In this document: positions 1 through 49,546 of the stretch, piece after piece
Position numbering within the stretch: position 1 is the stretch's first letter
Layout of the letters: each line of letters begins with the position of its first letter
IMG/VR virus record: IMGVR_UViG_3300038438_000005
DNA length: 49,546 bases
Strand: one strand, 5' to 3'
From: a virus
Notes under the pieces: model-generated
Databases searched by the model: none
Seen by the model: the letters and a program-made list of their open reading frames with translations, nothing else
Told to the model about the DNA's origin: nothing
Position numbers and translations under genes: made by a program

Positions 1-53
1 ATATGGTCGGGACGGAGTGATTCGAACACTCGACCCCTAGCACCCCATGCTAG
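1..53 (-). repeat. att core repeat, left copy: displaced 3' fragment of tRNA-Pro(GGG)
   Basis: It is identical to 49494-49546. The reverse complement gives an anticodon arm CTAGC-ATGGGGT-GCTAG, a T arm GAGTG-TTCGAAT-CACTC, the acceptor 3' strand CGTCCCG, then A and CCA. Sequence 54-130 lacks the complementary 5' acceptor strand (no CGTCCCG on the plus strand) and any D arm, so this copy is not an intact tRNA. Confidence 0.85.
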
Positions 54-143
54 CGGGAGTCCTGAAAAGCCTTTAATAGCAGCACCTTACGTTGGCGCCC
101 ACTGCAATCGACGCCTAACGATGCTTTACGAAGATTCACGAAT

Positions 144-161
144 CCCCGCAAAACTCCCTAC
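144..161 (+). promoter_or_regulatory. Candidate integrase arm-type site (left arm)
   Basis: CCCCGCAAAACTCCCTAC matches 49430-49447 (CCCCGCAAAAGTCCCTAC) at 17 of 18 positions, in the same orientation, about 90 nt inside the core repeat. Confidence 0.4.
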
Positions 162-175
162 AGGCTTTCTGACAG

Positions 176-188
176 AAAGTCCCTGCGC
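176..188 (+). promoter_or_regulatory. Candidate integrase arm-type site, second left-arm copy
   Basis: AAAGTCCCTGCGC resembles AAAGTCCCTACGC in the right arm (49437-49449), with one mismatch. Confidence 0.3.
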
Positions 189-298
189 CCCGGCGTCCTG
201 CCGACCTAACACCAGACAACCAACACTGACACGCCAGGCTTTCGCTTGTAGAATCCACCCAAAGGACACAGTCCACACCCCTTAAAAGGAGCATCACC

Positions 299-466
299 AT
301 GCAAACGAATTACGAAGGCGACGACACCGACCAAAACGGCACCAGTCAAAGCACCACCGGAAAGCCTTGGCACGCATTCGTCTTCCTGCTGGCCACCGCT
401 GCCATATGGTGGGCCTGTGGCGAGCTGTTCGACATCCCTGTCAATCCAGTTCACTGGTTTAAGTGA
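299..466 (+). CDS. Small membrane protein, 55 aa (below the ORF-track cutoff), at the att-proximal end
   Basis: AAGGAG at 286-291 lies 7 nt before the ATG. The product is MQTNYEGDDTDQNGTSQSTTGKPWHAFVFLLATAAIWWACGELFDIPVNPVHWFK, with one hydrophobic helix. Third-position GC fits the rest of the phage. It competes with the 206-454 minus-strand ORF, which has no SD. Confidence 0.5.
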   Translation: MQTNYEGDDTDQNGTSQSTTGKPWHAFVFLLATAAIWWACGELFDIPVNPVHWFK

Positions 467-477
467 TCTTCAGCAAA

Positions 478-2424
478 TCAGATCTGTCGATAGTTGACCA
501 GGGCGTATAGCCCTGAATTGATAATGTCGACGTTTGCCGCCGAGGTCATTGCGCCGGCAGTTACGACATTGCTGGCTCCTATGGACTGGATTTTCACCCT
601 TGCTGCAGTGGCCGATCCAATCGTCACATCTTCAATGCTGTCCACTACCCATCCAGCAGGAGGAGTTATGTTCAGGATGCTTGACGTTCCTGTTCCGCTG
701 TACACCATGCTGAGCGCAGCAAATGCGCCAGGGGCTTGGGTTCCAAGGTAACTGACCAGTGTAGGCGTGGCAGCGCACTGAACAAGCGCGGTAAGCCTTG
801 TTCTAGCCACTGGGACTTTTGAGAAATTCCCATCGATTCCGATAAGTGCCTGACGAACCGGCAGAAACTTGCCGTAATCCAGCGGCACATCCGGAAACAC
901 CAAGTTCTTCAGTATATTGAAAACGATGGTGTCACCAAGTCGATTAAAATGGATGTTGTCGTATCGGTAATACGAAGGGTCGATTTGCTCAAGCTGGCTG
1001 TGCATATCGATCAAAGAGCATGCATTATCGTCAGCAACCTTTCGCATACCCTTGATATACCGCTTCGCCGTTACTCTGTCGTATGACGATGTTGGCGGCG
1101 TTGACATCAGTATGATTTCGCAATGAGGCTTGGCAGCCCTCGCCAAGTTTATAAAGCTGACCAGGTTATTGCAAAATGCCTCAACGGTTACGCCTTGCCC
1201 GATATCGTTAGCACCGATTATGTAGAAAATATAATCAGGGCTGTATGGCGCGACCAGCGTCGAATACTCGGCCAGGATCTGCCCAGATGTCCAAGCTCCC
1301 TTGCCTGTCAGCTTTGGCACACGCCGCTGGCCGTCACCTACACCATAGAACCAAAGGTTCCCGCCTGGCGTCCCGCTCGCATAGCGAACGTTAGTGACTG
1401 TTGCATATTCACCATCGTGCGGGACGAACATGTACCCGTGAGACTGGTAGTGCCCATCGGGAGAGGCGTTATTATATTCAACTCCATCGACTTCAAAAAT
1501 GCACGAATCAGAAACTGGCACATACGAAATAACAAGACACTTGGCCCCAGTGTAAGCGTTTTGCAGAATTAGCTTCTTTGCCACGGTCGAAAAGTAGAAG
1601 TTAACTACCTTCTGATTGATCGCGTAGTTGTATATGTTTGAGGTTAAATATGTTTTATCAGCATCAGTACTGATGTTCACATCCTCAATCGGTACAAATG
1701 CAGGCGCGACTGTCAGGCACAAGTCGCGGACCAGGTGCGGCCAGGAAGACAGGCCAAATGGATTTTCCGTGGCATATCCACCTCCGAGAGTCGGCCAATC
1801 TACTGGATAGTCAAAACCACTGATCGACAAGCTATCGCCTGTGATCACCCCATTCAGGCTGTTGGCGATATCGCAAAGGCTGGTGCTGATCCGGCGCAGC
1901 GATGGCCGAATGATTGTGTAGTCATCGCCGGTTATGTAATCAAAATACCCCCTTACGGTGCTCACCTCTCCGTTTGGGAGGGTAGCTCCGACATGGTTAA
2001 AGCCATCCGGCGATTCGATCAGATCCATATTCCCCTGGTTAAAACCTTCCTCTGTTTCGAACTTAATGTTCGAAGTGCCAAAGAGGACGGGGATTGGAGT
2101 GATTAGCCTCCAGATGAGGGGAATGCTGTCAGTAACCAGGGTGCCGAACACTGCATCAAGGGATCCGTCAAAGTCCTTGGCGCGCTGCCATGCAGTGCTG
2201 CGGGCAATGTAGATCCCGTTGGTTGTTTGATCCGCCTGTCCATTTACCCCTACCCGGTCCCCATCAAGCACGGTTGCAGAGACTGCCGTCCCGTCCGGGG
2301 TCACGGCATTAATGGTCTGTTCACCAAAAAGGGTGATCGACGATGACGTCATGATCTTGATCGGGGCCTTCACAGCGACCGACGTGGTGAGACCATCTAT
2401 TCGACTGATCATGGTGGATGGCAT
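478..2424 (-). CDS. Tail fibre/tailspike (receptor-binding protein) with a C-terminal SGNH/GDSL-like hydrolase domain
   Basis: It is the last gene of the virion operon (648 aa). The C-terminal part has GxND (IIGANDIGQG) and DxxH (YDNIHFN) blocks of SGNH hydrolases, but the expected block I reads GVGDGQ, not GDS. The central part is visibly lower in GC than its neighbours. Confidence 0.65.
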   Translation of the reverse strand: MPSTMISRIDGLTTSVAVKAPIKIMTSSSITLFGEQTINAVTPDGTAVSATVLDGDRVGVNGQADQTTNGIYIARSTAWQRAKDFDGSLDAVFGTLVTDSIPLIWRLITPIPVLFGTSNIKFETEEGFNQGNMDLIESPDGFNHVGATLPNGEVSTVRGYFDYITGDDYTIIRPSLRRISTSLCDIANSLNGVITGDSLSISGFDYPVDWPTLGGGYATENPFGLSSWPHLVRDLCLTVAPAFVPIEDVNISTDADKTYLTSNIYNYAINQKVVNFYFSTVAKKLILQNAYTGAKCLVISYVPVSDSCIFEVDGVEYNNASPDGHYQSHGYMFVPHDGEYATVTNVRYASGTPGGNLWFYGVGDGQRRVPKLTGKGAWTSGQILAEYSTLVAPYSPDYIFYIIGANDIGQGVTVEAFCNNLVSFINLARAAKPHCEIILMSTPPTSSYDRVTAKRYIKGMRKVADDNACSLIDMHSQLEQIDPSYYRYDNIHFNRLGDTIVFNILKNLVFPDVPLDYGKFLPVRQALIGIDGNFSKVPVARTRLTALVQCAATPTLVSYLGTQAPGAFAALSMVYSGTGTSSILNITPPAGWVVDSIEDVTIGSATAARVKIQSIGASNVVTAGAMTSAANVDIINSGLYALVNYRQI

Positions 2425-2447
2425 CTGTCTTTCCTTTTCTCGGGACG

Positions 2448-2472
2448 AAAAAAAGCCCGCTCAGTGGCGGGC
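2448..2472 (-). terminator. Intrinsic terminator between the core-protein gene and the tail-fibre gene
   Basis: On the minus strand the sequence reads GCCCGC-CACTGA-GCGGGC followed by TTTTTTT. Confidence 0.6.
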
Positions 2473-2492
2473 TTCGGTGGTTGCGGCGGTTT

Positions 2493-5042
2493 CTAGCGGG
2501 CGATGCCCAGTGGATCTAGGTAGCTTTGTGATGGCCGGACAAGGAATTTCTGGCCGTTTTCTTGTTGGATGCGCTGCTCTGTTCTACGCAGTGAACCTGG
2601 GTTCATGGCCTCTTGCACCGACCACAGGAACAGGTGGTCCATGGCGATACGCGTGTAGAACAGGTTCAAGAACGGGGTGTTGTTCTGGGCCAAGCGCATG
2701 GCTGACGAAGCGGCGTCATCACCAGAACGAACCTTGGCCCACAGGTCAATGAGGTTTGAGGCGGTTCCCAAGGTTGGCCCTGCCAGGCTTTCCAGCGGCT
2801 TGTTGCCGAATCGGCTGACCTCTCCAAACATGAAGTCACCCATGATTCCGAACCCGCCACCTTGCGTCATTGCGGCGATCCAGGTCTTGGGGTCATCTGC
2901 CGGCCGTGGCTCACGGCCTTTCACTGCATCCTTTGCGGACATGGATAGGTAGCCAAAGGCCGTAGTCCACAACATCAACTGGGCCATGGCCAGGCGCTCA
3001 CCGTTACCATTGCGCAGGGCGGCTATCAGATCCTTGCTGCCACGGTAACCCTCGCCAAGCGGGGTAGGCGCGTACCCACGCCCATACAACTCCCGGCCCA
3101 TGGTCTTTTGCATGTACGCGGCCGGGAAGCTCTTGAACTGAGTCATGAATCGGTTGAGTTCGCCCATGACCGTGCCAGGCCGGGTGCCTTGGTTCATGAT
3201 TGAGCGCGTGCGAGCGTCCGGCTCCAGCACTGCATAGCTGACCCGGTCGTTGACGTAGGCCCGCAGGCTGCGCTCCAGGCCTTCGCGGGTTTCGCGGATA
3301 GCCGCATCAGAAACCTTGCGGCCCTGGGCTGACAGGTAATCGCCGATGCTCTTGTCTGGAATACCCGGAATGCCGTCGGTGGTCAGGTAGTCCCGGCCAT
3401 CAGCCATGCGGGTATCCATCGAACGCAGTAGATCCCACTTGCCGGCGTCCAGGTCGTAAAGACCAAGCGTGCGGCGCAGGCCTTCGTCCATCGCCCCCCA
3501 TGCCCGCCCTTTGTTCTGGGCCAGGTTGTGGGCCATCATCAGGCCGGCGCTAGCCTTGTTGGCATCAGTCCACCAAGACAGGCCGTTGAGCTTGAAGAAA
3601 AGCGACATCCCCCGCGACATCTTACCGCCAACAGAGTCATCGGCCGAAAAGCGCCGCATGATCTCCCCTCGCATTGCATCCCCATAAACCCCAAAGCTCG
3701 ATAGGATTTCACGCTGCTCCAGGCTGCCACGCCCTTTGACCAGGCCGGCAGTCATTTCCCCCAGCGAACCCAGGAAGCTCTTGCCCTGATACCTCATTTC
3801 ACTGGCGGCAACAGGAAGGTCCGTAAAGCTCGACAGCAACGCGCCACCCAGCTTTGACAGTGACTGCCAAGCCCGCACGTTGGCGGACACCCTGGCGCCC
3901 CAAGCGCTGCCAGGTATACGGGTTGCACCGCTGACCTCGGCAAAGCGGTTGGCGATCATGTTGTCGCGCGCCGTGTTGAAGTTGGTCAGGGCTATTGGGT
4001 CTCCAGACTTGCGCACATCCTCGGCCAGAATATCCATGGCCATGTTGAGGTTGGACTCTGGGTTTGTTCCCAGACGCCGCATAATCCCGGTGTTCTGACC
4101 AGCCATATCCAGGCCGCGCAATACAGACTCTCGCAGGTTGCCGGTTCCGAACATCGTGTTGTATTCGTGCCAAGCTACGCCATCCTTGAAGTGCAGCACC
4201 CGTTCTTGGCTGATCTTCTTGGCGATGTTTGCCGGGCCTTTGAAGCCATTGGCTGGGGCGTCTTTCGGCGCCTTGAGGTGATCGCCAGACACCAGTCCGT
4301 CATATACGCCACGCAGGAACTGAGTAGGGTTGGAAACATCCTCAAAGGTGCGGGGGTCCAGCCGTGGCTGAATTTCTTCCAGCCACTTGTCGAATCCTGC
4401 AGACCCGATCTTCTCCCCGTCGTGGCTTTGCCGAGCAATGTATCCAGGCAGGTCGCCGATGTTGGCGCCGGCGCGGTTCGCATCAATGCGCGCCGCCTCC
4501 TGATATTTCTGGATGGTCTTGGCAATTCCGACCACCTGGTCATTCAGCTTTGATGTGTCCTGCTTGGTCCCGATCTTCCAAAGTGCATCGGCGATATCGA
4601 CATCCGAATCGCCCTTGGCCAGGATTCCGGTGAGGTCTTGACGTTCCAGGTCGTGGATCAAACCACCGATATAGGCGTCACCCAGCGCTTTCTGCTCGGC
4701 GGCTACCGACATGCGTGAACCTTGGCGGGCCAGGTTGGTGCCCACCAGCAGCGATTCAAGGCCCAAGTCTGGCCGATCTGCAAAGCTGCCACGCACAAAG
4801 GATACAATCTCGCCCCGACGGCGCAGGTTGAGCAAAGCGTTTCGCTTCTCGATCAGCGCTGCGTGCTGGGCCTGCTTGCCCAGCTCGTCTGCGGCGCGCA
4901 GGGTGGCCTGTTCCATACCAAGCGCACCCTCGCGGGCCATCAGTTCCTTGGCCCTGCCACGCAACAGTTCGAAGATCTCAGCCACTTCTCTGTCTTCCAG
5001 ATTGCCAGCAGCAGCACGAACAGCATCTATGCAAGGTGTCAT
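2493..5042 (-). CDS. Large internal virion/ejection protein (T7 gp16-position)
   Basis: 849 aa. Its ATG overlaps the upstream stop as ATGA at 5039-5042. Its position just before the tail fibre fits podovirus core-protein order. No enzymatic motif was recognised. Confidence 0.5.
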   Translation of the reverse strand: MTPCIDAVRAAAGNLEDREVAEIFELLRGRAKELMAREGALGMEQATLRAADELGKQAQHAALIEKRNALLNLRRRGEIVSFVRGSFADRPDLGLESLLVGTNLARQGSRMSVAAEQKALGDAYIGGLIHDLERQDLTGILAKGDSDVDIADALWKIGTKQDTSKLNDQVVGIAKTIQKYQEAARIDANRAGANIGDLPGYIARQSHDGEKIGSAGFDKWLEEIQPRLDPRTFEDVSNPTQFLRGVYDGLVSGDHLKAPKDAPANGFKGPANIAKKISQERVLHFKDGVAWHEYNTMFGTGNLRESVLRGLDMAGQNTGIMRRLGTNPESNLNMAMDILAEDVRKSGDPIALTNFNTARDNMIANRFAEVSGATRIPGSAWGARVSANVRAWQSLSKLGGALLSSFTDLPVAASEMRYQGKSFLGSLGEMTAGLVKGRGSLEQREILSSFGVYGDAMRGEIMRRFSADDSVGGKMSRGMSLFFKLNGLSWWTDANKASAGLMMAHNLAQNKGRAWGAMDEGLRRTLGLYDLDAGKWDLLRSMDTRMADGRDYLTTDGIPGIPDKSIGDYLSAQGRKVSDAAIRETREGLERSLRAYVNDRVSYAVLEPDARTRSIMNQGTRPGTVMGELNRFMTQFKSFPAAYMQKTMGRELYGRGYAPTPLGEGYRGSKDLIAALRNGNGERLAMAQLMLWTTAFGYLSMSAKDAVKGREPRPADDPKTWIAAMTQGGGFGIMGDFMFGEVSRFGNKPLESLAGPTLGTASNLIDLWAKVRSGDDAASSAMRLAQNNTPFLNLFYTRIAMDHLFLWSVQEAMNPGSLRRTEQRIQQENGQKFLVRPSQSYLDPLGIAR

Positions 5043-6796
5043 TGTCCGTTCCTTATGTCGCATACGGCGGCAGCGCGGTATGCCTTCGAGTATTGTTCGG
5101 CGCGGTCGGCCTGGGCCTGGGCGGCGTCCGCTTCGTCACGGCCGGCGGCCAGCACATCAGCCCGGTCTTTCTCTGGAAGCTGATCCAGCATTTCCTTTAC
5201 CAGGGCTTCGTCCTCGTCGAATTGCTGGCGGATGGCTTCAAAGTCGTCCTGCGGCTGGGACTTTGGCGAACTATCCGCGCGCAGGCTTTCAGCTTGGCCC
5301 TCTGGGTCAATGCGCCGTGCCGGTGGACGCTTCACATACTCCAGGGCTCCAGCAGCTTTGCCGGGGGCCTCAAGGTCAAACAGCGCCTGTACATCCACAT
5401 CCCGCCCGCTGACTGCCTGGGCTACGGCAGTGCGCAGAGCGCTATCACGAACCTTCCAGTCAGCGCCATCGGCAGTCTCTCTGGCTGTGCGGATGGCCGG
5501 GCCCAGTGGGCGTTGCTGGTAGCCCTGCATGATTTGCTTGGCGCGGGCCTCGATCTGCGGGCGCAAGCGCTCTGGAACCTCGCCCCGCTCAATCAGGCCA
5601 AGGTCGCGCCGATCAAACTCACCGGCACGGTTGAGCTCAAGGGTGGTATTGATCTCGGCCTGGCGGGCACCGATCTGCTCTCTCTGCGTGGCTATAGTGT
5701 CCCTGGCAGCACTCTCGGCCTGCTTGCGGGTCATGTTCTGGCCCTGGAACTCTTTCGCCAAATCCTTAAATGTTGCATCCAGCCCCATGGCGCGCTGGGT
5801 TAGCTCCAGGCGCTCTGCATGCAGGTCCGCAACGCTGCCGATTCGCTCGCCGGCAAGCGTTGGGCGGATTTCGTCAATGGCCTGGCGCTCGGCATTGCGG
5901 TAGAGGGTGGCGCTGTCGGCGTCGAGATCGCGGGCGAGCGCGCCACGCAGGGCGGTTTCTGGATCTTGGTCAAACATCCGCTCAAAGTCCGCGGAGCGCA
6001 TTGGCTGCGGCGCCTGACGATCAGTCGAATTCAACACACTTTCAACCTGTGGCGGGGTCTCCGTTGCAACTCTCCGACGCAAAGCATCAGATACAGCACC
6101 ACCAACCGAGTGCAATCCACCACCCAACAACCCGCCCATGGCGATGTTCGCCAGGGAGTCGGACAGGCCGTATTCAGTCTGGTCAAGGCCGGCAGCGAGC
6201 AATGGCAATGGCTCAATGATCGCTGCGCCCACCGCACCCTCTACAACGCCAACACCAGCGCGCACGCCAGCACGGCCAAGAGGTGACGCAGCACGGCCAA
6301 GCATTGCCGCATAGCGAGCTTCGCCCACCACCGGAACGAATACCGAGGCGATGTTGAGTGGATCAAGCAGAGAAGCCGCGATACCTGCGGCCAGTTGTGT
6401 GCCGAAAGATCCGCCGTTCGCCCGGGCCATTACCTGCTGGCGGGCTGCCTGCTCCCGGTGCCGATCGATCAGGATATCCAGTGCGCCTTGGCGGATGCCC
6501 TGCTCGGGGATCTTGATCTCCAGGCCCATGCCTGCGACCTTGTCCCGAGCTGTCGTGACATCGAGCAGCGGAGTATCAGGCTCATTACGCGGCGGAACCA
6601 AGATTGACTCAGTGTCGCCGGTCAGCCGCAGGCCTTCCTCGGCCTGCTGCAACTGCTCGGTGCGTACTATTGCGCTGGATGGGTTGGTCGAAAATGCCCC
6701 ACTGAAGGAGGCATCAAACACTTCTCCCGAGTCGGCCGGGATATCAAGCATCGTCCGCCGGTCGAGTAACGGCGCATCGCCCGCATAGATCGTCAT
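5039..6796 (-). CDS. Internal virion/ejection protein
   Basis: 585 aa, ATGA-coupled to the upstream gene. It has an Ala/Gly-rich hydrophobic stretch (GVGVVEGAVGAAIIEPLPLLAAGL) and an acidic coiled C-terminal half. Confidence 0.45.
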   Translation of the reverse strand: MTIYAGDAPLLDRRTMLDIPADSGEVFDASFSGAFSTNPSSAIVRTEQLQQAEEGLRLTGDTESILVPPRNEPDTPLLDVTTARDKVAGMGLEIKIPEQGIRQGALDILIDRHREQAARQQVMARANGGSFGTQLAAGIAASLLDPLNIASVFVPVVGEARYAAMLGRAASPLGRAGVRAGVGVVEGAVGAAIIEPLPLLAAGLDQTEYGLSDSLANIAMGGLLGGGLHSVGGAVSDALRRRVATETPPQVESVLNSTDRQAPQPMRSADFERMFDQDPETALRGALARDLDADSATLYRNAERQAIDEIRPTLAGERIGSVADLHAERLELTQRAMGLDATFKDLAKEFQGQNMTRKQAESAARDTIATQREQIGARQAEINTTLELNRAGEFDRRDLGLIERGEVPERLRPQIEARAKQIMQGYQQRPLGPAIRTARETADGADWKVRDSALRTAVAQAVSGRDVDVQALFDLEAPGKAAGALEYVKRPPARRIDPEGQAESLRADSSPKSQPQDDFEAIRQQFDEDEALVKEMLDQLPEKDRADVLAAGRDEADAAQAQADRAEQYSKAYRAAAVCDIRNGQ

Positions 6797-8877
6797 GGCA
6801 TGAACCCCATTGGCGCCACACGGTACTGATCAGGCTCTCTCAACCCCTTCTGTTGAAGGTCGGACCAGGTGCGCGTGATGGGCTGTCCATCCTTGCCGCG
6901 CACTCGGTAGCCGTTCAACGTCAGTGACAGGCCGCTTTCATCATCATTCGGAACCCACTGGCCGCTGCTTTGCAGGGCGCTATGCAACTGTTTCAGGTTC
7001 TGCTCCTCGGTGACGCCAGCAAAACCGGGCAGCGGCATCAGCTCATCAGGCTTGATCTGGCGCATCGAATCCGTGGCTCCGCGGTGAACAGCCTGGGTAT
7101 CCAGGGTCTTTGGCACGCGGTAGGTTTCAAAGAAGTCATATTTATCATTCACCATGCCGCCGACTACGCGCTTTGCGGCATCGGCTGGGCTGTCACCCTG
7201 CAGGACGTAGGACGTCGCGGTGCGCAGGGCAGCCCTGTACATGGTGCTGTACGTATTGATCCCGCCAGACTGGCCTTGCAGCGACTCTGCGAAACTGGAC
7301 ATTTCAGACTGGACAGACTGGACAATCTGGTCCTTTTGCCCCTTCTGTAGGCCTGCATTCAGGTCGGCATCCTTGATGCTGGCAACCGATGCCATGCGCT
7401 CGGCCACGTCTTTTGGCAGGCCGGTAGCAATTACCTGGGCTTCTGCCGGGAGTTTGTTGCCGACCTGCTGAAGAACAGCAGGGAAGTCCTTACCCCACAG
7501 TTGTTGTTGCTGCTCAATCATGGTGGCCGCACTTTCTCCGCTGCCGACCTGGCTATTGAAGGTTGCCGCCAGTTGATCAGCTGCGGCATCAGGCAACAGC
7601 TTTGGCTGCTGAACGCCGAGGCGCTGCTGCTCGGCAACGGTAGTCATGGCATACGCCTGATAAGCCTCAGGCGTTCCGGCCTCTTGAGCGGCGCTATAGG
7701 CCCTCTGTACGACTGGGCTGTACTTGGCAACGTATGCGGCGGGGTCTGTCTGCTGCTGCTTCATCAGTCCGACGGCAACACTGGTTAAGTGCTGGTATAG
7801 CTGACTGTCTTCCTTGAAACCCTCGCCAGCCGTGCCATCCTGCGCGGGCTGGAACCTGGACAATATTGCTTGACGCTCTTGCGGGTCAGCAGTGGCAAAC
7901 TCACGAATGGCAGGCGCCAGGGCTTGAGGCTTGGCCACCTCACTTTCGTAACGCTTGGCAGCCTTCTCTGGGCCGTAAGCCGCCACGAAGTCGGCCTTTG
8001 TTGGCGCGTCGTTGAACTCAAGGCCCTGTGACCATGCGGCCTGGGCATCCTGGACGCGACTCCCCAGTTCCATACGGTTGATGGCCTGCATCTGGCGGGC
8101 CTCTACCTGGCGCTGGCGGGCTTCGGCCTCAAGACGGCGGCGCTCAGCCTCAACCTGATTTTCGGCCTGCATTTTCAGCTCGGCGCGCTTATCGGTAGGG
8201 ATCAGATCAACAATCCCCGGTTTGCTCAGGGCGTCAAGGCGGGCGGCTGGCTCCAGCATCCGAACGGAGGCCAGGGCATAGTCCTCCGTGGCGCCCTGGC
8301 GCATCCTGACCGCTTCTTGCTCAGTCAGATAACCACGGTCTTTTGCCCCTTCAATGGCGTCTGTCGTGGACTTGATAACGCTGGCCCGAGCTTCGTCGTC
8401 AGTGGATTGCAGGGCTATCTCTCGGTTTGCCGCAATGGTATCCATCAGGGCGCCACGACCGACGTCCGTCTCTTTGCTTTTGGCCTTGCGCGCTACAGCC
8501 CCAAGCCCGCGCTGGATATCGAGGTCAAGATCCTGCTGGAAAAGAGCCCGATCGCTTGGGGAAGTGACCATAGCGATAGCCTGATCGCGCGCCTTGGTCA
8601 TCTTGTCGCCGTATCGCTTGGCGTATGTGGCGTAGTCCTGATCCTGATCAAGCTCGTTTTCGGCCTCAATCTGGGATTTCAGGAACGACGATTTCGCCAT
8701 GGCGAAGTTGTATCTGTCCTGTTTCTGGATCGCCTTGTCTGCAAACTCAGTAACGGCCCCGCCAATTGCTTGCCCGATCTTGGCATTAGCCCTGGCCACC
8801 TGGGTTCCGTCATAGGTCGAAACGCCACGATTTGACTGAGCTACTGGCAGCGGGGCATTAATGCTCGGCAGTTGCAT
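6793..8877 (-). CDS. Internal virion protein (T7 gp15-position)
   Basis: 694 aa, Gln/Ala-rich and helical. It is coupled to the upstream gene by a TAATG overlap. Confidence 0.45.
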   Translation of the reverse strand: MQLPSINAPLPVAQSNRGVSTYDGTQVARANAKIGQAIGGAVTEFADKAIQKQDRYNFAMAKSSFLKSQIEAENELDQDQDYATYAKRYGDKMTKARDQAIAMVTSPSDRALFQQDLDLDIQRGLGAVARKAKSKETDVGRGALMDTIAANREIALQSTDDEARASVIKSTTDAIEGAKDRGYLTEQEAVRMRQGATEDYALASVRMLEPAARLDALSKPGIVDLIPTDKRAELKMQAENQVEAERRRLEAEARQRQVEARQMQAINRMELGSRVQDAQAAWSQGLEFNDAPTKADFVAAYGPEKAAKRYESEVAKPQALAPAIREFATADPQERQAILSRFQPAQDGTAGEGFKEDSQLYQHLTSVAVGLMKQQQTDPAAYVAKYSPVVQRAYSAAQEAGTPEAYQAYAMTTVAEQQRLGVQQPKLLPDAAADQLAATFNSQVGSGESAATMIEQQQQLWGKDFPAVLQQVGNKLPAEAQVIATGLPKDVAERMASVASIKDADLNAGLQKGQKDQIVQSVQSEMSSFAESLQGQSGGINTYSTMYRAALRTATSYVLQGDSPADAAKRVVGGMVNDKYDFFETYRVPKTLDTQAVHRGATDSMRQIKPDELMPLPGFAGVTEEQNLKQLHSALQSSGQWVPNDDESGLSLTLNGYRVRGKDGQPITRTWSDLQQKGLREPDQYRVAPMGFMP

Positions 8878-9443
8878 TACATGTTCCTCACAAAGGCGGG
8901 ATTGTTGTAGAGCGGTGTTTGCTGGCCTTGGGTATTAACCCCAGAGCCGCCACCGCTGTTGGCTGCAAGGCCTGACCCGTACTTTGACGCCAGGTTAGCA
9001 ACGCCAGAAATAAGGGTTCCTGTTGCCGCCTTCTTGCCTGCCGTTTCTGCCTGGCTGCCGCCGTATCGAGTGACGCTTGCCTGGGTTTCAAGCCCGCGCG
9101 CTGCCTGCTCGCCATTGAACATATCGACAAGGGCCGCGTACTCGCCCTGCCCCTCAAGGTCTGCGATACGGTTGACCACGTCGACAGAACCAGCACTGCC
9201 AGAGGCCGCACCGACAGCCTGAGCCCTTGATGCTGCGATACGACCTTGGCGCCGGGACTCAATCGCACGGCGCTGTGCCGTAGCTCTCTGTGCCTTGGCG
9301 TTGTCTTCATACTGATCAGCAGCAAACTTTGCCGACTCGTTCTGTGCCGCCCCCGCTTCTCGCTGCGCGCGCATAGTGCTAACGGTCGATATAACCGTCC
9401 CAGCCGCTGCAATGTAGGGAAGTGCCGCTGCTAGGAATGCCAT
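8877..9443 (-). CDS. Small internal virion protein (T7 gp14-position)
   Basis: 188 aa with an N-terminal hydrophobic helix (MAFLAAALPYIAAAGTVISTV) followed by an Ala/Gln/Arg-rich region. The alternative frame 8888-9412 was rejected. Confidence 0.45.
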   Translation of the reverse strand: MAFLAAALPYIAAAGTVISTVSTMRAQREAGAAQNESAKFAADQYEDNAKAQRATAQRRAIESRRQGRIAASRAQAVGAASGSAGSVDVVNRIADLEGQGEYAALVDMFNGEQAARGLETQASVTRYGGSQAETAGKKAATGTLISGVANLASKYGSGLAANSGGGSGVNTQGQQTPLYNNPAFVRNM

Positions 9444-9790
9444 ACGTATAGATCTCCGTCTTGCTCAAATCCGAGGTACGTCAAAAACCGCGACGATGTG
9501 GTGATCTCTTCGTCGCGAACTGCGTAGATTGGTCGGCGCTTCTTTGTCATGAGGGCAATCATCATCCTTGACCCAAGGATGATCGACTTCTTGTACCGAT
9601 CTGAACCGGGCTTGAAGTCACTAAAGCAAATGATCTTGCTGCCCAGGTAGTAGAGGCCGGCAACGCCAAGGATCTCGCCGCCCACATCTAGAACGATCGC
9701 CTGCATGGTTGGCTGAATATCCTTGCCATAGAACCCTGCAAGGTCTGCAGGATCCGCCCACCTAACTCTTGTCGTTGGTTTCGATGACAA
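9431..9790 (-). CDS. Hypothetical 119-aa protein (T7 gp13-position) with weak GNAT-like features
   Basis: GC is about 50% by hand count over 9481-9660, against about 60% in flanking genes. The C-terminal FLTYLGFE and the central LGVAGLYY resemble acetyltransferase-fold motifs only loosely. Confidence 0.4.
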   Translation of the reverse strand: MSSKPTTRVRWADPADLAGFYGKDIQPTMQAIVLDVGGEILGVAGLYYLGSKIICFSDFKPGSDRYKKSIILGSRMMIALMTKKRRPIYAVRDEEITTSSRFLTYLGFEQDGDLYVWHS

Positions 9791-12422
9791 AGACGGCCCC
9801 CAGCATGGTTACCGGACGTGGAGCATTCGCCTCAAAGCACAGACGGCTGTCAGTGCTCCACTCACCCGGGAACTCAATGGTTTCGTTATCGTATTCAGAC
9901 CAGACCTTATTGGTTACTTCCTTATAATTCTCGATCATCGGGAGGTCATCCATGAGGCTGAAGCTTTGCCCGTACTTCAGCCCCTGCCTGTGCGTATCAG
10001 CAAGGACGAAGCCCACCTGAGAGATGAGCTTCTTCTGGAGTAACGCCGTACCCAGCCCTGAGGCGTAGGACAGCTTTGAGCTTTTGAACCTGGCCCGGTA
10101 GCCAAGCCCGACCACGGCATTAGAAACCTGGACAGGTAGCGTGATTGTCCCGCCGGCTACCGTGAACGTACCGGCATCGTCGCCGTCTGCCCACACAACG
10201 ACTGAGCGGCCTTCAAGGTGAGCCAGCCCGCTAATAATGGTAGTCGGTACACCCTGGTAAACGATATGGGCGTCTGCGCACTTCGAGATAACACCTCCAC
10301 GGCATTCCGACTCGCGCGCCCACTTCTCGTAGTAACGGACGGTGTTGCCGTTGATCGTGCGGCGAACTACGTAATAAACATCGTCCTCAACGTTCCCTGG
10401 CAATACCTCGACATCCTCGATAACCCCGTCGGTCTCGATAATCACAAAGCAACGGACGTTTTCAAGCTTGTCGTACACCAGAAGCGACACTTTGCCATCT
10501 CCACGCACGCAGTGAACGCGGGTATCTGGCTGGCGCTGAACGGCCAGGTGGTCAATGGACGGGTTACCGATTTCAGGGCAAAGCAACGTCAACTCTGTAC
10601 TGCTGTAGTCGTAAACGTTTCCATCGAAGGAAAGCTCAAACAGTTTCGTCCCACTCTTCTGGACGAACAGGCCAAGGCTATCCACCTTGACCCCGGCAAC
10701 CGCCGCAGAACCCTGGGTAGAGCATTCTTTGATGTTGTAGTTGTCCGGCGTCAATGGCTCATCAAACGAGGATGAGCGCGCGGATATCTCTGCGCCCTGG
10801 CCACCGATGACCAGACGCTGAAGCGGCAGCAGCCAGTTGATGGTATCAACCGGGCCTGAACCGATAGTTCGGTTGATAGGGCCGGAATCACCCTCTGTTT
10901 CGGGATCGAAGTTATCAAAGGCGTCTGATACGGAGCCCCAATTTTTATCTTTACCGGCCCACCACAGGCGCCCCTCATATAGCGCAGTAGAGGTTGGCCA
11001 GCCACGGCGAGTTGACCAGCCACCCTCAGACCAGATGTCTGTGGCAGTGGTGCCGCCAAGGGGCTTCAGAACCTCGGCAGATACAACTGTCTCGCTCGTA
11101 AATGCAGTGACCCGTGCAACTCCGGTGATGCTACCCAGAGTAAAGATAAGCTCGACACCAATGGTTCCGGATACATACTCGCCAGGTTTCACGCCCAGTC
11201 GATAAAAGATGATCTGGTTGTCGAGCATGTCGTTTTGAGCTTCTGTGACCGGGCCGGTTACGGCGTTTATGTCCTCCCAGGCCCCAACAGCGCCAACACT
11301 CCGCTGAAGTCGAACGGTGGCAGAGAACGAGCCAGATACGATCTTTGTGAATATCCGGCTGTTTCCTACCCCAGTAACCCGAATCGGATCACTGAACTGG
11401 TTGTCGCCAGTAATCGTGGCACTTACTCGCTGCCCCACTGACGATATCTTGTAGATCCCACCAACATTCGACGTCCTGAATATTGGGGTCGACGAGGTGA
11501 GCGTAATATTTCCATTAAGACCGCTGGCCGTTATGGTCGTATTTGTGGTGTTCTCAAGCAGGTATGGCCCAGCGCTTGATGTGTAAAGGACTACAGACCA
11601 AGAGTTTCCGGAGCGGCGCTCAATCTTCTGCTGCTGGTATCCCTCGCAGGCAAGGAAAATCACGTCGCCAGACTGGGTTTTACGGATCTTCTTCAGATCC
11701 TCCTCTGCCCAAGGCGCTGCAATTTCAAGCGCTCCAGGCCCTTCAATGTTTACAGAATCAACATATGCGAGGTTCTGTGTACGGCTGGCAATGTTGATGT
11801 AGAACCCGCCGCCCGGTGTAAAGGTCAGCGAGTGCTCGCCGGGAGCCAGGGATACTTCGCGCAAATAGTCATCAGCTCCAGCAGTAGAGCCCACTCTGAA
11901 CAGGATCGGACCGGCCTTTACCACAATCCGGAGCGCGTGCTGCTTGCCAATATCCCCAGCAGATACCGAGACTAACTGTCTACGCATCGCTGCGTTCTTT
12001 CCGGTACCAACCAAGGCAAGGAGACCCGCGGACCATGAAGAGGTTGCACCAGCCTCATCGGCATCCGTCCAGCCGGATAAATCCGTGGTGAAACCACCGT
12101 TCGTGACGGCTGACGAAACAGCCACCCGGGCAACCAAAGCATCATTCACCCTTACCCGCATCACCCCGGCGGTCACTTCGAGCATTGCCATATCCGTGTT
12201 CGAGAAGATGAACGGGATCAGCTTTGCACGCAGGTTGTTCCGGGTTGCTCCCAGATACTGGGTGCCAGGCCGCAGCATCATCGGGCCCAGCATGCGCGGC
12301 ATCCAGTTCGTCTGCTCCTCAGCGGACAGCGCCAGTCGAGCTAGATCCACGCGAGCCAGAGCCAGCTTGGAGATGACTCCGCGGTTGAACGCCTGGAATA
12401 GAACGGATTGCTTTGCCATCAA
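9762..12422 (-). CDS. Large tail/nozzle protein (tail tubular B-like position)
   Basis: 886 aa, directly after a 210-aa adaptor-like gene, as in the T7 gp11-gp12 order. Confidence 0.45.
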   Translation of the reverse strand: MMAKQSVLFQAFNRGVISKLALARVDLARLALSAEEQTNWMPRMLGPMMLRPGTQYLGATRNNLRAKLIPFIFSNTDMAMLEVTAGVMRVRVNDALVARVAVSSAVTNGGFTTDLSGWTDADEAGATSSWSAGLLALVGTGKNAAMRRQLVSVSAGDIGKQHALRIVVKAGPILFRVGSTAGADDYLREVSLAPGEHSLTFTPGGGFYINIASRTQNLAYVDSVNIEGPGALEIAAPWAEEDLKKIRKTQSGDVIFLACEGYQQQKIERRSGNSWSVVLYTSSAGPYLLENTTNTTITASGLNGNITLTSSTPIFRTSNVGGIYKISSVGQRVSATITGDNQFSDPIRVTGVGNSRIFTKIVSGSFSATVRLQRSVGAVGAWEDINAVTGPVTEAQNDMLDNQIIFYRLGVKPGEYVSGTIGVELIFTLGSITGVARVTAFTSETVVSAEVLKPLGGTTATDIWSEGGWSTRRGWPTSTALYEGRLWWAGKDKNWGSVSDAFDNFDPETEGDSGPINRTIGSGPVDTINWLLPLQRLVIGGQGAEISARSSSFDEPLTPDNYNIKECSTQGSAAVAGVKVDSLGLFVQKSGTKLFELSFDGNVYDYSSTELTLLCPEIGNPSIDHLAVQRQPDTRVHCVRGDGKVSLLVYDKLENVRCFVIIETDGVIEDVEVLPGNVEDDVYYVVRRTINGNTVRYYEKWARESECRGGVISKCADAHIVYQGVPTTIISGLAHLEGRSVVVWADGDDAGTFTVAGGTITLPVQVSNAVVGLGYRARFKSSKLSYASGLGTALLQKKLISQVGFVLADTHRQGLKYGQSFSLMDDLPMIENYKEVTNKVWSEYDNETIEFPGEWSTDSRLCFEANAPRPVTMLGAVFVIETNDKS

Positions 12423-13051
12423 CGCCCCCGGTCGCGGCGGTTAACGCCACCAAATTTTGACATGACCCAGGAGCCCATAGGCAGCATCTTGGTTGGCTCG
12501 GCCATCGAATCCTTGGCCATTGCATCCTTATGCCGTTCACTCAGCCGGCGGCGGATCTTCTGCTCGTTGGCTTCAGACTTGTTCAAGGCCGAACACGCCT
12601 CAGACGCAAAATAGGCCGCCACGTACTTCATGAACGTCTGCGGCCAGAGCGACAAGTCGTATCCATAGTTGACGTGGTTCGACACATACTTGACGAAAAG
12701 TGATTCATCGTCAGCAAACCAGAAGCCTGCCTCGTCCGTGTAATGCAGGTTCGGCGTGGTGAAGAACTCGTCAGTGCAGACCGAAGTAACGCGGATCAAG
12801 TCCTCGGGTTTGTTGAATGCGTACCGGTAGCCGAATGGTGGCTCTACCGATGGCGAGAAGGTGATCTCGACCGTGCGCATTGCGAACTGCCACTGACCTT
12901 GCTCTAGGACATAGTCAATGGCCCCGGCATCCCAGATGCTGTCCAGGATGCGGCGCGGCTCGCGGTTCTCAGTCAGTGCGGCAAGCGGACGCTCACCGAG
13001 CAGTGTGAGGGCTTCGTTGTAGATACCCAGGCGAGCCGCAGCGGGAGTCAT
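12419..13051 (-). CDS. Head-tail adaptor / tail tubular A-like protein
   Basis: 210 aa. The call rests on its size and its position between the head genes and the 886-aa gene. Confidence 0.4.
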   Translation of the reverse strand: MTPAAARLGIYNEALTLLGERPLAALTENREPRRILDSIWDAGAIDYVLEQGQWQFAMRTVEITFSPSVEPPFGYRYAFNKPEDLIRVTSVCTDEFFTTPNLHYTDEAGFWFADDESLFVKYVSNHVNYGYDLSLWPQTFMKYVAAYFASEACSALNKSEANEQKIRRRLSERHKDAMAKDSMAEPTKMLPMGSWVMSKFGGVNRRDRGR

Positions 13052-13470
13052 GCCACAACTCGCAGATGGTCATCGAGCCATTTGTTTGCCGAAGCTTTGT
13101 CAGGCGCGCCTTCGTGCAGAACTGCGCCATCCGATTCGCGGATTACGCGGAACTTGGAGTGCGGACCAGACCACTTGATGATGTGACCTTCGACCTTTTC
13201 AGCCGCCGGGCCTTCTTCATTCAGCTCAACCAGGTTGATCAGGCGCACCTTTGCCCAGTTACGGGAGGCCTGCATGACGATCAGCTCAGCGTAGAACGAG
13301 CCATCTTCAGCGCGCACTTCGATCTTGTCCCACGGCTTGAGGCTGGTAGATACGTGGGCCCAGTACGCGGGGGCCAGCAGGTCTTCGGCCTTTGTGCCCT
13401 CTTCCGTGGTGATAGCCCAGGTGTTGCGCACGTAGTCTGCTTGTTTGAAACGGGATTGGTTCAGAGACAT
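13048..13470 (-). CDS. Hypothetical virion-module protein
   Basis: 140 aa, translationally coupled within the late operon. Confidence 0.5.
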   Translation of the reverse strand: MSLNQSRFKQADYVRNTWAITTEEGTKAEDLLAPAYWAHVSTSLKPWDKIEVRAEDGSFYAELIVMQASRNWAKVRLINLVELNEEGPAAEKVEGHIIKWSGPHSKFRVIRESDGAVLHEGAPDKASANKWLDDHLRVVA

Positions 13471-13481
13471 GAAGCCCTCGA

Positions 13482-13784
13482 TTAACCGCCGAGGCGGTCA
13501 GCATCAGTGAGAATTGTGCTTGAACGACCCTGCTGCTGTTGCTGCTGGGCCAGGCGGCGCTTGCGCGCAGATGAAACCTTGTCGTCGTCGGCGGTAGGCA
13601 TGACTGCTGCCTTCTCGGCGACCGGTGCATCAGGCGCAGTTGTGGCACCCATGATGTTTTTGGCGCCTTCCCCGGTAAACGTCGGCAAGCCGGCCTTTTC
13701 AAGGATCACGTCACCGCCGCGCAAGGGGTCAATCTTCTTGATCTTCTTGCCCAGCTTTTCGCCTACTCCAGCGAATCCGGCCAT
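13482..13784 (-). CDS. Small virion-module protein with a C-terminal QQQ...STILTD motif
   Basis: 100 aa. The C-terminus RRLAQQQQQQGRSSTILTDADRLGG parallels the C-terminus of the 63-aa ORF at 18054-18245. Confidence 0.5.
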   Translation of the reverse strand: MAGFAGVGEKLGKKIKKIDPLRGGDVILEKAGLPTFTGEGAKNIMGATTAPDAPVAEKAAVMPTADDDKVSSARKRRLAQQQQQQGRSSTILTDADRLGG

Positions 13785-13801
13785 GTTTAAGCCCTCAAAT
13801 G

Positions 13802-13831
13802 AAAAGAGGCAGACGATCGCTCGCCTGCCTC
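13802..13831 (-). terminator. Intrinsic terminator after the capsid block
   Basis: On the minus strand the sequence reads GAGGCAG-12 nt-CTGCCTC followed by TTTT, just downstream of 13850-14113. Confidence 0.5.
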
Positions 13832-13849
13832 TTTGGTGTTGCCCAGGCG

Positions 13850-14113
13850 TTACGCCAGGATGGCAGCCGCTACAGTTGCGGCGCCGCCGGCAGTGACGAC
13901 CGACACATAGTGAATCGTGGTACCGACAGTCGCGGTGGACTTCGAAACCATGATCACATCGCCGACTTCCATGCCCAGGGCATCGCCATTGCTGAAGTAA
14001 TCAGCGCCGGCCACAGTGGTGTGCACGTCTGTCGAGGTGTAAGCCCAGAGTGCGGTGCCAGTACCCATACGTGGAATCATGAGCTTTGGCGGGTTGGTGG
14101 TTGCATAAGCCAT
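13850..14113 (-). CDS. Small head-associated protein (possible decoration protein)
   Basis: 87 aa, immediately downstream of the major capsid gene. Confidence 0.45.
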   Translation of the reverse strand: MAYATTNPPKLMIPRMGTGTALWAYTSTDVHTTVAGADYFSNGDALGMEVGDVIMVSKSTATVGTTIHYVSVVTAGGAATVAAAILA

Positions 14114-14124
14114 GTCGCTTCTCC

Positions 14125-14955
14125 TTACTGCGCAGCGTAAGCGGCGCCGTCGTGGTTGATGACAACAACGCCACGGTTTTGCAGCAGCTTGGAGCCGAAG
14201 TAACCGGTGGCACGGGCGAAGGAGTAATCCTGCTCCTCGTCAAAGCCAACGGCAGTCGAGAGGCCTGCCAGGTCTGCGGCGTGGCCGATGGCATCCTTGT
14301 GGTACATAAAGCACTTCTCGGCGTTGGTGCCCTTACCAGGAAGGTTCGGATGAACAATCCAGTTAACGCCAGCCCAGCGGAACATAGTCAGGTTGCTTTC
14401 AAACGGCTTGTTGTTCACGTAATCCACCGAAGCAAACTCTTTGGTCTGCATCAGATAGGCCTCAAAGGCCGGAGTGATGAGAGCAGAGATGTTACCGTCA
14501 GCGGGTACTTCGTTGTTGCCCAGGATGGTCTTGGCATACATCGCCAGGGCCAGGGAGCCGGTCTGCGCGGCGCCGGTATCGTTGGTGCCGGTGGACAGCT
14601 CGGTGATGATGTCCTGGTCGATCTTGCGGTTCAGTACGGCCTGAGTCGTCTGCTGCATGATCGCGCGGCCATCGCCTTGGGAAGCGAAGATGTTGAAGCT
14701 GGTACGACGCACCAGGTCATGCCACTCGGCGAGAGTCGCGGTGTACTGGTTGAGGTTGTCGGCACGGGCTGGAATCAGGCCGTTAACGCCGCGAGTCACC
14801 GCAGTAGCCGAACCGGAGTCAGCCACCAGGAATACTGCCTGGTTGCCTTTGATCTGGGCTTCAGTGGTAACGGTGGAACGCACCAGGGATTGACGCTGCT
14901 CAAAGCCAGCGATGAATTCGGTGCGGTACTGCGTTTGGAATGCTGTATCGGCCAT
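14125..14955 (-). CDS. Major capsid protein
   Basis: 276 aa. It has a strong SD (TAGGAGGCCCATCATG), follows the scaffold gene, and is preceded by an AT-rich spacer that may hold an internal promoter. Confidence 0.75.
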   Translation of the reverse strand: MADTAFQTQYRTEFIAGFEQRQSLVRSTVTTEAQIKGNQAVFLVADSGSATAVTRGVNGLIPARADNLNQYTATLAEWHDLVRRTSFNIFASQGDGRAIMQQTTQAVLNRKIDQDIITELSTGTNDTGAAQTGSLALAMYAKTILGNNEVPADGNISALITPAFEAYLMQTKEFASVDYVNNKPFESNLTMFRWAGVNWIVHPNLPGKGTNAEKCFMYHKDAIGHAADLAGLSTAVGFDEEQDYSFARATGYFGSKLLQNRGVVVINHDGAAYAAQ

Positions 14956-15135
14956 GATGGGCCTCCTAAAAAGTGATGTTTAGTCACTCGCTTCGGGGTG
15001 TCCGTCATGGCTTGGATCAGGTTGTCCCGAGGGATCTGAGCCGCGCCCTTCGTGGGGCCTACGTCGAGATAGTGCTTTCGCACTAATAGCAACTAAATAT
15101 GAACATATTTCATGTTGAACTGCAACAGAATGAAT

Positions 15136-16071
15136 TTACTTCATTCGTTCTTTTGCGCCTGCAAGCTGCCGAAAGCGTGCTTGCATGTCTTCAGCCTTCG
15201 GACCTTTCCAGTATTCGGACTTCGGATCGCCCATGAGCTTGGTGATGCTGGCGAGTTCGTCGCTGATCGCCTGGCCGGCATTCGCGCCTGCACCCGGGAC
15301 CACTGCAGCAACTGGGTTGATCTCCCGCGCCAACTGGGTCAGCCAGCGCAGGGTGTCGGGGGAGTTGATGATCCGCGTGCCATCTTCTGTGCGCGCTTCC
15401 ATCAGCATGTCTTTCACGCCGCCTGGTGCACCAGCAAGCAGGCCGCCGATCATGTTCATGTTCCGGCGGAAGTCGTTGCCGAATTCAGCACGCAGGGCGT
15501 CTTCTGACTGGCGCTTGAAGTCCTCGTCAGCCTCGTAGCGATTCGCCTGCATCTCTTCAACAACGTCGTAGTAGGCATCGACACCCGCGCTAACCTGGTC
15601 AGGCGTGGCGTTCTTGCCGTGCATGCTTTCCAGGAACTTGTCGATCAGCGGCTTATCGGTCTCTCCGATGACCCGGCCTTCGGAGAGCTTGAGCTCGTAC
15701 TTGTCGTGCGATTCAGGGATGCCCTGATCGGCGCGGAAGGCAGCCAGCTCGTCAGGCGATGCGTTCGGCCCCAGAGGCTTCTTCAGTTCGCCACGGGAAA
15801 TCTTGTCCTGCGCAGAGATGAGTGCGTCGAAGGCAGCCTTTGGCGATGCATAACGACCAAGGCGCTTGAGCAGCTTGTCATCCTGGCCGGCGTAGCTTTC
15901 GCGCCAGTCATCGGGCCAGATCGACTGTACAGCCGGCGGCTGGTCTGAATCTGGCTGGTCAAGAATGTTGCTTGGCGCCTGCACATTTGGAGCCGGTGCG
16001 GACGGTGCGGCAGCTGGAGCATCTGCATTCGGGATGTCGGCCGGAGCCGCGCCGCTGTCGATGTCAGTCAT
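15136..16071 (-). CDS. Scaffolding protein
   Basis: 311 aa with an Ala/Pro/Asp-rich disordered N-terminus and a helical, charged remainder. It lies between the portal and capsid genes. Confidence 0.7.
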   Translation of the reverse strand: MTDIDSGAAPADIPNADAPAAAPSAPAPNVQAPSNILDQPDSDQPPAVQSIWPDDWRESYAGQDDKLLKRLGRYASPKAAFDALISAQDKISRGELKKPLGPNASPDELAAFRADQGIPESHDKYELKLSEGRVIGETDKPLIDKFLESMHGKNATPDQVSAGVDAYYDVVEEMQANRYEADEDFKRQSEDALRAEFGNDFRRNMNMIGGLLAGAPGGVKDMLMEARTEDGTRIINSPDTLRWLTQLAREINPVAAVVPGAGANAGQAISDELASITKLMGDPKSEYWKGPKAEDMQARFRQLAGAKERMK

Positions 16072-16092
16072 GTTTCACCTTTTCGTAGGTAC

Positions 16093-16116
16093 AAAAAAAC
16101 CCGCTCAATGGCGGGT
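16093..16116 (-). terminator. Intrinsic terminator upstream of the scaffold gene
   Basis: On the minus strand the sequence reads ACCCGC-CATTGA-GCGGGT followed by TTTTTTT. Confidence 0.55.
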
Positions 16117-16133
16117 CGTTGGTTTGTGTTCGG

Positions 16134-16424
16134 TTACTTCTTGGCTCGGGATATCGCAGCTGCGTTGAGCTTGAGCATCTTGATGATCTGCAAGCCGGAG
16201 AATCGGCGCCCCTGGGCAAAGCTTCCGTCGTGGGCGTTTACTGGGCTGTAGGTCGATTCATAGGTCAAGCAGGCTTTGTTGATGATCCAGTCCAGACCGC
16301 GTTTCTGCTGATCCGGGCTTGCCTCTCCACGCTCCATGGCCTGCAACGCAGTTACATCGGCTAGATCCCAGTCACTTACCGGCAGCCAGGCGTGTGGAAA
16401 GTTGCTGTCTTTTCTCTCACTCAT
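16134..16424 (-). CDS. Hypothetical protein downstream of the portal gene
   Basis: 96 aa, overlapping the portal stop by 4 nt. Confidence 0.5.
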   Translation of the reverse strand: MSERKDSNFPHAWLPVSDWDLADVTALQAMERGEASPDQQKRGLDWIINKACLTYESTYSPVNAHDGSFAQGRRFSGLQIIKMLKLNAAAISRAKK

Positions 16425-18049
16425 TGCTGGAGCCCCTGCATAGCCTGGCCGGCTTCAGCGTATTGCTTGGCAATCTCGCCACCTTTGGCGATCTGCTCAA
16501 GCTGCTGCTGGGCCTGGGCCTGTTCTTCTTGGGCGGCGGCGGCTTGAGCCACCTCTTCTTCGCTGTTGATCCACTTGGCCGGGACTCCGATGCCCTCAAG
16601 CGACTCACGTAGAGCTGTCTTGGCGTCGAACATGAGCGGGGCTGTTGGATCAAGGTCAATGACCTGTGCCAGCAAGCCTTTAGCCTGCATAAGCACGGTG
16701 CCTTTCTGCGCCTCGATGGCATCACGCAGTGGGCTTTCAAAGGTGAACTGGATATCAGCCTGGCTGAGGCTTGGCGGAATGTCCTGCATTGGACCAAAGG
16801 CGCCGGCCCGGAACAAGATCTCGAAGGTTTGCTCGCACAGCTCCCCGTTGTAGTCGGTTTCCATCGGCTCAAAGATCGGCAGCGCCTGGCGGATGTACTC
16901 CTGAACGCGCTGGCCAACCTCGTAGGCGGTCATGTTCCCTGTATCCACTGGCATGGACAGCTTATTCAGGAAGAACGCCTCTGCGATCATCGTGCGGGTG
17001 TCCTGCTGCATGTTCAGGCCGAGCGGGATACCCGATCTGTCCATGGTCAGGGGGCGCAATACTTCGCCAAGACGCTCATCGTATTGCGAGTCGACGGCTG
17101 TAATGCCGCCTGCATAGACGCTGATATCGCCACGGATCGCCTCGGTTACGGCCAGCATTGGCGGCGTCACAGCCTTTTCACCAGCTTCAAGCAGCACGCG
17201 AGTCATCGACTGAATCAGGCGCGCATCGGAGATAGCGGCAACGGTGGCCGGCGAATAGGCGTACTGAGAGCCTGAGACCGTCTGCCAGCGTGGAATGGTG
17301 TAGATCTTGGTGTAAGAGCCAACCTCTTCCAGGATGTTCTTGCTGGCTTCCTCGTAGAAAATTGACACATAGGGGGTTCTGTACTTGCCATCACCCCAGC
17401 TATCAGAGGGGACTACAGCGTGGCCAACCTTGATTTCCTCGTAAGGCCCTTTGACTGCGATGTCTTTGACCTTCTGCGAGACCGTGGTCGGGAAAAGACG
17501 AATCAGATCCCGCGCATACGGCGCCCACTTGCGGTAGATCGTATCGACCTTGCCGTCGGCGTTCTCGCACCAGACGACATCGCGTAAGTGCCAGGTGCGG
17601 TACAACAGCGCATCAGCATTTCGGTTCAACTGGGTTGAGATAACGCACTGCCCAAAGGCCGCGAAGTCATGGTCAGCCTCCTTGGTAGCCCGGACAAACA
17701 GGGCGTGGCGGTCGTACATCGCCCGGCGCTGCGTCTCGGTAGCCTGTTCCAACCACTGCTTGCCGGCGTTATCCACCCGATCCATACGGGTGGTGCCGGT
17801 TTTGAACCATTCCTTGCTGGTTGGGCGGAGCATCCCAGAGAAGGCGTTGCCCAGGTCTCGACGCGCAAGAAGCGGATAGCTCGTCATCAGGCCCGAGGCA
17901 AACTCTTCGCCCATGTTTCTGCTGGTCGTGAAGTCCGCGCGCTCAGGGTAGAAGTTGTCGGCGATATCCTGCCACAGCGACAGGAGCGGCTGACGCTTCT
18001 CGAAGAGCTTGCTCGCCTGCTCGCACAGGTCCTTTACGCGGTCTTCCAT
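16421..18049 (-). CDS. Portal (head-tail connector) protein
   Basis: 542 aa, placed after TerL and before the scaffold gene, with an acidic Gln-rich C-terminus. Confidence 0.8.
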   Translation of the reverse strand: MEDRVKDLCEQASKLFEKRQPLLSLWQDIADNFYPERADFTTSRNMGEEFASGLMTSYPLLARRDLGNAFSGMLRPTSKEWFKTGTTRMDRVDNAGKQWLEQATETQRRAMYDRHALFVRATKEADHDFAAFGQCVISTQLNRNADALLYRTWHLRDVVWCENADGKVDTIYRKWAPYARDLIRLFPTTVSQKVKDIAVKGPYEEIKVGHAVVPSDSWGDGKYRTPYVSIFYEEASKNILEEVGSYTKIYTIPRWQTVSGSQYAYSPATVAAISDARLIQSMTRVLLEAGEKAVTPPMLAVTEAIRGDISVYAGGITAVDSQYDERLGEVLRPLTMDRSGIPLGLNMQQDTRTMIAEAFFLNKLSMPVDTGNMTAYEVGQRVQEYIRQALPIFEPMETDYNGELCEQTFEILFRAGAFGPMQDIPPSLSQADIQFTFESPLRDAIEAQKGTVLMQAKGLLAQVIDLDPTAPLMFDAKTALRESLEGIGVPAKWINSEEEVAQAAAAQEEQAQAQQQLEQIAKGGEIAKQYAEAGQAMQGLQQ

Positions 18050-18053
18050 TGGA

Positions 18054-18245
18054 TTACCCCAGGGTATCGCTAGAGTTGTCGTTCAGAATCGTGCTGGCAC
18101 GACTTGCGCTACGGTTCTGCTGCTGGGCTGCCTTCTTGTTCTTCTCGCGCTTGAGAACATCTGGATCAGCTTCTGGAGCTACAGGAGGCGGCGGTGGCGG
18201 CGGTGCAGGCTTGGGTGGTGGCGGGGAAAAGAGCTTACCCATCAT
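18054..18245 (-). CDS. Small Pro-rich protein with a C-terminal QQQ...STILND motif
   Basis: 63 aa, coupled to the TerL stop. It contains PPPPKPAPPPPPPP followed by KKAAQQQNRSASRASTILNDNSSDTLG. Confidence 0.45.
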   Translation of the reverse strand: MMGKLFSPPPPKPAPPPPPPPVAPEADPDVLKREKNKKAAQQQNRSASRASTILNDNSSDTLG

Positions 18246-19813
18246 TTCTTCCTCATGATTACGCGGGGCGCTGCCCGGCCTTTGTGTTGCTGACCCCAGA
18301 TACGGGCATCAGTGATTGCTTTTGCACCTGCGTGCCAGGCCATTACAACGGCGTCACCTTTGTCTGGAGACCGGCCGAGGCGCTTAACCAGTGCCTCTTT
18401 AGGCTCAAGCTGGATAACCCCGCCTGAGTTGGCGCGCTTGATTTCGTATGTAGGTGCTGTGAGGTCAGACAGAAGCTCTTGATCATCCGGCAGCATGATC
18501 GGCGAGCCGCCTGGCTGGTCAGGGTTCAGCGCTTCACGCAACCGCCAGTAGGCTTCGGCCCTGACGTTGAAGAACTTGAGCAGGTTGTCTTCTGTGCGGC
18601 GCTGGGATGGCTTGACACCCATGTACGAGACGGCATCTACACCGTTCTCGCGCAAGTGGGCGTATGCATCACCGCCCCAACCACCGCCGATATCGATCAC
18701 AACCTTGCAGCCATCGCGGCGCTTGGCGATTACCAGGCCCGCAACGTCGGTACCGCCCGGGGTTTCTGAGCCTGGGACAGCAATGAGTGGTGCGTACCAG
18801 CCATCATGCCGCCATGCCAGTACGGTCTTGTCAGCGCCGCCCTGGGCAACGTCGACACCAACCGCACACATTGGGATGCCTACGGGCGGAACGGACTTCC
18901 AGCGCGCCATGGCGGCCGTCACCCATGACGTCGGGATCGTCTGGTTGGCCTCATCACGCAGCGAGGCGGAGAATTTCCCGTCTCGGTATGCGTCACGCAG
19001 CTCTTTGGGCAGCGCGTCCAGTGTTCTTTTGTACTCGCCGTCATCCGCAAGATCTGGGTTATCACTCAGCTTGGCCGGGATGAACGTGCGGGATTTCGCG
19101 TAGATCTCTTCTGTGCCTACGAGGTGCGGGCCTGGGCCATCAACCTCAGTGTCTTCGTCTTGCTCGTTACGCAGATACCACCGCAACTCCCCAGGCTTGG
19201 CCGGGTTCGGGTGGCGCGGGTCAAGCCATGCACCCCAGCGGCGAATGACCCACAGGCCAGTTGCACTTGTCGGCGGGTTTCCTGTAGCAACAACCCGGCG
19301 GCGTTGACCTGGCTTTGTCGATCGGTTCCAAATCGTGATGAAGATGTACTGCGATTCAAGAAAGTCAGTCACTTCATCAAACGCCATGAGGTCGTATGGC
19401 TTGCCTTTGAAGTTCTGTTTGTCTTCCTCAAGCTGGCATCCGCCGAACTTGATCAGCTTCTCGCCATCCTTCCAGACGAGGTCGGACCCGTTCCAGCCTG
19501 AGCGCTCCCCACCGAACAGGTTGCCAAGCAACTCAGCCTCGGCCATGTCCTTTGCATCATCACGTTGCCGCCGAAGGATCAGTGACCGCGTGTGCTCAGT
19601 GGCTGCTAGGCCGCACACCAGCGCCGACTTACCCCCGCCAGCCTGCCCACCGTAGAACAATTCATCGGCGTCACTGTGAAACGCCATCATCTGCGGGCCA
19701 GGGTTGGGGACGAACAGCATCCCCTTTGTTGCCGCCAGTGCTTCAGATACAACTGCCTCCCGCTCTTTCTGGGGCAACCCTTCCAGAGCAGAGAGGACTT
19801 CGCTGAGGTTCAT
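18242..19813 (-). CDS. terL: Terminase large subunit
   Basis: Walker A YGGQAGGGKS and Walker B-like LMAFDEV, with a C-terminal nuclease-like half. 523 aa. Confidence 0.9.
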   Translation of the reverse strand: MNLSEVLSALEGLPQKEREAVVSEALAATKGMLFVPNPGPQMMAFHSDADELFYGGQAGGGKSALVCGLAATEHTRSLILRRQRDDAKDMAEAELLGNLFGGERSGWNGSDLVWKDGEKLIKFGGCQLEEDKQNFKGKPYDLMAFDEVTDFLESQYIFITIWNRSTKPGQRRRVVATGNPPTSATGLWVIRRWGAWLDPRHPNPAKPGELRWYLRNEQDEDTEVDGPGPHLVGTEEIYAKSRTFIPAKLSDNPDLADDGEYKRTLDALPKELRDAYRDGKFSASLRDEANQTIPTSWVTAAMARWKSVPPVGIPMCAVGVDVAQGGADKTVLAWRHDGWYAPLIAVPGSETPGGTDVAGLVIAKRRDGCKVVIDIGGGWGGDAYAHLRENGVDAVSYMGVKPSQRRTEDNLLKFFNVRAEAYWRLREALNPDQPGGSPIMLPDDQELLSDLTAPTYEIKRANSGGVIQLEPKEALVKRLGRSPDKGDAVVMAWHAGAKAITDARIWGQQHKGRAAPRVIMRKK

Positions 19814-20259
19814 CAGGCGTTGGTCAAGGCCGAGCTGATGACCAATCGACCGCTTGGCAGGCGCAGGCCCAGGAATGCAGCCTCAGTGCCGGTGTCGGTC
19901 CAGGTCAACGCGATAACGCCAGCAGTGGATGAGGTCAGAATGAACATCTTCTTTGCCACAACAGCCAGAGCTGCACCGCTGGCGCCAATGGCGATACCAG
20001 TCGAACCGCCAGTAGTAGCAAATGCCGCGGCGGCTGCATCAGCGAAGACGTAGGCTTCAACGATCTCGCGGTAGGCAATAGCCTTTCCGGTGGAATCCTT
20101 GAGCTGAATGGTGATTGCGCGGGCATCGGAGGCTTCGGCGCCAACCGTGATGGTCGCGTCAACAGCAGGCGACGTTACTTGAAGGCCGTTAGATACGAGG
20201 CTGTTGTCCTTGGCCAGGCCAAGTTTTCGGCCATGAATGGAAGTGAGTGCGTCTGGCAT
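19813..20259 (-). CDS. Hypothetical beta-rich protein (TerS-TerL insert, gene 4)
   Basis: 148 aa, Ala/Thr/Gly-rich. Its stop is coupled to the TerL start (TGATG). Confidence 0.5.
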   Translation of the reverse strand: MPDALTSIHGRKLGLAKDNSLVSNGLQVTSPAVDATITVGAEASDARAITIQLKDSTGKAIAYREIVEAYVFADAAAAAFATTGGSTGIAIGASGAALAVVAKKMFILTSSTAGVIALTWTDTGTEAAFLGLRLPSGRLVISSALTNA

Positions 20260-20314
20260 GGTGATCTCCTGCTATTTGCTGTTGCTTATGGAGGCCTGGA
20301 AACCGCCAGGTCGG

Positions 20315-21079
20315 TTATTGCAGAACTTCTTGGCCGGCGCGGTAGGAGAATGACGGCGTTCCGGTGTTGTTCACTGTGCGCAGGCGGGTGTAGTAGCCGG
20401 CAGGGACGTAGCCAGTGACTACGCCGGTCTGCGGCTGAATACCCTGGAGGGCAATGGCAAGCGTGTAGGTTTGCCCCAGGCCAGAGATAGCCAAGGTCTG
20501 CACGTTCGCTGTAAATCCACTGTCGCTGGCAATCTCAAGCACCACGTCACCGTTCTGGCCGCCGGCAATCGAGGCCGTTACGGTGATCTGAACGCTGTAG
20601 GTGACCCAGGCATCCCGGGTGGCGTTGATCTGGAACGCAGAGTTAAGGGCGCGTGCGGCAGTAGCTTGAGAACGATTCGTGCCGGCGGTAACTCGGCCTT
20701 GTGCATCTGTGGTCACGTTGGCGTAGCTGCCAGCCGTACCGATGTTCGGCATGCTGATCGTGCCACTTGTAGTGATCGTGCCGCCTGACAGGCCGGTACC
20801 GGCAGTAACGCTGGTTACGGTGCCGTTGTTCGTGGAAGAGATAACGCCTGAGCTGATTGACAGACCAGTTCCAACGGTCACGTAGCCAGGAAGGCTGGTC
20901 GCCCCGTTGTAGTAAATGATGCCGTCTGCACTGGCAGCAGGCGTTGGCAGCAAGCGGAACACGTTGCCGGTGTCAGCAGAGTTGCGCTGCGTCAGGTTGA
21001 TGTTGTTCGCATCAGCCAGGGCCAGCGGGCTGGCCACGACCAAGCAAAGAAGCAGAGCCTTCAAATAACGCGCGTCCAT
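20315..21079 (-). CDS. Secreted fibre-like protein (TerS-TerL insert, gene 3)
   Basis: It has a Sec-type signal peptide MDARYLKALLLCLVVASPLALA/DA. Gly/Thr/Ser fibre-like repeats follow (TAGTGLSGGTITTSGTISMPNIGTAGS), and the C-terminal domain is beta-rich. Confidence 0.55.
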   Translation of the reverse strand: MDARYLKALLLCLVVASPLALADANNINLTQRNSADTGNVFRLLPTPAASADGIIYYNGATSLPGYVTVGTGLSISSGVISSTNNGTVTSVTAGTGLSGGTITTSGTISMPNIGTAGSYANVTTDAQGRVTAGTNRSQATAARALNSAFQINATRDAWVTYSVQITVTASIAGGQNGDVVLEIASDSGFTANVQTLAISGLGQTYTLAIALQGIQPQTGVVTGYVPAGYYTRLRTVNNTGTPSFSYRAGQEVLQ

Positions 21080-21384
21080 GTGTTCGCCTTCAGTTTGTGG
21101 AATTCAAAGAAGTCGTTTGCGCTAAGGCTGCTGATCGGATCCATCACAACGCCGCCAGTCATGGTCAGCGTCGCAATGTTCTGCGTTGAGGCTACCCGGC
21201 AGATCTGGCCGATTCTGCTTACAGCATCAGAGGGGAAGTTCAGGGTTAACGCTGCAATCGCGCCGGCTGGCTGGATGTAAACGGTCCCGTCAGAGCTGTC
21301 CTGGCGGAACGCAACGGTCTGCCCGGTCAAGGGTGTTACCGAATCCACGTAGTTTGTGGACGGAGAATGCGCCGCGTGGCCCAT
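21061..21384 (-). CDS. Hypothetical protein (TerS-TerL insert, gene 2)
   Basis: 107 aa, directly abutting the 21385-21840 gene. Confidence 0.5.
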   Translation of the reverse strand: MGHAAHSPSTNYVDSVTPLTGQTVAFRQDSSDGTVYIQPAGAIAALTLNFPSDAVSRIGQICRVASTQNIATLTMTGGVVMDPISSLSANDFFEFHKLKANTWTRVI

Positions 21385-21840
21385 TTAGATAGCCTCGCCG
21401 CTCATGAAGCAGGTTGCGGCCGTCTTGGTGAAGGGTCCAGTGGACGAGAACACCAGGGTCACACCCACCGCCATTACCAGTGGAAGGTCATAAGCAACCG
21501 AGAACGAACCGTTCGCAGCAACCGCCCACACCTTCTTCGGGGTCACAGTGCCATCTGCCGGGGCGCTGGTAGCGTCGAACAGCATCAGGTAGCCAGCGGC
21601 TGTGGATGTAGCGTTCGCCCCGTAGAAGTTGCCAGGCGTAGCTTTCAGAACAAGGCTGGACTGGGCGGTCGCAGTAGCAACGGTTGCAATGCCCTGATCT
21701 GCCGACGAGGAGCCTGCAGTTGTCACCAGAAGCGCGCCGCCAATCGACTGGATAGTCTGCGCGGTATTGGTTGTGCCGGCCTTCAATGCCCAGATGTAGC
21801 CGCCAAAGCTAGGTCCGCCAGGAAGAGGTACGTCACTCAT
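21385..21840 (-). CDS. Hypothetical beta-rich protein (TerS-TerL insert, gene 1)
   Basis: 151 aa, starting 12 nt after the TerS stop. Confidence 0.5.
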   Translation of the reverse strand: MSDVPLPGGPSFGGYIWALKAGTTNTAQTIQSIGGALLVTTAGSSSADQGIATVATATAQSSLVLKATPGNFYGANATSTAAGYLMLFDATSAPADGTVTPKKVWAVAANGSFSVAYDLPLVMAVGVTLVFSSTGPFTKTAATCFMSGEAI

Positions 21841-21852
21841 GGTTCAAGTCCT

Positions 21853-22509
21853 TTACTTTTGTTTGAGGCCTTTGGCCAGGAGGAACGCAATTCGCCGCGC
21901 TACTTCGTTGTCGGTGTGATCCGTCGACTCAGGCTTATCGCCACCCTCCCCCTCTGGCTTGTTGCCCAGGTCGTAAGCCTGGCGCTCCAGCGCGATAAGG
22001 TTCTTCAGCGTGTCGGCCAGGTCTTTCATCGTCTTGGTGCGGGCCGGCAAGTCGATAACCCTCATGTAAAGGTCGTTGCGCTTGTCCTGGCCCTTGTCGT
22101 CTTCACTGCGCAGTAACTCGCCAAGCTGCTCGAACAGGTCGCGGTTATCGGTTAACCCTTCCAATTCATCCAACAGCTTGTTGGCAACACTGCGGGAGCG
22201 ACTGATATCGCCACGGTGGGCCATACGCACATTGGCAATGACCTGGGCGTTAATCTCAATCAGGGTCCGATCCGTAACAGCACGCTCAGCTGTTACATCT
22301 GCTGTTACAGCCTGCCTTGTTACAAGGTCGTTTGCCTTGGCCTTGATCTTGGCGGACAGGTCTTGAACCCACCCTTCCTTCTTCGCGCGCCGGGCAATCG
22401 CTACATGGTTGGAGCCTGGGCATGCAGCTGCGATCTCTCGCAGTGACAGCACACCAGCCCGGAAGAGCTGTTCGATGCGCTCCCAGTCAACTGGCTGTTT
22501 ATCGGTCAC
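21853..22509 (-). CDS. terS: Terminase small subunit (putative)
   Basis: 218 aa with a GTG start overlapping the spanin stop. It has an N-terminal HTH-like LSLREIAAACPGSNHVAIARRAKKEGW and a charged helical remainder. It is the first gene after the lysis cassette. Confidence 0.6.
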   Translation of the reverse strand: MTDKQPVDWERIEQLFRAGVLSLREIAAACPGSNHVAIARRAKKEGWVQDLSAKIKAKANDLVTRQAVTADVTAERAVTDRTLIEINAQVIANVRMAHRGDISRSRSVANKLLDELEGLTDNRDLFEQLGELLRSEDDKGQDKRNDLYMRVIDLPARTKTMKDLADTLKNLIALERQAYDLGNKPEGEGGDKPESTDHTDNEVARRIAFLLAKGLKQK

Positions 22510-22982
22510 TGGGTAATCCTTATGGCGTCGTAGCTGGCTTCACAGGCGAATCCGGCCCGACGACTTGAGTCAAGCGCTGCTGCCAGTTCGCCCGCATGGT
22601 TGTCAGCTTCTGTGCGCAGCTGGGCGAGCAGATCGGTAAGGTCTTCGATTGTCTGGCCTCTTGCGGCAAGGCGGGCACGGAGATTGGCGCGATCGGCAAG
22701 CAGCTTGGTCTGTTGTTCGCGCAGGCTGACACCAATAGCAACAAGCTCAGCAGCATGAGCGTCATCGCTGATCTTTTGATTGGCTGCATCGGTGCGTACC
22801 TGCTCAATGGCTTGCTGGTGCTTCTGTTCGGTCTTTCGGGCCTGCTCGCTGGCTTCTTTGGCCTGGGCCTCAATGCCTGAGACGTACTCGGCATGAGCGG
22901 TCTGAGCGTTGTCCAGGCGATGCGTCTGGATGCCCAGCAGCAGAACCAGCGCGGCAATGGCGGCGATCAGGTAGTTGGTCAT
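22506..22982 (-). CDS. i-spanin (Rz-like)
   Basis: The ATG overlaps the endolysin stop (ATGA). It has an N-terminal TM helix (MTNYLIAAIAALVLLLG) and a coiled periplasmic domain. Confidence 0.75.
   Translation of the reverse strand: MTNYLIAAIAALVLLLGIQTHRLDNAQTAHAEYVSGIEAQAKEASEQARKTEQKHQQAIEQVRTDAANQKISDDAHAAELVAIGVSLREQQTKLLADRANLRARLAARGQTIEDLTDLLAQLRTEADNHAGELAAALDSSRRAGFACEASYDAIRITQ
22520..22765 (-). CDS. o-spanin (Rz1-like), nested in the +1 frame of the i-spanin gene
   Basis: The product begins MTLMLLSLLLLVSAC with lipobox VSAC, and the mature part is Pro-rich. 81 aa. Confidence 0.7.
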   Translation of the reverse strand: MTLMLLSLLLLVSACANNRPSCLPIAPISVPALPQEARQSKTLPICSPSCAQKLTTMRANWQQRLTQVVGPDSPVKPATTP

Positions 22983-23506
22983 TGCTGGGCAGCCATGCAC
23001 TTGGCGTGGCGCTCAAGCTGGCGAGCCCACACGCCCCAGCAGCGCTTGTTGCCCGGTGTCGAGCAGTCGAAGCCAGCGGCGTACTTGTACTTGAGCAGGT
23101 CATTGCAGGCCTGAACGTAGTTGCCGGCCAGCAGGCTCTTGCGGGGCGAGCCCTTGCGCCATGTGCCAATGCCGTACTGGCCAACGAAGTCCATGTACTC
23201 ATCGAACTCGGCCTGGTACAGCTTCACGCCCGGGAGGGAAGCGGCGAATTGCTTCTCAGCCTGGCTGTTGAGGTTGCGGGCCAGGACTTCGGCGCGGGCC
23301 GGGGTGATGGTGTCGCCCATGCGGACTGGCGAGCCGTCTTCGTATCGGGTTGACCCGTGACCCAGGGTCGGTACGTCGCCCTTTGTGGGGATGACAGCGA
23401 CAGGCGTGAAGCCTTCGCTCGCCTGCCATGTGGCGAAGCCGGCAGCGCTCAGGCTCAGCACCGTGACGGCGATGCGCTGGCGAATGACTGGGTTCATATC
23501 CCGCAC
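22979..23506 (-). CDS. SAR-type lysozyme (endolysin)
   Basis: It has a weakly hydrophobic N-terminal signal-anchor-release-like segment (RIAVTVLSLSAAGFATW). This is followed by EGF...GDVPTLGHG, resembling the Glu-Asp-Thr lysozyme catalytic region. Confidence 0.75.
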   Translation of the reverse strand: MRDMNPVIRQRIAVTVLSLSAAGFATWQASEGFTPVAVIPTKGDVPTLGHGSTRYEDGSPVRMGDTITPARAEVLARNLNSQAEKQFAASLPGVKLYQAEFDEYMDFVGQYGIGTWRKGSPRKSLLAGNYVQACNDLLKYKYAAGFDCSTPGNKRCWGVWARQLERHAKCMAAQQ

Positions 23507-23778
23507 TTATCCATCAAGGCCTTGATTCTGGCGGCGCTCTCTGCGTCTTCCCGGCGGGCGTTGGCGGCTTTCTCTTCGGTTTCACGCCGGTCACGGCGCA
23601 CTTGGAAGTACAGATTGATCAGCAAGCCAAGCAGCGCAATAACCACGCCTGAAATGCCGATCCAATTAATCTGTGACAGCCATCCGTAAAGGCCAACAGC
23701 ACCGCCAGCAAGCATTCCTTTGTTGGCAGCCGGTACGATCACCGCCTCAATGATGCCTTCAGGTGCTGGGTGTGCCAT
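23494..23778 (-). CDS. Holin
   Basis: AGGAG lies 7 nt before the second ATG (23778). It has two hydrophobic helices (GMLAGGAVGLYGWL, WIGISGVVIALLGLLINLYF) and a charged C-terminus. Confidence 0.7.
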   Translation of the reverse strand: MAHPAPEGIIEAVIVPAANKGMLAGGAVGLYGWLSQINWIGISGVVIALLGLLINLYFQVRRDRRETEEKAANARREDAESAARIKALMDKCGI

Positions 23779-23840
23779 ACGGGTACTCCTACCCGGAGCC
23801 ATTCAGGTCTTGCCTGGGCTGGGATGTGTAGATTGGTGAA

Positions 23841-23864
23841 TTAAGAAGGCCCGCGTGAGGGCCT
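23841..23864 (-). terminator. Terminator-like hairpin 3 in the late leader
   Basis: On the minus strand the sequence reads AGGCCC-TCACGC-GGGCCT followed by TCTTAATT. Confidence 0.35.
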
Positions 23865-23904
23865 GACGGAATCCCGATGGTTGGGGTCGTCGAAAATTAG
23901 GTAT

Positions 23905-23933
23905 AAAAAAGCCCAGCTGGTTTAGGGCTGGGC
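23905..23933 (-). terminator. Intrinsic terminator 2 in the late leader
   Basis: On the minus strand the sequence reads GCCCAGC-9 nt-GCTGGGC followed by TTTTTT. Confidence 0.6.
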
Positions 23934-24201
23934 TTTAACGCTTTACCGGGCCAGTGGCCGAATCATCGGATGGCTTCCCTTCAAGCTTGATGTAGATGGC
24001 CGGCGCTGGTCTCCGGATTTCACGGGTTTTTCACCGCCCGCCCAAGTCACAATGACCGTGAGCACTCGCATCAGCCTGCGCATTCATCTGCATCGGCAAA
24101 GCCCATCATCTGCCTGTACGTTCCTGCGAATCCGCCGAACTGCTGCCAGTGCCACCGCTCCGAGGTCGCCAACGGTGATAAGCTTTCCGATATAGACGAA
24201 C

Positions 24202-24228
24202 AAAAAAGCCCGACTCAATGGCCGGGCT
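24202..24228 (-). terminator. Intrinsic terminator 1 in the late leader (tR'-like)
   Basis: On the minus strand the sequence reads AGCCCG-10 nt-CGGGCT followed by TTTTTT, about 30-50 nt downstream of the candidate late promoter. Confidence 0.6.
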
Positions 24229-24260
24229 TATCTGAAGCGGTAAAACCGCAATATGGCGTC

Positions 24261-24289
24261 AATATGCCGGAATCAAGTTAACACGTCAA
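24261..24289 (-). promoter_or_regulatory. Candidate late promoter (PR'-like)
   Basis: On the minus strand, TTGACG (24289-24284), a 17-nt spacer, then CATATT (24266-24261). It heads a 480-nt non-coding leader before the holin gene. Confidence 0.35.
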
Positions 24290-24624
24290 GAAGGTTGACC
24301 TATTTCTGCGGCGGCTCGGCAGATGGCGCGGCGAACATCTGCGGCCGGGTCATCATGCACCAACTGCTCGACCGTACACAGCCTGCCATATGCATCCACA
24401 TAGTTCACCCGAAAACATGAAGGCCCATCGAACTCAATGTCCAAACTTAGCGCGACCATCAAGCGGAGCGCGTCGCCGTCGTCGGTCAGCGGGCTCCATT
24501 TTGGTCCGTGATTGCCCATATACAGCGAAGGAGTACCACCTCCAGCGCCACATGCCCATACATCGCTATGGATCGGGTACCCAGCAGCCTTGGCCGCCAG
24601 CTCCAGAAGTTCCTTATCGGTCAT
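24286..24624 (-). CDS. Hypothetical phage protein
   Basis: 112 aa, the last gene before the late control region. Confidence 0.5.
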   Translation of the reverse strand: MTDKELLELAAKAAGYPIHSDVWACGAGGGTPSLYMGNHGPKWSPLTDDGDALRLMVALSLDIEFDGPSCFRVNYVDAYGRLCTVEQLVHDDPAADVRRAICRAAAEIGQPS

Positions 24625-24838
24625 GGCTTAGATTCCATGGAAGGTGGCACCACCATGCGACTTTCTCACCAGTTTCAAAGGCCTTTGGCCGCTGCCAGAC
24701 ACCACCTTCATTCCCGTGAAAATAAGACAACTTGAAGACGTTGCCAAGATTGGTAGCTGCAACAACCTCAGTCGACCACAGGCCCTTCGGCCCTTCTGGT
24801 GGCGAATCAGCTGAAGTCCATATAAATGTGCCGTTCAC
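24614..24838 (-). CDS. Hypothetical Trp-rich small protein
   Basis: 74 aa, overlapping both of its neighbours. Confidence 0.45.
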   Translation of the reverse strand: MNGTFIWTSADSPPEGPKGLWSTEVVAATNLGNVFKLSYFHGNEGGVWQRPKAFETGEKVAWWCHLPWNLSHDR

Positions 24839-25023
24839 TTCAATTCCTCCCGCTGATCGACAGATGGTACGCCGCGCACCAGGCCATCGGCGAGCGCGGC
24901 CTTTACATCGTCACACCTCGCCGCCCTGTCCTCTTCTCGCATACACGGCCTGCAAAGACCAAAGAACGAATTTGGCGCCCTGAAGTTTTCGCGGCACTTG
25001 ATGCAGATGTATTGAACGCTCAT
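24835..25023 (-). CDS. Small Cys-rich (zinc-ribbon-like) protein
   Basis: It carries the CIKC...CRPC pairs. 62 aa. Confidence 0.45.
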   Translation of the reverse strand: MSVQYICIKCRENFRAPNSFFGLCRPCMREEDRAARCDDVKAALADGLVRGVPSVDQREELK

Positions 25024-25373
25024 GGCTTTGTCACCTGCCCCACGGCTACGTCAATCACAGCAAGGACGGCAGCACGGCACTGCGCCTCATCTGAAACATC
25101 TTCTCGCGGGGCGTAGTAGGTCGCATTGAAGGTATCCAATAATTGGCGCCAAGGCATATCAGCTACGGCGGCGCGAACATCGCATTCCTTTATCATTACC
25201 TCAGCAGCTTTCTGAGCGGTTTCAGCAATACCGCGTATCGCTTCATTCTCGGATTTTAGCCTGCCACATTCACCTGCCAGTTCTAGTGCGCGGTCGGCCA
25301 TCTTTTGATTCTGTTCGCAGATCATTGCGAGTTCCCGCAAAACAATTGGGCTTATGCATGGAATAGGAGTCAT
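25020..25373 (-). CDS. Hypothetical protein
   Basis: 117 aa, coupled to the Q-like gene. Confidence 0.5.
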   Translation of the reverse strand: MTPIPCISPIVLRELAMICEQNQKMADRALELAGECGRLKSENEAIRGIAETAQKAAEVMIKECDVRAAVADMPWRQLLDTFNATYYAPREDVSDEAQCRAAVLAVIDVAVGQVTKP

Positions 25374-25729
25374 GCCGCCTCCCTCATCTCAAGGCAACCA
25401 TCAATGTAGGCGTGGCCGGCGATGATGTACTCACGAACCTTGAGCCGGGTCTCGTTAACCCGCTTGCCCACTTCGGCCATAGTCATATCCAGGCCGCGAT
25501 AGTACACGGTGATGCATTCTGCCATCTTGGGCCAGCGCCGAGCCATGATTGCCACCATCCGGTCAATCATCATGGCCTCTTCATCGGTGATGCAGGCGGC
25601 AGGCAGGCAGTCCATCTGCTCAACGTTGTCACGCATCAGGACGTAGGAGGGAGAGGTGCAGCGTGGAACGCCCACTTGTTGGCGGCTCCAGCGGCCCCAT
25701 TGGGTCAGAAGCTCTTCTGCGTCTCTCAT
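25370..25729 (-). CDS. Late-gene antiterminator, Q-like (putative)
   Basis: 119 aa. The N-terminal LTQWGRWSRQ motif and the position upstream of a promoter-plus-terminator late leader resemble the small Q-type antiterminator family. Confidence 0.5.
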   Translation of the reverse strand: MRDAEELLTQWGRWSRQQVGVPRCTSPSYVLMRDNVEQMDCLPAACITDEEAMMIDRMVAIMARRWPKMAECITVYYRGLDMTMAEVGKRVNETRLKVREYIIAGHAYIDGCLEMREAA

Positions 25730-26865
25730 GCTGCACCTGCCTTCAACATATCCGAGTTGATCGTCAGACGGCCCACTTCGCCGTAGCTCTTGTGATAGGT
25801 GATGACCTTGGCATCACGGCCACTGATCCATCCGCCGCGGCTTGCGTAGGCGTCTGGAGCCGCCAGAGTGCGGTGCTGCTCGACGATCATCAGGTTGTTT
25901 TCCTTGACGTCGACGTGATGTAGGTGTCCCAGGTGCGCATAGCTGTGCTTGGTGCGGCCGAAGACGTCGCGGAACTTGGCCACGAACACATCCGCCACAG
26001 CGGTAGGCTTCTTCTTGTGACCGTGGTGGAAGAACAGGCTGGTCTGGCCGTGCTCCACGCAGTAGTACGGGTCGGGGCTGCGGTCTACGGTAATGCGTGG
26101 CTCGTTCTCGTAAATGGCGGAGAACCATTCGCGCAACCATATGGAACTGGCCGTGTCGTGGTTGCCCTCGGCCATCAGCACATGAACCTTCTGATGCTTG
26201 GTCAGCAGCATGTCGACGACGCGGCGGGTTACCCTGATCGCCACGCGCACCAGCTTCTGAAACCGAGTGTCCGCGTCAAGCAGGTGCTTGCTGGCCGGCG
26301 TTACGGCATCGAGGCCGTCCCAATGAAGGTAATCCCCGAGCTGTGCGAACACGCCTATCTCGGCATCCGGGGCCATGCGGATTGCCTCGGCGAACCAAGC
26401 AACAAGCTGGTGCTCGGCAATGCTCAGGTCGTAATCAGCGCCAGTTTCTTCATGCCAGGACAGCAGGCCCAGGTGGTAGTCGGTCACAACGTAGCAATTC
26501 AGCAGGTCAGTGTTGCAAGAGGTCGGCGCCGGGGAGAAGGCCATGCGGGGAAGATCCTCGCCCATGGCTGCAATGGCAGCCTCCATGATTTCCCGCTGGC
26601 GCTGTTGGTCCGTCGTCGTCTTCACCCACTGAAGAACGGGAGCCTTACCCCCTTCTTTGTACAAGCTGGACGTGCCCTTGAGCTTAAATCCGTCCGGCAC
26701 GATATGGGTCATGTCGTGCTCTGGGCTCCAGCCCTTGCGGACAAGATTTGACTTTCTGGTCCACATATTCCGCTCATGCATGCCGAAGTGCTCTGCGGCC
26801 TGGGCGACGGTCATGGTCTTGAGAGCTTCAATGATCTGCTCGTCTGTTGCTTTGGCTGCGGTCAT
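25726..26865 (-). CDS. HTH plus metallophosphoesterase-like protein
   Basis: It has an N-terminal HTH-like segment (MTVAQAAEHFGMHERNMWTRK). It also has calcineurin-type motifs GDYLHWD, AEGNHD and HLGHLHH. Confidence 0.55.
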   Translation of the reverse strand: MTAAKATDEQIIEALKTMTVAQAAEHFGMHERNMWTRKSNLVRKGWSPEHDMTHIVPDGFKLKGTSSLYKEGGKAPVLQWVKTTTDQQRQREIMEAAIAAMGEDLPRMAFSPAPTSCNTDLLNCYVVTDYHLGLLSWHEETGADYDLSIAEHQLVAWFAEAIRMAPDAEIGVFAQLGDYLHWDGLDAVTPASKHLLDADTRFQKLVRVAIRVTRRVVDMLLTKHQKVHVLMAEGNHDTASSIWLREWFSAIYENEPRITVDRSPDPYYCVEHGQTSLFFHHGHKKKPTAVADVFVAKFRDVFGRTKHSYAHLGHLHHVDVKENNLMIVEQHRTLAAPDAYASRGGWISGRDAKVITYHKSYGEVGRLTINSDMLKAGAA

Positions 26866-27140
26866 TGGGCTTCTCCGGCGAGGGCTTCAGCTTTCAGGGC
26901 GGCGTATGCAACACAGTCTTCAGCGGAATCGGCGTGGTAGGCCGGGTTCTGCCACTGGCGCACGTCTTTGAGAATTTGTAGCAACAACCATCCTTCCGCC
27001 TCGGTCAGCTTCTGGCCGGTGATGGTGTTGAAGGCCGACACGGTGGTCGCCATGCTGCGCTCGCCCTCTGGCTTGTCGTACTGCTTGCCGCGCTCCAGCA
27101 TCAGCGCCTGGGCTTGTCCGAGGAATTCGTGAGCTTTCAT
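26862..27140 (-). CDS. Hypothetical conserved phage protein
   Basis: 92 aa, within the Nin-region gene string. Confidence 0.5.
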   Translation of the reverse strand: MKAHEFLGQAQALMLERGKQYDKPEGERSMATTVSAFNTITGQKLTEAEGWLLLQILKDVRQWQNPAYHADSAEDCVAYAALKAEALAGEAQ

Positions 27141-27331
27141 GCGGCCACCTTCTGGTTGTTCATATGTTCAACGCACGCCGCCTTGGCTTTGTCCTGGTCC
27201 CTGCCGGAATGAATGATCTTCCCCTTCGGGCACCGGCAGACGTAGCCGAAACCAGACTCAAGCGCGTACCGGCTGAGCAGATAGCCCTCTTCTGAGGACA
27301 TGCAGTTCTTGCTGATGGCTTTCCAGTTCAT
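27137..27331 (-). CDS. Hypothetical small protein
   Basis: 64 aa, coupled to both neighbours. Confidence 0.45.
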   Translation of the reverse strand: MNWKAISKNCMSSEEGYLLSRYALESGFGYVCRCPKGKIIHSGRDQDKAKAACVEHMNNQKVAA

Positions 27332-27924
27332 GCTGCCTGCCCCTTCTTGAGTTCTCTGGTCTTTGCCCGGTAGGTGGCCTTGATGGCCTTGATCTCATCC
27401 ACGGTGTACTTGCGAACGCTCTGGTCGGATTCCAGGGCGTCGACGGCCTCCTGGCCAATGCGCGCGATCAGGCCGATCCGGTAGTCCACGGCGTTGCCAG
27501 ACAGGAACCGGTTGTCCTGCTTGCTTTGTGCGTGGCAGTTGCGCTCATCAAAGCGCAGGTGCGGCGCGGAACCGACGCTGCGGTAATGACCTGCATCTAC
27601 CGCGTTGCCGCTCCAATCCAATGGCTTGCCGCTGGATATGCAGAGGTGGCCGGCGGCCTGGTCCCGGGTGCGGATGTACTCGTTGAACGCCTGCTGGGCC
27701 TCACGGATGTGATCGCCGCGGGTCTTCAGCGCCTCCTTGCGCACCTTGATATCCCGGCGCCCGGCCTGGGCCAGAGACTTCTTCTCCTTGGCCTTCTGCA
27801 CCTCTACAGTGGCCAGCGCACACTTAGGGCTGCACACCGCCTGACCGAGGCGCTGCGGGACGAATGAGGCCCTGCATGCTGGGTTCTTGCAGGTCTTGGG
27901 CTTGGGTTGTTTGGCGGCGAGCAT
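27328..27924 (-). CDS. ninG: NinG/Rap-like recombination endonuclease
   Basis: It has an N-terminal Cys cluster (CKNPACRASF...CSPKC) and the conserved core DAGHYRSVGSAPHLRFDERNCHAQSKQDN. Confidence 0.75.
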   Translation of the reverse strand: MLAAKQPKPKTCKNPACRASFVPQRLGQAVCSPKCALATVEVQKAKEKKSLAQAGRRDIKVRKEALKTRGDHIREAQQAFNEYIRTRDQAAGHLCISSGKPLDWSGNAVDAGHYRSVGSAPHLRFDERNCHAQSKQDNRFLSGNAVDYRIGLIARIGQEAVDALESDQSVRKYTVDEIKAIKATYRAKTRELKKGQAA

Positions 27925-28082
27925 CAGATATCCTCCCCGGCGAAATAACCCATGAGGAAGGTCGCCCCGGACACCAGGAACACCACAGCGCCGTGTGCGT
28001 GCTCGGTCGTCTGGCTGTAGGCGGTAGATGCGATAACCAACATCAGGCCAGCGATCAGCTTGAAGGTCTTGGAGGTATTCAT
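27924..28082 (-). CDS. Small two-helix membrane protein, 52 aa (below the ORF-track cutoff)
   Basis: The product is MNTSKTFKLIAGLMLVIASTAYSQTTEHAHGAVVFLVSGATFLMGYFAGEDI. It has an ATGA overlap with the NinB-like stop and a TGATG overlap with the NinG start. Confidence 0.5.
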   Translation of the reverse strand: MNTSKTFKLIAGLMLVIASTAYSQTTEHAHGAVVFLVSGATFLMGYFAGEDI

Positions 28083-28537
28083 GCCGCCTCCCCCATGTTG
28101 CAACGCATCTTCATGTACTCGCTGTCCTCGGGATGTGGCAGGTAGATCCCGTGTTCGGCGGCCCAGGCGTCAATGCAGGTCATAAACGAGTGCATGGCGC
28201 CCTTGTCCAGGTCGCTGGTGTGCTTGAGTTCGTAGCGCTCGGTGACTTCCCCGGTCTTGAGGTTGATGTCGCGGATCACCTCCTCGCCCAGAAAGGTCAG
28301 CTTCAGGTTTCGCTTCATGTTCGGCATATCCATCGGCGCACCGGTGGCGAACGTGGTCTTGCCCATGGACACGAAGAACTGGGCCGCGCACTCGCACCAC
28401 TTGTGGAACAAGGCGTTCTGAGGAAGGCTCCGGCTGGCCCCGGTGATAGCCACGTTGCAGGGAAAGCCCTTCTTGCGGATGGCGGCTTGCAGGGTGGAAA
28501 GCTCAGCCAGGGAGTTGAGGCGTATCTTCTCGCTCAT
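28079..28537 (-). CDS. ninB: NinB-like recombination protein
   Basis: It carries the SRSLPQNALFHKWC motif typical of NinB/Orf-family proteins. 152 aa. Confidence 0.65.
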   Translation of the reverse strand: MSEKIRLNSLAELSTLQAAIRKKGFPCNVAITGASRSLPQNALFHKWCECAAQFFVSMGKTTFATGAPMDMPNMKRNLKLTFLGEEVIRDINLKTGEVTERYELKHTSDLDKGAMHSFMTCIDAWAAEHGIYLPHPEDSEYMKMRCNMGEAA

Positions 28538-29112
28538 GACTGCTCTCCCTGGCCCAGGGCGGCGCCGATCTGGTCAGCCTTTTCACGCAGACGAATTGCC
28601 CAGTGGGTTGCTGACGTGGTTCCTGCTTCGACTTCGCGGCAGATCCAGCTGGAAGCCTTTCGCAGCTCAAGAGCTGTATCGCTCACCAGCTTGCGCAGCG
28701 CCTCGGCCTCTTGCGTCCAGTCGAGCCAAGCGTCGAGGTCGTAGTCGCCCTTCACGCCGGCGCGCAGACGTTCGTTCTCAGCCTTCAGCTCAGCATTCAC
28801 CTGCTCGTAGGCTTCGTAGCCGGTGCGTAGGCCGGCTACTTCGGCTCTGGCTTTCTCCGCCTGACTCCGGAATGAATTGCGCTCGCGGGTGAGCTTCCCC
28901 ATGTCGGCACCCATCGCCTTGCAACTACCGCGCAAGCTTTCGTTCTCGGCGATCAGGAGCAATACCTCCTCAGGTCCAGCAGCATCATGAAATGCATCAT
29001 CAGCAGCGGTTTGCTCATCAGCCAGATCAGCGTTGCACTCATCGGCGTCGTATTCGTTGCGTGCGATGATTGCAGCCTCGGCAAGCCGCTTCAGTTCGGT
29101 GTAGTCGGTCAT
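28534..29112 (-). CDS. Ead/Ea22-like coiled-coil protein
   Basis: The start is set at the ATGA overlap (29112). The N-terminus MTDYTELKRLAEAA and the segment LLLIAENESLR parallel 46453-46782. Confidence 0.55.
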   Translation of the reverse strand: MTDYTELKRLAEAAIIARNEYDADECNADLADEQTAADDAFHDAAGPEEVLLLIAENESLRGSCKAMGADMGKLTRERNSFRSQAEKARAEVAGLRTGYEAYEQVNAELKAENERLRAGVKGDYDLDAWLDWTQEAEALRKLVSDTALELRKASSWICREVEAGTTSATHWAIRLREKADQIGAALGQGEQS

Positions 29113-29288
29113 GTCCGCTGCTCCAGTGCTGCCCGGTGAATCCACTCAGCCCATGCGTGTTGGGTTTCTTGCTCTACGTAAAATCCACCCGGGAGCCTGT
29201 CGAGACACATACCCTGTTCGGCAGCGGACTTTTGGAACCACTCGTTTTCTGCCGCGAAGTCCGGCTCTACGATTTTTTTTCTGGACAT
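29109..29288 (-). CDS. Hypothetical 59-aa protein
   Basis: GGAGGG lies upstream, and the start is coupled to the DnaC-like stop (TGATG). Confidence 0.45.
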   Translation of the reverse strand: MSRKKIVEPDFAAENEWFQKSAAEQGMCLDRLPGGFYVEQETQHAWAEWIHRAALEQRT

Positions 29289-30106
29289 CAGAAGCCCTCC
29301 TTGCCGCGCTGCGATTCCCACTCAAACGGAATGACGATCACCCCGCCCTCCCGAAGCCTGTCTGCGCAACGCTCGCCGATAGCGCTGGCCAGGGCCTTCG
29401 CGTCGAGGTTGGAGACGATGACGGTGGGCCGCAGCTCTTCGTAGCGGCCGTTGATGATGGCGAACAGCGTGGTCAGCTCGAAGTCGCTGGGCTTCTCCTT
29501 GCTCACGCCGATTTCGTCGAGGATCAGAAGCGATGGGCTGATCAGGCTCGCCAGGATCTTGCTTTCGCTTTGGTCAGTGGAGGAATCATTGAACGTCGCC
29601 TTGATGGCCTGGAGCACTGAGCCGACAGTGCGATACACAGCCGTAGCGCTCGACGTGGCCATGATTTGGTTGGCGATGGCGACCGACAGGTGCGTCTTTC
29701 CGGTGCCGGGCTTGCCCAGCAGCAGTAGGCAGCGGCCGGCGGCGGCGATCTGCTTGAACTCGGCGGCATACCGGATGCAGGTGTTCAGGGCCTTCTGCTG
29801 CTCGGGGGTCTCATGGATGTACCCAGCGAAGGTCTTGCCAGCGAAACGCTTGGGGATCAGCGCTGCGCCCAGCTTCTCGGCCATCCGCATACGCAGGGCC
29901 AGGGCTTCCTGGGCTTCGGAGCGGGCGGCCTCTTCCTCACGGCGGATACGGCTGCACTCTGGGCACCCGGTCTTGAACTCCTTGCCGAAAATAACGCTGA
30001 CCTGTTGCGGGAACTGGCCGTGGTCTTCGCATACCCCGGTGGTGCGCTGTGGCTCAGGGGTAGCGCTTGGCATCGAAACGACTTTTTCAGAACGCATAGG
30101 TGCCAT
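29288..30106 (-). CDS. DnaC/IstB-like AAA+ helicase loader
   Basis: Walker A LLGKPGTGKTHL and Walker B LLILDEIG, with an N-terminal Cys pair (CPEC). The start is uncertain (30106 or 30097). Confidence 0.8.
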   Translation of the reverse strand: MAPMRSEKVVSMPSATPEPQRTTGVCEDHGQFPQQVSVIFGKEFKTGCPECSRIRREEEAARSEAQEALALRMRMAEKLGAALIPKRFAGKTFAGYIHETPEQQKALNTCIRYAAEFKQIAAAGRCLLLLGKPGTGKTHLSVAIANQIMATSSATAVYRTVGSVLQAIKATFNDSSTDQSESKILASLISPSLLILDEIGVSKEKPSDFELTTLFAIINGRYEELRPTVIVSNLDAKALASAIGERCADRLREGGVIVIPFEWESQRGKEGF

Positions 30107-30956
30107 CCTCCCGCTGGATCAGGCCGGCGGTGTAGTCGCGCTCAGCAAAGCCGGTGTGGCGAGATGACACCTCACGTTTCACGAACGGCCGGACGTTACT
30201 GGCCCGGTTCTTGTCGTCTTTCACCCACTTCACGAGCAGGGATACCCATTTGGTTTGGGTTTGCAGAAGACCGGTTGTTTCGTGGTGAGCGGTGAAAGGG
30301 GCCACGGCCTCCTTGGTGAACAGGTCAGTCGAGACGCCGAAGTGGATGCAGTAGGTCTTCAGCAGATTGGCGTCAGGCATCCAATCCAGTGTCATCTCGA
30401 CTGGAGCCTTTGGGTCAACAGGCGGCTCGTCATCTTCCAGGGGGAGGTCTTCAAGATCACCGAAGCCTTCGAAGCCCGAGCCCTGAATTTCTTCACCCGC
30501 GTTGTGAGAGTGGTGTTGATCCCTTCCATTCCCTTCCCCTTCCCTTCCGGGGGTGAGGACTCGACTACCACTCGACGAATCCTCGTCGAGTACTCGGCTA
30601 CCACTCGGCGAACTTTCGTCAGGGCCTTCGATAAATGCCGGGTATTTGAAGGTGCGCTTGTCGATTTTCTGGTGCCGCCAACCGCGCACGTGCAAGTAGG
30701 TTTTTCCATCGGCTGAGTAGAGAGCAATCAGGTTGGATGACTTCAGTTCGCCCAGCAGGCCATCAACCGATTCAACGGTTATGTCGTCGCCAGGGAACAC
30801 GAGGGCCTTAATGGTCCGCGGTGACATCGGGTGATTTCCACCGTCGTCACAGAAGTTCCAGATGCCGATGAATAGGAGGCGAGCCAGCGGCGTGCAGGAC
30901 ATCACCTGCTCACTCGACCAGAACTCGGGTTTGACTGTTCGGATGCGAGCCATCAT
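30087..30956 (-). CDS. Replication initiator / replisome organiser
   Basis: GGAGGC lies upstream and the ATG overlaps the upstream stop (ATGA). The N-terminus is MMARIRTVKPEFWSSEQV. The middle of the gene contains a tandem 33-bp repeat. Confidence 0.65.
   Translation of the reverse strand: MMARIRTVKPEFWSSEQVMSCTPLARLLFIGIWNFCDDGGNHPMSPRTIKALVFPGDDITVESVDGLLGELKSSNLIALYSADGKTYLHVRGWRHQKIDKRTFKYPAFIEGPDESSPSGSRVLDEDSSSGSRVLTPGREGEGNGRDQHHSHNAGEEIQGSGFEGFGDLEDLPLEDDEPPVDPKAPVEMTLDWMPDANLLKTYCIHFGVSTDLFTKEAVAPFTAHHETTGLLQTQTKWVSLLVKWVKDDKNRASNVRPFVKREVSSRHTGFAERDYTAGLIQREDGTYAF
30555..30620. repeat. Two tandem 33-bp iteron-like repeats inside the initiator gene (candidate ori)
   Basis: GAGGACTCGACTACCACTCGACGAATCCTCGTC is followed directly by GAGTACTCGGCTACCACTCGGCGAACTTTCGTC. 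They are identical at 27 of 33 positions. Confidence 0.55.
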
Positions 30957-31690
30957 TGGGCCTCCAGTTTGTACTGAGCCCACAGACCGGCAACCCAGTT
31001 GACGCCCTTGGGGGTGAATTTGGATTGGTTGTAGGCATGGCCGCTGTCGCTGGTACCGGCGCGCACTTCAAAACGCCCTGCGTCGATGTGGGGCTGGTAG
31101 GCCTGCCACTCACCGCCCATTCGGTACATGATTTTTTTGTCTAAGAGGAATTCGCGGAATCGTGACTCATTGGCCTTTAGCAACTTGGCGGTCTGGCGGA
31201 AGCCTTTCAGTCCAGTTGATTCGACGTAACGCTCTACGAAGGCGATCTTAGGCGCAGCCTCAATGAGGGCCTGATTAGCCTGCTGCTGAAGTTCGAACTG
31301 CTCGGCCCAGGCACGAGCCGCTGCTGCCGGATTGGAGAAGTCGGGGAGCGTGGCGACGACGCGACCGCCCTCCAGTTCGCGCCAGCGCTTGATGACCGCC
31401 ATTCGCATGGACGCGCTGTAACCGGTCAGGAGGCACTCAGTGTGCTCGCGGTCGAGGTTGAAGCACGGCAATGAGCGCCCGGTACTGTCCAAGTAGCTGC
31501 CCCCAAAAATGGGGTCAGTGATTCCGAGGTCGGAAAGCATGTTGCGGATGTCACGCATGACATGGTCGTGGCGCTTGCCGGTCAATTCGGAGATTTCGCG
31601 GGAGGACATCGTGCGCGCCACGTTTTCGGATATAGCAAAACGTGGCGCCGAACTGATGGGGGTATTGATCGTTTCGGTTTGATGGTGCAT
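30953..31690 (-). CDS. Rha-family N-terminal domain plus KilA-C/antirepressor-like C-terminal domain
   Basis: GGAGC lies 6 nt before the ATG at 31690. The N-terminal part SSREISELTGKRHDHVMRDIRNM resembles Rha. The C-terminal part (FSNPAAAARAWAEQ...) resembles phage antirepressor C-terminal domains. Confidence 0.6.
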   Translation of the reverse strand: MHHQTETINTPISSAPRFAISENVARTMSSREISELTGKRHDHVMRDIRNMLSDLGITDPIFGGSYLDSTGRSLPCFNLDREHTECLLTGYSASMRMAVIKRWRELEGGRVVATLPDFSNPAAAARAWAEQFELQQQANQALIEAAPKIAFVERYVESTGLKGFRQTAKLLKANESRFREFLLDKKIMYRMGGEWQAYQPHIDAGRFEVRAGTSDSGHAYNQSKFTPKGVNWVAGLWAQYKLEAQ

Positions 31691-31716
31691 GATTTGCTCC
31701 ACAAGCGTTTTAAGAG

Positions 31717-31743
31717 AGCCGGGTCACTACCCCGGCTTTTTTT
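31717..31743 (+). terminator. Intrinsic-terminator-shaped hairpin oriented against the early operon
   Basis: On the plus strand the sequence reads AGCCGGG-8 nt-CCCGGCT followed by TTTTTT. It lies 27 nt upstream of the antirepressor-like start codon. Confidence 0.45.
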
Positions 31744-31772
31744 CGTCCTGAATTTGGCAGAGGCCCTCTGGA

Positions 31773-31985
31773 TTACCCTGAAGAGTCCCTGCCAGAGGCC
31801 CTCATTGGGGTCACCAACTGAAGGACCTTGGCCTTCCGCCTCCCAACCTCAGAAAGCGCGCCACTAGCGATTGCTGTTTCCATCATCGCGTTTATGGCCT
31901 GGCTGAAAGTCCAGCCGTTCTCGCGCATTAACCCCTCAACTGCTTGCCGCGTTTGAGGCGGCAACTTTTCAAGCTCAACGGTCAT
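31773..31985 (-). CDS. Hypothetical 70-aa early protein
   Basis: GGAGGG lies 4 nt before the ATG at 31985. The longer 127-aa extension in the track has no SD. Confidence 0.45.
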   Translation of the reverse strand: MTVELEKLPPQTRQAVEGLMRENGWTFSQAINAMMETAIASGALSEVGRRKAKVLQLVTPMRASGRDSSG

Positions 31986-32004
31986 GTGGCCCTCCAAAGG
32001 GGCT

Positions 32005-32205
32005 TCAACCCGCGATATCTTCTTGTTTGTCCTGCATGAGCTCTTGGATGACGCCATTGGCAACCGCCCACTCGATGACTTCATAGAGGTAGGTCGCGTG
32101 CTGCATGCGGGTTTTCTCTGCGGCCTTACGCAGGATCCGATCAAGAACTGGTTCAAAACGAACCTTCACCGGAATGGCGCGCTTTTGATTGGGGTCCATG
32201 TACAT
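32005..32205 (-). CDS. Ribbon-helix-helix-like small regulator
   Basis: AGGAG lies 8 nt before the ATG at 32205. The product MYMDPNQKRAIPVKVRFEPVLDRILRKAAEK fits a beta-strand plus two-helix RHH layout. Confidence 0.45.
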   Translation of the reverse strand: MYMDPNQKRAIPVKVRFEPVLDRILRKAAEKTRMQHATYLYEVIEWAVANGVIQELMQDKQEDIAG

Positions 32206-32233
32206 ACTTCGATGCTCCTGGCTGATGAATGGG

Positions 32234-32440
32234 TTATGCAGCGATTGGGTAAAGATCTGGGCGCAACTCATGGCGAGGAACGCCGGTAGCGTTCTCAATC
32301 CGAAGTGCCTGACGTGCGGGAACACCCCTGGCCTTCCAGTAGGAGACCGCCATAGGAGTTACTCCCAGGAGCAAGGCAAGGGCTTTGCCGGATCCGGCAG
32401 CCAAAATTGCGCGTTCTAGAGGTGTTGGTTTCATAAACAT
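32234..32440 (-). CDS. Cro-like HTH regulator
   Basis: It is divergent from the repressor gene. The HTH is GSGKALALLLGVTPMAVSYWKARG. The start is either 32440 or 32434. Confidence 0.65.
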   Translation of the reverse strand: MFMKPTPLERAILAAGSGKALALLLGVTPMAVSYWKARGVPARQALRIENATGVPRHELRPDLYPIAA

Positions 32441-32517
32441 TCCGCCGTCGGCGAGTAAACATAACTCAACGATACGTTTATTTAATAAACATAGCAACAT
32501 GAGTAAACTTTCTGTTT
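32441..32517. promoter_or_regulatory. Divergent immunity control region with TAAACA-type operators
   Basis: A 15-bp palindrome GTTTATTTAATAAAC lies at 32476-32490. Additional half-sites are GTAAACAT (32456), GTAAAC (32503) and TGTTTAT (32513). Confidence 0.55.
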
Positions 32518-33255
32518 ATGAAAATCGAACATTCAGGCGACCGCCTCAGGCAATTCACTGCCCCTAGAAGCCTCACGCCGACCTGGCTTGCGGATAAATT
32601 TGGGGTGTCCACTCAATCGGTGAACAACTGGTTCAGCCGTGGCGTACCTAAGAAAGATCTCTATCGGGTTAGCCAGGAATTGGGCATTCGCTTTGAATGG
32701 CTTGATAAGGGCGAGGGCCTTCCTGTAATGGAAGGACTGGGAGATTCTAGGGATAGAGATGAAGCGGGCGAGTTGCCAGGCATTGAGGCTCTGGATGAGG
32801 ACGAGCCCCTAAGGCCCGACGAGGTTTGGCTGCCCTACCTGGAGGAGGTAGAACTAGACGCCGGTCCTGGTATGTTTGCGGTTGAAGAGAGCCCCAGCGC
32901 AAAGCTGCGCTTCTTTAAGCAGGACTTGCGCCGCAATGGCGTCCAATACCACAACGCCAAATGCGTATCGGTTAACGGAAATAGCATGTTTCCGGTTTTA
33001 CGCGATGGCGCCACTGTCGGTGTGAACACTGCCAAGAACTCTCTGAGAGATGTTGTCGATGGTGAGATGTACGCCATCAACCATAACGGTCAGTTGCGCG
33101 TGAAACAGGTGTACCGACTTCCTACCGGGCTTAGGCTGAGGAGCTATAACCGCGAAGAGTTCCCTGACGAGGACTACACCTTTGCCGAAATCCAAGATCA
33201 ACAGATATCAATAATCGGACACGTTTTCTGGTGGGCCATGTTCTCTAGACATTGA
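32518..33255 (+). CDS. CI-type repressor (HTH plus S24 LexA-like autopeptidase)
   Basis: It has an N-terminal HTH (TWLADKFGVSTQSVNNWFSRG), a long acidic linker, and a C-terminal domain with GNSMFP (Ser) and LRVKQ (Lys). Confidence 0.85.
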   Translation: MKIEHSGDRLRQFTAPRSLTPTWLADKFGVSTQSVNNWFSRGVPKKDLYRVSQELGIRFEWLDKGEGLPVMEGLGDSRDRDEAGELPGIEALDEDEPLRPDEVWLPYLEEVELDAGPGMFAVEESPSAKLRFFKQDLRRNGVQYHNAKCVSVNGNSMFPVLRDGATVGVNTAKNSLRDVVDGEMYAINHNGQLRVKQVYRLPTGLRLRSYNREEFPDEDYTFAEIQDQQISIIGHVFWWAMFSRH

Positions 33256-33272
33256 TCGCCGCCCACCTCTAA

Positions 33273-33297
33273 GCCCGGCCAAGCGCCGGGCTTTTTT
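33273..33297 (+). terminator. Intrinsic terminator after the repressor gene
   Basis: GCCCGGC-CAAGC-GCCGGGC followed by TTTTTT. Confidence 0.7.
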
Positions 33298-33350
33298 GTG
33301 CCTGCGATTTGACGCCCCCCCCTCCTTTGGCCTGCCGTCCTGGCGGCCTC

Positions 33351-33403
33351 AATAAACAAAATAAACATTTTGTGTTGACGCGTTTATAAACGTGTTGTTT
33401 ACT
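33351..33403 (+). promoter_or_regulatory. PL-like early-left promoter with repressor operator motifs
   Basis: TTGACG (33375-33380), a 17-nt spacer, then TTTACT (33398-33403). The palindrome GTTTATAAAC (33382-33391) sits in the spacer, and AATAAAC and ATAAACAT repeats lie at 33351-33368. Confidence 0.5.
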
Positions 33404-33489
33404 AGCTCACATCGCAGCGACTCAAGAGGGACTGCGAAGGGCCTCACCGCCCGCCGCAACACAGGCAGCGATGCCAGGCAGACGCCGAA

Positions 33490-33501
33490 CGCTCTTTAAC
33501 A
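33490..33501 (+). promoter_or_regulatory. boxA-like antitermination element
   Basis: CGCTCTTTAACA lies about 90 nt downstream of the -10 element. It matches the rrn boxA UGCUCUUUAACA at 11 of 12 positions and starts like the lambdoid CGCUCUU. Confidence 0.5.
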
Positions 33502-33980
33502 GCCAGCGCAACAAACAACAGACCGCATTGCCTCTACCGGCGACCGGCGAGCAGACAGGCCCGAAAGCCTGCCAACGACAGGGAAAACCTTGTACGGCTG
33601 CTCGATGGTGAAACGCCAGAACCGAGTGAGTGACCCGGTAAGCAATGCGCCCCGCGAATCCCAGCGGCAGAAGGGAGAGACACTGAATTCAAGAATTAGC
33701 GGGCCCGATAGCTTCGGCTGGGACCGCCGGACCTCATGCACCCTGCCCCACTCAATCAGGGCATTCAGAGCTGTAGCGTGCATGTTGTAAGGACCTGTGA
33801 TCCACGGCGAACAGATGCTGTTTGACGCTGTGAGTAGGAAGCTCGAAGCCCGCACCATGACAAACCGCCGACCTGCAATCAGCAGCGGGATACGCGGCGC
33901 CGCCCTAGCGAAGAGGGAGTCACCGCTGACGCAACAAACCCAGGCCGTCGCCAGTAGCGGGCCTGGATTCCACAGATTCC

Positions 33981-34020
33981 TGATGCCGCTTCTATGAGGC
34001 GGCATTGGAAATCAACGGAG
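33981..34020 (+). repeat. 40-bp hairpin-plus-SD cassette, copy 1
   Basis: TGATGCCGCTTCTATGAGGCGGCATTGGAAATCAACGGAG matches 34563-34602 at 39 of 40 positions. It ends 9 nt before the ATG at 34030. Confidence 0.8.
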
Positions 34021-34029
34021 GAAGCAGAA

Positions 34030-34236
34030 ATGGCTCAGTTCAACATTGATAACAACAGAACGCTCAACAAGCGCGTTGAGTGGCTAGCGATTCCGGACGA
34101 CGGAGAGTGCGCTGACGATGTTCTCAGCAAGGTAAAGCAGGCGGCAATCGACAAGTTCGGCGCCTGCGTCTACTTCAACCACTGGGAGCGCATCGTGGCG
34201 AGTAATGGCCACGTCACGGTGCGCATGGAGGCATGA
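34030..34236 (+). CDS. Small early protein, 68 aa
   Basis: GGAGGAAG lies upstream of the ATG. The track extension MRRHWKSTE... is the repeat cassette read through. Confidence 0.5.
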   Translation: MAQFNIDNNRTLNKRVEWLAIPDDGECADDVLSKVKQAAIDKFGACVYFNHWERIVASNGHVTVRMEA

Positions 34237-34308
34237 CAGGCAGCATCACTTCTGCACCTTGGCGACAGGGTGCAGCGGGATGACAACCGAGCCCTGGAGG
34301 GCAATGCA

Positions 34309-34545
34309 ATGTTCAATTTCACAACCCAAGAAGTTAACGGGCACACCATTGCTGAGCTCGGCGACTTCAGAATTCGCTTTTTCGCAAATGATCGGAACAC
34401 ACGCATCACCTCAAGCATCGGCCTGAACCATGAGGATGAGGAATTCCGCGCCTCAGGGACTTTGTTCTTTCACTACAACGCAATTGAGCAGGGGCATGGC
34501 AACTGCAATACAGGCGGACACCAGTTCGATCACATGGCGTCCTGA
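34309..34545 (+). CDS. Small early protein, 78 aa
   Basis: GGAGGG lies 7 nt before the ATG at 34309. GC is lower than the surroundings. Confidence 0.5.
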   Translation: MFNFTTQEVNGHTIAELGDFRIRFFANDRNTRITSSIGLNHEDEEFRASGTLFFHYNAIEQGHGNCNTGGHQFDHMAS

Positions 34546-34562
34546 TCAGCCGAGCGATTTAC

Positions 34563-34602
34563 TGATGCCGCCTCTATGAGGCGGCATTGGAAATCAACGG
34601 AG
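34563..34602 (+). repeat. 40-bp hairpin-plus-SD cassette, copy 2
   Basis: It is the same cassette as 33981-34020. The hairpin arms TGCCGCCTC/GAGGCGGCA are perfect here. It ends 9 nt before the ATG at 34612. Confidence 0.8.
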
Positions 34603-34611
34603 ATCACCAAA

Positions 34612-34779
34612 ATGAGCAACGAACGAAAAGTCGTCGAACTGCCAGACGGTTTCAACGGCGCAACCATGGCGTTTTATGCCGACCCAGTCGAAGTCGATGG
34701 GCAACTGATCAAGCTGCAGTGTGCGATTCCTGGGAAAGAGCATCTCATCCGCTGGGCCCGCCAGTCCGACCTGACCTGA
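34612..34779 (+). CDS. Small early protein, 55 aa
   Basis: It is preceded by the cassette-supplied GGAG. Confidence 0.45.
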   Translation: MSNERKVVELPDGFNGATMAFYADPVEVDGQLIKLQCAIPGKEHLIRWARQSDLT

Positions 34780-34858
34780 ACAGCCAGCGCCAACGTGAGC
34801 CTCACGCTAACTGCCCGAGTGCCTCTCACTGAGTAGCCGCGATGGCCATAGAGTGAGA

Positions 34859-35018
34859 CCGCATCGGAGTGTGCAATCGCAGGATGCAACCTTGGAGGCA
34901 GCGGCATTGACTAGGCGGGTTGCTCCGCTGACTAGATGCCGGCGATCAACTGATCACTGTTTCGATAAATCCCCCTGAGGTGGCGGTTCGACTCCGCCGA
35001 TTGCACACCCCGATGCGG
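34859..35018 (+). ncRNA. Candidate structured RNA A: 21-bp terminal helix enclosing a tRNA-like module
   Basis: 34859-34879 pairs with 34998-35018, with one A.C mismatch at 34868/35009. A T arm GGCGG-TTCGACT-CCGCC (34982-34998) abuts a 7-bp acceptor-like helix TGCAATC/GATTGCA. There is a D-like TGC-10 nt-GCA and a long arm at 34903-34940. No ORF with an SD is present. Confidence 0.45.
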
Positions 35019-35202
35019 ATGACCACTACACACCGCGCAAAGCGGCCCCCTGCATCGAACCTCTGACGACCTACCCCGATCCGTAGCCAGTAGCTGGACC
35101 GGGCCCACAGATGGCGACCTGCTGTTTCAGGCCTGCCATCTGGTTTCACAAATGCCTCTAGTCCCCCTGGAGGTATTTGGAAGCCAACAGACAGAGGCAG
35201 TT

Positions 35203-35421
35203 ATGAGCATTGGAACCGAATTCAAAAGGCATATACGGAACGGCTCTCGGCGCCCGGCAGGGGTCAAAGAGGACTCAGTGGTACACGCCAAAGGCGGCGA
35301 CCAAGAAATTATCCAGCGCGCTGACCGCGTTGACTGGCGGAATGTCTCTTCTTGGGCGTACACGGATAAGCCGGCAACCCCCATCGTGGATTACGCGCAT
35401 TGCGATGGCGAGTGCGATTAA
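35203..35421 (+). CDS. Small early protein, 72 aa, with a basic N-terminus
   Basis: GAGG lies 7 nt before the ATG. The N-terminus is MSIGTEFKRHIRNGSRRPAG. It lies between RNA elements A and B. Confidence 0.45.
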   Translation: MSIGTEFKRHIRNGSRRPAGVKEDSVVHAKGGDQEIIQRADRVDWRNVSSWAYTDKPATPIVDYAHCDGECD

Positions 35422-35494
35422 AACCTCTCCTTGCACGTCCGCCAGACGAAAATTGGCCCGATCCTTTCCTTGGGGAGACTCGTATAGGGAGAGG

Positions 35495-35578
35495 CTGCAT
35501 CGGAGTGTGATCTGAGTACCGCCAGCCAGCGCGAGAGCAAAGGCAGACAAACGTCATGCAGATCACACCCCGATGCAG
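35495..35578 (+). ncRNA. Candidate structured RNA B: same terminal helix motif, 44-nt interior
   Basis: 35495-35514 pairs with 35559-35578, with the same A.C mismatch. It shares the core GCATCGGAGTGTG/CACACCCCGATGC with element A. The inner helix differs compensatorily (ATCTG/CAGAT here, CAATCG/CGATTG in A). Confidence 0.45.
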
Positions 35579-35995
35579 AAGCGGCGTGGAAAGACTGGCT
35601 TGATGTTAAGCCTCGCAGACACGCTACAAGCGGCATGACTCGATGGGGATCGCTCCTTGGGGATTGGAACCAAGGTGGGTAGGTGCACACCATCCTTTTT
35701 TGGTGGAAACAGGCCCCTGGATTCGAACGTACAGCAGCCTTGCCGAGCAATCGGGCGATATCGAACGCGCTGCGGCCATTACACAGATCATGCACGGTCC
35801 ATAGCCGGGGTAGCGTCCGGCCTTCTGCATCAACCCCGGGGCCCACTGCACATCCCGCCGGGAGGGAGCCGAAAGGTAGCAGCAGCCCGCACATGCGGAT
35901 TTTCTTTCCAGCAAGCAACGGGGGATACAGCCATGAAATAGCTCAGTGAAGTAGATACCCCGCGCCACGTAGGGAGGTCTATGTGTCGCACCGAA

Positions 35996-36021
35996 AGCCC
36001 GGGCAATGTTCGGGCTTTTTT
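35996..36021 (+). terminator. Intrinsic terminator at the end of the structured leader domain
   Basis: AGCCCG-9 nt-CGGGCT followed by TTTTTT, 40 nt before the next gene. Confidence 0.65.
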
Positions 36022-36060
36022 ACGCCCGAAAACCGGGTGAGCCAACGAATGGAGAGATTC

Positions 36061-36294
36061 ATGAGCAAAGACAACAGTGAGCCTGCGTTCCCGGCTCCAG
36101 AAGCGTCGATGGAGCATTTCGGAACGGCCGATGGGTACACAGGAGCGAGTCTGCGCGACTACTTCGCGGCTCACGCAATGCCTGGCCTTATGGGTAGAGC
36201 GTGGGCACCACTGGAAGGGAGCGAGCTTATAAATGAGTGGGCTAAAGCTGCTTACGCCGTGGCAGACGCCATGCTCGCCGCCCGTTCCGCCTAA
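36061..36294 (+). CDS. Hypothetical early protein, 77 aa
   Basis: GGAGAG lies 5 nt before the ATG at 36061. Confidence 0.55.
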   Translation: MSKDNSEPAFPAPEASMEHFGTADGYTGASLRDYFAAHAMPGLMGRAWAPLEGSELINEWAKAAYAVADAMLAARSA

Positions 36295-36315
36295 CCCCAA
36301 ACACTGGAGGTCGCC

Positions 36316-36615
36316 ATGAGCGCAACAGTTGAAGTGAGTTGCGCATGGTGCGCCGAGACGTTCACGGCACGAACTGCCGACAGAAAGCGAGGATGGGGCA
36401 GGTTTTGCTCAAAGTCGTGCAAGTCCAGTAAGCAGAAGTACGGCGCTACCAAAGCATTTTGGGATAAGGCCAACCCCAACAATAAGCGCAGCAACATCGC
36501 CAAGTACGGTGAGCGCCTGTTGCGCGACAGCGGCGGATGCATCGACGACGACGTTGATATTTCCGATATGGACTGGGGCGCCAGCGATGGCGGCGGTTAC
36601 GAATCAATCAGGTAA
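36316..36615 (+). CDS. Cys-rich small protein (zinc-ribbon-like)
   Basis: It carries the CAWC...CSKSC pairs. 99 aa. Confidence 0.55.
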   Translation: MSATVEVSCAWCAETFTARTADRKRGWGRFCSKSCKSSKQKYGATKAFWDKANPNNKRSNIAKYGERLLRDSGGCIDDDVDISDMDWGASDGGGYESIR

Positions 36616-36629
36616 GACTGGAGGCGACC

Positions 36630-36905
36630 ATGACTTACGAAGTAATTGTTGAAGGGTACGTCCTCCAGGTGGAGGTGACGTCTTGCGAGGAAGCTCTGCC
36701 AGCCGAGTACCGGAATGGCAGCCGGGAACTGACGTTCAACGTCTTGTCCGGGACCATGTACGACGCCGACCGCGTCCCGATGGACGTGTGCCAACTTGAG
36801 CTGGCCGTGATTGCCGAGAGCAAGGAATACGTCCCGATGATCGAGAAGGAGCTGTGGTTCGAGATTGACGCCCGCAGGCTCAGGAAAGGGAGGTTGGCAG
36901 CATGA
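36630..36905 (+). CDS. Hypothetical early protein
   Basis: 91 aa. GGAGG lies upstream, and its stop is ATGA-coupled to the next gene. Confidence 0.55.
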   Translation: MTYEVIVEGYVLQVEVTSCEEALPAEYRNGSRELTFNVLSGTMYDADRVPMDVCQLELAVIAESKEYVPMIEKELWFEIDARRLRKGRLAA

Positions 36906-37162
36906 AAAGCTATCACCAGCGCGCCATTGAAATGATCCAGCAGCAGATCACGCAGATCTGCAAGTCATGCCGACCCGATGAAGACTTCTGCGAAGGCATG
37001 ATCCAGGCGAATGTCGGACAAGGCCACATCAGTACCGAGGAATCGGTGGAGCTGATGCAGCTTCTGGTCAACGCCGTATCGGCAAGGCGCCGGGAACTAC
37101 AGCAACAGAGCGCGGCCAAGCGGCTTGCAGACTACGAACTCCAATATGGGCGAGCGCTATGA
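36902..37162 (+). CDS. Hypothetical early protein
   Basis: 86 aa, in the ATGA-coupled chain. Confidence 0.55.
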   Translation: MKSYHQRAIEMIQQQITQICKSCRPDEDFCEGMIQANVGQGHISTEESVELMQLLVNAVSARRRELQQQSAAKRLADYELQYGRAL

Positions 37163-37296
37163 CCATCATCGCCGGATCATTTACAGGAATCGTGGAAGCC
37201 TTGAGAAATCGAGGCTTCTTGCTTTTGGCCGAAGTGAAATGGATCGAGCAGCCTTGCAAGTGTGCGGGCCGCTGGACTTGCAAGGTGGCGCCATGA
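37159..37296 (+). CDS. Micro-ORF, 45 aa (not in the track)
   Basis: It has ATGA overlaps at both ends. The product is MTIIAGSFTGIVEALRNRGFLLLAEVKWIEQPCKCAGRWTCKVAP. Confidence 0.4.
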   Translation: MTIIAGSFTGIVEALRNRGFLLLAEVKWIEQPCKCAGRWTCKVAP

Positions 37297-37532
37297 CCGA
37301 CCTTCTCAATATGGAACTGATCAACTCGCTGCCACAGCCTTTGTGGGTAAGTGAAAACGGGAAAGACTGGTGGTGGCCGGTGCAAGATATTTGCGTTGAA
37401 AGCGGCATCGTTCGAATCGACGTGTGCGGAATATTACAGGCCGGCCACCTTTCGGACTGGCTTTATGTACGCGACGACGCCCAGGTCATTCATGACCCGG
37501 ACACCTTCTATCTTGAAGATGAATCGCCATGA
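37293..37532 (+). CDS. Hypothetical early protein, 79 aa
   Basis: It starts at an ATGA overlap. The product begins MTDLLNMELINSLPQPLWVSENGKDWWWPV. Confidence 0.5.
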   Translation: MTDLLNMELINSLPQPLWVSENGKDWWWPVQDICVESGIVRIDVCGILQAGHLSDWLYVRDDAQVIHDPDTFYLEDESP

Positions 37533-37648
37533 CCACCCGCCAGCAGCACAGGCGCCGCGCCATCCGCTGGGCCTTCTTCATCACCGGCCTGATCTTCTAC
37601 GCCGTCCTGTTCCTGGGCCCCGCTATCGGCGGCCTGATCACTCAATAG
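37529..37648 (+). CDS. Micro-ORF, 39 aa, membrane helix (not in the track)
   Basis: It has an ATGA overlap with the upstream stop. The product is MTTRQQHRRRAIRWAFFITGLIFYAVLFLGPAIGGLITQ. Confidence 0.4.
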   Translation: MTTRQQHRRRAIRWAFFITGLIFYAVLFLGPAIGGLITQ

Positions 37649-37657
37649 GTAAACGTC

Positions 37658-37885
37658 ATGACCGAATGGATTGCATGTAGCGACAGGCTACCCGACAAGT
37701 CTGGCGTATACCCGGCCTGCTCGATGCATCCGCAGCGGACGTACGACGCAAGCGACTGGATTGAATTGCTCTGCATGTTCGACGCCAAGGCCAAGCCTGG
37801 CGAAAGCAAGTGGCAGCACTCGTCGGGCTTCTACGACAACGCAATCACGCATTGGCTGCCACTTCCAACTCCGCCAGCCCAATAA
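37658..37885 (+). CDS. DUF551-like phage protein
   Basis: MTEWIACSDRLPDKSG...THWLPLPTPP matches the typical DUF551 start and end pattern. Confidence 0.6.
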   Translation: MTEWIACSDRLPDKSGVYPACSMHPQRTYDASDWIELLCMFDAKAKPGESKWQHSSGFYDNAITHWLPLPTPPAQ

Positions 37886-37927
37886 CCCCCTTCACAGCGC
37901 CCCTCTCCGGTGGCGCGGAGAGAAATC

Positions 37928-38449
37928 GTGTCCAACGAATCGAAAACCCACTTCAAGAAGGCATTCAACAGCCCCTACTTGAGCAGTGCCGACATCGTCG
38001 GTCACATGACCTTCACCGTGGCCCGCGTAACGCTGGAGGTGGACAAGACGAAGAAAACAAAGGACCTGTTCAACACGGCCTACTTCGTCGAGCGCGAGAT
38101 CCGCCCAGGCGAAAAGCTCAAGCCGATGATCCTCAACGTCACCAACAGCAAGACCATGAAGGCGCTGACCAACTCACCATTCATTGAGGACTGGCAGGGG
38201 ATCAAGATCACCGTGTACGTGGATTCGAACGTGAAGTTCGGCCGCGAGGTGATGGAAGGCCTGCGGATCAGCCCCAAGGCGCCGACGGTTGCATGGTTGA
38301 CGCCTGAAGTCGCAAGGCCCTGGGCCAATGCCAAGGCCGCGTATAAGCGCGACGGCAACCTGGACGCTGTTCTCGCCCGGTACTCAATGACAGAAGAGAA
38401 CCAGCAAAAGCTGATCAAGGAGTGCTCCGATGAATCGGCAGTGGCATGA
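37928..38449 (+). CDS. Hypothetical protein upstream of the exonuclease (possible recombination partner)
   Basis: GGAGAG lies 5 nt before the GTG at 37928. 173 aa. No annealing-protein motif was recognised. Confidence 0.4.
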   Translation: MSNESKTHFKKAFNSPYLSSADIVGHMTFTVARVTLEVDKTKKTKDLFNTAYFVEREIRPGEKLKPMILNVTNSKTMKALTNSPFIEDWQGIKITVYVDSNVKFGREVMEGLRISPKAPTVAWLTPEVARPWANAKAAYKRDGNLDAVLARYSMTEENQQKLIKECSDESAVA

Positions 38450-39053
38450 CGTTGAGCAGAACACCGAAGTATGGCAGCAGCTGCGAACCGGCAAGGTGAC
38501 GGCATCCAACGCTGGCTGCTTCATGGCAAACGGTGATGCTGCATTCGGGGAGCCTGCCAAGAAGTACGCCTTGCAGATCGCTCTGGAGATCGCCACCGGC
38601 CGCAAGGCTGAGTTCAGCTTCTCCAATGACCACACCGAGCGCGGTCATGAGCAGGAGCCAATCGCCAGGATGCACTACGAGGACGCCGAGTTCGTAACCG
38701 TCACCAACGGCGGGTTCTTCGACTGCGGCGACCATGGCGACTCTCCAGACGGCCTCATAGCCACTGACGGAGTGCTTGAGATCAAGTGCGTCACTGCCGC
38801 GGTGCATTACGCCAACCTCAAGCGCGAATCATTCGACCCGGCCTACCGCTGGCAGTTGGTCAGCCACCTGGATTGCACCGGTCGCGACTGGGTCGACTTC
38901 GTCAGCTTCTGCTCTGAATTCCCCGAGGCAAGCCAGCTCATCGTTTACCGGTCAACCCGTAACGACTTCAAGGAAGAGCTGCTGCGCCTGGCCGAACGCC
39001 GCGCCAAGTTCATTGAACTGGTCCAGACAACACTGAAAAGCATCCCGAGGTAG
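38430..39053 (+). CDS. YqaJ-type viral recombinase exonuclease
   Basis: The N-terminus is W.QLRTGKVTASNAG. It also has the PD-(D/E)xK-like core DGLIATDGVLEIKC. Confidence 0.75.
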   Translation: MNRQWHDVEQNTEVWQQLRTGKVTASNAGCFMANGDAAFGEPAKKYALQIALEIATGRKAEFSFSNDHTERGHEQEPIARMHYEDAEFVTVTNGGFFDCGDHGDSPDGLIATDGVLEIKCVTAAVHYANLKRESFDPAYRWQLVSHLDCTGRDWVDFVSFCSEFPEASQLIVYRSTRNDFKEELLRLAERRAKFIELVQTTLKSIPR

Positions 39054-39058
39054 CGATC

Positions 39059-39655
39059 ATGATCAGCATCCTCCGCAACGAAGTAGAGCGCCTGCGCCCT
39101 GCCCAGGAAGAACTTGCCGCCCAGGTCGCTGAGTTTGTGGCGGCCGGCGGGCGGATTGAGGAAGGCCCGGCCAGCGGCTACATCCCCAAGCCAATCACCT
39201 ACAGCAACCAGATGCCGCCGGCGCCCAAGCCGTTTGTTCGGCGGAAGGTTGAAGCGCCTCCGCCACTGAAGGCCGATCCCATAGACCCTAGAGCTGACAG
39301 GCGAGCCAAGCAGGCCGAACAAGCGAAAGCCTTGGCAGCTACGCACACGCAGACCGAAGCGTGTTTCGCCTTGGGCATGACGAGCAAAACCGTAAAGGCT
39401 CTGGCAAAGGACTTCGGCTTTACCTTCAAGCGCTCAACGCACGGTGGGTACAACGGCCCGGAGCGGAAAAAGGAAATTGCTGCGCGCGATGCCAAGTTCG
39501 CCGAGCGAATCAAGGCGTTCAAGGAGCTTGGATTATCGCGGCGAGTGGTTTGCGGAAAGCTTGCGATATCGAACAGAACGCTGGACCGCATTCTGATCGA
39601 GTACGACATCGACTATCCAAAATTACGACTTGGAAGCCGAGCATGCGCCGCATAG
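39059..39655 (+). CDS. Hypothetical protein with a C-terminal HTH-like region
   Basis: 198 aa, Pro-rich in the middle. The C-terminal part reads GLSRRVVCGKLAISNRTLDRIL. Confidence 0.5.
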   Translation: MISILRNEVERLRPAQEELAAQVAEFVAAGGRIEEGPASGYIPKPITYSNQMPPAPKPFVRRKVEAPPPLKADPIDPRADRRAKQAEQAKALAATHTQTEACFALGMTSKTVKALAKDFGFTFKRSTHGGYNGPERKKEIAARDAKFAERIKAFKELGLSRRVVCGKLAISNRTLDRILIEYDIDYPKLRLGSRACAA

Positions 39656-39724
39656 CCCGCACCCAGCAACGCAAACGTCAAACCTGGCTCGCACTGCCGG
39701 CCAGCGGAATAGAAGAGGTAGGCC

Positions 39725-40036
39725 ATGGCTGCCGCGCAGAAAGACCGATCGGCAAAGACTGCGGCGAGGCGAAAGACTCGCGGCGAGGAAGAATTGCGAC
39801 TCCACACTATGGCCGGCACCCGCCAGGCCTTGGCTGACCTGATGGCCTGGCACGGCATCGAGGAACAGGGCGAGGCCATGACCTTGATGATTCACCACCT
39901 GCACGGCCTGGGCCCGTCGGGATCGGCTCAGTTTCTCGCGCCGCCGCGACACAGTTATGTGATACCCGAAAACGTGTCGGCAAAACTGCAGCTCGCCTAC
40001 AACCGCGAAGCCCTTCGCATCTGCCACGACGAATAA
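39725..40036 (+). CDS. Hypothetical protein
   Basis: 103 aa, with AGAGG upstream. Confidence 0.5.
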   Translation: MAAAQKDRSAKTAARRKTRGEEELRLHTMAGTRQALADLMAWHGIEEQGEAMTLMIHHLHGLGPSGSAQFLAPPRHSYVIPENVSAKLQLAYNREALRICHDE

Positions 40037-40094
40037 CCCACCCTACTCGCTGCATCCGGTAACGCGGAGGGCGGCGCTTACCCGAGGAACACTG

Positions 40095-40706
40095 ATGAAA
40101 GCCAAGACAATTTCTATCGAGGCTGACGGCCTCAAAATCAAAGGCACTGCCGAACGTATGATTCAGCTGCTCGCGGCTAGCTTGTTTGTGCATGCTCTGC
40201 CACCGGCCGCGAATGTTAAGCCGGTAGTTGCGTCAGCCGTTCCTAAGATCGGCCAGACTTGGCCAGGCCAGGGCGGTATCAATGGCGGATTCGTTCAAGC
40301 TCGCGGTGACGTCCCAGCGCATTACCTGATCTTCGCCGCAAAAGATGTTGGCAGCCTTGAATGGGGTGGCCGTGGAGTCGAGGTGAAGGGCCTCAGCAAG
40401 ACCGACGGCCTCACCAACACCCAGGTGCTGATCGGCAACGATGACGAGCGTCAGTATCCCGCCGCCAACGCATGCGCCGAATACCAGGCCGATGGTCATC
40501 ACGACTTCTACCTGCCGGCCGCTGCCGAGCTGTACCAGGGGTGGCTGAACTGCCCCGAGGTATTCGATCAGGACTGCTATTACTGGTCGAGTTCGCAGCG
40601 CTCAGCCTACCTCGCATTCTACGTGGACTTCGGTGATGGCAGTCAGGGCTTCAGCGACAAGCACTACGAGCTCCGTGTCCGCCCCGTCCGCAGATTCTTT
40701 ATTTAA
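40095..40706 (+). CDS. DGR target protein 1 (C-type-lectin/DUF1566-like) with VR1 at its C-terminus
   Basis: GAGGAA lies upstream. The product has IGQTWPGQGGINGG near the middle and ends YYWSSSQRSAY...ELRVRPVRRFFI. The last 35 codons are VR1. Confidence 0.85.
   Translation: MKAKTISIEADGLKIKGTAERMIQLLAASLFVHALPPAANVKPVVASAVPKIGQTWPGQGGINGGFVQARGDVPAHYLIFAAKDVGSLEWGGRGVEVKGLSKTDGLTNTQVLIGNDDERQYPAANACAEYQADGHHDFYLPAAAELYQGWLNCPEVFDQDCYYWSSSQRSAYLAFYVDFGDGSQGFSDKHYELRVRPVRRFFI
40593..40697 (+). repeat. DGR variable repeat 1 (VR1)
   Basis: 105-nt alignment to the TR (41983-42087). There are 15 mismatches, and every one is at a TR adenine. Confidence 0.9.
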
Positions 40707-40741
40707 TCCTTCATTCATTCGTTCTTGATCCGGCACACCAG

Positions 40742-40760
40742 GGCGCACAGCGCCTTTTTT
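40742..40760 (+). terminator. Hairpin plus T-run downstream of VR1
   Basis: GGCGC-ACA-GCGCC followed by TTTTTT. The stem is short, so the call is weak. Confidence 0.4.
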
Positions 40761-40785
40761 GTTGCCTTCGAAAAGAGGAAGCACC

Positions 40786-41400
40786 ATGTCCGCAGTTGAG
40801 AAAGCAGCAGTAACCATCCCGGAAATCGGCCAGGCCTACGGCGGCGGATTCGTCACCGGCATTACCCGCGACCCGTCCACCGGCAAGCGCTCCCTGCACA
40901 TCACCGCCGGCGCAGCGCATGAGCTGGTCGGCAAGTGGGGCGAGTACGGCGAGAAGATCGAAGGCGCCGATAGCTTTACCGACAGCCTGGCCAACACCCA
41001 GGCAATGGCAGCGGCAGGCAGTGATCTGGCAGCAAAGGTGCTGGCCCTGAACATCGAAGGCCACACCGACTGGGCAATCCCGGCGCGGGATGTGCAGGAG
41101 CTGCAATACCGCCACTTCAAGCCGACCACCGAAGAGAACTGGGCGAGCTCGCGCAATGGCGACAACCCAAACAGCGAGCCTGTAGGCCTGCTGTACAGCG
41201 AAGAAGACCCGGTGCAGACCATCCACACCGAGTTCCAGGAAGGCGGCGCTGAAGCGTTCCGTGACACCTGGTACTGGTCATCCTCGCAGCGCTCAGCCTA
41301 CGACGCATTCAGCATGGGCTTCGATGATGGCGGTCAGGGCGACAACGACAAGGACAACGAGCTCCGTGTCCGCCCCGTCCGCAGCGAGATTATTGATTAA
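40786..41400 (+). CDS. DGR target protein 2 (paralogue, C-type-lectin/DUF1566-like) with VR2 at its C-terminus
   Basis: AGAGGAAG lies before the ATG at 40786. The product has IGQAYGGGFVTG near the N-terminus and ends WYWSSSQRSAY...ELRVRPVRSEIID. Confidence 0.85.
   Translation: MSAVEKAAVTIPEIGQAYGGGFVTGITRDPSTGKRSLHITAGAAHELVGKWGEYGEKIEGADSFTDSLANTQAMAAAGSDLAAKVLALNIEGHTDWAIPARDVQELQYRHFKPTTEENWASSRNGDNPNSEPVGLLYSEEDPVQTIHTEFQEGGAEAFRDTWYWSSSQRSAYDAFSMGFDDGGQGDNDKDNELRVRPVRSEIID
41284..41384 (+). repeat. DGR variable repeat 2 (VR2)
   Basis: 101-nt alignment to the TR (41983-42083). There are 11 mismatches, all at TR adenines. Confidence 0.9.
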
Positions 41401-41414
41401 TTCGTTTATTTAAT

Positions 41415-41432
41415 CCGGCCGCTTGCGGCCGG
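41415..41432 (+). promoter_or_regulatory. GC hairpin downstream of VR2 (candidate DGR target-recognition hairpin and/or terminator)
   Basis: CCGGCCG-CTTG-CGGCCGG, a 7-bp GC stem with a 4-nt loop, 31 nt after the VR2 end. Confidence 0.45.
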
Positions 41433-41454
41433 TTGCTCTTGGAGAGCGAGCCAC

Positions 41455-41811
41455 ATGGCAATGCATACGGAACTTGCGATCTACAAGGCTTCAATGGGGC
41501 TGCTGCACATGGCCACAACGATGACCCGGAACATCCCCCGCGACCTGAAGCAGTCACTCGGCAAGCGAGTGATCGACGAATGCATCGAAGTGCTGATGCT
41601 GATTGCCCGCGCCAATGCCACCCAGGACAAGCGGCCACACCTCACCCTGCTGGTCGAGAAGGTGCAGGTAGTCGAGTTCCTGATGCGGCTCTTCAAAGAC
41701 AACCGCTTTATCAGCATCCCGCAACACGCCCAGGCAATTGAGGTAACGGCCTCAATAGGCAAGCAAGCAAACGCCTGGAAACGCTCCACCCCCACCGCGC
41801 CCGCTACCTGA
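41455..41811 (+). CDS. avd: DGR accessory variability determinant (Avd, four-helix-bundle family)
   Basis: 118 aa, helical and basic. NIPRDLKQSLGKR and SIGKQANAWKR parallel the bAvd-type pattern. It sits between the targets and the TR, and GGAGAG lies upstream. Confidence 0.75.
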   Translation: MAMHTELAIYKASMGLLHMATTMTRNIPRDLKQSLGKRVIDECIEVLMLIARANATQDKRPHLTLLVEKVQVVEFLMRLFKDNRFISIPQHAQAIEVTASIGKQANAWKRSTPTAPAT

Positions 41812-41982
41812 AGGTTAAGGCTTTCTGGTCTGTGCGAATTGAATCTGGTCGTGCCGCTGACCTCTGGGTCACCGCCATGCGCACAAGAGATACCGCCGGT
41901 CTAAAGCGTCCGGGCAGGTCTTGCGCAGTTTCCTTGCTGATCGGCTTTGCCTTCGGCCTGGCGACGTAGATAGCACGATAGG

Positions 41983-42087
41983 TCGCAGCGCTCAGCCAAC
42001 AACGCATTCAACATGAACTTCGATGATGGCAATCAGAACAACAACGACAAGAACAACGAGCTCCGTGTCCGCCCCGTCCGCAGATTC
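41983..42087 (+). repeat. DGR template repeat (TR)
   Basis: It is rich in AAC codons (read in the VR frame: NNAFNMNFDDGNQNNNDKNNELRVRPVRRF). It is homologous to VR1 and VR2 and lies immediately 5' of, and overlapping, the RT frame. Confidence 0.9.
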
Positions 42088-43183
42088 GACTTTGGGTCCC
42101 TACCCGTTTCAGGATCTGGTCCAGGCCTATTACGACTGCCGGCGCACCAAGCGCAACAGCGACAGCGCGCTGGCTTTCGAGATCGACCTGGAGCGGAACC
42201 TGATCCAACTACACGACGACCTGGTCAGCGGCAATTACCGCCCAGGCCGATCCATTTGTTTCGTGGTCACCAGGCCGAAAGCCCGCGAAGTTTGGGCAGC
42301 AGCCTTTCGGGATCGCGTCGTCCACCACCTGATGTACAACCATGTGGCACCGCGCTTTTACGCCAGCTTCATAGCGGACAGTTGCGCATGCATTCCAGGT
42401 CGCGGCACGTTATACGCCGCCACACGGCTTGAGTCGAAGATACGCAGCGCCAGCGAGAACTGGTCGAAGCCGATCTTCTACCTGAAGTGCGACCTGGCCA
42501 ACTTCTTCGTAGCCATCGATAAGGCCGTGCTGCGAAAGCAACTGGAAGCCAGGATAACCGAACCCTGGTGGCTGGCCCTGGCTACGCAGATCCTCATGCA
42601 CGACCCGCGCGAGGATTACGAGACGCGCAGCCCGGCGCACCTGTTCAACCGGGTGCCGCAGCACAAGCGCCTGGTTGCGCAGCCCGCCCACCTCGGCCTG
42701 CCCATCGGTAACCTGTCGTCGCAGTTCTTCGCCAACGTCTACCTCGATGCCCTGGACCAGTTCGCCAAGCATCGCTTGGGCGCCAAGCACTACATCCGGT
42801 ATGTCGATGACTTTGTGTTCCTGCATGAGTCACCGCAACAGCTCAACCAGTGGCTGGCCGAGGTCGAAGCGTTTCTGCCCAGGCTGGGGGCCAAGCTGAA
42901 CCCCACCAAGACGGTCCTGCAGCCCGTGGATCGCGGCGTCGACTTCGTTGGTCACGTCATCAAGCCTTGGCGGCGAACCACCCGTAAGCGGTCGCTGGCA
43001 CAGGCATTGAAGCGAACGGCCGCAGCACCAGCCGAGGATCTGCGCGAGACGGCCAATAGCTACTTCGGCCTACTCAGTCAGGCCAGCCACAGCGACAAAG
43101 ACCGGGCCGCACTCGCCCGCGTCGTGCTGAAGCGCGGCAATAGCGTCAACGCCGCGCTGACGAAGACCTTCCAGAAGAAGTAA
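42023..43183 (+). CDS. DGR-type reverse transcriptase
   Basis: It has the YVDD catalytic motif (HYIRYVDDFVFL) and the DGR hallmark IGNLSSQ (the I/LGxxxSQ motif). It also has FRDRVVHH. The true start is uncertain: ATG 42023/42026 lie inside the TR, and the in-frame alternatives are GTG 42065 and TTG 42092. Confidence 0.85.
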   Translation: MMAIRTTTTRTTSSVSAPSADSTLGPYPFQDLVQAYYDCRRTKRNSDSALAFEIDLERNLIQLHDDLVSGNYRPGRSICFVVTRPKAREVWAAAFRDRVVHHLMYNHVAPRFYASFIADSCACIPGRGTLYAATRLESKIRSASENWSKPIFYLKCDLANFFVAIDKAVLRKQLEARITEPWWLALATQILMHDPREDYETRSPAHLFNRVPQHKRLVAQPAHLGLPIGNLSSQFFANVYLDALDQFAKHRLGAKHYIRYVDDFVFLHESPQQLNQWLAEVEAFLPRLGAKLNPTKTVLQPVDRGVDFVGHVIKPWRRTTRKRSLAQALKRTAAAPAEDLRETANSYFGLLSQASHSDKDRAALARVVLKRGNSVNAALTKTFQKK

Positions 43184-43205
43184 CTCCCCACTCCACCGCC
43201 CGGGC

Positions 43206-43805
43206 GTGGCCCGGCAAGGACTCCCCATGCCTACAGAAAACCAAATCACCGCGCCGCTGCTGGTCGAGCGCTCGACAGTCACGAAGCTGGTTATCACCGG
43301 TGCGCCACAGCTTGATCCGATCACCGTCTTCCTCGAGGACTTAGCCCCACGCAAGGGCAAGATCACTGTCAGCTGCTGGGGTAAGAGCTGGACGGCGTCC
43401 TGGGGTGGAATGTGGGACGGCCTGAACATTGGCCAGTTTTTCTGCGAACTGAACGCCGGCTACATCATCGGCTACTTCGACCAGGCGATGGGCCCACGGC
43501 AGTTCAGTGGTGAGGCGCTTGCAAACAAAGTACAGGCTGCCGTGTTGAAGGATCGCCGGCGTGGTGAGCACGGCCAGTACGAAGCGCGCGAGCTGTTCAC
43601 CGAGGCTGAAGATCTTCGCGAATCGCCATCAATTGACCATCTTCACGGCGCGCACAGCGAACTGATGCACAAGATTTTTGGGGATGAGTGGTGGCATCTG
43701 ACCAACGATGCCACCGAGCCAAACCCCGATTACGCCTACCTCGAGCGGATCATTCACGCAGTGCAACAGGCGCTGCGCCAGGAACAGCAGCAGGAGGCAG
43801 CATGA
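43206..43805 (+). CDS. Hypothetical protein
   Basis: 199 aa (or a start at 43227), coupled to the next gene by ATGA. Confidence 0.5.
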   Translation: MARQGLPMPTENQITAPLLVERSTVTKLVITGAPQLDPITVFLEDLAPRKGKITVSCWGKSWTASWGGMWDGLNIGQFFCELNAGYIIGYFDQAMGPRQFSGEALANKVQAAVLKDRRRGEHGQYEARELFTEAEDLRESPSIDHLHGAHSELMHKIFGDEWWHLTNDATEPNPDYAYLERIIHAVQQALRQEQQQEAA

Positions 43806-44122
43806 AGCGCATCTACCTCAGCGGGCCCATGAGCGGCTTGCCAGGGCTGAACTTCCCTACCTTCCACAGCATGACCGCCAGCCTGCGCGCCAGCGGCCAC
43901 ACAGTCACCAACCCCGCCGAGATAAACCCAGAAGGCGGCACCTGGACCGACTGTATGCGCCGCGACATTGCCGCCCTGATGGACTGCGACATCGTGGCCA
44001 CCCTGCCCGGCTGGGAGAATTCAAAGGGCGCAAAGCTGGAAGTGCTGATCGCCGAGAAGCTCGGCATGACCGTTGTGGATGCCCATGATCTGGTAACGAG
44101 GGAGGCTGGGATCAATGCCTGA
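43802..44122 (+). CDS. DUF4406 / nucleoside 2-deoxyribosyltransferase-like protein
   Basis: MKRIYLSGPMSG...NPAE...LPGWENSKGAKLE fits the family pattern. Confidence 0.6.
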   Translation: MKRIYLSGPMSGLPGLNFPTFHSMTASLRASGHTVTNPAEINPEGGTWTDCMRRDIAALMDCDIVATLPGWENSKGAKLEVLIAEKLGMTVVDAHDLVTREAGINA

Positions 44123-44303
44123 TTTCAGAAGGAAGCGTGACGGCGCGCTGTATTCGACCAACCGAAACGTCTGCCGTCGGCCGGGATTTAATCACTGGGG
44201 CGACTGCTACTACCTGATTCCGATCTGGGAAGGCCGCAGCCATTACAAAACTGTCGAGGCGTTCAATCGCGAATACCTGACACTTTCAGGAGAAAGGCCA
44301 TGA
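44115..44303 (+). CDS. Hypothetical small protein
   Basis: 62 aa, within the coupled gene chain. Confidence 0.45.
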   Translation: MPDFRRKRDGALYSTNRNVCRRPGFNHWGDCYYLIPIWEGRSHYKTVEAFNREYLTLSGERP

Positions 44304-44902
44304 GCACAACACCGAAGTTTGACTTGAAGACATCCGAAGGCGGTCGAGGCTTCATAGCGAACCTGTTTGTGACAGTGCTCAGGCGCCATGACTTCACCAC
44401 TTACATCAAAGAGCGCTTGGCCGCGGACTTCGCCTGTGCGCTTTCGCAATTAATCTCGAGTGCCCAGGCAAGAGAGTTTGAATTGCAACAGCGCCTGACC
44501 GCAGCGGATGAGCGGGCGGACGTGCTGGAGGGTCGAGTATCGATGCTGATTCGCGAGCTGAAAGAGCTGATCAATGACGATGACGGGATTCTGGTGGCGG
44601 CGGAACTCAGTACTGGATTCGTGTGGCATGTATTGCAGAAGCACGGCAAAGCCATTCAGGCCGCACTCAAGCCAGCAGAGGCAAAGCGCAACCAGTGTGA
44701 CGGATGTCAGGCAGGAATACCGGTCGTGAACGGTGCGCACCGCATGGGCAAGCCGGGCGGATACCCGGACACTATGAGCTGCACCGCCAAGCTGTACAGG
44801 CCAGCAAGCGGCTCGACCTGCAACCAGATCCTCGAAGAAAGCGGCCTTCCAACCAATTACCTATGCAAATCCTGCGGACGCGGCGCTTGCATTGATCGGT
44901 GA
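44300..44902 (+). CDS. Hypothetical protein with a coiled-coil and a C-terminal Cys cluster
   Basis: 200 aa. The Cys cluster reads CDGC...C...C...CKSCGRGAC. Confidence 0.5.
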   Translation: MSTTPKFDLKTSEGGRGFIANLFVTVLRRHDFTTYIKERLAADFACALSQLISSAQAREFELQQRLTAADERADVLEGRVSMLIRELKELINDDDGILVAAELSTGFVWHVLQKHGKAIQAALKPAEAKRNQCDGCQAGIPVVNGAHRMGKPGGYPDTMSCTAKLYRPASGSTCNQILEESGLPTNYLCKSCGRGACIDR

Positions 44903-44974
44903 CGCGATGAAAACCCAACTCCCCGCCTACTGCTGGTGCCTGCTGGCACTGGCACAACTGATTTGAGGTGATTT

Positions 44975-45262
44975 ATGGCGAGTGCGCCGAAGCCTACCCA
45001 TTTTGTTTATGAATGCCGGACCTGCAAAAAACGAATAACCCAACCAATTCTGCCAGTCGCTGAGGAAACGCCCATCCCAACTTGCTGCCAGGGATCGGGG
45101 CTTTCTGGAATGTGGGAACGAGTGGATTGTCACCGCTGCCAGGCTCTCAAAGAAAAAATCATTGATACAGCCGCGACCGAAGAGCGCGCCATTGTCGAGC
45201 AGATGGGCGACATGGCGGCATTCATGCGGGCGGAAGACGGAAAGCAAGAGGTGACGCCATGA
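44975..45262 (+). CDS. Cys-rich small protein
   Basis: 95 aa. The Cys pairs read CRTC...CC...CHRC. Confidence 0.5.
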   Translation: MASAPKPTHFVYECRTCKKRITQPILPVAEETPIPTCCQGSGLSGMWERVDCHRCQALKEKIIDTAATEERAIVEQMGDMAAFMRAEDGKQEVTP

Positions 45263-45525
45263 TCGCCACCCCGCAAAAAGTTCCAGACGCCGGAACCGGC
45301 ATGTTGCCTATTCGACTGCAGAAGCACGGCGCGCCGGGCGAGGTGTATCCATGCCCGACTCATTCCGGCGATAGCTGCTCCTACTGCGGTGGCACCGGCA
45401 TGCGCGCCATCTGCAACAAGACGGATTGCCATGAGCATGGGTGTCAGGGTGGTGGTTGCTCGCGAACTGCCGAGGACTATCGAATCCAACAACTGCGCAA
45501 GTCCAGAGCGGAGACAAAGCGATGA
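45259..45525 (+). CDS. Cys-rich small protein with a DnaJ-type CxxCxGxG motif
   Basis: It carries CSYCGGTG and further Cys/His pairs. 88 aa. Confidence 0.5.
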   Translation: MIATPQKVPDAGTGMLPIRLQKHGAPGEVYPCPTHSGDSCSYCGGTGMRAICNKTDCHEHGCQGGGCSRTAEDYRIQQLRKSRAETKR

Positions 45526-45574
45526 TCGCCACCCTCTGGTTCGCCTACGTCTTCATCTACAAGGGGCCGAGGCC

Positions 45575-46045
45575 ATGAATGCGCAAGTGCTGGATCCCTG
45601 CAGCGCCAGCCGAATGATGTGGTTCGACAAGGGCGACCAGCGCGCCCTGTTCGGCGACATCCGCGATGAAGAGCATGTGTTGTGTGATGGCCGGGTGCTG
45701 AAGGTTGAGCCCGACGTCATCATGGACTTCCGGCACCTGCCCTTCCCTGACGCCAGCTTCAACATGGTGGTTTTCGATCCTCCGCACCTGGTGCGCGCCG
45801 GCCGGGAAAGCTGGCTGCGGCTGAAGTACGGAATCCTGACCGACGACTGGCGCGACGATCTGAGCAAAGGCTTCGCGGAGTGCTTCCGGGTCCTGCGGCC
45901 TGGCCAGTTCCTGATCTTCAAATGGAACGAGACCCAGGTCAGGGTCAGCGAGATTCTTGCCCTTACCGACGAGCAGCCGCTGTTTGGCCACAAGTCAGGC
46001 AAGCGCGAGAAAACGCACTGGATCACTTTCATGAAGAAACCCTAA
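45575..46045 (+). CDS. Putative SAM-dependent DNA methyltransferase (orphan)
   Basis: It has the VVFDPPH motif and a downstream LRPGQFLIFKW. 156 aa. No restriction partner is seen. Confidence 0.5.
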   Translation: MNAQVLDPCSASRMMWFDKGDQRALFGDIRDEEHVLCDGRVLKVEPDVIMDFRHLPFPDASFNMVVFDPPHLVRAGRESWLRLKYGILTDDWRDDLSKGFAECFRVLRPGQFLIFKWNETQVRVSEILALTDEQPLFGHKSGKREKTHWITFMKKP

Positions 46046-46083
46046 CCCACCTTCTGCCGCCCAGCGCGGCAAGGACACCCCCT

Positions 46084-46290
46084 ATGTCTCAGATTGAAAT
46101 ATGGGAAGGACAACGGTTCGCCGCGCAGATGATTGAGCAGGCATCCCACCTACCCAAGTGCATGTTTGATGGTTGCGGGCCGGTGGAGACGATGGTGCGC
46201 AACCTTGAAACGGCGTCCCAGGTTCGGCCGGCGGATTACGCGAAGGGAATGCTGCAGGTGATCGAGGCAGTCCGCCATGGCCATTGCTGA
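46084..46290 (+). CDS. Hypothetical small protein
   Basis: 68 aa, starting at the internal ATG of track ORF 45880-46290. Confidence 0.45.
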   Translation: MSQIEIWEGQRFAAQMIEQASHLPKCMFDGCGPVETMVRNLETASQVRPADYAKGMLQVIEAVRHGHC

Positions 46291-46456
46291 GCTGCACGGC
46301 CGGAGCATTACCCCGTTTGAGCAGGGCTTCCTGTCCTTCATCAAAGGCTTAGGCCCCAAAGACAACCCATTCGACGGGGAAAAATCACCCGTCTCTAACC
46401 ATCGCTGGGCAGCCGGCTGGAACAAAGCACAGCGTGAAGCTGGGAGGAAGGCATGA
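46277..46456 (+). CDS. Rmf/CrpP-like small protein, 59 aa (not in the track); tentative
   Basis: GLGPKDNPFDGEKSPVSNHRWAAGWNKA resembles the G...(C/N)P(Y/F)...RxxWxxGW pattern of ribosome-modulation-factor/CrpP-like proteins. It has an ATGA overlap with the next gene. Confidence 0.4.
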   Translation: MAIAELHGRSITPFEQGFLSFIKGLGPKDNPFDGEKSPVSNHRWAAGWNKAQREAGRKA

Positions 46457-46782
46457 CGGATTACGCAGAGTTGAAGCTCATGGCGCAGCATGCGTCGGGG
46501 TTCTCTGACATGAGTTTGGCGCCGGATGTAGTTCTTGAGTTGATCGCAGAGAACGAGGCGTTGCGTGAAGCCAACGATAAGTTTTCTCGGCGAAATGGAA
46601 TGCTCGAGGAGAACGTGAAAACCCTAACAGATACGCACGTTCTGTACACCTGGCTGCGCAAGAAGTGCGACCAACCAAGCAACGATGTGGTGGCCTTGAA
46701 CATGAATATCGGCCATGACTGGGTGCCGGTTCATGACCTTGACCGCGATCTGTGGGCGATGATCAACCGGGAGGAGCCATGA
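46453..46782 (+). CDS. Ead/Ea22-like protein (paralogue of 28534-29112)
   Basis: MTDYAELKLMAQHA and VVLELIAENEALREA are shared with the minus-strand copy. Confidence 0.55.
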   Translation: MTDYAELKLMAQHASGFSDMSLAPDVVLELIAENEALREANDKFSRRNGMLEENVKTLTDTHVLYTWLRKKCDQPSNDVVALNMNIGHDWVPVHDLDRDLWAMINREEP

Positions 46783-46931
46783 CCACCCACCGAATCAAAG
46801 ACAACGCAGGCCGATGGCACCGCGTGTCGAAGTCAACCGCCAAGTCAGGGAGCTACGTCAGCTTCTACCGTGGCGAGCCAAGCCGGCTTTGGATGCCGGG
46901 TCAATTCAAGGCTGTGGAGGTGGCGAGATGA
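46779..46931 (+). CDS. Micro-ORF, 50 aa (not in the track)
   Basis: It has ATGA overlaps at both ends. The product is MTTHRIKDNAGRWHRVSKSTAKSGSYVSFYRGEPSRLWMPGQFKAVEVAR. Confidence 0.4.
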   Translation: MTTHRIKDNAGRWHRVSKSTAKSGSYVSFYRGEPSRLWMPGQFKAVEVAR

Positions 46932-47221
46932 GCGATAAGGCGAAAGAAGAGTTTGAGGCTTGGCATTCCGAGCAAGTGGCCTACCTTTTTGAGCACGGAG
47001 AGTCGAACGCTGCAAGTGTTTGGGCCGGCTTCAAGTCATTGCTCGAGATTGCTTGGAAGGCCTCCCGCGCCGCCATTGAGGTGGAGCTGCGTGAAGCCTA
47101 TCAAAAAGGCTGGGATGCGTCCGGCGAGGGCTGGAATGGAGAGCATCCTGGAATGGTGCACACCCGGGAGTCCTGGCAGCGCGAACGAGACAAATCACTC
47201 GGCCTGAAGGTGAAGCCATGA
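46928..47221 (+). CDS. Hypothetical protein
   Basis: 97 aa, starting at an ATGA overlap. Confidence 0.5.
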   Translation: MSDKAKEEFEAWHSEQVAYLFEHGESNAASVWAGFKSLLEIAWKASRAAIEVELREAYQKGWDASGEGWNGEHPGMVHTRESWQRERDKSLGLKVKP

Positions 47222-47712
47222 GCATTGAACCAAATATTGTCGGCGTTCCACGCCAAGTAGTAATTGAAGCAATCACAGCCTTGAGATTTTCATGTCAATC
47301 AAACAACTTCGTATCAGAGGTTATCGATAAATTAGGTTCGTTACTCATTAACTCGACGGATAAGCAGGATAGCAAGCAAGCCGCCAACTGCCGGGGCGAG
47401 ACGATGGAGGCGCCTATCGAAAGCAGAGAAGTTCAATCAGGGCCAGGAACTACGGCCGCTCAAATGATGTTCGGCGGGGACTCTATCCACTTTCCAGGGG
47501 TTCCTGGGGATACCGAAAGCTACACGCGGGATTTTTTCGATCTGCCGAGCGGCCTACGGGAGTCCGTTACAGCAGCCCACATCACCATATCTACCGCATA
47601 CCGGCAGCTACTGGGCGCCCTTGGCGACGAAGACATGAGCCATAGCGATGCCCTTGCTTGTGCTGCTGGAAAGGCGGTTTTACCTGTTCACGAACGAACA
47701 AACAAGCAGTGA
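47218..47712 (+). CDS. Hypothetical protein, last gene of the early-left arm
   Basis: 164 aa. The 5' third is visibly lower in GC. Confidence 0.45.
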   Translation: MSIEPNIVGVPRQVVIEAITALRFSCQSNNFVSEVIDKLGSLLINSTDKQDSKQAANCRGETMEAPIESREVQSGPGTTAAQMMFGGDSIHFPGVPGDTESYTRDFFDLPSGLRESVTAAHITISTAYRQLLGALGDEDMSHSDALACAAGKAVLPVHERTNKQ

Positions 47713-47958
47713 CGCACCAAGCCCCAACAGGGTCGGCCATGTGAAAAACAAACCAAGCCCCAAGGCAGGGACCCCCACCAAAAACCATGGATCTATAAAA
47801 ACACTCAACAACTTCATCAATGCACTCCGTGTCCAGGCGATGAAGTTTACTAAACGATCGGCACAAATTTAAAGAAAGTTAGCTGACTGTCAATTTTTGC
47901 ACGACCCCAAGCCCCCATCCAATCAATCCACCCGGCAACGGCGTGGCGAGGCATTCCT

Positions 47959-48360
47959 ATGGCCAACACAAAGCTGGCGCCGGTCCTAGAGACCGCGCCG
48001 CGCTTCATCCGGGCGAAACACGCACCTACTTATCTCGGCATGTGTCGAGCGGTTTTTGACGAAACCGTCCGCCCCTGCGTCCGTGAGTTCCCAATTGGAA
48101 AACAGGGCGTTGCCTTCGACAGGCATGAGCTGGACCAGTGGGCAGACGCCTACGTCGAGCGCATGGCAATTGAAAAACAGACCAATCGGGACAACAATCC
48201 GCCCCGCAGTGGGCGCCTGGGAGAAAAACAATGGCGCGAAAAACAATGTCGGGCCTCTACGAGAGGAACGGGATTTGGCACATCGACAAAGTCGTCAGAG
48301 GTTGCCGACTTCAAGAAAGCACTGGAGCAAGCGAGAGGGAAGAAGCAGAGCAATACCTGA
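47959..48360 (+). CDS. Excisionase/AlpA-like DNA-binding protein (putative)
   Basis: The segment FIRAKHAPTYLGMCRAVFDETVRPCVREFPIGKQGVAFDRHELDQWADAY fits the winged-helix Xis/AlpA pattern. The open frame runs 130 nt into the integrase gene, so the true 3' end is uncertain. Confidence 0.5.
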   Translation: MANTKLAPVLETAPRFIRAKHAPTYLGMCRAVFDETVRPCVREFPIGKQGVAFDRHELDQWADAYVERMAIEKQTNRDNNPPRSGRLGEKQWREKQCRASTRGTGFGTSTKSSEVADFKKALEQARGKKQSNT

Positions 48361-49427
48361 TTCACCGGCTGGAAAAGCTCAGGCAGGAAAAGGTTTACGG
48401 AGTGCGACAGGTGCGAACCTGGCGTGAGGCCGCCACCCGATTCCTGGTGGAGTTCAAGGACCAGGCATCAATCAGTCTGTCCGCCTTACACATTGAGCAG
48501 CTGGACCCGTACATCGGGGATCTACCAATCACCCACATAGATGACGGAACCCTGGCCGCATTCAAGCGAGACCGACAGAAATCGACGACAAGCGAAACAG
48601 GGAAGGTAAAGCCAGGAGTATCGAACCGGACTGTCAACATCGCGTTACAGCGTATCGTTCGGATCTTGAACCTGTGCCACAGGAAGTGGCGAGACGCAGA
48701 GAAGCGGCCTTGGCTGGATAGCGTGCCGATGATCTCAATGCTGGAGGAGGCGAAGTCAAGCAGGAAGCCATACCCGATGTCCTGGGCTGAGCAGTCGATG
48801 CTGTTCTCTGAGATTCCGGATCACCTGTTGAGGATGTCACTCTACAAGGTAAACACCGGGTGCCGAGAGCAGGAAGTCTGCAAACTTCAGTGGGATTGGG
48901 AGATTAGGGTTCCGGAATTGGGAACGAGCGTGTTTCTGATCCCCGCTGATTTTGGCGGGAGAAGTGAAAAGTCAGGCGTAAAGAACGGCGACGAGAGACT
49001 GGTGGTGCTGAACAAGGTGGCGATGTCGGTCATTGATGGTCAGCGCGGCCTTAACTCAAAGTACGTCTTCCCCTATGGGCAGCCGGACGAGCGTGGTCCT
49101 ACCCCGATGCATCGGATGAATGACACGGCATGGAAGAAGGCCAGGGTGAGAGCCGCGGCGAAATGGGAGCTGGAGCATAAGTCGCCGGCACACCCTGGGT
49201 TCAGATCAATCCGGGTTCACGACCTCAAGCACACCTTTGGGAGAAGGCTACGTGCAGCAGGAGTGACACTGGAAGATCGGAAGGCGCTCTTGGGACACAA
49301 GAATGGCAGCGTTACCAGCCACTATTCTACCGCAGAGCTTGAGCAGTTGATCACGGAGGCAAACAAAGTGTCAGCGACTGATTCGCGCGGACCGGCACTG
49401 ACAATCTTGAGGAGGAAAACGGGATGA
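48231..49427 (+). CDS. int: Tyrosine integrase
   Basis: 398 aa with a C-terminal catalytic region (VHDLKHTFGRRL...LLGHKNGSVTSHY, giving the R...HxxR...Y pattern). It is adjacent to the tRNA-derived att repeat. The start is 48231 or 48246. Confidence 0.9.
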   Translation: MARKTMSGLYERNGIWHIDKVVRGCRLQESTGASEREEAEQYLIHRLEKLRQEKVYGVRQVRTWREAATRFLVEFKDQASISLSALHIEQLDPYIGDLPITHIDDGTLAAFKRDRQKSTTSETGKVKPGVSNRTVNIALQRIVRILNLCHRKWRDAEKRPWLDSVPMISMLEEAKSSRKPYPMSWAEQSMLFSEIPDHLLRMSLYKVNTGCREQEVCKLQWDWEIRVPELGTSVFLIPADFGGRSEKSGVKNGDERLVVLNKVAMSVIDGQRGLNSKYVFPYGQPDERGPTPMHRMNDTAWKKARVRAAAKWELEHKSPAHPGFRSIRVHDLKHTFGRRLRAAGVTLEDRKALLGHKNGSVTSHYSTAELEQLITEANKVSATDSRGPALTILRRKTG

Positions 49428-49429
49428 AC

Positions 49430-49447
49430 CCCCGCAAAAGTCCCTAC
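49430..49447 (+). promoter_or_regulatory. Candidate integrase arm-type site (right arm)
   Basis: It is the 18-mer partner of 144-161 and starts 3 nt after the integrase stop. Confidence 0.4.
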
Positions 49448-49493
49448 GCATGAAAAATCCCAACTCGCTAAAGCTGGGCTAAGTCATTGAAAA

Positions 49494-49546
49494 ATATGGT
49501 CGGGACGGAGTGATTCGAACACTCGACCCCTAGCACCCCATGCTAG
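49494..49546 (-). repeat. att core repeat, right copy
   Basis: Perfect 53-bp match to 1-53. It lies 67 nt downstream of the integrase stop codon. Confidence 0.9.
49497..49546 (-). tRNA. tRNA-Pro(GGG), 3' portion only (the window ends inside the gene)
   Basis: It has the same arms as the left copy: anticodon GGG with G37, a 5-nt variable loop GGGTC, a canonical T loop and a CCA end. The D arm and 5' acceptor strand would lie beyond position 49546, so intactness cannot be confirmed here. Confidence 0.6.

Follow-up and report, generated by a model that had tools for sequence, protein, structure and literature searches.

The early-left operon of a lambda-like Pseudomonas prophage opens with a consensus boxA that is followed by a conserved, previously undescribed structured RNA of about 130 nt, here called the core. 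It was found in more than 110 Pseudomonas phage and prophage loci. The window, meaning the whole stretch of viral DNA that was analysed, comprises 49,546 nucleotides (IMG/VR record IMGVR_UViG_3300038438_000005), and its features are listed in Table 1. The best explanation for the region as a whole is that it forms the leader of the PL (early-left) operon, which is long and for the most part untranslated. The PL transcript carries boxA, about 20 nt further on the core with an adjoining pseudoknot, further structured RNAs, four small ORFs led by hairpins and an intrinsic terminator, in this order. We posit, with the chances evenly balanced, that boxA and core constitute a protein-free, Nus-dependent antitermination module of the nut/rrn kind, which would shield the structured transcript and read through the terminator.

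Table 1. Features of the early-left leader region (window coordinates).
Feature	Position	Strand	Basis or remark
Intrinsic terminator of the cI-like repressor gene	33271..33299	+	9-bp stem, 7 GC pairs, T-run
PL-like promoter TTGACG-17 nt-TTTACT with five overlapping RTAAACR half-sites (OL)	33352..33405	+	read from sequence
Two small 5'-proximal hairpins, UCGCAG...CUGCGA and GGGC...GCCC	33412..33452	+	read from sequence
boxA CGCUCUUUAACA	33490..33501	+	exact match to gamma-proteobacterial consensus GYTCTTTAANA; presumed NusB/NusE loading site
Core RNA, ~130 nt, six helices	33522..33651	+	covariation, covariance model, MFE fold
H-type pseudoknot directly 3' of core	33652..33676	+	stem covariation
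Module 2, second structured RNA, closed by UUAGCG/CGCUGA	33696..33928	+	covariation
Hairpin CCAGGCC-GUCGCCAGUAGCGG-GCCUGG	33939..33965	+	repeat D6; covarying pairs
First D1-type gene-leader hairpin, 16 nt before ORF1 start codon	33975..34013	+	repeat D1
ORF1, 68 aa, phrog_7788, function unknown	34030..34236	+	real gene
Second D1-type hairpin CAUC-AC-U-UCUGCACCUUG-gcga-CAGGGUGCAGC-GGGAUG, ahead of ORF2	34244..34282	+	D1 family, sequence matches
ORF2, 78 aa, SD-preceded	34309..34545	+	ORF call
Third D1-type hairpin, ahead of ORF3	34557..34595	+	95% identical to first D1 copy
ORF3, 55 aa	34612..34779	+	ORF call
Scaffold element A	34777..35062	+	repeat I2; fold z = -5.0; family comparison
Stable hairpin CAGAUGGC...GCCAUCUG	35108..35142	+	MFE fold
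ORF4, 72 aa, own hairpin (about 35157-35185) and SD ahead	35203..35421	+	ORF call
Scaffold element B, flanks laid out as in A	35433..35578	+	repeats I3, D3, D7
Conserved non-coding piece after element B	35579..35830	+	homology to Orimi01 L248:2570-2815
Strong intrinsic terminator AAGCCCGGGCAATGTTCGGGCTTTTTT	35995..36021	+	12-bp stem and U-run (MFE fold; second terminator scan)

Promoter, operators and boxA

The gene upstream of PL (32518-33255) carries Peptidase_S24 and CI-repressor HTH domains, and its terminator separates PL from the repressor transcript. The initial annotation had placed a PL-like promoter with operator motifs after this terminator, and this is borne out: the two promoter hexamers can be read from the sequence at about 33376-33404, and five RTAAACR half-sites cluster at 33352-33402. 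The half-site occurs in 26 copies where 9 are expected, with a second cluster of five in the cI/cro intergenic region (32433-32519). A promoter scan of 32000-37000 at strict thresholds listed no sigma-70-like site, PL included. Related loci have TTGACA...TATATT promoters with repeats of their own in the same place. Small GC-rich hairpins similar to the two that precede boxA here were also seen just upstream of boxA in the other loci inspected, which by inspection is the order of an rrn leader.

The boxA, which had been described as near-consensus, proved to be exact. The sequence CGCTCTTTAACA is its sole match in the window with up to one mismatch allowed, and the gamma-proteobacterial consensus GYTCTTTAANA (PMC5725501) itself is matched exactly at 33491-33501, about 80 nt 3' of the promoter. 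The position is fixed in more than 100 related loci: in every locus inspected, boxA lies 60-80 nt 3' of a promoter flanked by operators, and among 112 distinct loci with enough upstream sequence an exact boxA is found at most 135 nt upstream of the core in 92 and a one-mismatch variant in 17 more, leaving 3 with no recognisable variant. The 2.08 Mb of surrounding locus sequence gave no background match, and near the PR operon no second boxA was detected with up to two mismatches. Spacing between boxA and core is flexible, some loci holding a 60-nt hairpin-plus-pseudoknot or a module of roughly 90 nt in between; in the loci compared the core is the first or second module after boxA, ahead of any gene. 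As far as sequence can tell, the constancy of boxA argues for an involvement of Nus factors here. That a boxA can also act negatively, for example at suhB (PMC5725501), counts against the proposed antitermination.

The core RNA and its pseudoknot

In the core, helix H1 (GCAUUGC/GCAAUGC) closes the structure and H5 (ACCGG/CCGGU) stacks inside it, while H6 (GAGCAG/CUGCUC) surrounds hairpins H2 and H3 and is followed by H4. The junctions GGCGACCGGCGA and GAACCGAGYGAAUGACC are invariant; the hairpin loops are not conserved. Folding of the single sequence recovers H1, H2, H3, H4 and H6 in the MFE structure. Across the alignment 88.7% of cells are paired, versus 26-36% when the partners are slid, 19 pairs show compensatory changes, and none of 500 shuffles reaches the score. 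The core is a real RNA of plus-strand sense, since its pairs covary, its U.G pairs are compatible with the plus strand only, its length varies from 107 to 131 nt between loci in steps that are not multiples of three, and no reading frame is conserved: in core and leader, none of the frames of the two strands is free of stops in more than 32% of 109 distinct loci. These lengths and frames also show the 630 nt after the promoter, in which no SD-preceded ORF had been noted, to be non-coding. In the window the core model scores 145 bits as a single copy, and the PR operon holds no second one.

Directly 3' of the core, the pseudoknot is formed by stem a (CCGCG/AGCGG, 33652-33656 with 33663-33667) and stem b (UCCC/GGGA, 33659-33662 with 33673-33676). 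It is 89% paired, and stem b switches between UA (27 loci) and CG (20 loci). Among the checks that the initial annotation had named for this region are a search of Rfam and a comparison of relatives for covariation against coding conservation. The latter gave the compensatory changes described above and no conserved frame. The former yielded no Rfam 15 family for the core, solely weak matches to the cI terminator over 32000-37000 at E-values up to 10, and at gathering thresholds across the whole window nothing besides RT-15, which lies elsewhere.

Further RNA modules and small ORFs

Module 2 (about 230 nt) is present in about nine related loci. Nine sequences at 71-98% identity show compensatory changes at 17 of 53 predicted pairs, and their indels are not multiples of three. 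The hairpin that follows has a near copy at 35081-35102 and is of a type that recurs in many loci, with 47-nt matches in 11 further ones and covariation in alignment columns 269-297. The D1-type leader hairpins form a family of 59 sense versus 3 antisense copies in 48 loci; outer and inner stems covary, and CAACCGAG, SD and ATG always come next. The second copy is 92-100% identical in 20 loci and 82-86% identical in 3 more HSPs, amounting to 22 loci in total.

Elements A and B belong to a scaffold family of 110 elements in 110 loci, whose 21-bp stem (with an A.C mismatch at position 9 in 15 of 33) carries hypervariable inserts, which are 44-179 nt long and in some cases T-arm-like at their end. 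There are 107 distinct inserts in at least 45 clusters, and the core lies upstream of the scaffold in only 22 of 71 cases. The 5' part of element A consists of AACAGCCAGCGCC, hairpin Ha (34794-34806), UAACUGCCCGA and hairpin Hb (34823-34858). Its long stem (34859-34884 with 34993-35018) encloses a 108-nt insert ending in the T-arm-like GGCGGUUCGACUCCGCC, and GGAUGA, hairpin Hc and CCCCCUGCAUC make up the 3' part. ARAGORN found no tRNA or tmRNA in this insert at default settings and gave implausible intron-containing calls only when relaxed. In element B a 20-bp stem (35495-35514 with 35559-35578) carries a 44-nt insert of a type also found in loci L102, L109 and L121. The stretch 34780-35205 folds with z = -5.0, and the hairpins singled out earlier at 34823-34858, 35108-35142 and 35655-35677 were all recovered in MFE folds; the region of the second also occurs in PfDIW6 and in locus L031.

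The four small ORFs of 55-78 aa are present where they had been annotated, and about 70% of 33300-36060 lies outside them. Structural conservation is established for the core, the pseudoknot and module 2, and conservation as non-coding sequence for the scaffold elements and the piece after element B. The 2.6-kb stretch is sparsely coding and heavily structured, as had been claimed. ORF1 belongs to a real family, with homologues at 53-57% identity in 7 loci; ORF2 to ORF4 match nothing in PHROG or Pfam and lack homologues in the loci compared. The reported lack of a recognisable N protein was likewise confirmed. No Pfam or PHROG antiterminator is encoded among the ten ORFs after PL, no Arg-rich or N-like protein is shared among the first ORFs of 103 loci, and an Arg-rich 46-aa ORF at 33471-33611 is not conserved across loci. 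The first genes after the leader are diverse (LuxR-like, TerB-like, CsrA-like, XRE and others), and no protein partner is common to the core loci, the best protein cluster spanning 42 of 120. N is also reported to be missing from the Pseudomonas lambdoid phage YA3 (PMC7326022).

The terminator and the proposed antitermination

The conserved piece after element B differs from its Orimi01 counterpart by a 2-nt indel that shifts the frame. It contains the hairpin at 35655-35677 and a terminator-like hairpin at about 35679-35705, which has a compensatory stem change in Orimi01. The canonical intrinsic terminator said to close the domain is indeed there, 40 nt before the next start codon (36061); a simple terminator scan missed it and a separate scan detected it. 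It represents a recurrent type, GCCCG-N-CGGGCUUUUUUAC, with similar ones downstream in other loci, and as repeat D2 is 78% identical to the cI terminator. The genes downstream of 36061 are tightly packed on the same strand. Obstacles for an antiterminator are present in other loci too: a sense-strand intrinsic terminator lies within 5 kb in 42 of 77 loci (66 sense versus 40 antisense). Three points count against antitermination: a strong downstream intrinsic terminator is present in only 55% of the loci, the PR operon has no copy, and rrn-type complexes are weak against intrinsic terminators.

According to the mechanism we posit, boxA would load host NusB and NusE (S10) together with NusA, NusG and, in all likelihood, SuhB and S4, in the manner of rrn operons and lambda nut sites, and the core would replace boxB plus N, either by direct contact with RNA polymerase or by recruiting a host factor. 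The resulting elongation complex would be termination-resistant and specific to PL-initiated transcripts; it would protect about 2.6 kb of poorly translated, Rho-exposed RNA and continue past the terminator into the main body of the operon. With a size that suits RNase III, the 21-bp stems of A and B may free their variable inserts or define the ends of mRNAs; the hairpins ahead of each ORF may stabilise the processed mRNAs. Because the first downstream genes are diverse and share no protein partner, we expect action at the level of the operon and not of the gene. Precedents exist for both halves of the mechanism: boxA-bound Nus complexes shield untranslated RNA from Rho (PMC12360218, PMC4807359), and with HK022 put a nascent phage RNA alone can render RNA polymerase termination-resistant (PMC9378689).

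Two relatives bear on this mechanism. Orimi01 has the same scaffold, post-B piece and terminator without boxA and core, so that read-through there must run by another route or be partial. In MR15 the boxA-like CGCTCTTTACCA is retained at the same leader position, but some other RNA stands where the core would be, so boxA could be enough by itself and the core could have another role. Because of these two cases, the link from core to read-through is one that we infer. Of the antitermination claim in the initial annotation, the boxA, the lack of N, an RNA candidate right after boxA and a terminator inside the operon that leaves neither space nor, in the strict scan, a signal for a new promoter stand, and the suggestion of a put-like RNA falls. 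A bolder version, which we offer tentatively and at less than an even chance, is a new class of antiterminator in which a host-type boxA is fused to a folded 130-nt 'RNA N' and builds a Nus-dependent, termination-proof polymerase with no phage protein. The transcript would then be an island of accessory RNAs. One component of it, the widespread 21-bp stem, would serve as a cassette from which dozens of small RNAs of unrelated kinds, tRNA-like ones among them, are presented early in infection.

Alternative explanations

It is possible, if rather unlikely, that boxA alone acts as an rrn-like, Nus-dependent shield against Rho and that the core is an independent functional non-coding RNA in the protected leader, which might act in trans, serve in host takeover or anti-defence, or bind a host protein, with module 2 and the inserts being of the same nature. 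The boxA without core in MR15 fits this explanation, as do the flexible spacing with extra modules inserted in some loci and the way the leader gathers unrelated structured RNAs (module 2 in about nine loci, at least 45 insert clusters, the core above the scaffold in 22 of 71). Against it, the core is a near-constant partner of boxA, lacking a boxA-type sequence in only 3 of 112 loci and always standing as first or second module before any gene, and its sequence suggests no target or partner.

The multi-helix fold, the invariant junctions typical of ligand-binding RNAs and the position in a 5' leader might point to a riboswitch or attenuator through which a metabolite or protein controls early-left expression. 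We regard this as improbable: no expression platform exists, as neither a terminator nor an SD-sequestering helix adjoins the core, which is followed by the pseudoknot, other RNA modules or a generic leader hairpin. The downstream genes are moreover unrelated between loci, the linkage to boxA is tight, and Rfam holds no match.

It is very improbable that PL transcription simply ends at 35995-36021, making the domain self-contained, and that an unrecognised promoter drives the genes from 36061. The terminator is strong, Orimi01 has it without boxA or core, and Pseudomonas promoters can match the E. coli consensus poorly, but the 40 nt up to the next start codon, the lack of a sigma-70-like site in the strict scan of 32000-37000 and the tight packing of the same-strand genes downstream speak against such an end of transcription.

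That the non-coding parts are missed proteins, such as the 169-aa minus-strand ORF 33496-34005 or the Arg-rich 46-aa ORF, is hardly credible: hypothetical proteins are annotated over homologous DNA in PfDIW6, which has a counterpart of 33496-34005, and in Orimi01, but the indels between homologues do not come in multiples of three, no frame is open in more than the 32% of loci given above, tblastn matches change frame inside a single locus, helix substitutions are compensatory, and the Orimi01 CDS crosses an intrinsic terminator and lies in a shifted frame when compared with the window. The 'hypothetical proteins' over such regions in at least these two genomes are probably not genes.

Comparison with known systems

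Whatever their function, the core with its pseudoknot, module 2, the gene-leader hairpins and the scaffold with variable inserts represent new families of structured RNA. Elements A and B share with the RNase III sites of phage early transcripts (T7 R sites, lambda N-leader, sib) imperfect, conserved stems of about 21 bp between early-operon genes, and the hairpins that lead each ORF are laid out like 5' stabilisers. Elements A and B differ in their hypervariable inserts and in being embedded in conserved flanks with three further hairpins, which is not known of RNase III sites.

Lambda nut (boxA plus boxB, with N and NusA/B/E/G) is likewise a promoter-proximal RNA signal in a repressor-controlled early-left operon, in which boxA precedes structured RNA and terminators lie downstream. 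The boxB element is a short hairpin with a 5-bp stem and a GNRA-like pentaloop, a few nucleotides downstream of boxA. No such 15-nt hairpin follows boxA here, the next 20-30 nt being A/C-rich and unpaired in all class 1 loci. The system described here further differs in that it has no N-family protein, a six-helix RNA of 130 nt plus pseudoknot as the structured partner, a full rrn-type boxA where that of lambda is shortened to CGCUCUUA, and a single site with no equivalent of nutR.

The rrn leader (boxB-boxA-boxC; rrnTAC with NusA/B/E/G, SuhB and S4) and the suhB leader share the consensus boxA and, as judged by inspection, a small hairpin ahead of it, and the rrn leader also heads a long, structured and mostly untranslated transcript that Rho could attack if it were unprotected. 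In contrast, the element described here is phage-borne and repressor-controlled, and its 130-nt RNA after boxA has no known rrn counterpart. A strong intrinsic terminator has to be passed here, whereas rrn-type complexes are efficient against Rho and handle intrinsic terminators poorly.

The put RNA of HK022 (putL, putR) acts by binding the beta' zinc-binding domain. HK022 is also lambdoid and N-less, and its nascent promoter-proximal RNA is the cis-acting antitermination agent, as is proposed here. Each put RNA is about 70 nt long with two stem-loops and needs neither Nus factors nor boxA (PMC9378689). Our core occurs once where put occurs twice; its six helices over 130 nt, its tie to boxA and the lack of a match of the core model in the HK022 immunity region (24000-33000, E up to 1, a one-way comparison) set it apart from put.

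N homologues are not found in lambda-like Pseudomonas phages (stated for YA3, PMC7326022). For the way in which these phages pass the terminators of their early operons, the conserved RNA that accompanies a consensus boxA in over 100 phages and prophages is a concrete candidate that can be mutated. If our hypothesis is true, it may provide a portable antitermination part for Pseudomonas engineering and would add a third way to N/nut and put, with host Nus factors and an RNA in place of the protein.

A conserved RNA downstream of boxA

According to blastn, the DNA from exactly the boxA onward is conserved across many Pseudomonas phages (e.g., phiPSA1, LESphi3, PS-1, Riah, phi2, PseuP_222, PfDIW6), where it mostly carries no annotation; in annotated records it always lies 3' of the repressor gene, in the same orientation. 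The invariant-core pattern matched at least 120 stretches in IMG/VR, with 6 of those 120 being chance matches. Among the matches listed, 91 representatives (pairwise identity ≤93%) were aligned with plain MAFFT, and 88.7% of the core helix cells in this alignment form standard pairs, compared with 26-36% when the partners are slid by 1-3 columns. Compensatory changes occur at 19 of the 37 core pairs, and the covariation score was matched by none of 500 shuffles. U.G pairs fit the + strand only, and single-sequence MFE folding recovers five of the six helices independently. Two junctions, GGCGACCGGCGA and GAACCGAGYGAAUGACC, show no variation, and in the adjoining pseudoknot the second stem carries U-A in 27 loci versus C-G in 20.

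The core region is non-coding. Core lengths of 107 to 131 nt differ by increments not divisible by three, and among the matches listed at most 32% of 109 distinct loci keep any given frame open, whichever strand is read. The comparison of related prophages proposed in the initial annotation thus revealed compensatory changes within helices and no conserved reading frame. The Rfam comparison proposed alongside it yielded no family matching anything in the domain (permissive thresholds over 32000-37000, gathering thresholds over the whole window), nor did the searched literature contain a description of these RNAs. With a covariance model built from the core alignment, the window gave a single hit (145 bits), the PR operon no copy and the HK022 immunity region no match. 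Genome contigs (596 Gb) scanned with a loose core pattern gave 120 listed matches, almost all of them chance matches in GC-rich genomes; among these only 8 loci are model-supported, five of them titled Pseudomonas, and the host range of the core rests on these 8 loci together with the phage records.

Features of the early-left leader and its surroundings
Feature	Coordinates	Strand	Description
cI-type repressor	32518-33255	+	Peptidase_S24 and CI HTH domains
cro-like gene		-	divergent from cI
cI terminator	33271-33299	+	
PL-like promoter	~33376-33404	+	TTGACG-17 nt-TTTACT
boxA	33490-33501	+	CGCTCTTTAACA
Core RNA	33522-33651	+	H1 is the closing helix, with H5 stacked within it; hairpins H2 and H3 lie inside H6; H4 follows
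H-type pseudoknot	33652-33676	+	directly 3' of core; 89% paired
Module 2	33696-33928		second structured RNA; ~9 loci
Gene-leader hairpins	33975-34013, 34244-34282, 34557-34595		one each before ORF1, ORF2 and ORF3
ORF1-4	34030-34236, 34309-34545, 34612-34779, 35203-35421		small ORFs
Element A	34777-35062		scaffold; stem 34859-35018
Element B	35433-35578		scaffold; stem 35495-35578
Post-B piece	35579-35830		conserved with phage Orimi01
Intrinsic terminator	35995-36021	+	end of domain
RT-15 RNA	41795-41985	+	Rfam, 180 bits, E = 6e-44
Reverse transcriptase	42023-43183	+	386 aa; Pfam RVT_1
Integrase	48231-49427		

Association of boxA with the core

The boxA is the sole match in the window at up to one mismatch and agrees at every position with GYTCTTTAANA, the gamma-proteobacterial consensus of Baniulyte et al. 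(PMC5725501). Among the matches listed, the 135 nt preceding the core contain an exact GYTCTTTAANA in 92 of 112 distinct loci, and 17 more have a one-mismatch variant; elsewhere in the locus sequence (2.08 Mb) there is no exact match. Two spacings predominate. In class 1, to which the window belongs, boxA is directly upstream of the core at about -48 to -56, and in class 2 it is at about -114, with a hairpin and a covarying pseudoknot inserted between. The class 2 insert is about 60 nt long and its pseudoknot is of the H type (e.g., GCCCC...CACCUG...GGGGC...CAGGUG); it was seen in the related loci L006, L007, L020, L026, L036 and others, and class 2 loci are without the post-core pseudoknot of class 1. 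No second boxA was found near the PR operon in the window. The AACAGCCAGCGC repeat at 34777 lacks the U-run and was therefore rejected as another boxA; it forms the conserved 5' boundary of the scaffold described below.

Further RNA modules of the leader

The four small ORFs, all of which exist as initially annotated, leave about 70% of 33300-36060 uncovered, and the remainder of the domain is modular RNA. For module 2, RNAalifold predicts 53 pairs, 17 of them with compensatory changes. The gene-leader hairpins form a family with 59 sense versus 3 antisense copies in 48 loci, in which the outer 4 bp and the inner stem both covary. The hairpin is always followed by CAACCGAG, a Shine-Dalgarno (SD) sequence and ATG, is located 31-55 nt 3' of the core in most loci, and has a similar counterpart before ORF4. 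The leader region of hairpin type D1 (33977-34033) is 84-85% identical over ~60 nt to PP438408 and OP828577, which are Leptolyngbya/Plectonema (cyanobacterial) phages, an odd match given the host distance. The post-B piece is conserved in Orimi01 except for an indel of 2 nt and a compensatory change in a stem, and is therefore non-coding. The hairpins named at the outset (34823-34858, 35108-35142, 35655-35677) appear in the folds, and the fold of 34780-35205 is much more stable than those of shuffled sequences (z = -5.0).

Elements A and B are likewise present and both represent a widespread scaffold, which consists, from 5' to 3', of AACARCCAGCGCC, hairpin Ha, UUAACUGCCCGA, hairpin Hb, a ~21-bp stem (GCAUCGGRGUGUGAUCUG/CAGAUCACACCCCGAUGC), GGAYGA, hairpin Hc and CCCCCUGCAUC. 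The stem tip carries an extremely variable insert of 44-179 nt; the 110 elements (110 loci) have 107 different inserts, which fall into at least 45 sequence clusters. Because the core lies upstream of only 22 of the 71 scaffolds having enough upstream sequence, the scaffold is an independent family. It is common across IMG/VR contigs (e.g., loci L020, L025, L050, L094, L281, L346), mostly without the boxA/core module. At stem position 9, an A.C mismatch is found in 15 of 33 elements and G-C in the others; this position corresponds to 34868 with 35009 and 35504 with 35569 in the window, and the opposite strand would give G.U.

T-loop-like insert ends number 9 versus 3 in the reverse-complement control. 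The insert of element A ends in GGCGGUUCGACUCCGCC, and that of locus L094 contains a D-arm-like GCTCAATGGTAGAGC as well. Inserts were rejected as tRNA or tmRNA: ARAGORN detected none, and relaxed settings gave only spurious intron-containing calls. Scaffolds were also rejected as transposons, because their inverted repeats are without flanking target-site duplication. A CCCGAUGC-like sequence upstream of the stem duplicates the 3' arm and CUGCAUC downstream duplicates the 5' arm (34812-34818, 34859-34867, 35008-35018 and 35053-35061 in the window). Alternative pairings (1:2 plus 3:4 versus 2:3) are therefore possible in an attenuator-like manner; no U-run follows them.

Elsewhere in the early-left operon, the RT-15 RNA and the reverse transcriptase directly 3' of it constitute an RT-plus-ncRNA module. 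The best PADLOC matches of the enzyme are generic RT and UG4-type DRT.

Coding alternatives and protein partners

Two coding candidates were rejected. For a minus-strand 169-aa ORF with an annotated counterpart in PfDIW6, tblastn matches switch frame within a single locus, and an Arg-rich 46-aa ORF failed on the limited openness of any frame across loci. PfDIW6 gp38 (locus L001, 4007-4522) and Orimi01 gp61 (locus L248, 2580-3053) are hypothetical CDSs over conserved non-coding RNAs, the latter crossing an intrinsic terminator, and both are probably annotation errors.

ORF1 belongs to phrog_7788, with homologues at 53-57% identity, and ORF2-4 gave no family match. Among the matches listed, the first SD-preceded ORFs after the leader are unrelated in 103 distinct cases; they include LuxR-type, TerB-like, CsrA-like and XRE proteins and many unknowns, and share no arginine-rich N-like protein, in agreement with the lack of N noted initially. 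A shared downstream protein partner was not found, the largest cluster covering 42 of 120 loci among the matches listed. These results speak against both a gene-specific riboswitch and an N analogue. Leaders without a partner fit the report that N is missing in the Pseudomonas lambdoid phage YA3 (PMC7326022). CsrA/RsmA-like proteins (MLILTRK...) are encoded first or early in the same operon in 13 loci (including L105, L119, L035 and L008), ~100-700 nt after the core.

Phage setting, promoter and terminators

The window represents a lambda-like Pseudomonas (pro)phage, and 40 of 44 records found by blastn with the region are Pseudomonas phages. The early-left promoter lies downstream of the cI gene and its terminator on the same strand; in lambda, it is likewise located 3' of the repressor gene. 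The PL-like promoter and repressor-type operators initially described can be read from the sequence, five RTAAACR half-sites overlapping the promoter, and five further copies lie between cI and cro. RTAAACR occurs 26 times in the window versus 9.0 expected, a number reached by no shuffle. A consensus promoter scan of 32000-37000 reported no promoter, PL included. Related loci possess near-consensus TTGACA...TATATT promoters with their own repeats in the same place, and only 23 of 100 have a cI similar to that of the window, as expected for different immunity types.

The intrinsic terminator at the end of the domain appears in the folds. The next start codon is 40 nt further on, and the scan gave no promoter signal in between. 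The promoter/terminator scan missed this terminator, which is based on sequence reading, the folds and a separate scan. GCCCG...CGGGCUUUUUUAC terminators recur 3' of the leader in other loci. Of the 77 loci whose downstream sequence extends to 2.5 kb or more, 42 have a strong sense-strand terminator within 5 kb (in total 66 sense versus 40 antisense). Including trailing sequence, the cI terminator (33271-33302) and the operon-internal one (35995-36026) are 78% identical over 32 nt.

Proposed function and comparison with known systems

From the existence, conservation and order of these RNAs we infer, with about even confidence, a protein-free, nut/rrn-like antitermination module as the best-supported reading. 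Host NusB/NusE and other Nus factors would be recruited by boxA, the folded RNA beside it would stand in for boxB plus N, and the modified polymerase could then transcribe the long leader, Rho-exposed because it is poorly translated, and pass the intrinsic terminator. For the processive antitermination initially proposed, an RNA candidate does lie directly after boxA, and both the N-like and the put-like form were abandoned, the latter on size, fold and boxA.

The main rival holds that boxA alone provides rrn-like protection against Rho, the core being an independent non-coding RNA. It arises from two phages: Orimi01 lacks both boxA and core, yet has the scaffold, post-B piece and terminator in common with the window, and in MR15 the corresponding place in the leader holds a boxA-like sequence, with a different RNA replacing the core. 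boxA is therefore the common denominator and the core its commonest, non-obligatory partner. We consider this rival possible, though rather unlikely.

Processive antitermination signals are known from phage early operons; the present element is absent from Rfam and the searched literature, and several further new RNA families accompany it. The boxA/Nus logic posited for the antitermination module matches that of rrn operons (PMC12360218; PMC4807359). An RNA as effector is matched by HK022 put (PMC9378689), which differs in size and fold, and here a boxA is present beside the core. Unlike lambda nut, the window has no boxB, no N and one site only.

What the first reader, a model, noticed from the sequence alone, without database searches (positions are those of the whole stretch)
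34859..35578. Two RNA elements share a closing helix with an identical A.C mismatch; one encloses a tRNA-like T arm and acceptor helix
Element A (34859-35018) closes with a 21-bp helix, and element B (35495-35578) with a 20-bp helix. Both contain the same 13-bp core, GCAUCGGAGUGUG paired with CACACCCCGAUGC, with the same A.C mismatch. The inner base pairs differ in a compensatory way (CAAUCG/CGAUUG versus AUCUG/CAGAU), which argues for selection on structure. Inside A, a perfect T arm (GGCGG-UUCGACU-CCGCC) abuts a 7-bp acceptor-like helix that stacks on the closing helix. There is also a D-like hairpin with a GG loop and an extended arm in the anticodon position. B has only a 44-nt interior. 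The outline is a conserved terminal helix plus a tRNA-mimicking module, alongside a shorter sibling. It is reminiscent of bacterial Y-RNA-like YrlA/YrlB pairs, but there is no Ro/Rsr gene in the window and I cannot confirm a Ro-binding consensus. Alternatives are protein-binding (nut-like) sites for the basic-N-terminus 72-aa ORF between them, or put-like antiterminator RNAs.
Basis: partly seen in the sequence, partly recalled or inferred. Interest (0 to 1): 0.75.

Follow-up and report, generated by a model that had tools for sequence, protein, structure and literature searches.

The report
Stem-clamped modular RNA in Pseudomonas phages
The two hairpins are copies of a widespread folded-RNA module, absent from Rfam, that sits between early genes of temperate Pseudomonas phages: a conserved ~20-bp stem with flanking hairpins encloses swappable inserts (one tRNA-like here) and most likely marks where the early transcript is cut.

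Summary
Both helices, the shared 13-bp core, the A.C mismatch and the T-arm-like hairpin are at the stated coordinates. The two elements are not a private pair. They are two copies of a large RNA family found in at least 170 distinct sites in IMG/VR phage contigs and about 60 Pseudomonas species, always in the early-left operon downstream of cI. No Rfam family matches it.

The family scaffold is a CCCGA linker, hairpin H2, a ~20-bp stalk H3, GGAYGA, hairpin H4 and a CCNCCUGCAUC tail. Only the 7-bp base of H3 (GCAUCGG/CCGAUGC) is near-invariant. The rest of H3 covaries heavily. The insert ranges from about 10 to 380 nt and is swapped freely. At least 6-8 of 78 insert types end in a T arm abutting the stalk.

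Element A's insert is a singleton. B's insert has 13 homologues.

The A.C mismatch is one allele, not a family feature. The YrlA reading fails its tests: no Ro gene, no GNCGAA motif and no model match. The 72-aa ORF is absent from every other locus.

Best mechanism (inferred, about 0.4): an RNase III-type processing stalk in a boxA-led transcript, whose cut ends refold into capping hairpins. Main rival: a put-like antiterminator.

The parts
34779..34791 (+). 5' edge motif AACAGCCAGCGCC of element A. It starts at the last base of the stop codon (TGA 34777-34779) of the upstream ORF. The same 12-mer follows the canonical boxA at 33498-33509.
   Evidence: (D4)
34794..34806 (+). H1 hairpin of A (CGTGAG-C-CTCACG). 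Family variants are CGACAG/CTGTCG, CGTCAG/CTGACG, GGCAG/CTGCC and GCCAG/CTGGC.
34814..34818 (+). Invariant single-stranded CCCGA linker of A, complementary to UCGG in the 5' strand of the stalk.
34824..34858 (+). H2 hairpin of A (TCTCACT ... AGTGAGA, 7 bp), ending 0-1 nt before the stalk.
34859..34878 (+). H3 stalk of A, 5' strand. The near-invariant base GCAUCGG is at 34861-34867, and the A of the A.C mismatch is at 34868.
34879..34981 (+). Insert of A, which has no homologue in about 270 related loci. It contains a long predicted arm and the proposed but unsupported D-like hairpin at 34885-34900.
34982..34998 (+). T-arm-like hairpin GGCGG-UUCGACU-CCGCC, directly abutting the 3' strand of the stalk.
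34999..35018 (+). H3 stalk of A, 3' strand, with the near-invariant base CCGAUGC at 35010-35016.
35017..35056 (+). 3' tail of A: GGAUGA (35017-35022), H4 hairpin CCGC-GCAAA-GCGG (35033-35045) and CCCCCUGCAUC (35046-35056). Its CUGCAUC is complementary to GAUGCGG in the 3' strand of the stalk.
35436..35461 (+). H1-like hairpin of B (CGTC-CGCCA-GACG, 35436-35448) and linker ending in CCCGA (35457-35461).
35463..35494 (+). H2 hairpin of B (CCUUUCC ... GGAGAGG). The T7-promoter-like string is part of this hairpin.
35495..35578 (+). H3 stalk of B (35495-35514 / 35559-35578) enclosing a 44-nt insert that is conserved in 13 other loci and has a covarying inner helix. B has no H4 tail.
33490..33501 (+). 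Context: canonical boxA CGCTCTTTAACA, about 80 nt downstream of the PL-type promoter, opening a conserved non-coding leader (33486-33790).
35933..36026 (+). Context: Shine-Dalgarno site plus mini-ORF ATG AAA TAG (35933-35941), followed by a terminator-like hairpin and T run (35995-36026). This unit is enriched just downstream of family members.
   Evidence: (D2)

Best explanation
A (about 34779-35056) and B (about 35436-35578) are two copies of a cis-acting, modular structured-RNA element of temperate phages of the Pseudomonas fluorescens, putida and syringae groups. It is transcribed on the + strand as part of the early-left (PL) operon, between unrelated accessory (moron) ORFs. The scaffold is H1, a CCCGA linker, hairpin H2, a ~20-bp stalk H3 with the near-invariant base GCAUCGG/CCGAUGC, GGAYGA, hairpin H4 and a CCNCCUGCAUC tail. 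The tip of the stalk carries an exchangeable, usually structured insert; in A this insert is tRNA-like, with a T arm stacked on the stalk. Shown: the family, its architecture, the covariation, the strand and the genomic position. Inferred: the two-turn duplex H3 acts as an RNase III-type processing stalk, like those that flank rRNAs or separate T7 early mRNAs. Cleavage would split the operon transcript and free the insert as a stable small RNA. The liberated half-strands would then refold onto the conserved CCCGA and CUGCAUC segments, extending H2 and H4 into hairpins that cap the new 3' and 5' ends. A boxA leader upstream would keep this long untranslated, structured stretch transcribed, as in rRNA operons.
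For: Family and structure:
- At least 176 distinct sites share the scaffold. Genome hits are almost all Pseudomonas.
- With the 3' partner fixed only by the 7-nt anchors, stalk positions 8-18 pair in 85% of cells over 66 alleles, against 61% for shuffled partners.
- The count of structure pairs finds double changes in 12 of 12 variable pairs. That is 152 cells against 39 +/- 5 in shuffles, with a covariation score of 0.371 against 0.123 and no more than 0.119 for slid partners.
- The stalk has a median length of 20 bp, and 164 of 176 are 17-30 bp.
- H2 is a hairpin of at least 5 bp abutting the stalk in 80% of 70 distinct spacers, against 6% of shuffled spacers.
- The same insert occurs with different stalk alleles, and the same stalk allele with unrelated inserts.

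Strand:
- The element is co-oriented with the flanking ORFs.
- There are 17 GNRA/YNCG tetraloops in H2 and H4 on the + strand and 1 on the - strand.
- T-loop hairpins occur in 12 insert clusters on the + strand and 2 on the - strand.

Processing model:
- The element lies between ORFs, and the upstream ORFs are unrelated from site to site.
- In the isolated halves, the MFE structure pairs CCCGA with UCGG around H2 in 148 of 154 flank types. It pairs GAUGCRG with CUGCAUC around H4 in 98 of 103. This accounts for why these single-stranded motifs are conserved.
- A canonical boxA lies upstream on the same strand in 55 of 94 sites, never on the opposite strand and never downstream.
- Members with minimal inserts exist, so the scaffold itself carries the core function.
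Against: - There are no transcript or cleavage data. RNase III itself needs no conserved flanks or conserved 7-bp base, so a specific binding partner at the H2/H3/H4 junction remains possible.
- A few members have short stalks. L194 has about 14 bp, which is marginal for RNase III.
- G.U and A.C counts within the stalk do not decide the strand.
- The complementarity of the tail shows almost no independent covariation; its variants are mostly wobble-preserving.
- B lacks the H4 tail.
- Terminators and mini-ORFs enriched just downstream fit an antitermination role equally well.
- Sites are deduplicated only by exact sequence and the scans were capped, so the counts are not independent evolutionary events.
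Confidence: 0.4

Rival explanations
1. Processive antitermination element, put-like or otherwise acting through the junction. The conserved H2/H3-base/H4 junction would bind the transcribing RNA polymerase, or a host factor, as the 3' half emerges, and would carry it through the intrinsic terminator that often follows. The variable insert would project away from the binding surface.
For: - Conservation is concentrated at the junction and in single-stranded linkers, while the distal stalk and insert vary freely. The put structure paper (PMC9378689) states that the putRNA-RNAP interface uses residues from both stems. That put likewise has conserved stem bases and variable tips is my own expectation, not something the passages read state.
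- A terminator-like site lies within 500 nt downstream in 39% of sites under relaxed criteria (21% under strict criteria), against 9-16% (1%) further away. The order mini-ORF then terminator holds in 31 of 33 sites.
- No conserved protein lies between PL and that terminator.
Against: - put RNAs are about 70 nt, consist of two stem-loops, lie close to both early promoters and are present in both operons.
- Here the two halves are separated by 10-380 nt.
- Element A lies about 1.45 kb from PL.
- Only the left operon has a copy.
- A canonical boxA leader already sits next to the promoter.
- Many sites have no detectable terminator downstream.
Confidence: 0.22
2. Display scaffold for functional small RNAs. 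The inserts would be the point of the element: tRNA mimics, decoys or regulatory RNAs that act on host or defence proteins. This includes a Ro-independent, Y-RNA-like tethering role. The conserved clamp would only stabilise or release them.
For: - T arms abut the stalk in at least 6-8 of 78 insert clusters.
- L220, L087 and L090 have both D and T arms.
- ARAGORN at default settings calls a tRNA-like structure in L090.
- B's insert has strongly conserved unpaired segments across 14 loci.
- The element sits among variable accessory ORFs of the early-left operon.
Against: - Inserts are unrelated from site to site, and some are nearly absent.
- Element A's insert has no homologue, so nothing shows selection on it.
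- No tRNA, tmRNA or Y-RNA model matches at standard thresholds.
- No Ro gene is present and no large conserved neighbour occurs at the other sites; the Ro-binding motif is absent.
Confidence: 0.15
3. DNA-level feature. The conserved inverted repeats would be recombination boundary sequences, or the ends of a small mobile or invertible element, with no function as RNA.
For: - Flanks, stalk alleles and inserts are reassorted like mosaic modules.
- Truncated or deleted remnants exist in L203, L249 and L254.
- The fold is equally stable on both strands.
Against: - Every insert type keeps one orientation relative to its flanks, and there are no target-site duplications.
- There are many fully compensatory stalk alleles.
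- H1, H2 and H4 covary.
- Stable tetraloops and T loops occur on one strand only.
- The element is always co-oriented with the operon.
Confidence: 0.08
4. nut-like binding sites for the basic 72-aa protein encoded at 35203-35421 between A and B.
For: The protein has an arginine-rich N-terminus and sits between the two copies. H4 of A has a GNRA-like pentaloop reminiscent of boxB.
Against: - The ORF has no homologue in any of about 270 related loci, while the RNA flanks on both sides of it are conserved.
- It has no Pfam or PHROG match.
- H4 loops vary widely and no protein partner covaries with them.
Confidence: 0.02

Closest known systems
RNase III processing stalks: the rRNA operon stems that flank 16S and 23S, and the phage T7 early and lambda N-leader/sib sites (from established knowledge)
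   Same: A duplex of about two helical turns is formed by sequences that flank a structured RNA or lie between cistrons of a polycistronic transcript. Hairpins would remain at the new ends. boxA-type antitermination lies upstream, as in rrn operons.
   Different: Cleavage has not been shown. The 7-bp base and the single-stranded linkers are conserved in sequence, which RNase III does not require. The enclosed RNA is freely exchangeable and sometimes almost absent.
Bacterial Y RNAs YrlA/YrlB (Chen et al. 2014, PMC4201824)
   Same: A long stem formed by the 5' and 3' parts carries a module with tRNA-like T (and sometimes D) arms. Such RNAs also occur in phages.
   Different: There is no adjacent Ro60/TROVE gene, no GNCGAAN0-1G motif and no model match. 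Element A has the normal tRNA arm order rather than YrlA's T-AS-D order. tRNA-like inserts are found in only a minority of family members.
HK022 put RNA (PMC9378689)
   Same: A cis-acting structured RNA of adjacent hairpins in a lambdoid early operon, upstream of terminators.
   Different: put is about 70 nt with two stem-loops, lies next to both PL and PR, and has no long insert. This element has three to four hairpins split by a 10-380 nt insert, lies far from PL and occurs only in the left operon.
Lambda-type nut sites (boxA + boxB + N) (from established knowledge)
   Same: A short conserved motif, a spacer and a small hairpin (GGAYGA - N - H4). Some H4 loops are GNRA-like. The element lies in the early operon.
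   Different: The conserved motif is not boxA; the canonical boxA lies 1.3 kb upstream. H4 loops vary and no N-like partner is conserved.
1:2 / 2:3 / 3:4 alternative-pairing leaders, trp-type attenuators (from established knowledge)
   Same: Four conserved segments can pair as 2:3 (the base of the stalk), or as 1:2 plus 3:4.
   Different: The 3:4 hairpin is not followed by a U run. The 2:3 pairing is extended by at least 12 further base pairs, so it should dominate at equilibrium.

Membership tests
YrlA / bacterial Y RNA | Encoded next to a Ro60/Rsr (TROVE-domain) gene | tested here: not met
   Pfam scans of 30 window ORFs, including the ten largest, found no TROVE domain. No conserved large neighbour appears across 176 sites.
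YrlA / bacterial Y RNA | GNCGAAN0-1G motif near the 5' end (proposed Ro contact; PMC4201824) | tested here: not met
   The motif is absent from window 34700-35700 on the + strand. In the family it lies near the 5' strand in 5 of 176 members, and anywhere in the element in 20% of members against 13% of shuffles.
YrlA / bacterial Y RNA | Match to a Y-RNA-type covariance model, with T arm - AS stem - D arm order | tested here: not met
   cmscan at E <= 10 returns only miRNA and snoRNA noise, and nothing for 15 related loci. In A the T arm lies at the 3' end next to the stalk, which is the normal tRNA order.
YrlA / bacterial Y RNA | Long stem formed by the 5' and 3' parts of the RNA | tested here: met
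YrlA / bacterial Y RNA | Bound by Ro60/Rsr in vivo | not testable with these tools
   This would need immunoprecipitation.
tRNA / tmRNA gene or attP remnant | Detected by ARAGORN or the Rfam tRNA/tmRNA models | tested here: not met
   There are no genes in the window and no Rfam match. At default thresholds only L090, not A, is called. Lowered thresholds give hits on both strands, which is noise.
tRNA / tmRNA gene or attP remnant | T arm (5-bp stem, UUCRANY loop) continuous with a 7-bp acceptor helix | tested here: met
   In A the T arm is at 34982-34998 and abuts GAUUGCA. The helix continues for 13 more base pairs, so there is no free 3' end.
tRNA / tmRNA gene or attP remnant | D arm and anticodon arm | tested here: inconclusive
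   The proposed 3-bp D-like hairpin is absent from the MFE and centroid folds. A has no homologues on which to test covariation.
HK022 put RNA | About 70 nt, two stem-loops, close to the early promoters, one copy in each early operon | tested here: not met
HK022 put RNA | Terminators downstream that must be read through | tested here: inconclusive
   Terminators are enriched but not universal: 21-39% of sites have one within 500 nt.
Lambda-type nut site | boxA consensus immediately 5' of a boxB hairpin, with a cognate arginine-rich N protein | tested here: not met
   Only the 33490 site matches boxA. The element has AACAGCCAGCGCC and GGAYGA instead. The 72-aa ORF is unique to this window.
RNase III processing stalk | Duplex of about 20 bp or more, formed by sequences flanking a structured RNA or lying between cistrons | tested here: met
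   The median stalk is 20 bp and is maintained by compensatory changes. The position is intercistronic.
RNase III processing stalk | Cleaved by RNase III, yielding discrete ends | not testable with these tools
   No transcript data are available.
Invertible segment / MITE | The same interior in both orientations, or target-site duplications and presence/absence polymorphism | tested here: not met
   Each insert type keeps a single orientation relative to its flanks. No duplications were seen.

The most novel reading that the evidence does not exclude
Temperate Pseudomonas phages carry an RNA 'cassette holder'. A conserved clamp (H2, stalk, H4, with self-capping refolding segments) would be processed from the early transcript to release interchangeable structured small RNAs, including acceptor/T-arm tRNA mimics. 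This would be an RNA counterpart of the accessory (moron) and anti-defence protein islands found at the same genomic position, with inserts swapped between phages by recombination at the clamp.
Probability: 0.2. Interest if true: 0.8.

Novelty: new variant of a known kind. Interest (0 to 1): 0.62.

Why it matters
If the reading is right, a large group of temperate Pseudomonas phages, including phages of plant pathogens that are available in culture (Medea1, phiPSA1, Orimi01), share an unannotated, strongly covarying RNA module in their early operon, and current annotations overwrite it with 'hypothetical proteins'. It would provide several things:
- a defined, testable case of transcript processing and end-capping logic outside the enterobacterial phages;
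- a natural scaffold that tolerates arbitrary structured inserts;
- a set of phage-borne tRNA-like RNAs whose targets are unknown.

It also shows that the early-left operons of these phages contain several hundred nucleotides of conserved non-coding RNA: a boxA leader, this element, and a mini-ORF plus terminator unit.

Tried and rejected
- **Rfam.** I scanned the whole window at gathering thresholds, the region at E <= 10, and 15 related loci at E <= 0.1. Nothing matched the element.
- **tRNA/tmRNA detection.** ARAGORN found nothing at default settings. With introns allowed and thresholds lowered it gave hits on both strands, which I rejected as noise.
- **T7-type promoter upstream of B.** The string GACTCGTATAGGGAGA is part of the H2 hairpin and is conserved as structure.
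- **Small ORF starting at the AUG in CCGAUGC.** Tail lengths of 34-40 nt are not multiples of three apart.
- **N-like ORF in the PL leader (33605-33790).** There is no third-position bias, and homologues carry stops and frameshifts.
- **Conserved protein partner.** Upstream ORFs are unrelated, and no neighbour family is universal.
- **Rsm/CsrA sponge.** There is only one GGA per element, and the loops lack GGA (reading).
- **Strand from G.U versus A.C counts in the stalk.** The counts are 32 versus 18, plus the position-8 mismatches, which is uninformative.
- **Covariation between the linker or tail and the stalk base.** The segments are too invariant to test.
- **MAFFT alignment of whole flanks.** H2 length variation wrecked the alignment, so I analysed the helices separately.
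- **Literature.** Five full-text searches found no description of this element.
Full report
**1. Checking the observation**

- Element A closes with 34859-34879 pairing to 34998-35018.
- Element B closes with 35495-35514 pairing to 35559-35578.
- Both contain GCATCGGAGTGTG / CACACCCCGATGC with one A.C mismatch.
- The inner pairs differ in a compensatory way.

The repeat finder reports both arm pairs (I2 and I3). The folds are far more stable than shuffles: A is -77.9 kcal/mol (z = -6.0) and B is -40.3 kcal/mol (z = -6.8).

The T-arm-like hairpin GGCGG-TTCGACT-CCGCC is at 34982-34998 and runs straight into the 3' strand of the stalk. C34998 cannot serve both helices, so the stalk of A covers 20 positions if the T stem forms. 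The suggested D-like hairpin appears in no predicted fold. ARAGORN finds no tRNA or tmRNA in the window. Rfam at E <= 10 gives only miRNA and snoRNA noise across 34700-35750.

**2. Genomic context**

The window is a mosaic temperate Pseudomonas phage or prophage.
- Structural, lysis and replication genes lie on the - strand.
- A CI-type S24 repressor lies at 32518-33255 on the + strand, followed by its terminator.
- Next comes a PL-like promoter and operator at about 33375-33405.
- The early-left operon then runs on the + strand to an integrase at 48231-49427.

A and B lie 1.45 and 2.1 kb into that operon, between small ORFs of unknown function.

**3. A and B belong to a large family**

BLAST against phage records first showed that the 3' arm of A and the 45 nt after it are conserved in Medea1, phiPSA1, the psage phages and the Orimi/Orisa phages. 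Reading those loci showed the same closing helix around unrelated interiors, in the same position downstream of cI.

A genome scan gave 66 stretches, almost all from the Pseudomonas fluorescens, putida and syringae groups and none from P. aeruginosa.

A second IMG/VR scan was anchored on the upstream hairpin and linker rather than the stalk. After pooling, 176 distinct sites remained.

Profiles of the two halves of the family were built without the window sequences. They hit the window only at 34770-34873 plus 35004-35061 (A) and at 35411-35516 plus 35558-35581 (B). The real elements are therefore longer than reported, and there are exactly two.

Two copies per locus is unusual: only 3 of about 170 loci with the element have two.

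**4. Anatomy of the family**

On the + strand the parts run in this order:
- A motif (A)ACAACCAGCGCC, which usually starts at the stop codon of the upstream ORF.
- Hairpin H1 (ACGACAGCCUGUCGU and covarying variants).
- A linker ending in the invariant CCCGA.
- Hairpin H2, ending 0-2 nt before the stalk.
- Stalk H3.
- GGAYGA and a short spacer.
- Hairpin H4.
- The tail CC(A/C)CCUGCAU(C).

A has all of these parts. B has a variant H1, a long H2 and no H4 tail, and its flanks are 95% identical to those in L026.

**5. What is conserved and what covaries in the stalk**

The unbiased scan shows that only the 7-bp base GCAUCGG/CCGAUGC is near-invariant.

I fixed the 3' partner using the 7-nt anchors alone. 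Positions 8-18 then pair in 85% of cells over 66 distinct alleles, against 61% (maximum 66%) when partners are shuffled. Many alleles are completely different but fully complementary.

On 64 distinct stalk sequences, the count of structure pairs gives these results:

| Measure | Observed | Control |
|---|---|---|
| Variable pairs with changes on both sides | 12 of 12 | - |
| Cells with changes on both sides | 152 | 39 +/- 5 (shuffles) |
| Covariation score | 0.371 | 0.123 (shuffles); <= 0.119 (slid partners) |

The stalk has a median length of 20 bp, and 164 of 176 are 17-30 bp.

In other alleles it is U-A, A-U or C-G. It is a polymorphism, not a hallmark of the family.

Element A's inner allele (GCAAUCG/CGAUUGC) is unique in the first set of 75 sites.

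**6. Flanking hairpins and strand**

H2 is a hairpin of at least 5 bp abutting the stalk in 80% of 70 distinct spacers, against 6% of shuffled spacers. It has several unrelated stem sequences. H1 and H4 likewise come in covarying versions.

The fold energy is the same on both strands, and G.U versus A.C counts in the stalk do not discriminate. Three other lines point to the + strand:
- The element is always co-oriented with the operon.
- H2 and H4 carry 17 GNRA/YNCG tetraloops on the + strand against 1 on the - strand.
- T-loop hairpins occur in 12 of 78 insert clusters on the + strand against 2 on the - strand.

Tail lengths of 34-40 nt rule out a reading frame.

**7. The inserts**

Inserts range from about 10 to about 380 nt, with a median of 88 nt beyond the stalk. 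They fall into about 78 unrelated clusters.

The same insert occurs with different stalk alleles. For example, the B-type insert in L255 has a wholly different but complementary stalk. The same stalk also occurs with unrelated inserts. Each insert type keeps one orientation relative to its flanks, which excludes an invertible segment.

At least 6-8 clusters end in a canonical T arm placed 0-2 nt from the 3' strand of the stalk: the window's element A, L048, L081, L147, L155, L220, and the L001 and L270 types. L220, L087 and L090 also have a D arm. Only L090 passes ARAGORN at default settings.

tRNA mimicry is therefore a recurrent theme in a minority of members. Other members have almost no insert (L194, L259, L212), so the scaffold itself must carry the core function.

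Element A's insert has no homologue in about 270 loci, so its tRNA-likeness cannot be tested by covariation. B's insert has 13 homologues, with a covarying inner helix and strongly conserved unpaired stretches.

**8. Neighbours**

- The 72-aa ORF between A and B is found in no other locus, although the non-coding sequence on both sides of it is. It matches no Pfam or PHROG family.
- The ORFs immediately upstream of the element are unrelated from site to site.
- The only widely shared neighbour is the cI repressor, about 2.6 kb upstream on the same strand. No other neighbour family is found at more than about a third of the sites, and no conserved large neighbour that could be a Ro protein appears.
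- No TROVE domain is present among the 30 window ORFs scanned, including the ten largest.
- A canonical boxA (CGCTCTTTAA) lies upstream on the same strand in 55 of 94 sites that have enough flank, at a median distance of 950 nt. It never lies on the other strand and never downstream.
- In the window, boxA is at 33490. It opens a roughly 300-nt leader that is conserved in more than 100 loci and is not coding.
- Downstream, a Shine-Dalgarno site plus a mini-ORF of at most 4 codons occurs within 500 nt in 28% of sites, against 0-2% elsewhere.
- A terminator-like hairpin occurs within 500 nt downstream in 39% of sites against 9-16% elsewhere. With strict criteria the figures are 21% against 1%.
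- The order is mini-ORF then terminator in 31 of 33 sites that have both. In the window these are at 35933-35941 and 35995-36026.

**9. How it most likely works**

*Shown.* This is a conserved, strand-specific, intercistronic RNA structure. Its invariant parts are the base of a two-turn duplex and two single-stranded segments.

*Clue.* These segments form a complementarity set. CCCGA(U) matches (A)UCGG of the 5' strand of the stalk. CUGCAUC matches GAUGCRG of the 3' strand. When the two halves are folded separately, the MFE structure uses exactly these pairings. They extend H2 in 148 of 154 flank types and H4 in 98 of 103.

*Inference.* A perfect ~20-bp duplex within a bacterial mRNA is the canonical RNase III substrate (established knowledge). 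I therefore propose four steps:
- H3 is a processing stalk.
- Cutting it separates the upstream accessory genes from the downstream genes and releases the insert.
- Each liberated half-strand snaps back onto its conserved partner.
- This dissociates the products and caps the new 3' end (H2 side) and 5' end (H4 side).

The boxA leader, long untranslated structured RNA and flanking-sequence stalks together parallel the logic of rRNA operons. The intercistronic position parallels the T7 early RNase III sites.

I put this mechanism at about 0.4. That the element is a genuine structured-RNA family I put at about 0.9.

**10. Rivals**

- **Antiterminator acting through the junction, put-like (0.22).** This fits the conservation pattern and the downstream terminators. 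It fits poorly with the split architecture, the distance from PL, the absence of a right-operon copy and the boxA leader already beside the promoter.
- **Inserts as the functional cargo, including tRNA mimics or Y-RNA-like tethers (0.15).** This is compatible with processing, but it cannot be the general function because minimal members exist.
- **DNA-level recombination linker or mobile element (0.08).** This is contradicted by the compensatory changes and the strand-specific loop motifs.
- **nut sites for the 72-aa protein (0.02).** This is contradicted by the absence of that ORF everywhere else.

**11. Comparison with known families**

The element works most like an RNase III processing stalk, but cleavage is untested. 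The conserved junction is not something RNase III needs.

It is not a YrlA. There is no Ro gene, no GNCGAAN0-1G motif and no model match, and the arm order differs from that described in PMC4201824. It is also not a put RNA by size, number or position, and not a lambda-type nut site.

No Rfam 15 family matches the window region or 15 related loci. Five full-text literature searches found no description of it.

**12. Caveats**

- Sites were deduplicated only by exact sequence, so counts of cells are not counts of evolutionary events.
- The 3' partner was assigned by a simple anchor rule that mis-assigns about 10 sites.
- The refolding idea was derived from the same sequences on which it was evaluated.
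- No expression data were available.

Noticed in passing
window 40095-43183: A diversity-generating retroelement cassette. It has two Lcl_C-domain ORFs (40095-40706, 40786-41400), bAvd (41455-41811), the Rfam RT-15 RNA (41795-41985, 179.9 bits) and an RVT_1 reverse transcriptase (42023-43183). Phage Cruim01 carries a related region annotated 'RT-15'.
   Followed up: partly
window 33375-33790: A PL-type promoter and palindromic operator, then a perfect boxA (CGCTCTTTAACA, 33490-33501), then a roughly 300-nt leader conserved at 80-95% identity in more than 100 related loci. The ORF at 33605 is not coding: it shows no codon-position bias, and homologues carry stops and frameshifts. This may be a second uncharacterised structured RNA.
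   Followed up: partly
window 33977-34020 and 34559-34602: A 44-nt module (hairpin ATGCCGC..GCGGCAT plus GGAG ribosome-binding site) is repeated at 95% identity in front of two small ORFs. It is 98% identical in phages MR13 and MR15.
   Followed up: no
window 35933-36026: A Shine-Dalgarno site plus a two-codon mini-ORF (ATG AAA TAG), followed about 55 nt later by a terminator-like hairpin with a T run. The hairpin resembles the cI terminator at 33271-33302 (78% identity). The pairing of mini-ORF and terminator is strongly enriched just downstream of family members (28% against 0-2% of sites). It is reminiscent of the lambda bar minigenes.
   Followed up: partly
window 35615-35836: A non-coding stretch after B is conserved at 89% identity in Orimi01 and L054, where it is annotated as part of a 'hypothetical protein' CDS. 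No convincing ORF exists in the window.
   Followed up: no
L061 311-510; L190, L250 and other loci: A recurrent insert type begins with a hairpin whose loop is GGCUGAU and ends with a hairpin whose loop is AUCAGC, making them candidates for a kissing interaction. L250 has GGCCGAU with CUCGGC, a compensatory pair of changes. In L061 the same module sits in a second, different stalk (GCAGAUGA/UCAUCUGC) downstream of the element. The H1 loop CAGCC is also complementary to GGCUG.
   Followed up: partly
L002 (Medea1) 3409-3484: A complete tRNA-Met (CAU) gene is inserted between the terminator that follows the element and the next conserved block. phiPSA1 lacks it at the same junction.
   Followed up: no
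window 39059-39655: The ORF has a weak, below-cutoff match to the SutA RNA-polymerase-binding domain and also carries an HTH motif.
   Followed up: no

Follow-up and report, generated by a model that had tools for sequence, protein, structure and literature searches.

The DNA analysed here (the window) is the 49,546-nucleotide IMG/VR virus record IMGVR_UViG_3300038438_000005, read as one strand from 5' to 3'. An integrase gene is located at 48231-49427, and genes for a large terminase, a head-tail adaptor, a tail protein, a DnaC-like loader and a YqaJ exonuclease are also present, in agreement with the prophage setting claimed in the initial annotation. Positions 40095 to 43183 hold two target genes with variable repeats (VR1 and VR2), an accessory variability determinant gene (avd), a structured RNA, a template repeat (TR) and a reverse transcriptase (RT) gene. 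The features are as follows.

40095-40706, plus strand: target gene 1, an ORF with a GAGGAA ribosome-binding site encoding a 203-aa DUF1566/Lcl_C protein, VR1 C-terminal
40593-40697, plus strand: VR1, 105 nt aligned with TR, 15 mismatches, all on TR adenines
40698-40725, plus strand: AT-rich, 8-nt periodic [A/C]TTYA repeats 3' of VR1, a candidate target-recognition element (from conservation)
40740-40762, plus strand: GC-rich hairpin followed by a T-run, terminator-like, 43 nt past VR1, a candidate DGR hairpin/cruciform
40786-41400, plus strand: target gene 2, encoding a 204-aa DUF1566/Lcl_C paralog, VR2 C-terminal (ATG at 40786, GAGGAA ribosome-binding site)
41284-41384, plus strand: VR2, 101 nt aligned with TR, 11 mismatches, all on TR adenines
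41385-41414, plus strand: AT-rich, 8-nt periodic repeats 3' of VR2 (from conservation)
41415-41432, plus strand: GC hairpin CCGGCCGCTTGCGGCCGG, 7-bp stem and 4-nt loop, 30 nt past VR2
41455-41811, plus strand: avd, 118 aa (Pfam bAvd)
41795-41985, plus strand: RT-15 structured RNA (Rfam RF03018, covariance-model match), proposed equivalent of the BPP-1 spacer RNA (Sp)
41798-41836, plus strand: RT-15 5' hairpin, a covarying stem of about 10 bp with a tetraloop, over the avd stop codon
41839-41847, plus strand: proposed primer strand UUGAAUCUG, single-stranded in RT-15 and followed by G41848, pairing with 42081-42089
41849-41978, plus strand: P1 closing helix (41849-41854 with 41973-41978; Rfam structure and covariation), proposed stop-duplex equivalent
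41983-42087, plus strand: TR, template for both VRs, identical in phage SC_8_H2H8_2017
42023-43183, plus strand: RT of the diversity-generating retroelement (DGR) type (Pfam RVT_1; IGNLSSQ and YVDD)
42081-42089, plus strand: TR 3'-end segment CAGAUUCGA, pairing with the RT-15 primer strand

The three repeat copies were aligned and their mismatches tabulated by TR base. The coordinates, lengths and mismatch counts (15 and 11) given in the initial annotation were reproduced exactly, with positions 41983-42083 of TR as the counterpart of VR2. All mismatches (26/26) fall on an A of TR and the C, G and T positions are identical in VR1 and VR2; given the base composition, the probability of such a pattern arising by chance is 1.9e-9 for VR1 and 8.1e-7 for VR2. 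Both VRs are in frame with their target ORFs, and the altered codons are mainly AAC (to TAC, CTC, GAC, AGC, GGC, TTC and CAC), as had been claimed, together with ATG, GAT and AAT. The GC-rich GTCCGCCCCGTCCGCAG, a candidate IMH-like segment, is common to TR, VR1 and VR2, and the flanking sequence diverges immediately beyond it. Additional VR copies were searched for on both strands of the whole window and none was found. The TR copy lies outside any target ORF and adjoins the RT. One TR serves VRs at the C-termini of two paralogous DUF1566 proteins.

The two target proteins share 43% identity. Target 1 matched phrog_4245, and Pfam Lcl_C with E=3.7e-7 and 30.9 bits, which is under the gathering threshold of 34.9; its 888 homologs are named DUF1566 domain-containing protein, and PF07603 is found in homologs. 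DUF1566 has been reported as having the CLec fold (PMC6642488). Single-sequence searches of the PDB returned no match for target 1 or Avd, and a profile of target 1 gave a weak match to 8q4e (E=0.0024). The AF2 model of target 1, made from an alignment of 34 sequences, reached a pLDDT of only 45.5; the depth of the alignment was insufficient, as none of the top 120 homologs fell below 67% identity. Both targets lie in the early operon, distant from the tail genes, and are not Mtd-like tail proteins. On reading the sequences by eye, no signal peptide or lipobox was evident in the targets.

Across 33 non-redundant loci, AT-rich 8-nt repeats follow every VR and none follows TR. A hairpin or cruciform beyond the VR is a known DGR feature (PMC3240598), defined as a GC hairpin with a 4-nt GRNA loop at 4-34 bp from the VR. 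The loops of the post-VR hairpins found here (ACA and CTTG) differ from the GRNA consensus of phage DGRs, and the hairpins are missing in several relatives.

The 118-aa product of avd, described initially as Avd-like, passed the Pfam bAvd gathering threshold (48.4 bits against 40) and matched NCBIfam DivGenRetAVD with E=1.3e-13 and 51 bits, under the cut-off of 80. The YVDD and IGNLSSQ motifs of the RT were both found as claimed, and all ORFs of the cassette are intact, with the catalytic YVDD present. In PDB match scores the RT is closest to bRT, the RT of the Bordetella phage DGR (8ub7, E=7.8e-37), followed by a group II maturase (E=2.3e-10) and retron RTs (E=8.5e-5 or worse), which places it with DGR RTs rather than with retron or group II enzymes. 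The best NCBIfam matches were group II, retron and DRT models, all far under their cut-offs; since the NCBIfam search returned no DGR-RT family, its ranking of the RT carries little weight. To judge from the reading frames, the RT ORF probably starts inside TR, in another frame, at ATG 42023 or 42026; neither candidate is preceded by a Shine-Dalgarno sequence. The conserved core of the RT starts near 42092. TTG 42092 was considered as a general RT start and dropped because in several relatives (loci L079, L117 and L122) no start codon lies in frame between TR and this core.

The gap between avd and TR is filled by RT-15, which matched its covariance model over the full length (model positions 1-192) with 179.9 bits against a gathering threshold of 82. 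RT-15 adjoins TR in 13/13 diverged relatives, and compensatory changes were found at 37 of its 51 pairs. P1 encloses three stem-loops and a conserved GUAGAUA, and closes 4 nt 5' of TR. The proposed primer strand pairs with the TR 3' end with a probability of 0.96-0.99 in a single-sequence fold. In the alignment of relatives, 87.5% of the cells of this duplex are paired, against 24-43% in slid controls, and its covariation score is 0.294, whereas shuffles score 0.098 and 0/500 of them reached 0.294; pair 104:382 is UA in 16 cases, GC in 14, AU in 2 and CG in 1, and is never unpaired. At least 7 of the 9 positions are paired in 136/147 loci (permutation z=8), and in about 10 of 33 relatives the proposed duplex is interrupted by an A-C or G-G mismatch. 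A G follows the primer strand (G41848 here) and another occupies the predicted first template position (G42080 here) in 147/147 loci. In nearly all of the 155 VR-bearing loci only 0-23 nt separate the end of TR from the RT core, leaving no room for a non-coding spacer; in the window TR ends 4 nt ahead of the RT ORF or overlaps it. No match to RF03022 (Phage_DGR) was found in the window, and the alignment of relatives showed no covarying structure over the 170 nt that follow TR. A priming role for RT-15 is suggested by analogy and by covariation; the covarying helix could have a different role, for example in RNA stability, processing or control of RT translation. The RT-15 5' hairpin is a candidate analogue of the Avd-binding stem-loop (compare Sp3-33 of BPP-1), and the RT-15 stem-loops are proposed as Avd-binding or RT-binding elements.

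These features can be assembled into the following mechanism. The transcript would carry the 3' end of avd, RT-15, TR and the 5' end of the RT gene, with UUGAAUCUG (41839-41847) paired to 42081-42089. Because P1 closes 4 nt ahead of TR, the TR, of about 100 nt, would loop out between the primer/template duplex and P1. The RT-Avd complex would prime in cis from G41847, with G41848 in the role of Sp G57; copying would begin at G42080, misincorporate opposite adenines and halt at P1, and the cDNA would replace VR1 or VR2. Targets would be recognized through the common GC-rich end (...GTCCGCAG) together with the VR-specific 3' flanks, that is, the 8-nt AT-rich repeats and then the GC hairpin.

The BPP-1 DGR (mtd-avd-TR-Sp-brt; RF03022 Phage_DGR RNA) shares with the window an RT of the same clade, Avd, a single TR, a C-terminal VR, adenine-specific mutagenesis and a GC-rich 3' end common to TR and VR. 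A match to the order mtd-avd-TR-brt had been claimed for this locus; the gene order does resemble it, but the non-coding anatomy differs. In BPP-1, avd adjoins TR and a 144-nt spacer RNA separates TR from brt (as a control, RF03022 was located 3' of the BPP-1 TR), whereas here about 170 nt of RT-15, from another Rfam family, lie between avd and TR, and TR adjoins or overlaps the RT ORF. The single BPP-1 target is Mtd, a tail fibre protein encoded within the structural module, in contrast to the two small early-operon DUF1566 proteins found here, and 8-nt AT-rich repeats flanking the VR are not among the BPP-1 target requirements listed by Guo et al. The predicted RNA geometry is nevertheless BPP-1-like. 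In the BPP-1 ribonucleoprotein (RNP) the TR:Sp primer/template duplex adjoins the avd:Sp stop duplex; here a primer/template duplex of 7-9 bp at the TR 3' end would lie by the pre-TR duplex, the primer nucleotide would be followed by a G, and the first base to be copied would likewise be a G (BPP-1 requires G57 and G117). The arrangement would amount to a circular permutation, in which the protein-binding and priming RNA (Avd-binding hairpin, primer, stop-duplex strand and RT-binding stem-loops) would all lie 5' of TR, not 3' as in BPP-1, and the same transcript would run on as the RT mRNA, with an ORF that begins inside TR.

The locus could instead be a standard BPP-1-like DGR, with its priming and protein-binding RNA within the 5' coding region of the RT and with RT-15 only a 5' leader acting in transcript stability, processing or translational control of the RT. 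A survey in which putative Avd-binding stem-loops lay just 3' of TR in 207/278 Avd-containing DGRs is consistent with this, as is a small helix predicted by RNAalifold, in which GCAG at the end of TR pairs with CUGC inside the RT coding sequence. That helix, however, has just 4 bp and essentially no compensatory change, both of its sides are near-invariant and one encodes a conserved D-C-R, and nothing else is structurally conserved in the 170 nt past TR; the upstream pairing, on the other hand, covaries and adjoins P1 in the primer/stop-duplex geometry of BPP-1. A BPP-1-like layout is regarded as unlikely.

Relatives with an RT of this clade (66-98% identity) were found among listed phages of Pseudomonas (SC_8_H2H8_2017, MT121966; Cruim01, PP179333; Haboob; phPA-G; LPPA56), Burkholderia (phage Magia) and Shewanella (phage vB_Sb_QDWS). 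None of these seven is annotated as carrying a DGR; labels among the relatives include 'retron-type RNA-directed DNA polymerase' for the RT and 'hypothetical protein', and the paper describing Cruim01 leaves the RT unmentioned. SC_8_H2H8_2017 and Cruim01 carry the full cassette as in the window. The TR of the window and that of SC_8_H2H8_2017 are the same, while VR1 differs at 16 positions and VR2 at 13, all of them TR adenines; an identical TR alongside 29 VR differences indicates that the VRs turn over faster than TR diverges neutrally. Over 268 unique VRs from relatives, TR adenines were changed in 3523/8358 cases (42%) and other bases in 179/19345 (0.9%), so that the variation at template adenines expected among related prophages was borne out. 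In Cruim01, TR has four non-A substitutions, and both VRs carry all of them. TR is the source of the information and VR its recipient, and fidelity is lost only at adenines.

The VR differences among relatives record past activity, not present activity, and the element could be a decayed or domesticated DGR, intact in sequence, in which diversification has ended in this lysogen. In Aurca01, avd, TR and RT are all missing but both targets, diverged at adenines, are retained, so targets can persist without the machinery; a scan of 39600-43400 for sigma-70 promoters found no site, and the RT start has no obvious ribosome-binding site. Against decay stand the intact ORFs with catalytic YVDD, the TR shared with SC_8_H2H8_2017 while the VRs differ at 29 adenine positions, and the full conservation of RT-15 and of the primer pairing, which make it improbable. 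The last alternative is that the locus is no DGR: the three repeats would stem from gene conversion between paralogs or from their duplication, or the RT and RT-15 would make up a retron or some other defence RT system. It can draw on the 'retron-type' label of the Cruim01 RT, the sub-threshold NCBIfam matches and the speculation of Weinberg et al. (at least in the main text) that retrons account for many of the RT motifs. This reading is effectively refuted: the mismatches are confined to the adenines of a single copy (P about 1e-9), the third copy adjoins the RT outside the target ORFs, Avd is present, the VRs of relatives vary at template adenines, and the RT lies nearer to bRT than to either group II or retron RTs, by about 27 orders of magnitude. 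A retron identity was likewise rejected on the TR/VR pair, on Avd and on the retron RT matches of E=8.5e-5 or worse.

The DGR claimed in the initial annotation is supported by adenine-only mismatches, a bRT-like RT, Avd and two C-terminal VRs. The two checks put forward there as possible refutations, on the affinity of the RT and on VR variation among related prophages, both came out in favour of a DGR. The element is considered likely to be an intact DGR, probably active now or until recently and primed through the upstream RT-15, and carried by a lambdoid Pseudomonas prophage within its early operon (recombination/accessory).

The element type is already known, and the DGR clade is common and already catalogued; scans located it in 224 viral contigs and in the genomes of 130 species. 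DGRs of the Legionella pneumophila type (category 'd'; Wu et al., 2018, PMC5758913) have the same target class, DUF1566/CLec2; about half of the category-d targets are short, DUF1566-only proteins, and about 13% of DGRs have two-target cassettes (PMC5758913). Legionella LdtA is a surface lipoprotein, whereas the targets in the window are phage-encoded. Newly worked out here are the adjacency of RT-15 and TR, the base pairing between RT-15 and the 3' end of TR, and the analogy with BPP-1 in permuted order. The main text of Weinberg et al. (2017, PMC5737381) ties only RT-10 (BPP-1) to a DGR, and as far as that text goes the other RT motifs are left unassigned, with retrons or DGRs as speculation. 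In Rfam, RT-10 has been renamed 'Phage_DGR' and RT-15 still bears its generic name; window positions 41795-41985 are a full-length, high-scoring RF03018 member. A literature search for RT-15 together with Rfam matched no papers.

In a DPANN archaeon, Rfam RT-16 likewise adjoins a TR and pairs with the sequence that flanks this TR on the 3' side. DGRs with an upstream RNA may then be a widespread second architecture outside the BPP-1-based models. The wider proposal, which joins such an architecture to a circularly permuted RNA in RT-15-type DGRs and to target choice by the tandem 8-nt [A/C]TTYA repeats 3' of each VR (which would be a previously undescribed element), is on balance plausible.

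Pseudomonas is among the most DGR-rich genera, and of all domains in DGR targets DUF1566 is the most frequent. To our knowledge, what is understood of DGR priming all comes from one phage, BPP-1, in which the essential RNA lies 3' of the template. The value of the present locus lies in its layout, in which a very common clade has a structured RNA 5' of the template and covariation supports a BPP-1-type geometry. If this is confirmed, the conserved feature would be the geometry of the RNP and not the connectivity of its RNA, the orphan Rfam family RT-15 would gain a function, and DGR mutagenesis tools would gain a second compact design that needs no spacer between TR and RT. For annotation, RT-15 with an adjacent RT would flag a DGR and not a 'retron-type RT'. 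Finally, small, non-structural targets in an early operon raise the question of what else, apart from its tail, a temperate phage diversifies.

The window was found to hold a single repeat family, with three copies near 40572, 41263 and 41962; a search of the whole window for a further copy gave none. Base-by-base comparison returned the template repeat (TR) and two variable repeats (VR1 and VR2) proposed in the initial annotation, position for position and with the same mismatch counts. The repeats and the accessory genes are:

41983-42087 (TR) vs 40593-40697 (VR1), + strand: 105 nt, 15 mismatches
41983-42083 (TR) vs 41284-41384 (VR2), + strand: 101 nt, 11 mismatches
41455-41811, + strand: avd, 118-aa ORF; Pfam bAvd, 48.4 bits vs a threshold of 40
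42023-43183, + strand: ORF of the reverse transcriptase (RT); Pfam RVT_1, YVDD and IGNLSSQ motifs

The adenine-only pattern described earlier was also recovered: 26/26 mismatches fell on adenines of the 41983 copy, and C, G and T were identical throughout. The chance of all mismatches falling on A is 1.9e-9 for VR1 (33 A in 105 nt) and 8.1e-7 for VR2 (32 A in 101 nt). Each VR sits in frame at the C-terminus of its ORF (40095-40706 and 40786-41400), and the altered codons are for the most part AAC. The 118-aa protein, previously called Avd-like on sequence features, passed the Pfam bAvd threshold; its match to NCBIfam DivGenRetAVD (E=1.3e-13) was under the family cut-off. The closest solved structure to the RT was the Bordetella phage enzyme bRT (8ub7, E=7.8e-37), far ahead of a group II maturase (2.3e-10) and of retron RTs (8.5e-5 or worse), so that the RT does not side with either of the latter groups.

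Relatives were collected by RT scans, which yielded 224 viral contigs and the genomes of 130 species, mostly Pseudomonas and also including Janthinobacterium, Undibacterium, Gallionella, Sideroxydans, Methylophilus and others. VRs were located in 163 loci with an unbiased ungapped repeat finder; they were present in 155/163, and 133 loci had exactly two. Sorted by the TR base, this search counted 4032 mismatches at A, 27 at C, 161 at G and 42 at T. Among 268 unique VRs, 3523/8358 TR adenines were changed vs 179/19345 other bases; the VRs are thus neither invariant nor variable mainly off the template adenines. With the RT grouping with bRT and the VRs varying at adenines, the element is therefore a diversity-generating retroelement (DGR).

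The DGR cassette is common to three sequenced phages. In Pseudomonas phage SC_8_H2H8_2017 the TR equals that of the window, VR1 differs at 16 positions and VR2 at 13, and all of these differences are on TR adenines. The TR of phage Cruim01 has four non-A differences from that of the window, and the same four are found exactly in both Cruim01 VRs, which shows information flow from TR to VR. Phage Aurca01 keeps both target genes and has a RecB-like gene where avd-TR-RT would stand (PP179334, 4515-6334; RT-15, the structured RNA described below, is replaced as well). No RT of the window's clade was found across the entire Aurca01 genome, and 14/14 and 17/18 mismatches of its two VRs to the Cruim01 TR still fall on adenines. 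Aurca01 is a natural RT-less variant, explained either by recent loss or by targets served in trans. A third or fourth VR lies 2.9-4.4 kb upstream of the TR in six relatives (L117, L121, L122, L132, L136 and L141), and L122 has four VR-like copies; the clade is therefore able to serve remote additional targets. A Janthinobacterium sp. locus (L097, Betaproteobacterium) has an RT 88% identical to that of the window, nearly as close as the Pseudomonas relatives, and no VR was detected within its 11 kb; horizontal transfer, contamination or a remote target could account for this.

A full-length RT-15 RNA (Rfam RF03018), absent from the initial annotation, was found at 41795-41985 with 179.9 bits vs a gathering score of 82. 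It overlaps the final 17 nt of avd at one end and the opening bases of the TR at the other, and was present in 13/13 diverged relatives (RT identity 58-82%), ending within ~6 nt of the TR start. RNAalifold was run on alignment A1 (33 loci, made non-redundant at <88% identity); the RT-15 helices were recovered, with compensatory changes in 37/51 pairs, and the 170 nt 3' of the TR gave only an invariant 4-bp helix. From its 5' end, the window RNA has a ~10-bp tetraloop hairpin (41798-41836), followed by the proposed primer strand (41839-47), G41848 and the first strand of the closing helix P1 (41849-54). Three stem-loops, a conserved GUAGAUA, the second P1 strand (41973-78), UAGG and the TR follow in that order.

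The primer strand, the single-stranded and highly conserved UUGAAUCUG (41839-41847), has its complement, CAGAUUCGA, at the 3' end of the TR (42081-42089). In alignment A1, 87.5% of primer/TR cells were paired vs 75.5±1.3% in shuffles (0/500 shuffles as high), and pairing fell to 24-43% when the partner was slid by 1-3 columns. Covariation scored 0.294 vs 0.098 in shuffles; one column pair (104:382) was UA16, GC14, AU2 and CG1, with zero unpaired. Permutation of the non-redundant set gave z=8.0. At least 7/9 positions were paired in 136/147 loci, and a G was present both directly after the primer strand and just 5' of the paired TR segment in 147/147. In a single-sequence thermodynamic fold of 41795-42100, 41841-47:42081-87 had pair probabilities of 0.96-0.99 and stacked directly on P1 (41849-54:41973-78). 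The VRs were changed at 0/264 and 1/145 of the TR adenines at +2 and +4, and at 35-84% of those from -82 to -24, save those in conserved codons. This profile fits cDNA synthesis starting at G42080, although the test is weak, with few adenines between -21 and 0.

The arrangement was compared with that of the Bordetella phage BPP-1 DGR. There avd adjoins the TR (2887-3020), and the 144-nt spacer (Sp) between TR and brt (1756-2742) contains the Rfam 'Phage_DGR' RNA (RF03022, 2750-2882); the RNA thus lies 3' of the TR in BPP-1 and 5' of it in the window. The BPP-1 cryo-EM structure has a duplex of Sp47-56 and TR118-129 with 7 canonical pairs; A56 acts as the primer, copying begins at G117, and G57 is essential. 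The 'cPRT stop' duplex Sp59-70:avd369-379 forms two nucleotides further along, just 5' of the TR, which is looped out between the primer/template and stop duplexes; Avd is bound by an 11-bp tetraloop hairpin (Sp3-33) and bRT by a long 3' stem-loop. Both RNAs share the geometry of two duplexes with the TR looped out, a G following the primer and a G as template base. Connectivity alone differs (a-TR-AvdSL-primer-b-RTSL in BPP-1; AvdSL-primer-b-SLs-a-TR in the window), and the window order is a circular permutation of that of BPP-1. The duplexes and the invariant bases are demonstrated; by analogy RT-15 would have the priming role, and the stem-loops may be assigned to their protein partners in the same manner.

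The earliest in-frame ATGs of the RT, at 42023 and 42026, are inside the TR, in a reading frame different from that of the VRs. An ATG occurs at the matching TR position (-58 to -61 from the TR end) in at least 20/33 relatives; in L117 and L122 it is the sole canonical in-frame start, and in L079 no in-frame start was found between TR and the conserved RT core. Probably, then, the final ~62 nt of the TR are shared with the RT ORF, in which case the template repeat would also code for the N-terminus of the RT. No Shine-Dalgarno sequence was seen before the TR-internal ATGs.

The 3' flanks of the VRs contain two further elements:

40698-40725, + strand: tandem 8-nt repeats directly 3' of VR1
41385-41414, + strand: tandem 8-nt repeats directly 3' of VR2
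40740-40756, + strand: GC hairpin 3' of VR1
41415-41432, + strand: GC hairpin 3' of VR2

Two to five tandem [A/C]TTYA-NNN units were present immediately 3' of every VR in all lineages, third and fourth VRs included (window, L002 and L079-L161), and were absent 3' of the TR. Box-to-box spacing was exactly 8 nt in 60/92 intervals; TT autocorrelation peaked at lags 8 and 16 in VR flanks and not in TR flanks, and ATTYA occurred 1.78 vs 0.21 times per 45 nt. The requirements known for DGR targets, namely the IMH and a GC hairpin whose loop is GRNA, do not include AT-rich repeats; the 8-nt repeats are a possible new target-recognition or protein-binding element. A GC hairpin follows them in many lineages and is missing in several. 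The window's hairpins (40740-40762 and 41415-41441) also score as intrinsic-terminator-like, and may act as a partial terminator after each target gene, which bears on how avd, RT-15, TR and RT are transcribed. No sigma-70-like promoter was found in 39600-43400.

The DGR as such belongs to a well-known kind: in surveys, Pseudomonas is among the genera richest in DGRs, DUF1566 is the commonest target domain, ~13% of DGRs are two-target and half of DUF1566 targets are short. The variant with a permuted upstream-RNA layout, TR/RT overlap and VR-flank repeats was not found described. In Weinberg et al. (2017), RT-10 (BPP-1) is the one RT motif connected with a DGR, the rest being left open, and the survey of Handa et al. 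was limited to the 40 nt before and the 100 nt after the TR. Our literature search returned no paper naming RT-15 together with Rfam, and no description of a functional DGR RNA 5' of the TR. In a Woesearchaeota MAG (L163, 4736-4967), the end of Rfam RT-16 (RF03019) coincides exactly with the TR start, and ~20 bp of pairing are predicted between the 5' part of this RNA and the TR 3' flank (single sequence); RT-16 at this locus suggests that the upstream-RNA layout also occurs in DPANN archaea.

Several database records touch on the element. DGR-clade RTs are labelled 'retron-type RNA-directed DNA polymerase' in PP179333.1 (Cruim01_00044), OK094664.1 and KP063903.1, among other records; the sequenced phages with the element have either this kind of label or 'hypothetical protein'. 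The Cruim01 record annotates RT-15 beside the RT with the DGR unrecognised, and its description paper makes no mention of the RT. OK094664.1 (Shewanella phage vB_Sb_QDWS) and OP650936.1 ('Hujiaoplasma phage zrk29-1', host Tenericutes) are both 47,902 bp with identical RT match statistics, and seem to be a single genome submitted twice, with widely different hosts.

Both targets matched Pfam Lcl_C/DUF1566 slightly below the gathering score (E ~3e-7) and were assigned to phrog_4245; the majority of 888 homologs were titled 'DUF1566 domain-containing protein' and came from Pseudomonas. A profile of these homologs gave a weak PDB match (8q4e, E=0.0024). Because the AF2 model was unusable (pLDDT 45.5), the CLec fold of the targets is taken from the report of such folds for DUF1566 domains (PMC6642488). 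The prophage setting given in the initial annotation held: the window is a lambdoid prophage, in which exonucleases, a DnaC-like loader, the large terminase, a head-tail adaptor, a tail protein and a virion protein are encoded. The genes that bracket the DGR include:

38430-39053: YqaJ-type exonuclease, on one flank of the DGR
48231-49427: integrase, a prophage gene

A nucleoside deoxyribosyltransferase-like gene, a DNA methyltransferase and the integrase are on the other flank. The DGR thus lies in the rightward early operon, between the YqaJ-type exonuclease and the integrase side, and is therefore far from the tail genes. The target proteins have no evident signal peptide, as judged by reading the sequence. 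Together with the early-operon position of their genes, this would speak against a simple receptor-binding role of the BPP-1 kind.

Follow-up and report, generated by a model that had tools for sequence, protein, structure and literature searches.

A DGR with two tandem DUF1566-like targets in the accessory arm of a phage genome, encoding candidate non-structural ligand binders

The phage DGRs that have been studied experimentally diversify receptor-binding tail proteins, which raises the question of what is bound when the diversified targets are bare lectin-like domains without export signals. One such locus lies in a 49,546-nt stretch of DNA from a temperate Pseudomonas prophage (IMG/VR record IMGVR_UViG_3300038438_000005; the whole stretch is hereafter called the window), where two small target proteins, T1 and T2, are accompanied by the components of a DGR in the order T1-T2-avd-RT-15 RNA-TR-RT (Table 1). 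On balance, we find it probable that this is a recently active DUF1566/CLec2 DGR within an early-left accessory module, and that T1 and T2 are non-structural, diversifiable ligand binders. Knowing the ligand would reveal whether targeted hypermutation serves phages beyond adsorption, and no functional work on small DUF1566 proteins carried by phages turned up in literature searches.

The preliminary description of this locus held that one template repeat (TR) serves two tandem paralogous targets whose variable repeats (VR1 and VR2) have diverged independently, differing from each other at 13 adenine-templated positions. An ungapped scan of the window on both strands bears this out, with exactly three copies of the repeat, located in the TR and at the 3' ends of the T1 and T2 ORFs. 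Every mismatch to the TR falls at a TR adenine (15/15 in VR1 and 11/11 in VR2), the non-adenine TR positions are unchanged in both VRs (69/69 each), and VR1 and VR2 differ at exactly 13 positions, all of them adenine-templated. Since the repeat spans 101 nt and its mismatches are confined to a single template base, chance is excluded as the origin of this pattern. Both VRs are in frame, with a stop codon four to five codons past the end of each, and the TR and both VRs have a GC-rich 3' end in common. In the same scan, no TR-like copy was found in the tail-fiber ORF (478-2424, identified by PHROG tail-fiber matches), in agreement with the earlier proposal that the fiber has no VR.

Table 1. 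Coordinates of the DGR and its targets in the window.
Feature	Position	Strand	Remarks
Target 1 (T1)	40095..40706	+	203 aa; ORF, DUF1566/Lcl_C-like domain
VR1	40593..40693	+	About the last 34 codons of T1; 15 mismatches to TR, all at TR adenines
AT-rich element after VR1 (ATTCTTTATTTAATCCTTCATTCATTCG)	40694..40721	+	Includes the T1 stop codon
GC hairpin and T-run between T1 and T2	40740..40762	+	Conserved in relatives, loop varies
Target 2 (T2)	40786..41400	+	204 aa; exact product P0121 in database
VR2	41284..41384	+	11 mismatches to TR, all at TR adenines
AT-rich element after VR2 and hairpin	41385..41432	+	7-bp GC hairpin with 4-nt loop at 41415-41432
avd (accessory variability determinant)	41455..41811	+	Pfam bAvd, 48.4 bits (cut-off 40)
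RT-15 RNA motif (Rfam RF03018)	41795..41985	+	179.9 bits (gathering score 82), full length; directly 5' of TR
Template repeat (TR)	41983..42083	+	101 nt; 32 A, 9 AAC codons, 1 AAT codon; encodes SQRSANNAFNMNFDDGNQNNNDKNNELRVRPVR
DGR reverse transcriptase (RT)	42023..43183	+	Pfam RVT_1, E 2e-17; phrog_1423, E 8e-117

The remaining components point the same way. Besides its Pfam match, the Avd protein matches phrog_3206 ('Avd protein of DGR') with an E-value of 2e-30, and it scores 51 bits against the NCBIfam model DivGenRetAVD, under the cut-off of 80. The RT ORF is full length, with either the ATG at 42023, inside the TR, or the TTG at 42092 as its start, and encodes IGNLSSQ at residue 228 and YVDD at residue 260. 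The [ILV]GxxxSQ motif is a hallmark of DGR reverse transcriptases. The protein is additionally 32% identical to BPP-1 Brt (E 1e-34), and it is classified here as a DGR-type RT by its motifs and its profile and Brt matches.

Each VR, at the 3' end of its target, is followed by an AT-rich element and a hairpin, a sequence unlike that found 3' of the TR. At related loci, the AT-rich element is present after every VR and missing after every TR, and it is put forward as a possible target-specific portion of the homing signal (IMH). The pairing of the hairpin at 41415-41432 is kept in relatives by compensatory changes (CCGGCCG/CGGCCGG, CCGCCCG/CGGGCGG and CCAGCCG/CGGCTGG), and the GC hairpin with T-run between T1 and T2 could be a terminator or, alternatively, a target hairpin of the DGR. 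In the mechanism that we propose, the RT and Avd would copy the TR RNA with adenine-specific errors and the resulting cDNA would replace about the last 34 codons of T1 or of T2. The GC-rich 3' end common to the TR and the VRs probably guides this homing, along with the AT-rich element and the hairpin, which are found after the VRs and not after the TR.

Comparison with relatives suggests that this process has been at work recently. Two related loci (L008 and L001) have exactly the TR of the window (100% identity) even though nucleotide identity in the RT gene is only ~91%. The VRs of these three loci do differ, in every case at adenine sites (11/11, 14/14, 16/16 and 13/13). Across homologue pairs with no more than five differences in ~166 non-VR residues, ~11 of 37 VR residues differ; the VR peptides are all distinct (105 for T1 and 117 for T2), and entropy in the target family is highest at AAC-templated codons. 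As judged solely by this comparison of relatives, mutagenic retrohoming appears to be ongoing, and the VR turnover behind the independent divergence described earlier is rampant: about a dozen residues of a predicted lectin-like surface are re-randomized independently in T1 and in T2. The DGR in the window is judged to be intact and recently active. That the cassette is instead a decaying relic with VRs frozen in the window phage seems to us the least probable of the alternatives weighed here. Such decay does occur among relatives: Aurca01, Medea1, L018, L029 and L036 have a deleted or truncated avd-TR-RT and keep both targets with frozen VRs. The window, by contrast, has a full-length RT ORF in which YVDD and IGNLSSQ are preserved, shows no damage to Avd, the RT-15 RNA or the TR, shares its TR sequence exactly with relatives, and lacks any non-adenine mismatch in either VR.

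The targets themselves had been described as DUF1566-like proteins with two shared motifs. Both motifs, IGQxW/Y..GG and WSSSQRSAY...ELRVRPVR, are indeed present in each protein, and several profile matches agree with a DUF1566/Lcl_C-like domain. T1 and T2 match Pfam Lcl_C (PF07603) with E-values of 3.7e-7 and 3e-7 (30.9 and 31.2 bits, just under the gathering cut-off of 34.9), most of their close homologues carry a precomputed PF07603 match, T1 matches phrog_4245 (E 1e-30), and the target family profile aligns, over the final 68 residues, with the known structure of the Lcl C-terminal domain (8q4e; E 0.0019). NCBIfam yielded no match for T1 or T2. Their AlphaFold2 models, built from 120-sequence alignments, are poor (mean pLDDT 44.4 for T1 and 40.9 for T2) and do not confirm a CLec fold. 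T1 has 888 homologues, chiefly of 203 aa and chiefly from Pseudomonas, and T2 has 1055. A GAGGAA lies 6 nt ahead of the T1 ATG. For T2, the TTG at 40759 that had been taken as the start is probably wrong and is replaced by the ATG at 40786, because the latter gives an exact 204-aa product in the database and has AGAGGA 7 nt upstream.

At 44% identity to each other, the two proteins differ in layout: T1 consists of an orphan N-terminal module (residues 1-34, a β-hairpin and a helix), a Pro-rich linker and the DUF1566/Lcl_C-like domain, whereas T2 is a bare DUF1566/Lcl_C-like domain that carries an insertion and has no N-terminal module. The module is the only part of T1 that is modeled with confidence, and it could be a docking element for some partner. 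Ten diverse N-termini (residues 1-48) gave no Pfam match even at E 10, a profile search found no PDB match for the module, and phmmer against 1.84 billion representatives returned three family members only, with no fusion to other domains. An AbrB/MazE-like swapped hairpin, suggested by the pattern ITLKHGDTTIKMP..., was considered for the T1 N-terminus and dropped for want of a Pfam (E up to 10) or PDB match. In an informal comparison of identities, no co-variation was apparent between the T1 N-terminal type and the neighbors p103 or T2.

The earlier view that the targets carry no signal peptide, lipobox or recognizable anchor domain also stands. Inspection and hydropathy reveal neither a signal peptide nor a twin-arginine motif nor a lipobox cysteine, be it in T1, in T2 or in the third targets of relatives; the first cysteine of T1 is residue 127, and T2 has none. 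Helix 19-34 of T1 was considered as a membrane anchor, which its low 19-residue Kyte-Doolittle maxima (1.35 in the window and 0.95-1.7 in relatives) and the presence of Q, S, H or K render unlikely. Searches of Pfam and the PDB found no homology to fiber, adaptor or virion-anchor domains, and the PADLOC defense library gave no match for T1, T2, Avd or the neighboring genes, with generic matches only for the RT.

The position of the targets is as first described, between a recombination gene (a YqaJ exonuclease) and a DNA methyltransferase gene, in the arm that runs from cI to the integrase gene. They lie downstream of cI and upstream of int, ~7 kb beyond a strong terminator 3' of cI, and ~38 kb from the tail fiber, which is in the other arm. 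This position is in itself no proof of early or intracellular action, as a mobile cassette may occupy any insertion-tolerant site.

The T1-T2-Avd-TR-RT module is found in prophages of ~38 Pseudomonas species, and this module clade is probably the largest contributor of catalogued Pseudomonas DGRs. The two-target architecture occurs additionally in the Burkholderia myophage Magia, the Shewanella phage vB_Sb_QDWS and the Pseudomonas Detrevirus phPA-G. The siphovirus Cruim01 (RT 91% identical) and the lambda-like SC_8_H2H8_2017 (RT with 98% amino acid identity; annotated 'minor tail protein L') carry the module as well, and tblastn with 13 virion proteins of the window returned no match in SC_8_H2H8_2017 or in the first 28 kb of Cruim01, which contain the structural genes. 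Conversely, the podovirus Ab31 has three internal virion (ejection) proteins in common with the window (62-74% amino acid identity), whereas T1, T2, Avd and the RT are absent from it. Many relatives have three targets, the third being without an N-terminal domain, and single target homologues lie close downstream of cI in D3, PAN70, L046 and L049, that of L046, a T1 homologue, being the third ORF after a PL-like promoter adjoining cI. Unlike Mtd, T1 and T2 are neither encoded nor co-inherited with the tail module. Because the module occurs with unrelated virion modules and is missing from Ab31, it is very unlikely, as judged from these comparisons, that T1 and T2 are fixed tail components, and the initial suspicion that they are not ordinary ones is strengthened by this module shuffling. 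The diversified lectin-like domains of this clade travel independently of virion type.

What T1 and T2 do has to be read against this background. They are taken as non-structural since they carry no export signal, lie outside the virion module and are not co-inherited with any tail type; they would be small, soluble binders made from the early-left operon and acting on a variable host or competitor molecule, such as a host factor, a defense protein or an incoming phage. A narrower form of this reading, which we advance tentatively and rate as rather unlikely, is that the DGR maintains a library of binders, small, cytoplasmic and with a lectin fold, of which this phage would have two and many relatives three, directed against hypervariable intracellular partners early in infection or in the lysogen. 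If so, the partners would be host defense proteins or proteins of superinfecting phages, and the binders would amount to an adaptive counter-defense or exclusion system selected at phage replication and not at adsorption. Similarly doubtful, in our estimate, is the idea that T1 and T2 serve as receptor-binding adhesins, either accessory to the particle or detachable from it, which are produced inside the cell, released at lysis or loosely bound to the particle, and tune adsorption or host range. The locus would then be a tropism-switching DGR of the ordinary kind, with targets that happen to lie outside the tail operon. Receptor binding is the action of all experimentally studied phage DGRs (BPP-1 Mtd; PMC5758913), Lcl binds glycosaminoglycans outside the cell through its trimeric DUF1566 domain (PMC11162425), and the small, confidently modeled N-terminal module of T1 could dock onto something. 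An adsorption role remains plausible in particular because host range correlates with the VR differences of DUF1566-type targets in lytic Bacteroides (Bacuni) phages (PMC8143477). On the other hand, the module rides with podo-like, sipho and myo virions that share no detectable structural proteins (PMC7883833; PMC11256456), Ab31 has homologous ejection proteins and no module, T2 and the third targets of relatives lack any N-terminal domain, no fiber or adaptor homology was found in the Pfam and PDB searches, and the genes are in the early-left arm.

Display on the lysogen would be another way to reach the cell exterior, with T1 and T2 exported as lysogenic-conversion surface proteins like Legionella LdtA, which exemplifies the DUF1566/CLec2 class of DGRs (PMC5758913). 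Both cellular and prophage settings occur among clade 3 DGRs (bioRxiv 10.1101/2020.04.01.020958), and the single homologues close downstream of cI in D3, PAN70, L046 and L049 also speak for this idea. The absence of export signals from T1, T2 and the third targets, by inspection and hydropathy, and the ~7 kb and strong terminator that separate the targets from cI make this quite improbable, if slightly less so than the relic discussed above. Non-structural ligand binding is the reading that we retain.

The DGR layout is not new, because two-target cassettes and short DUF1566-only targets have already been catalogued (Wu et al., 2018, PMC5758913; PMC7883833); about half of the 'category d' DUF1566 targets are short DUF1566-only proteins (Wu et al., 2018, PMC5758913). 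The novelty first ascribed to the locus was to this extent overstated, given the spread of the architecture over Pseudomonas, Burkholderia and Shewanella phages and the annotation of the two-target DGR in the 2021 announcement of Magia, where a role in host range was only speculated (PMC7883833). The RTs of Magia (NC_070954; PMC7883833), vB_Sb_QDWS and phPA-G are 66-73% identical to that of the window. As in the window, these temperate phages have two tandem short lectin-fold targets followed by Avd, TR and RT, with the cassette in the recombination-to-integrase arm and VRs that end in ELR(V/A)R(P/A)VRR. Their targets are, however, shorter (120-195 aa) and without the T1 N-terminal module, and Magia is a Burkholderia cenocepacia myophage, whereas the virion module of the window is podo-like.

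Nearer relatives are found among P. syringae phages, in which Cruim01, Aurca01 and Medea1 have the T1-T2 pair after p103 (phrog_5439), as in the window. The cassette of Cruim01 is complete and contains the RT-15 RNA, whereas Aurca01 and Medea1, unlike the window, have lost avd-TR-RT. Cruim01 and Aurca01 are siphoviruses (PMC11256456), and the paper describing them does not mention the DGR. Both phages, one with the DGR intact and one without it, are cultured and infect P. syringae CC1557.

By its targets, the window DGR is assigned to the DUF1566/CLec2, Legionella-like class. The Legionella pneumophila LdtA DGR (clade 3 of Roux et al.) has the same target class (CLec2), in which a DUF1566-type domain carries the VR at the C-terminus, but LdtA is exported by the Tat pathway as an outer-membrane lipoprotein and its gene lies on a chromosomal island, whereas T1 and T2 are phage-borne and have no export signal. 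With BPP-1 (mtd-avd-TR-brt), the window shares adenine-specific TR-to-VR mutagenesis, Avd, a homologous RT and a C-terminal VR in a lectin-like domain. The BPP-1 target Mtd, in contrast, is a single trimeric tail-fiber tip protein encoded among the tail genes, whereas in the window the same kind of machinery serves two small targets encoded elsewhere.

The repeat search, which covered 36-46 kb of the window, recovered a single repeat family. Its three members are direct copies at intervals of 691 and 699 nt with an in-register core of 101 nt, namely the template repeat (TR) and two variable repeats (VR1 and VR2) of a diversity-generating retroelement (DGR). All differences from TR, 15 in VR1 and 11 in VR2, fall at TR adenines (15/15 and 11/11), the non-A positions of TR are unchanged in both VRs (69/69), and the 13 differences between VR1 and VR2 are likewise all A-templated (13/13). 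TR translates to SQRSANNAFNMNFDDGNQNNNDKNNELRVRPVR; AAC occurs nine times among its codons and AAT once. In both of the paralogues T1 (203 aa) and T2 (204 aa), adenine-specific diversification hits about a dozen residues. This layout had been read exactly to the base in the preliminary description, and its claim that the tail-fibre-like ORF at 478-2424 carries no VR is borne out, since no fourth copy turned up when both strands of the entire window were scanned with scoring on non-A positions.

T2 is followed by avd (accessory variability determinant), an RT-15 RNA, TR and the reverse transcriptase (RT) gene. The start previously given for T2 is probably wrong: it is most likely ATG 40786, because the protein database contains exactly that 204-aa product. 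The 3' end of the RT-15 RNA is the exact start of the TR/VR homology; phage Cruim01 likewise carries an annotated RT-15 motif. RT has YVDD and IGNLSSQ, a version of [ILV]GxxxSQ, and is homologous to Brt, the RT of Bordetella phage BPP-1 (32% identity, E 1e-34). The DGR is intact. Beyond RT lie a 199-aa protein (phrog_3451) and the DUF4406 gene.

Features of the DGR cassette and its surroundings in the window
Feature	Position	Strand	Remarks
Virion module	2493-8877	minus	resembles vB_PaeP_Tr60_Ab31
cI-like repressor	32518-33255	plus	first gene of plus-strand arm
Strong terminator	33271-33293		directly after cI
Unannotatable ORF	33496-34005	minus	between cI and early-left genes
YqaJ exonuclease	38430-39053	plus	preceded by small ORFs, precedes DGR module
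VR1	40593-40693
AT-rich element and GC hairpin	40694-40762		after VR1
VR2	41284-41384
AT-rich element and GC hairpin	41385-41432		after VR2
avd	41455-41811		Pfam bAvd above cut-off; phrog 'Avd protein of DGR'
RT-15 RNA	41795-41985		Rfam RF03018, full length, 180 bits; between avd and TR
TR	41983-42083		32 A
RT	ends 43183		RVT_1; phrog_1423 E 8e-117
DUF4406 / nucleoside 2-deoxyribosyltransferase-like protein	43802-44122		Pfam E 5e-27
DNA methyltransferase	45389-46045	plus	after DGR module and DUF4406 protein
Tyrosine integrase	48231-49427		end opposite to bases 1-56

The window comprises an entire prophage or phage; because att-like bases 1-56 and the integrase lie at opposite ends, it has the appearance of a complete prophage that was cut at the attachment site. 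Bases 1-56 share 98-100% identity with a stretch of phiPSA1, psageK9 and SC_8_H2H8_2017, show 88% identity to tRNA-Pro genes, and are probably a tRNA-Pro-derived att core; ARAGORN found no complete tRNA in the window. The minus-strand arm encodes podovirus-type virion genes (internal virion proteins, tail tubular-like proteins, portal/adaptor), and the plus-strand arm finishes at int. Phage isolates include no relative at the nucleotide level, and the early arm forms a mosaic with siphoviruses. With the module between the exonuclease and the methyltransferase of this cI-to-int arm, the term 'PL-like accessory arm' used earlier is a fair one. A sigma-70 consensus scan of 32000-46500 returned no promoter-like sites, against 5.1 +/- 1.7 expected from shuffles.

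T1 and T2 share 44% identity and match phrog_4245. Both also match Pfam Lcl_C/DUF1566 (E ~3e-7, but ~4 bits below the gathering score), and precomputed PF07603 matches are on record for most of their close homologues. The family profile matches Legionella Lcl in its C-terminal domain, whose structure has been solved (8q4e, E 0.0019) and is C-type-lectin-like and trimeric according to its authors (PMC11162425). Because the AlphaFold2 models are unusable (pLDDT 44 for T1 and 41 for T2), a C-type-lectin-like fold is predicted for both from sequence comparison. The sole confidently modelled part, T1 residues 1-34, forms a beta-hairpin and a helix; this N-terminal module has no relative in Pfam or PDB, had just three matches among 1.84 billion representative proteins, and is missing from T2. 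In agreement with the preliminary description, neither protein has a recognisable fibre or anchor N-terminus, and inspection and hydropathy revealed no signal peptide, twin-arginine motif or lipobox cysteine in either (T1 peaks at 1.35 on the 19-residue Kyte-Doolittle scale).

In the BPP-1 DGR, homing uses IMH and a hairpin. In the window and the related loci L001-L052, a conserved AT-rich element, TTTATTTAATCC...TTCATTCATTCG, lies 3' of every VR, including those of the remote third targets described below, and after the tandem VRs it is followed by a GC hairpin whose pairing is preserved in relatives through compensatory changes; neither was found 3' of TR in these loci. By analogy, the element and hairpin are probably target-specific homing signals, which would then comprise a GC-rich end, the AT-rich element and the hairpin. 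The hairpin between T1 and T2 also resembles an intrinsic terminator (T6).

TR is 100% identical in the window, P. proteolytica and SC_8_H2H8_2017; the RT genes of the latter two share ~91% nucleotide identity with that of the window, and their VRs differ from those of the window at 11, 14, 16 and 13 positions, every one A-templated. In homologue pairs with at most five changes per ~166 non-VR residues, ~11 of 37 VR residues differ; each VR peptide among the database homologues is unique, and column entropy in the T1 family is highest at AAC-templated codons. Judged from these sequence comparisons, VRs thus turn over often within the time over which strains diverge, and VR1 and VR2 do so separately, as had been proposed. 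In five loci (Aurca01, Medea1, L018, L029 and L036) avd-TR-RT is deleted or truncated, down to an 84-nt RT fragment in Aurca01, and both targets are kept with frozen VRs, whose differences from the Cruim01 TR still fall almost only at A sites (14/14, 17/18, 18/18 and 13/15). The targets are thus useful without continuing diversification. A single host strain yielded both Cruim01, which has the DGR, and Aurca01, which lacks it.

It is very unlikely that T1 and T2 are a fixed, stoichiometric tail component, given that the module accompanies unrelated virion genes, is missing from a podovirus with a similar virion, and encodes bare domains. Thirteen virion proteins of the window were queried by tblastn (E up to 1e-3): none matched anywhere in the genome of SC_8_H2H8_2017, whose RT is 98% identical to that of the window and which has an annotated 'minor tail protein L', and none matched the first 28 kb (the structural genes) of Cruim01, a siphovirus by electron microscopy (PMC11256456) with a 91% identical RT. 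Conversely, vB_PaeP_Tr60_Ab31, a temperate P. aeruginosa podovirus with a similar virion module, has three large internal virion (ejection) proteins in common with the window, at 62-74% aa identity, and encodes none of T1, T2, Avd or RT. The DGR module is inherited separately from the virion genes. T2 and the third targets consist of the bare domain and lack any part that could anchor them, and the N-terminal module of T1 is an orphan. The earlier suspicion that these are not ordinary tail components is strengthened, and the overall finding is real and was correctly read. T1 and T2 may instead be a loosely attached or free adhesin; in lytic Bacteroides phages, host range tracks DUF1566-type VR differences (PMC8143477).

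We lean towards T1 and T2 being non-structural accessory binders whose ligand, itself speculative, would be a variable molecule of the host or of a competitor. They would be expressed from the early-left operon, made in the cytoplasm without export, and bind through a lectin-like face. A version of this proposal in which such binders serve counter-defence or exclusion is less likely; PADLOC did not support membership of any defence family known to it. The cassette offers a tractable way into the role of non-structural phage DGR targets.

Homologues are detectable in large numbers (888 for T1 and 1055 for T2), nearly all of Pseudomonas origin. A locus scan using one genome per species yielded 50 loci, and the T1-T2-Avd-TR-RT order is kept in ~38 Pseudomonas species, with VR mismatches all or nearly all at A in every case. 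About a third of the related prophages (15 loci: L009, L010, L017, L019, L020, L022, L025, L026, L030, L032, L037-L039, L041 and L042) have a third target 3.5-7 kb upstream of T1, a bare DUF1566 protein, mostly 158 aa long, whose mismatches lie only or almost only at A sites (e.g., 21/21 in L026); the whole-window repeat scan found none in the window. In D3-like and other Pseudomonas phages (L007, phage D3; L005, PAN70; L046; L049), solitary DUF1566 homologues that have no RT close by lie 0.5-2 kb downstream of cI. In L046 this lone T1 homologue is the third ORF behind a sigma-70-like promoter adjoining cI, and 16/16 of its mismatches to the window TR are at A sites. Weaker DUF1566 homologues occur in jumbo phages of ~285 kb.

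RTs with 66-73% identity are found in P. aeruginosa phPA-G, Shewanella vB_Sb_QDWS, and Burkholderia Magia and vB_PL1. The three of these phages that were inspected, phPA-G, vB_Sb_QDWS and Magia, the last a myophage (PMC7883833), resemble the window: a tandem pair of short targets is followed by Avd, TR and RT, and the whole lies between recombination genes and the integrase. The Magia record already annotates a 'lectin fold domain protein; potential DGR target', and its announcement places the targets in 'relatively short reading frames' (PMC7883833). Wu et al. reported two targets in 13% of DGRs, and about half of the DUF1566-type targets ('category d', Legionella-like) as short and DUF1566-only (PMC5758913). 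Roux et al. placed Pseudomonas among the top three genera for DGR contigs, and described clade 3 DGRs on prophages with uncharacterised targets. In view of these surveys, the ~38 Pseudomonas species and the three phages, the cassette is not a new kind of system: its architecture is of a known kind, a widespread DGR subtype that existing catalogues cover and that the Magia record annotates.
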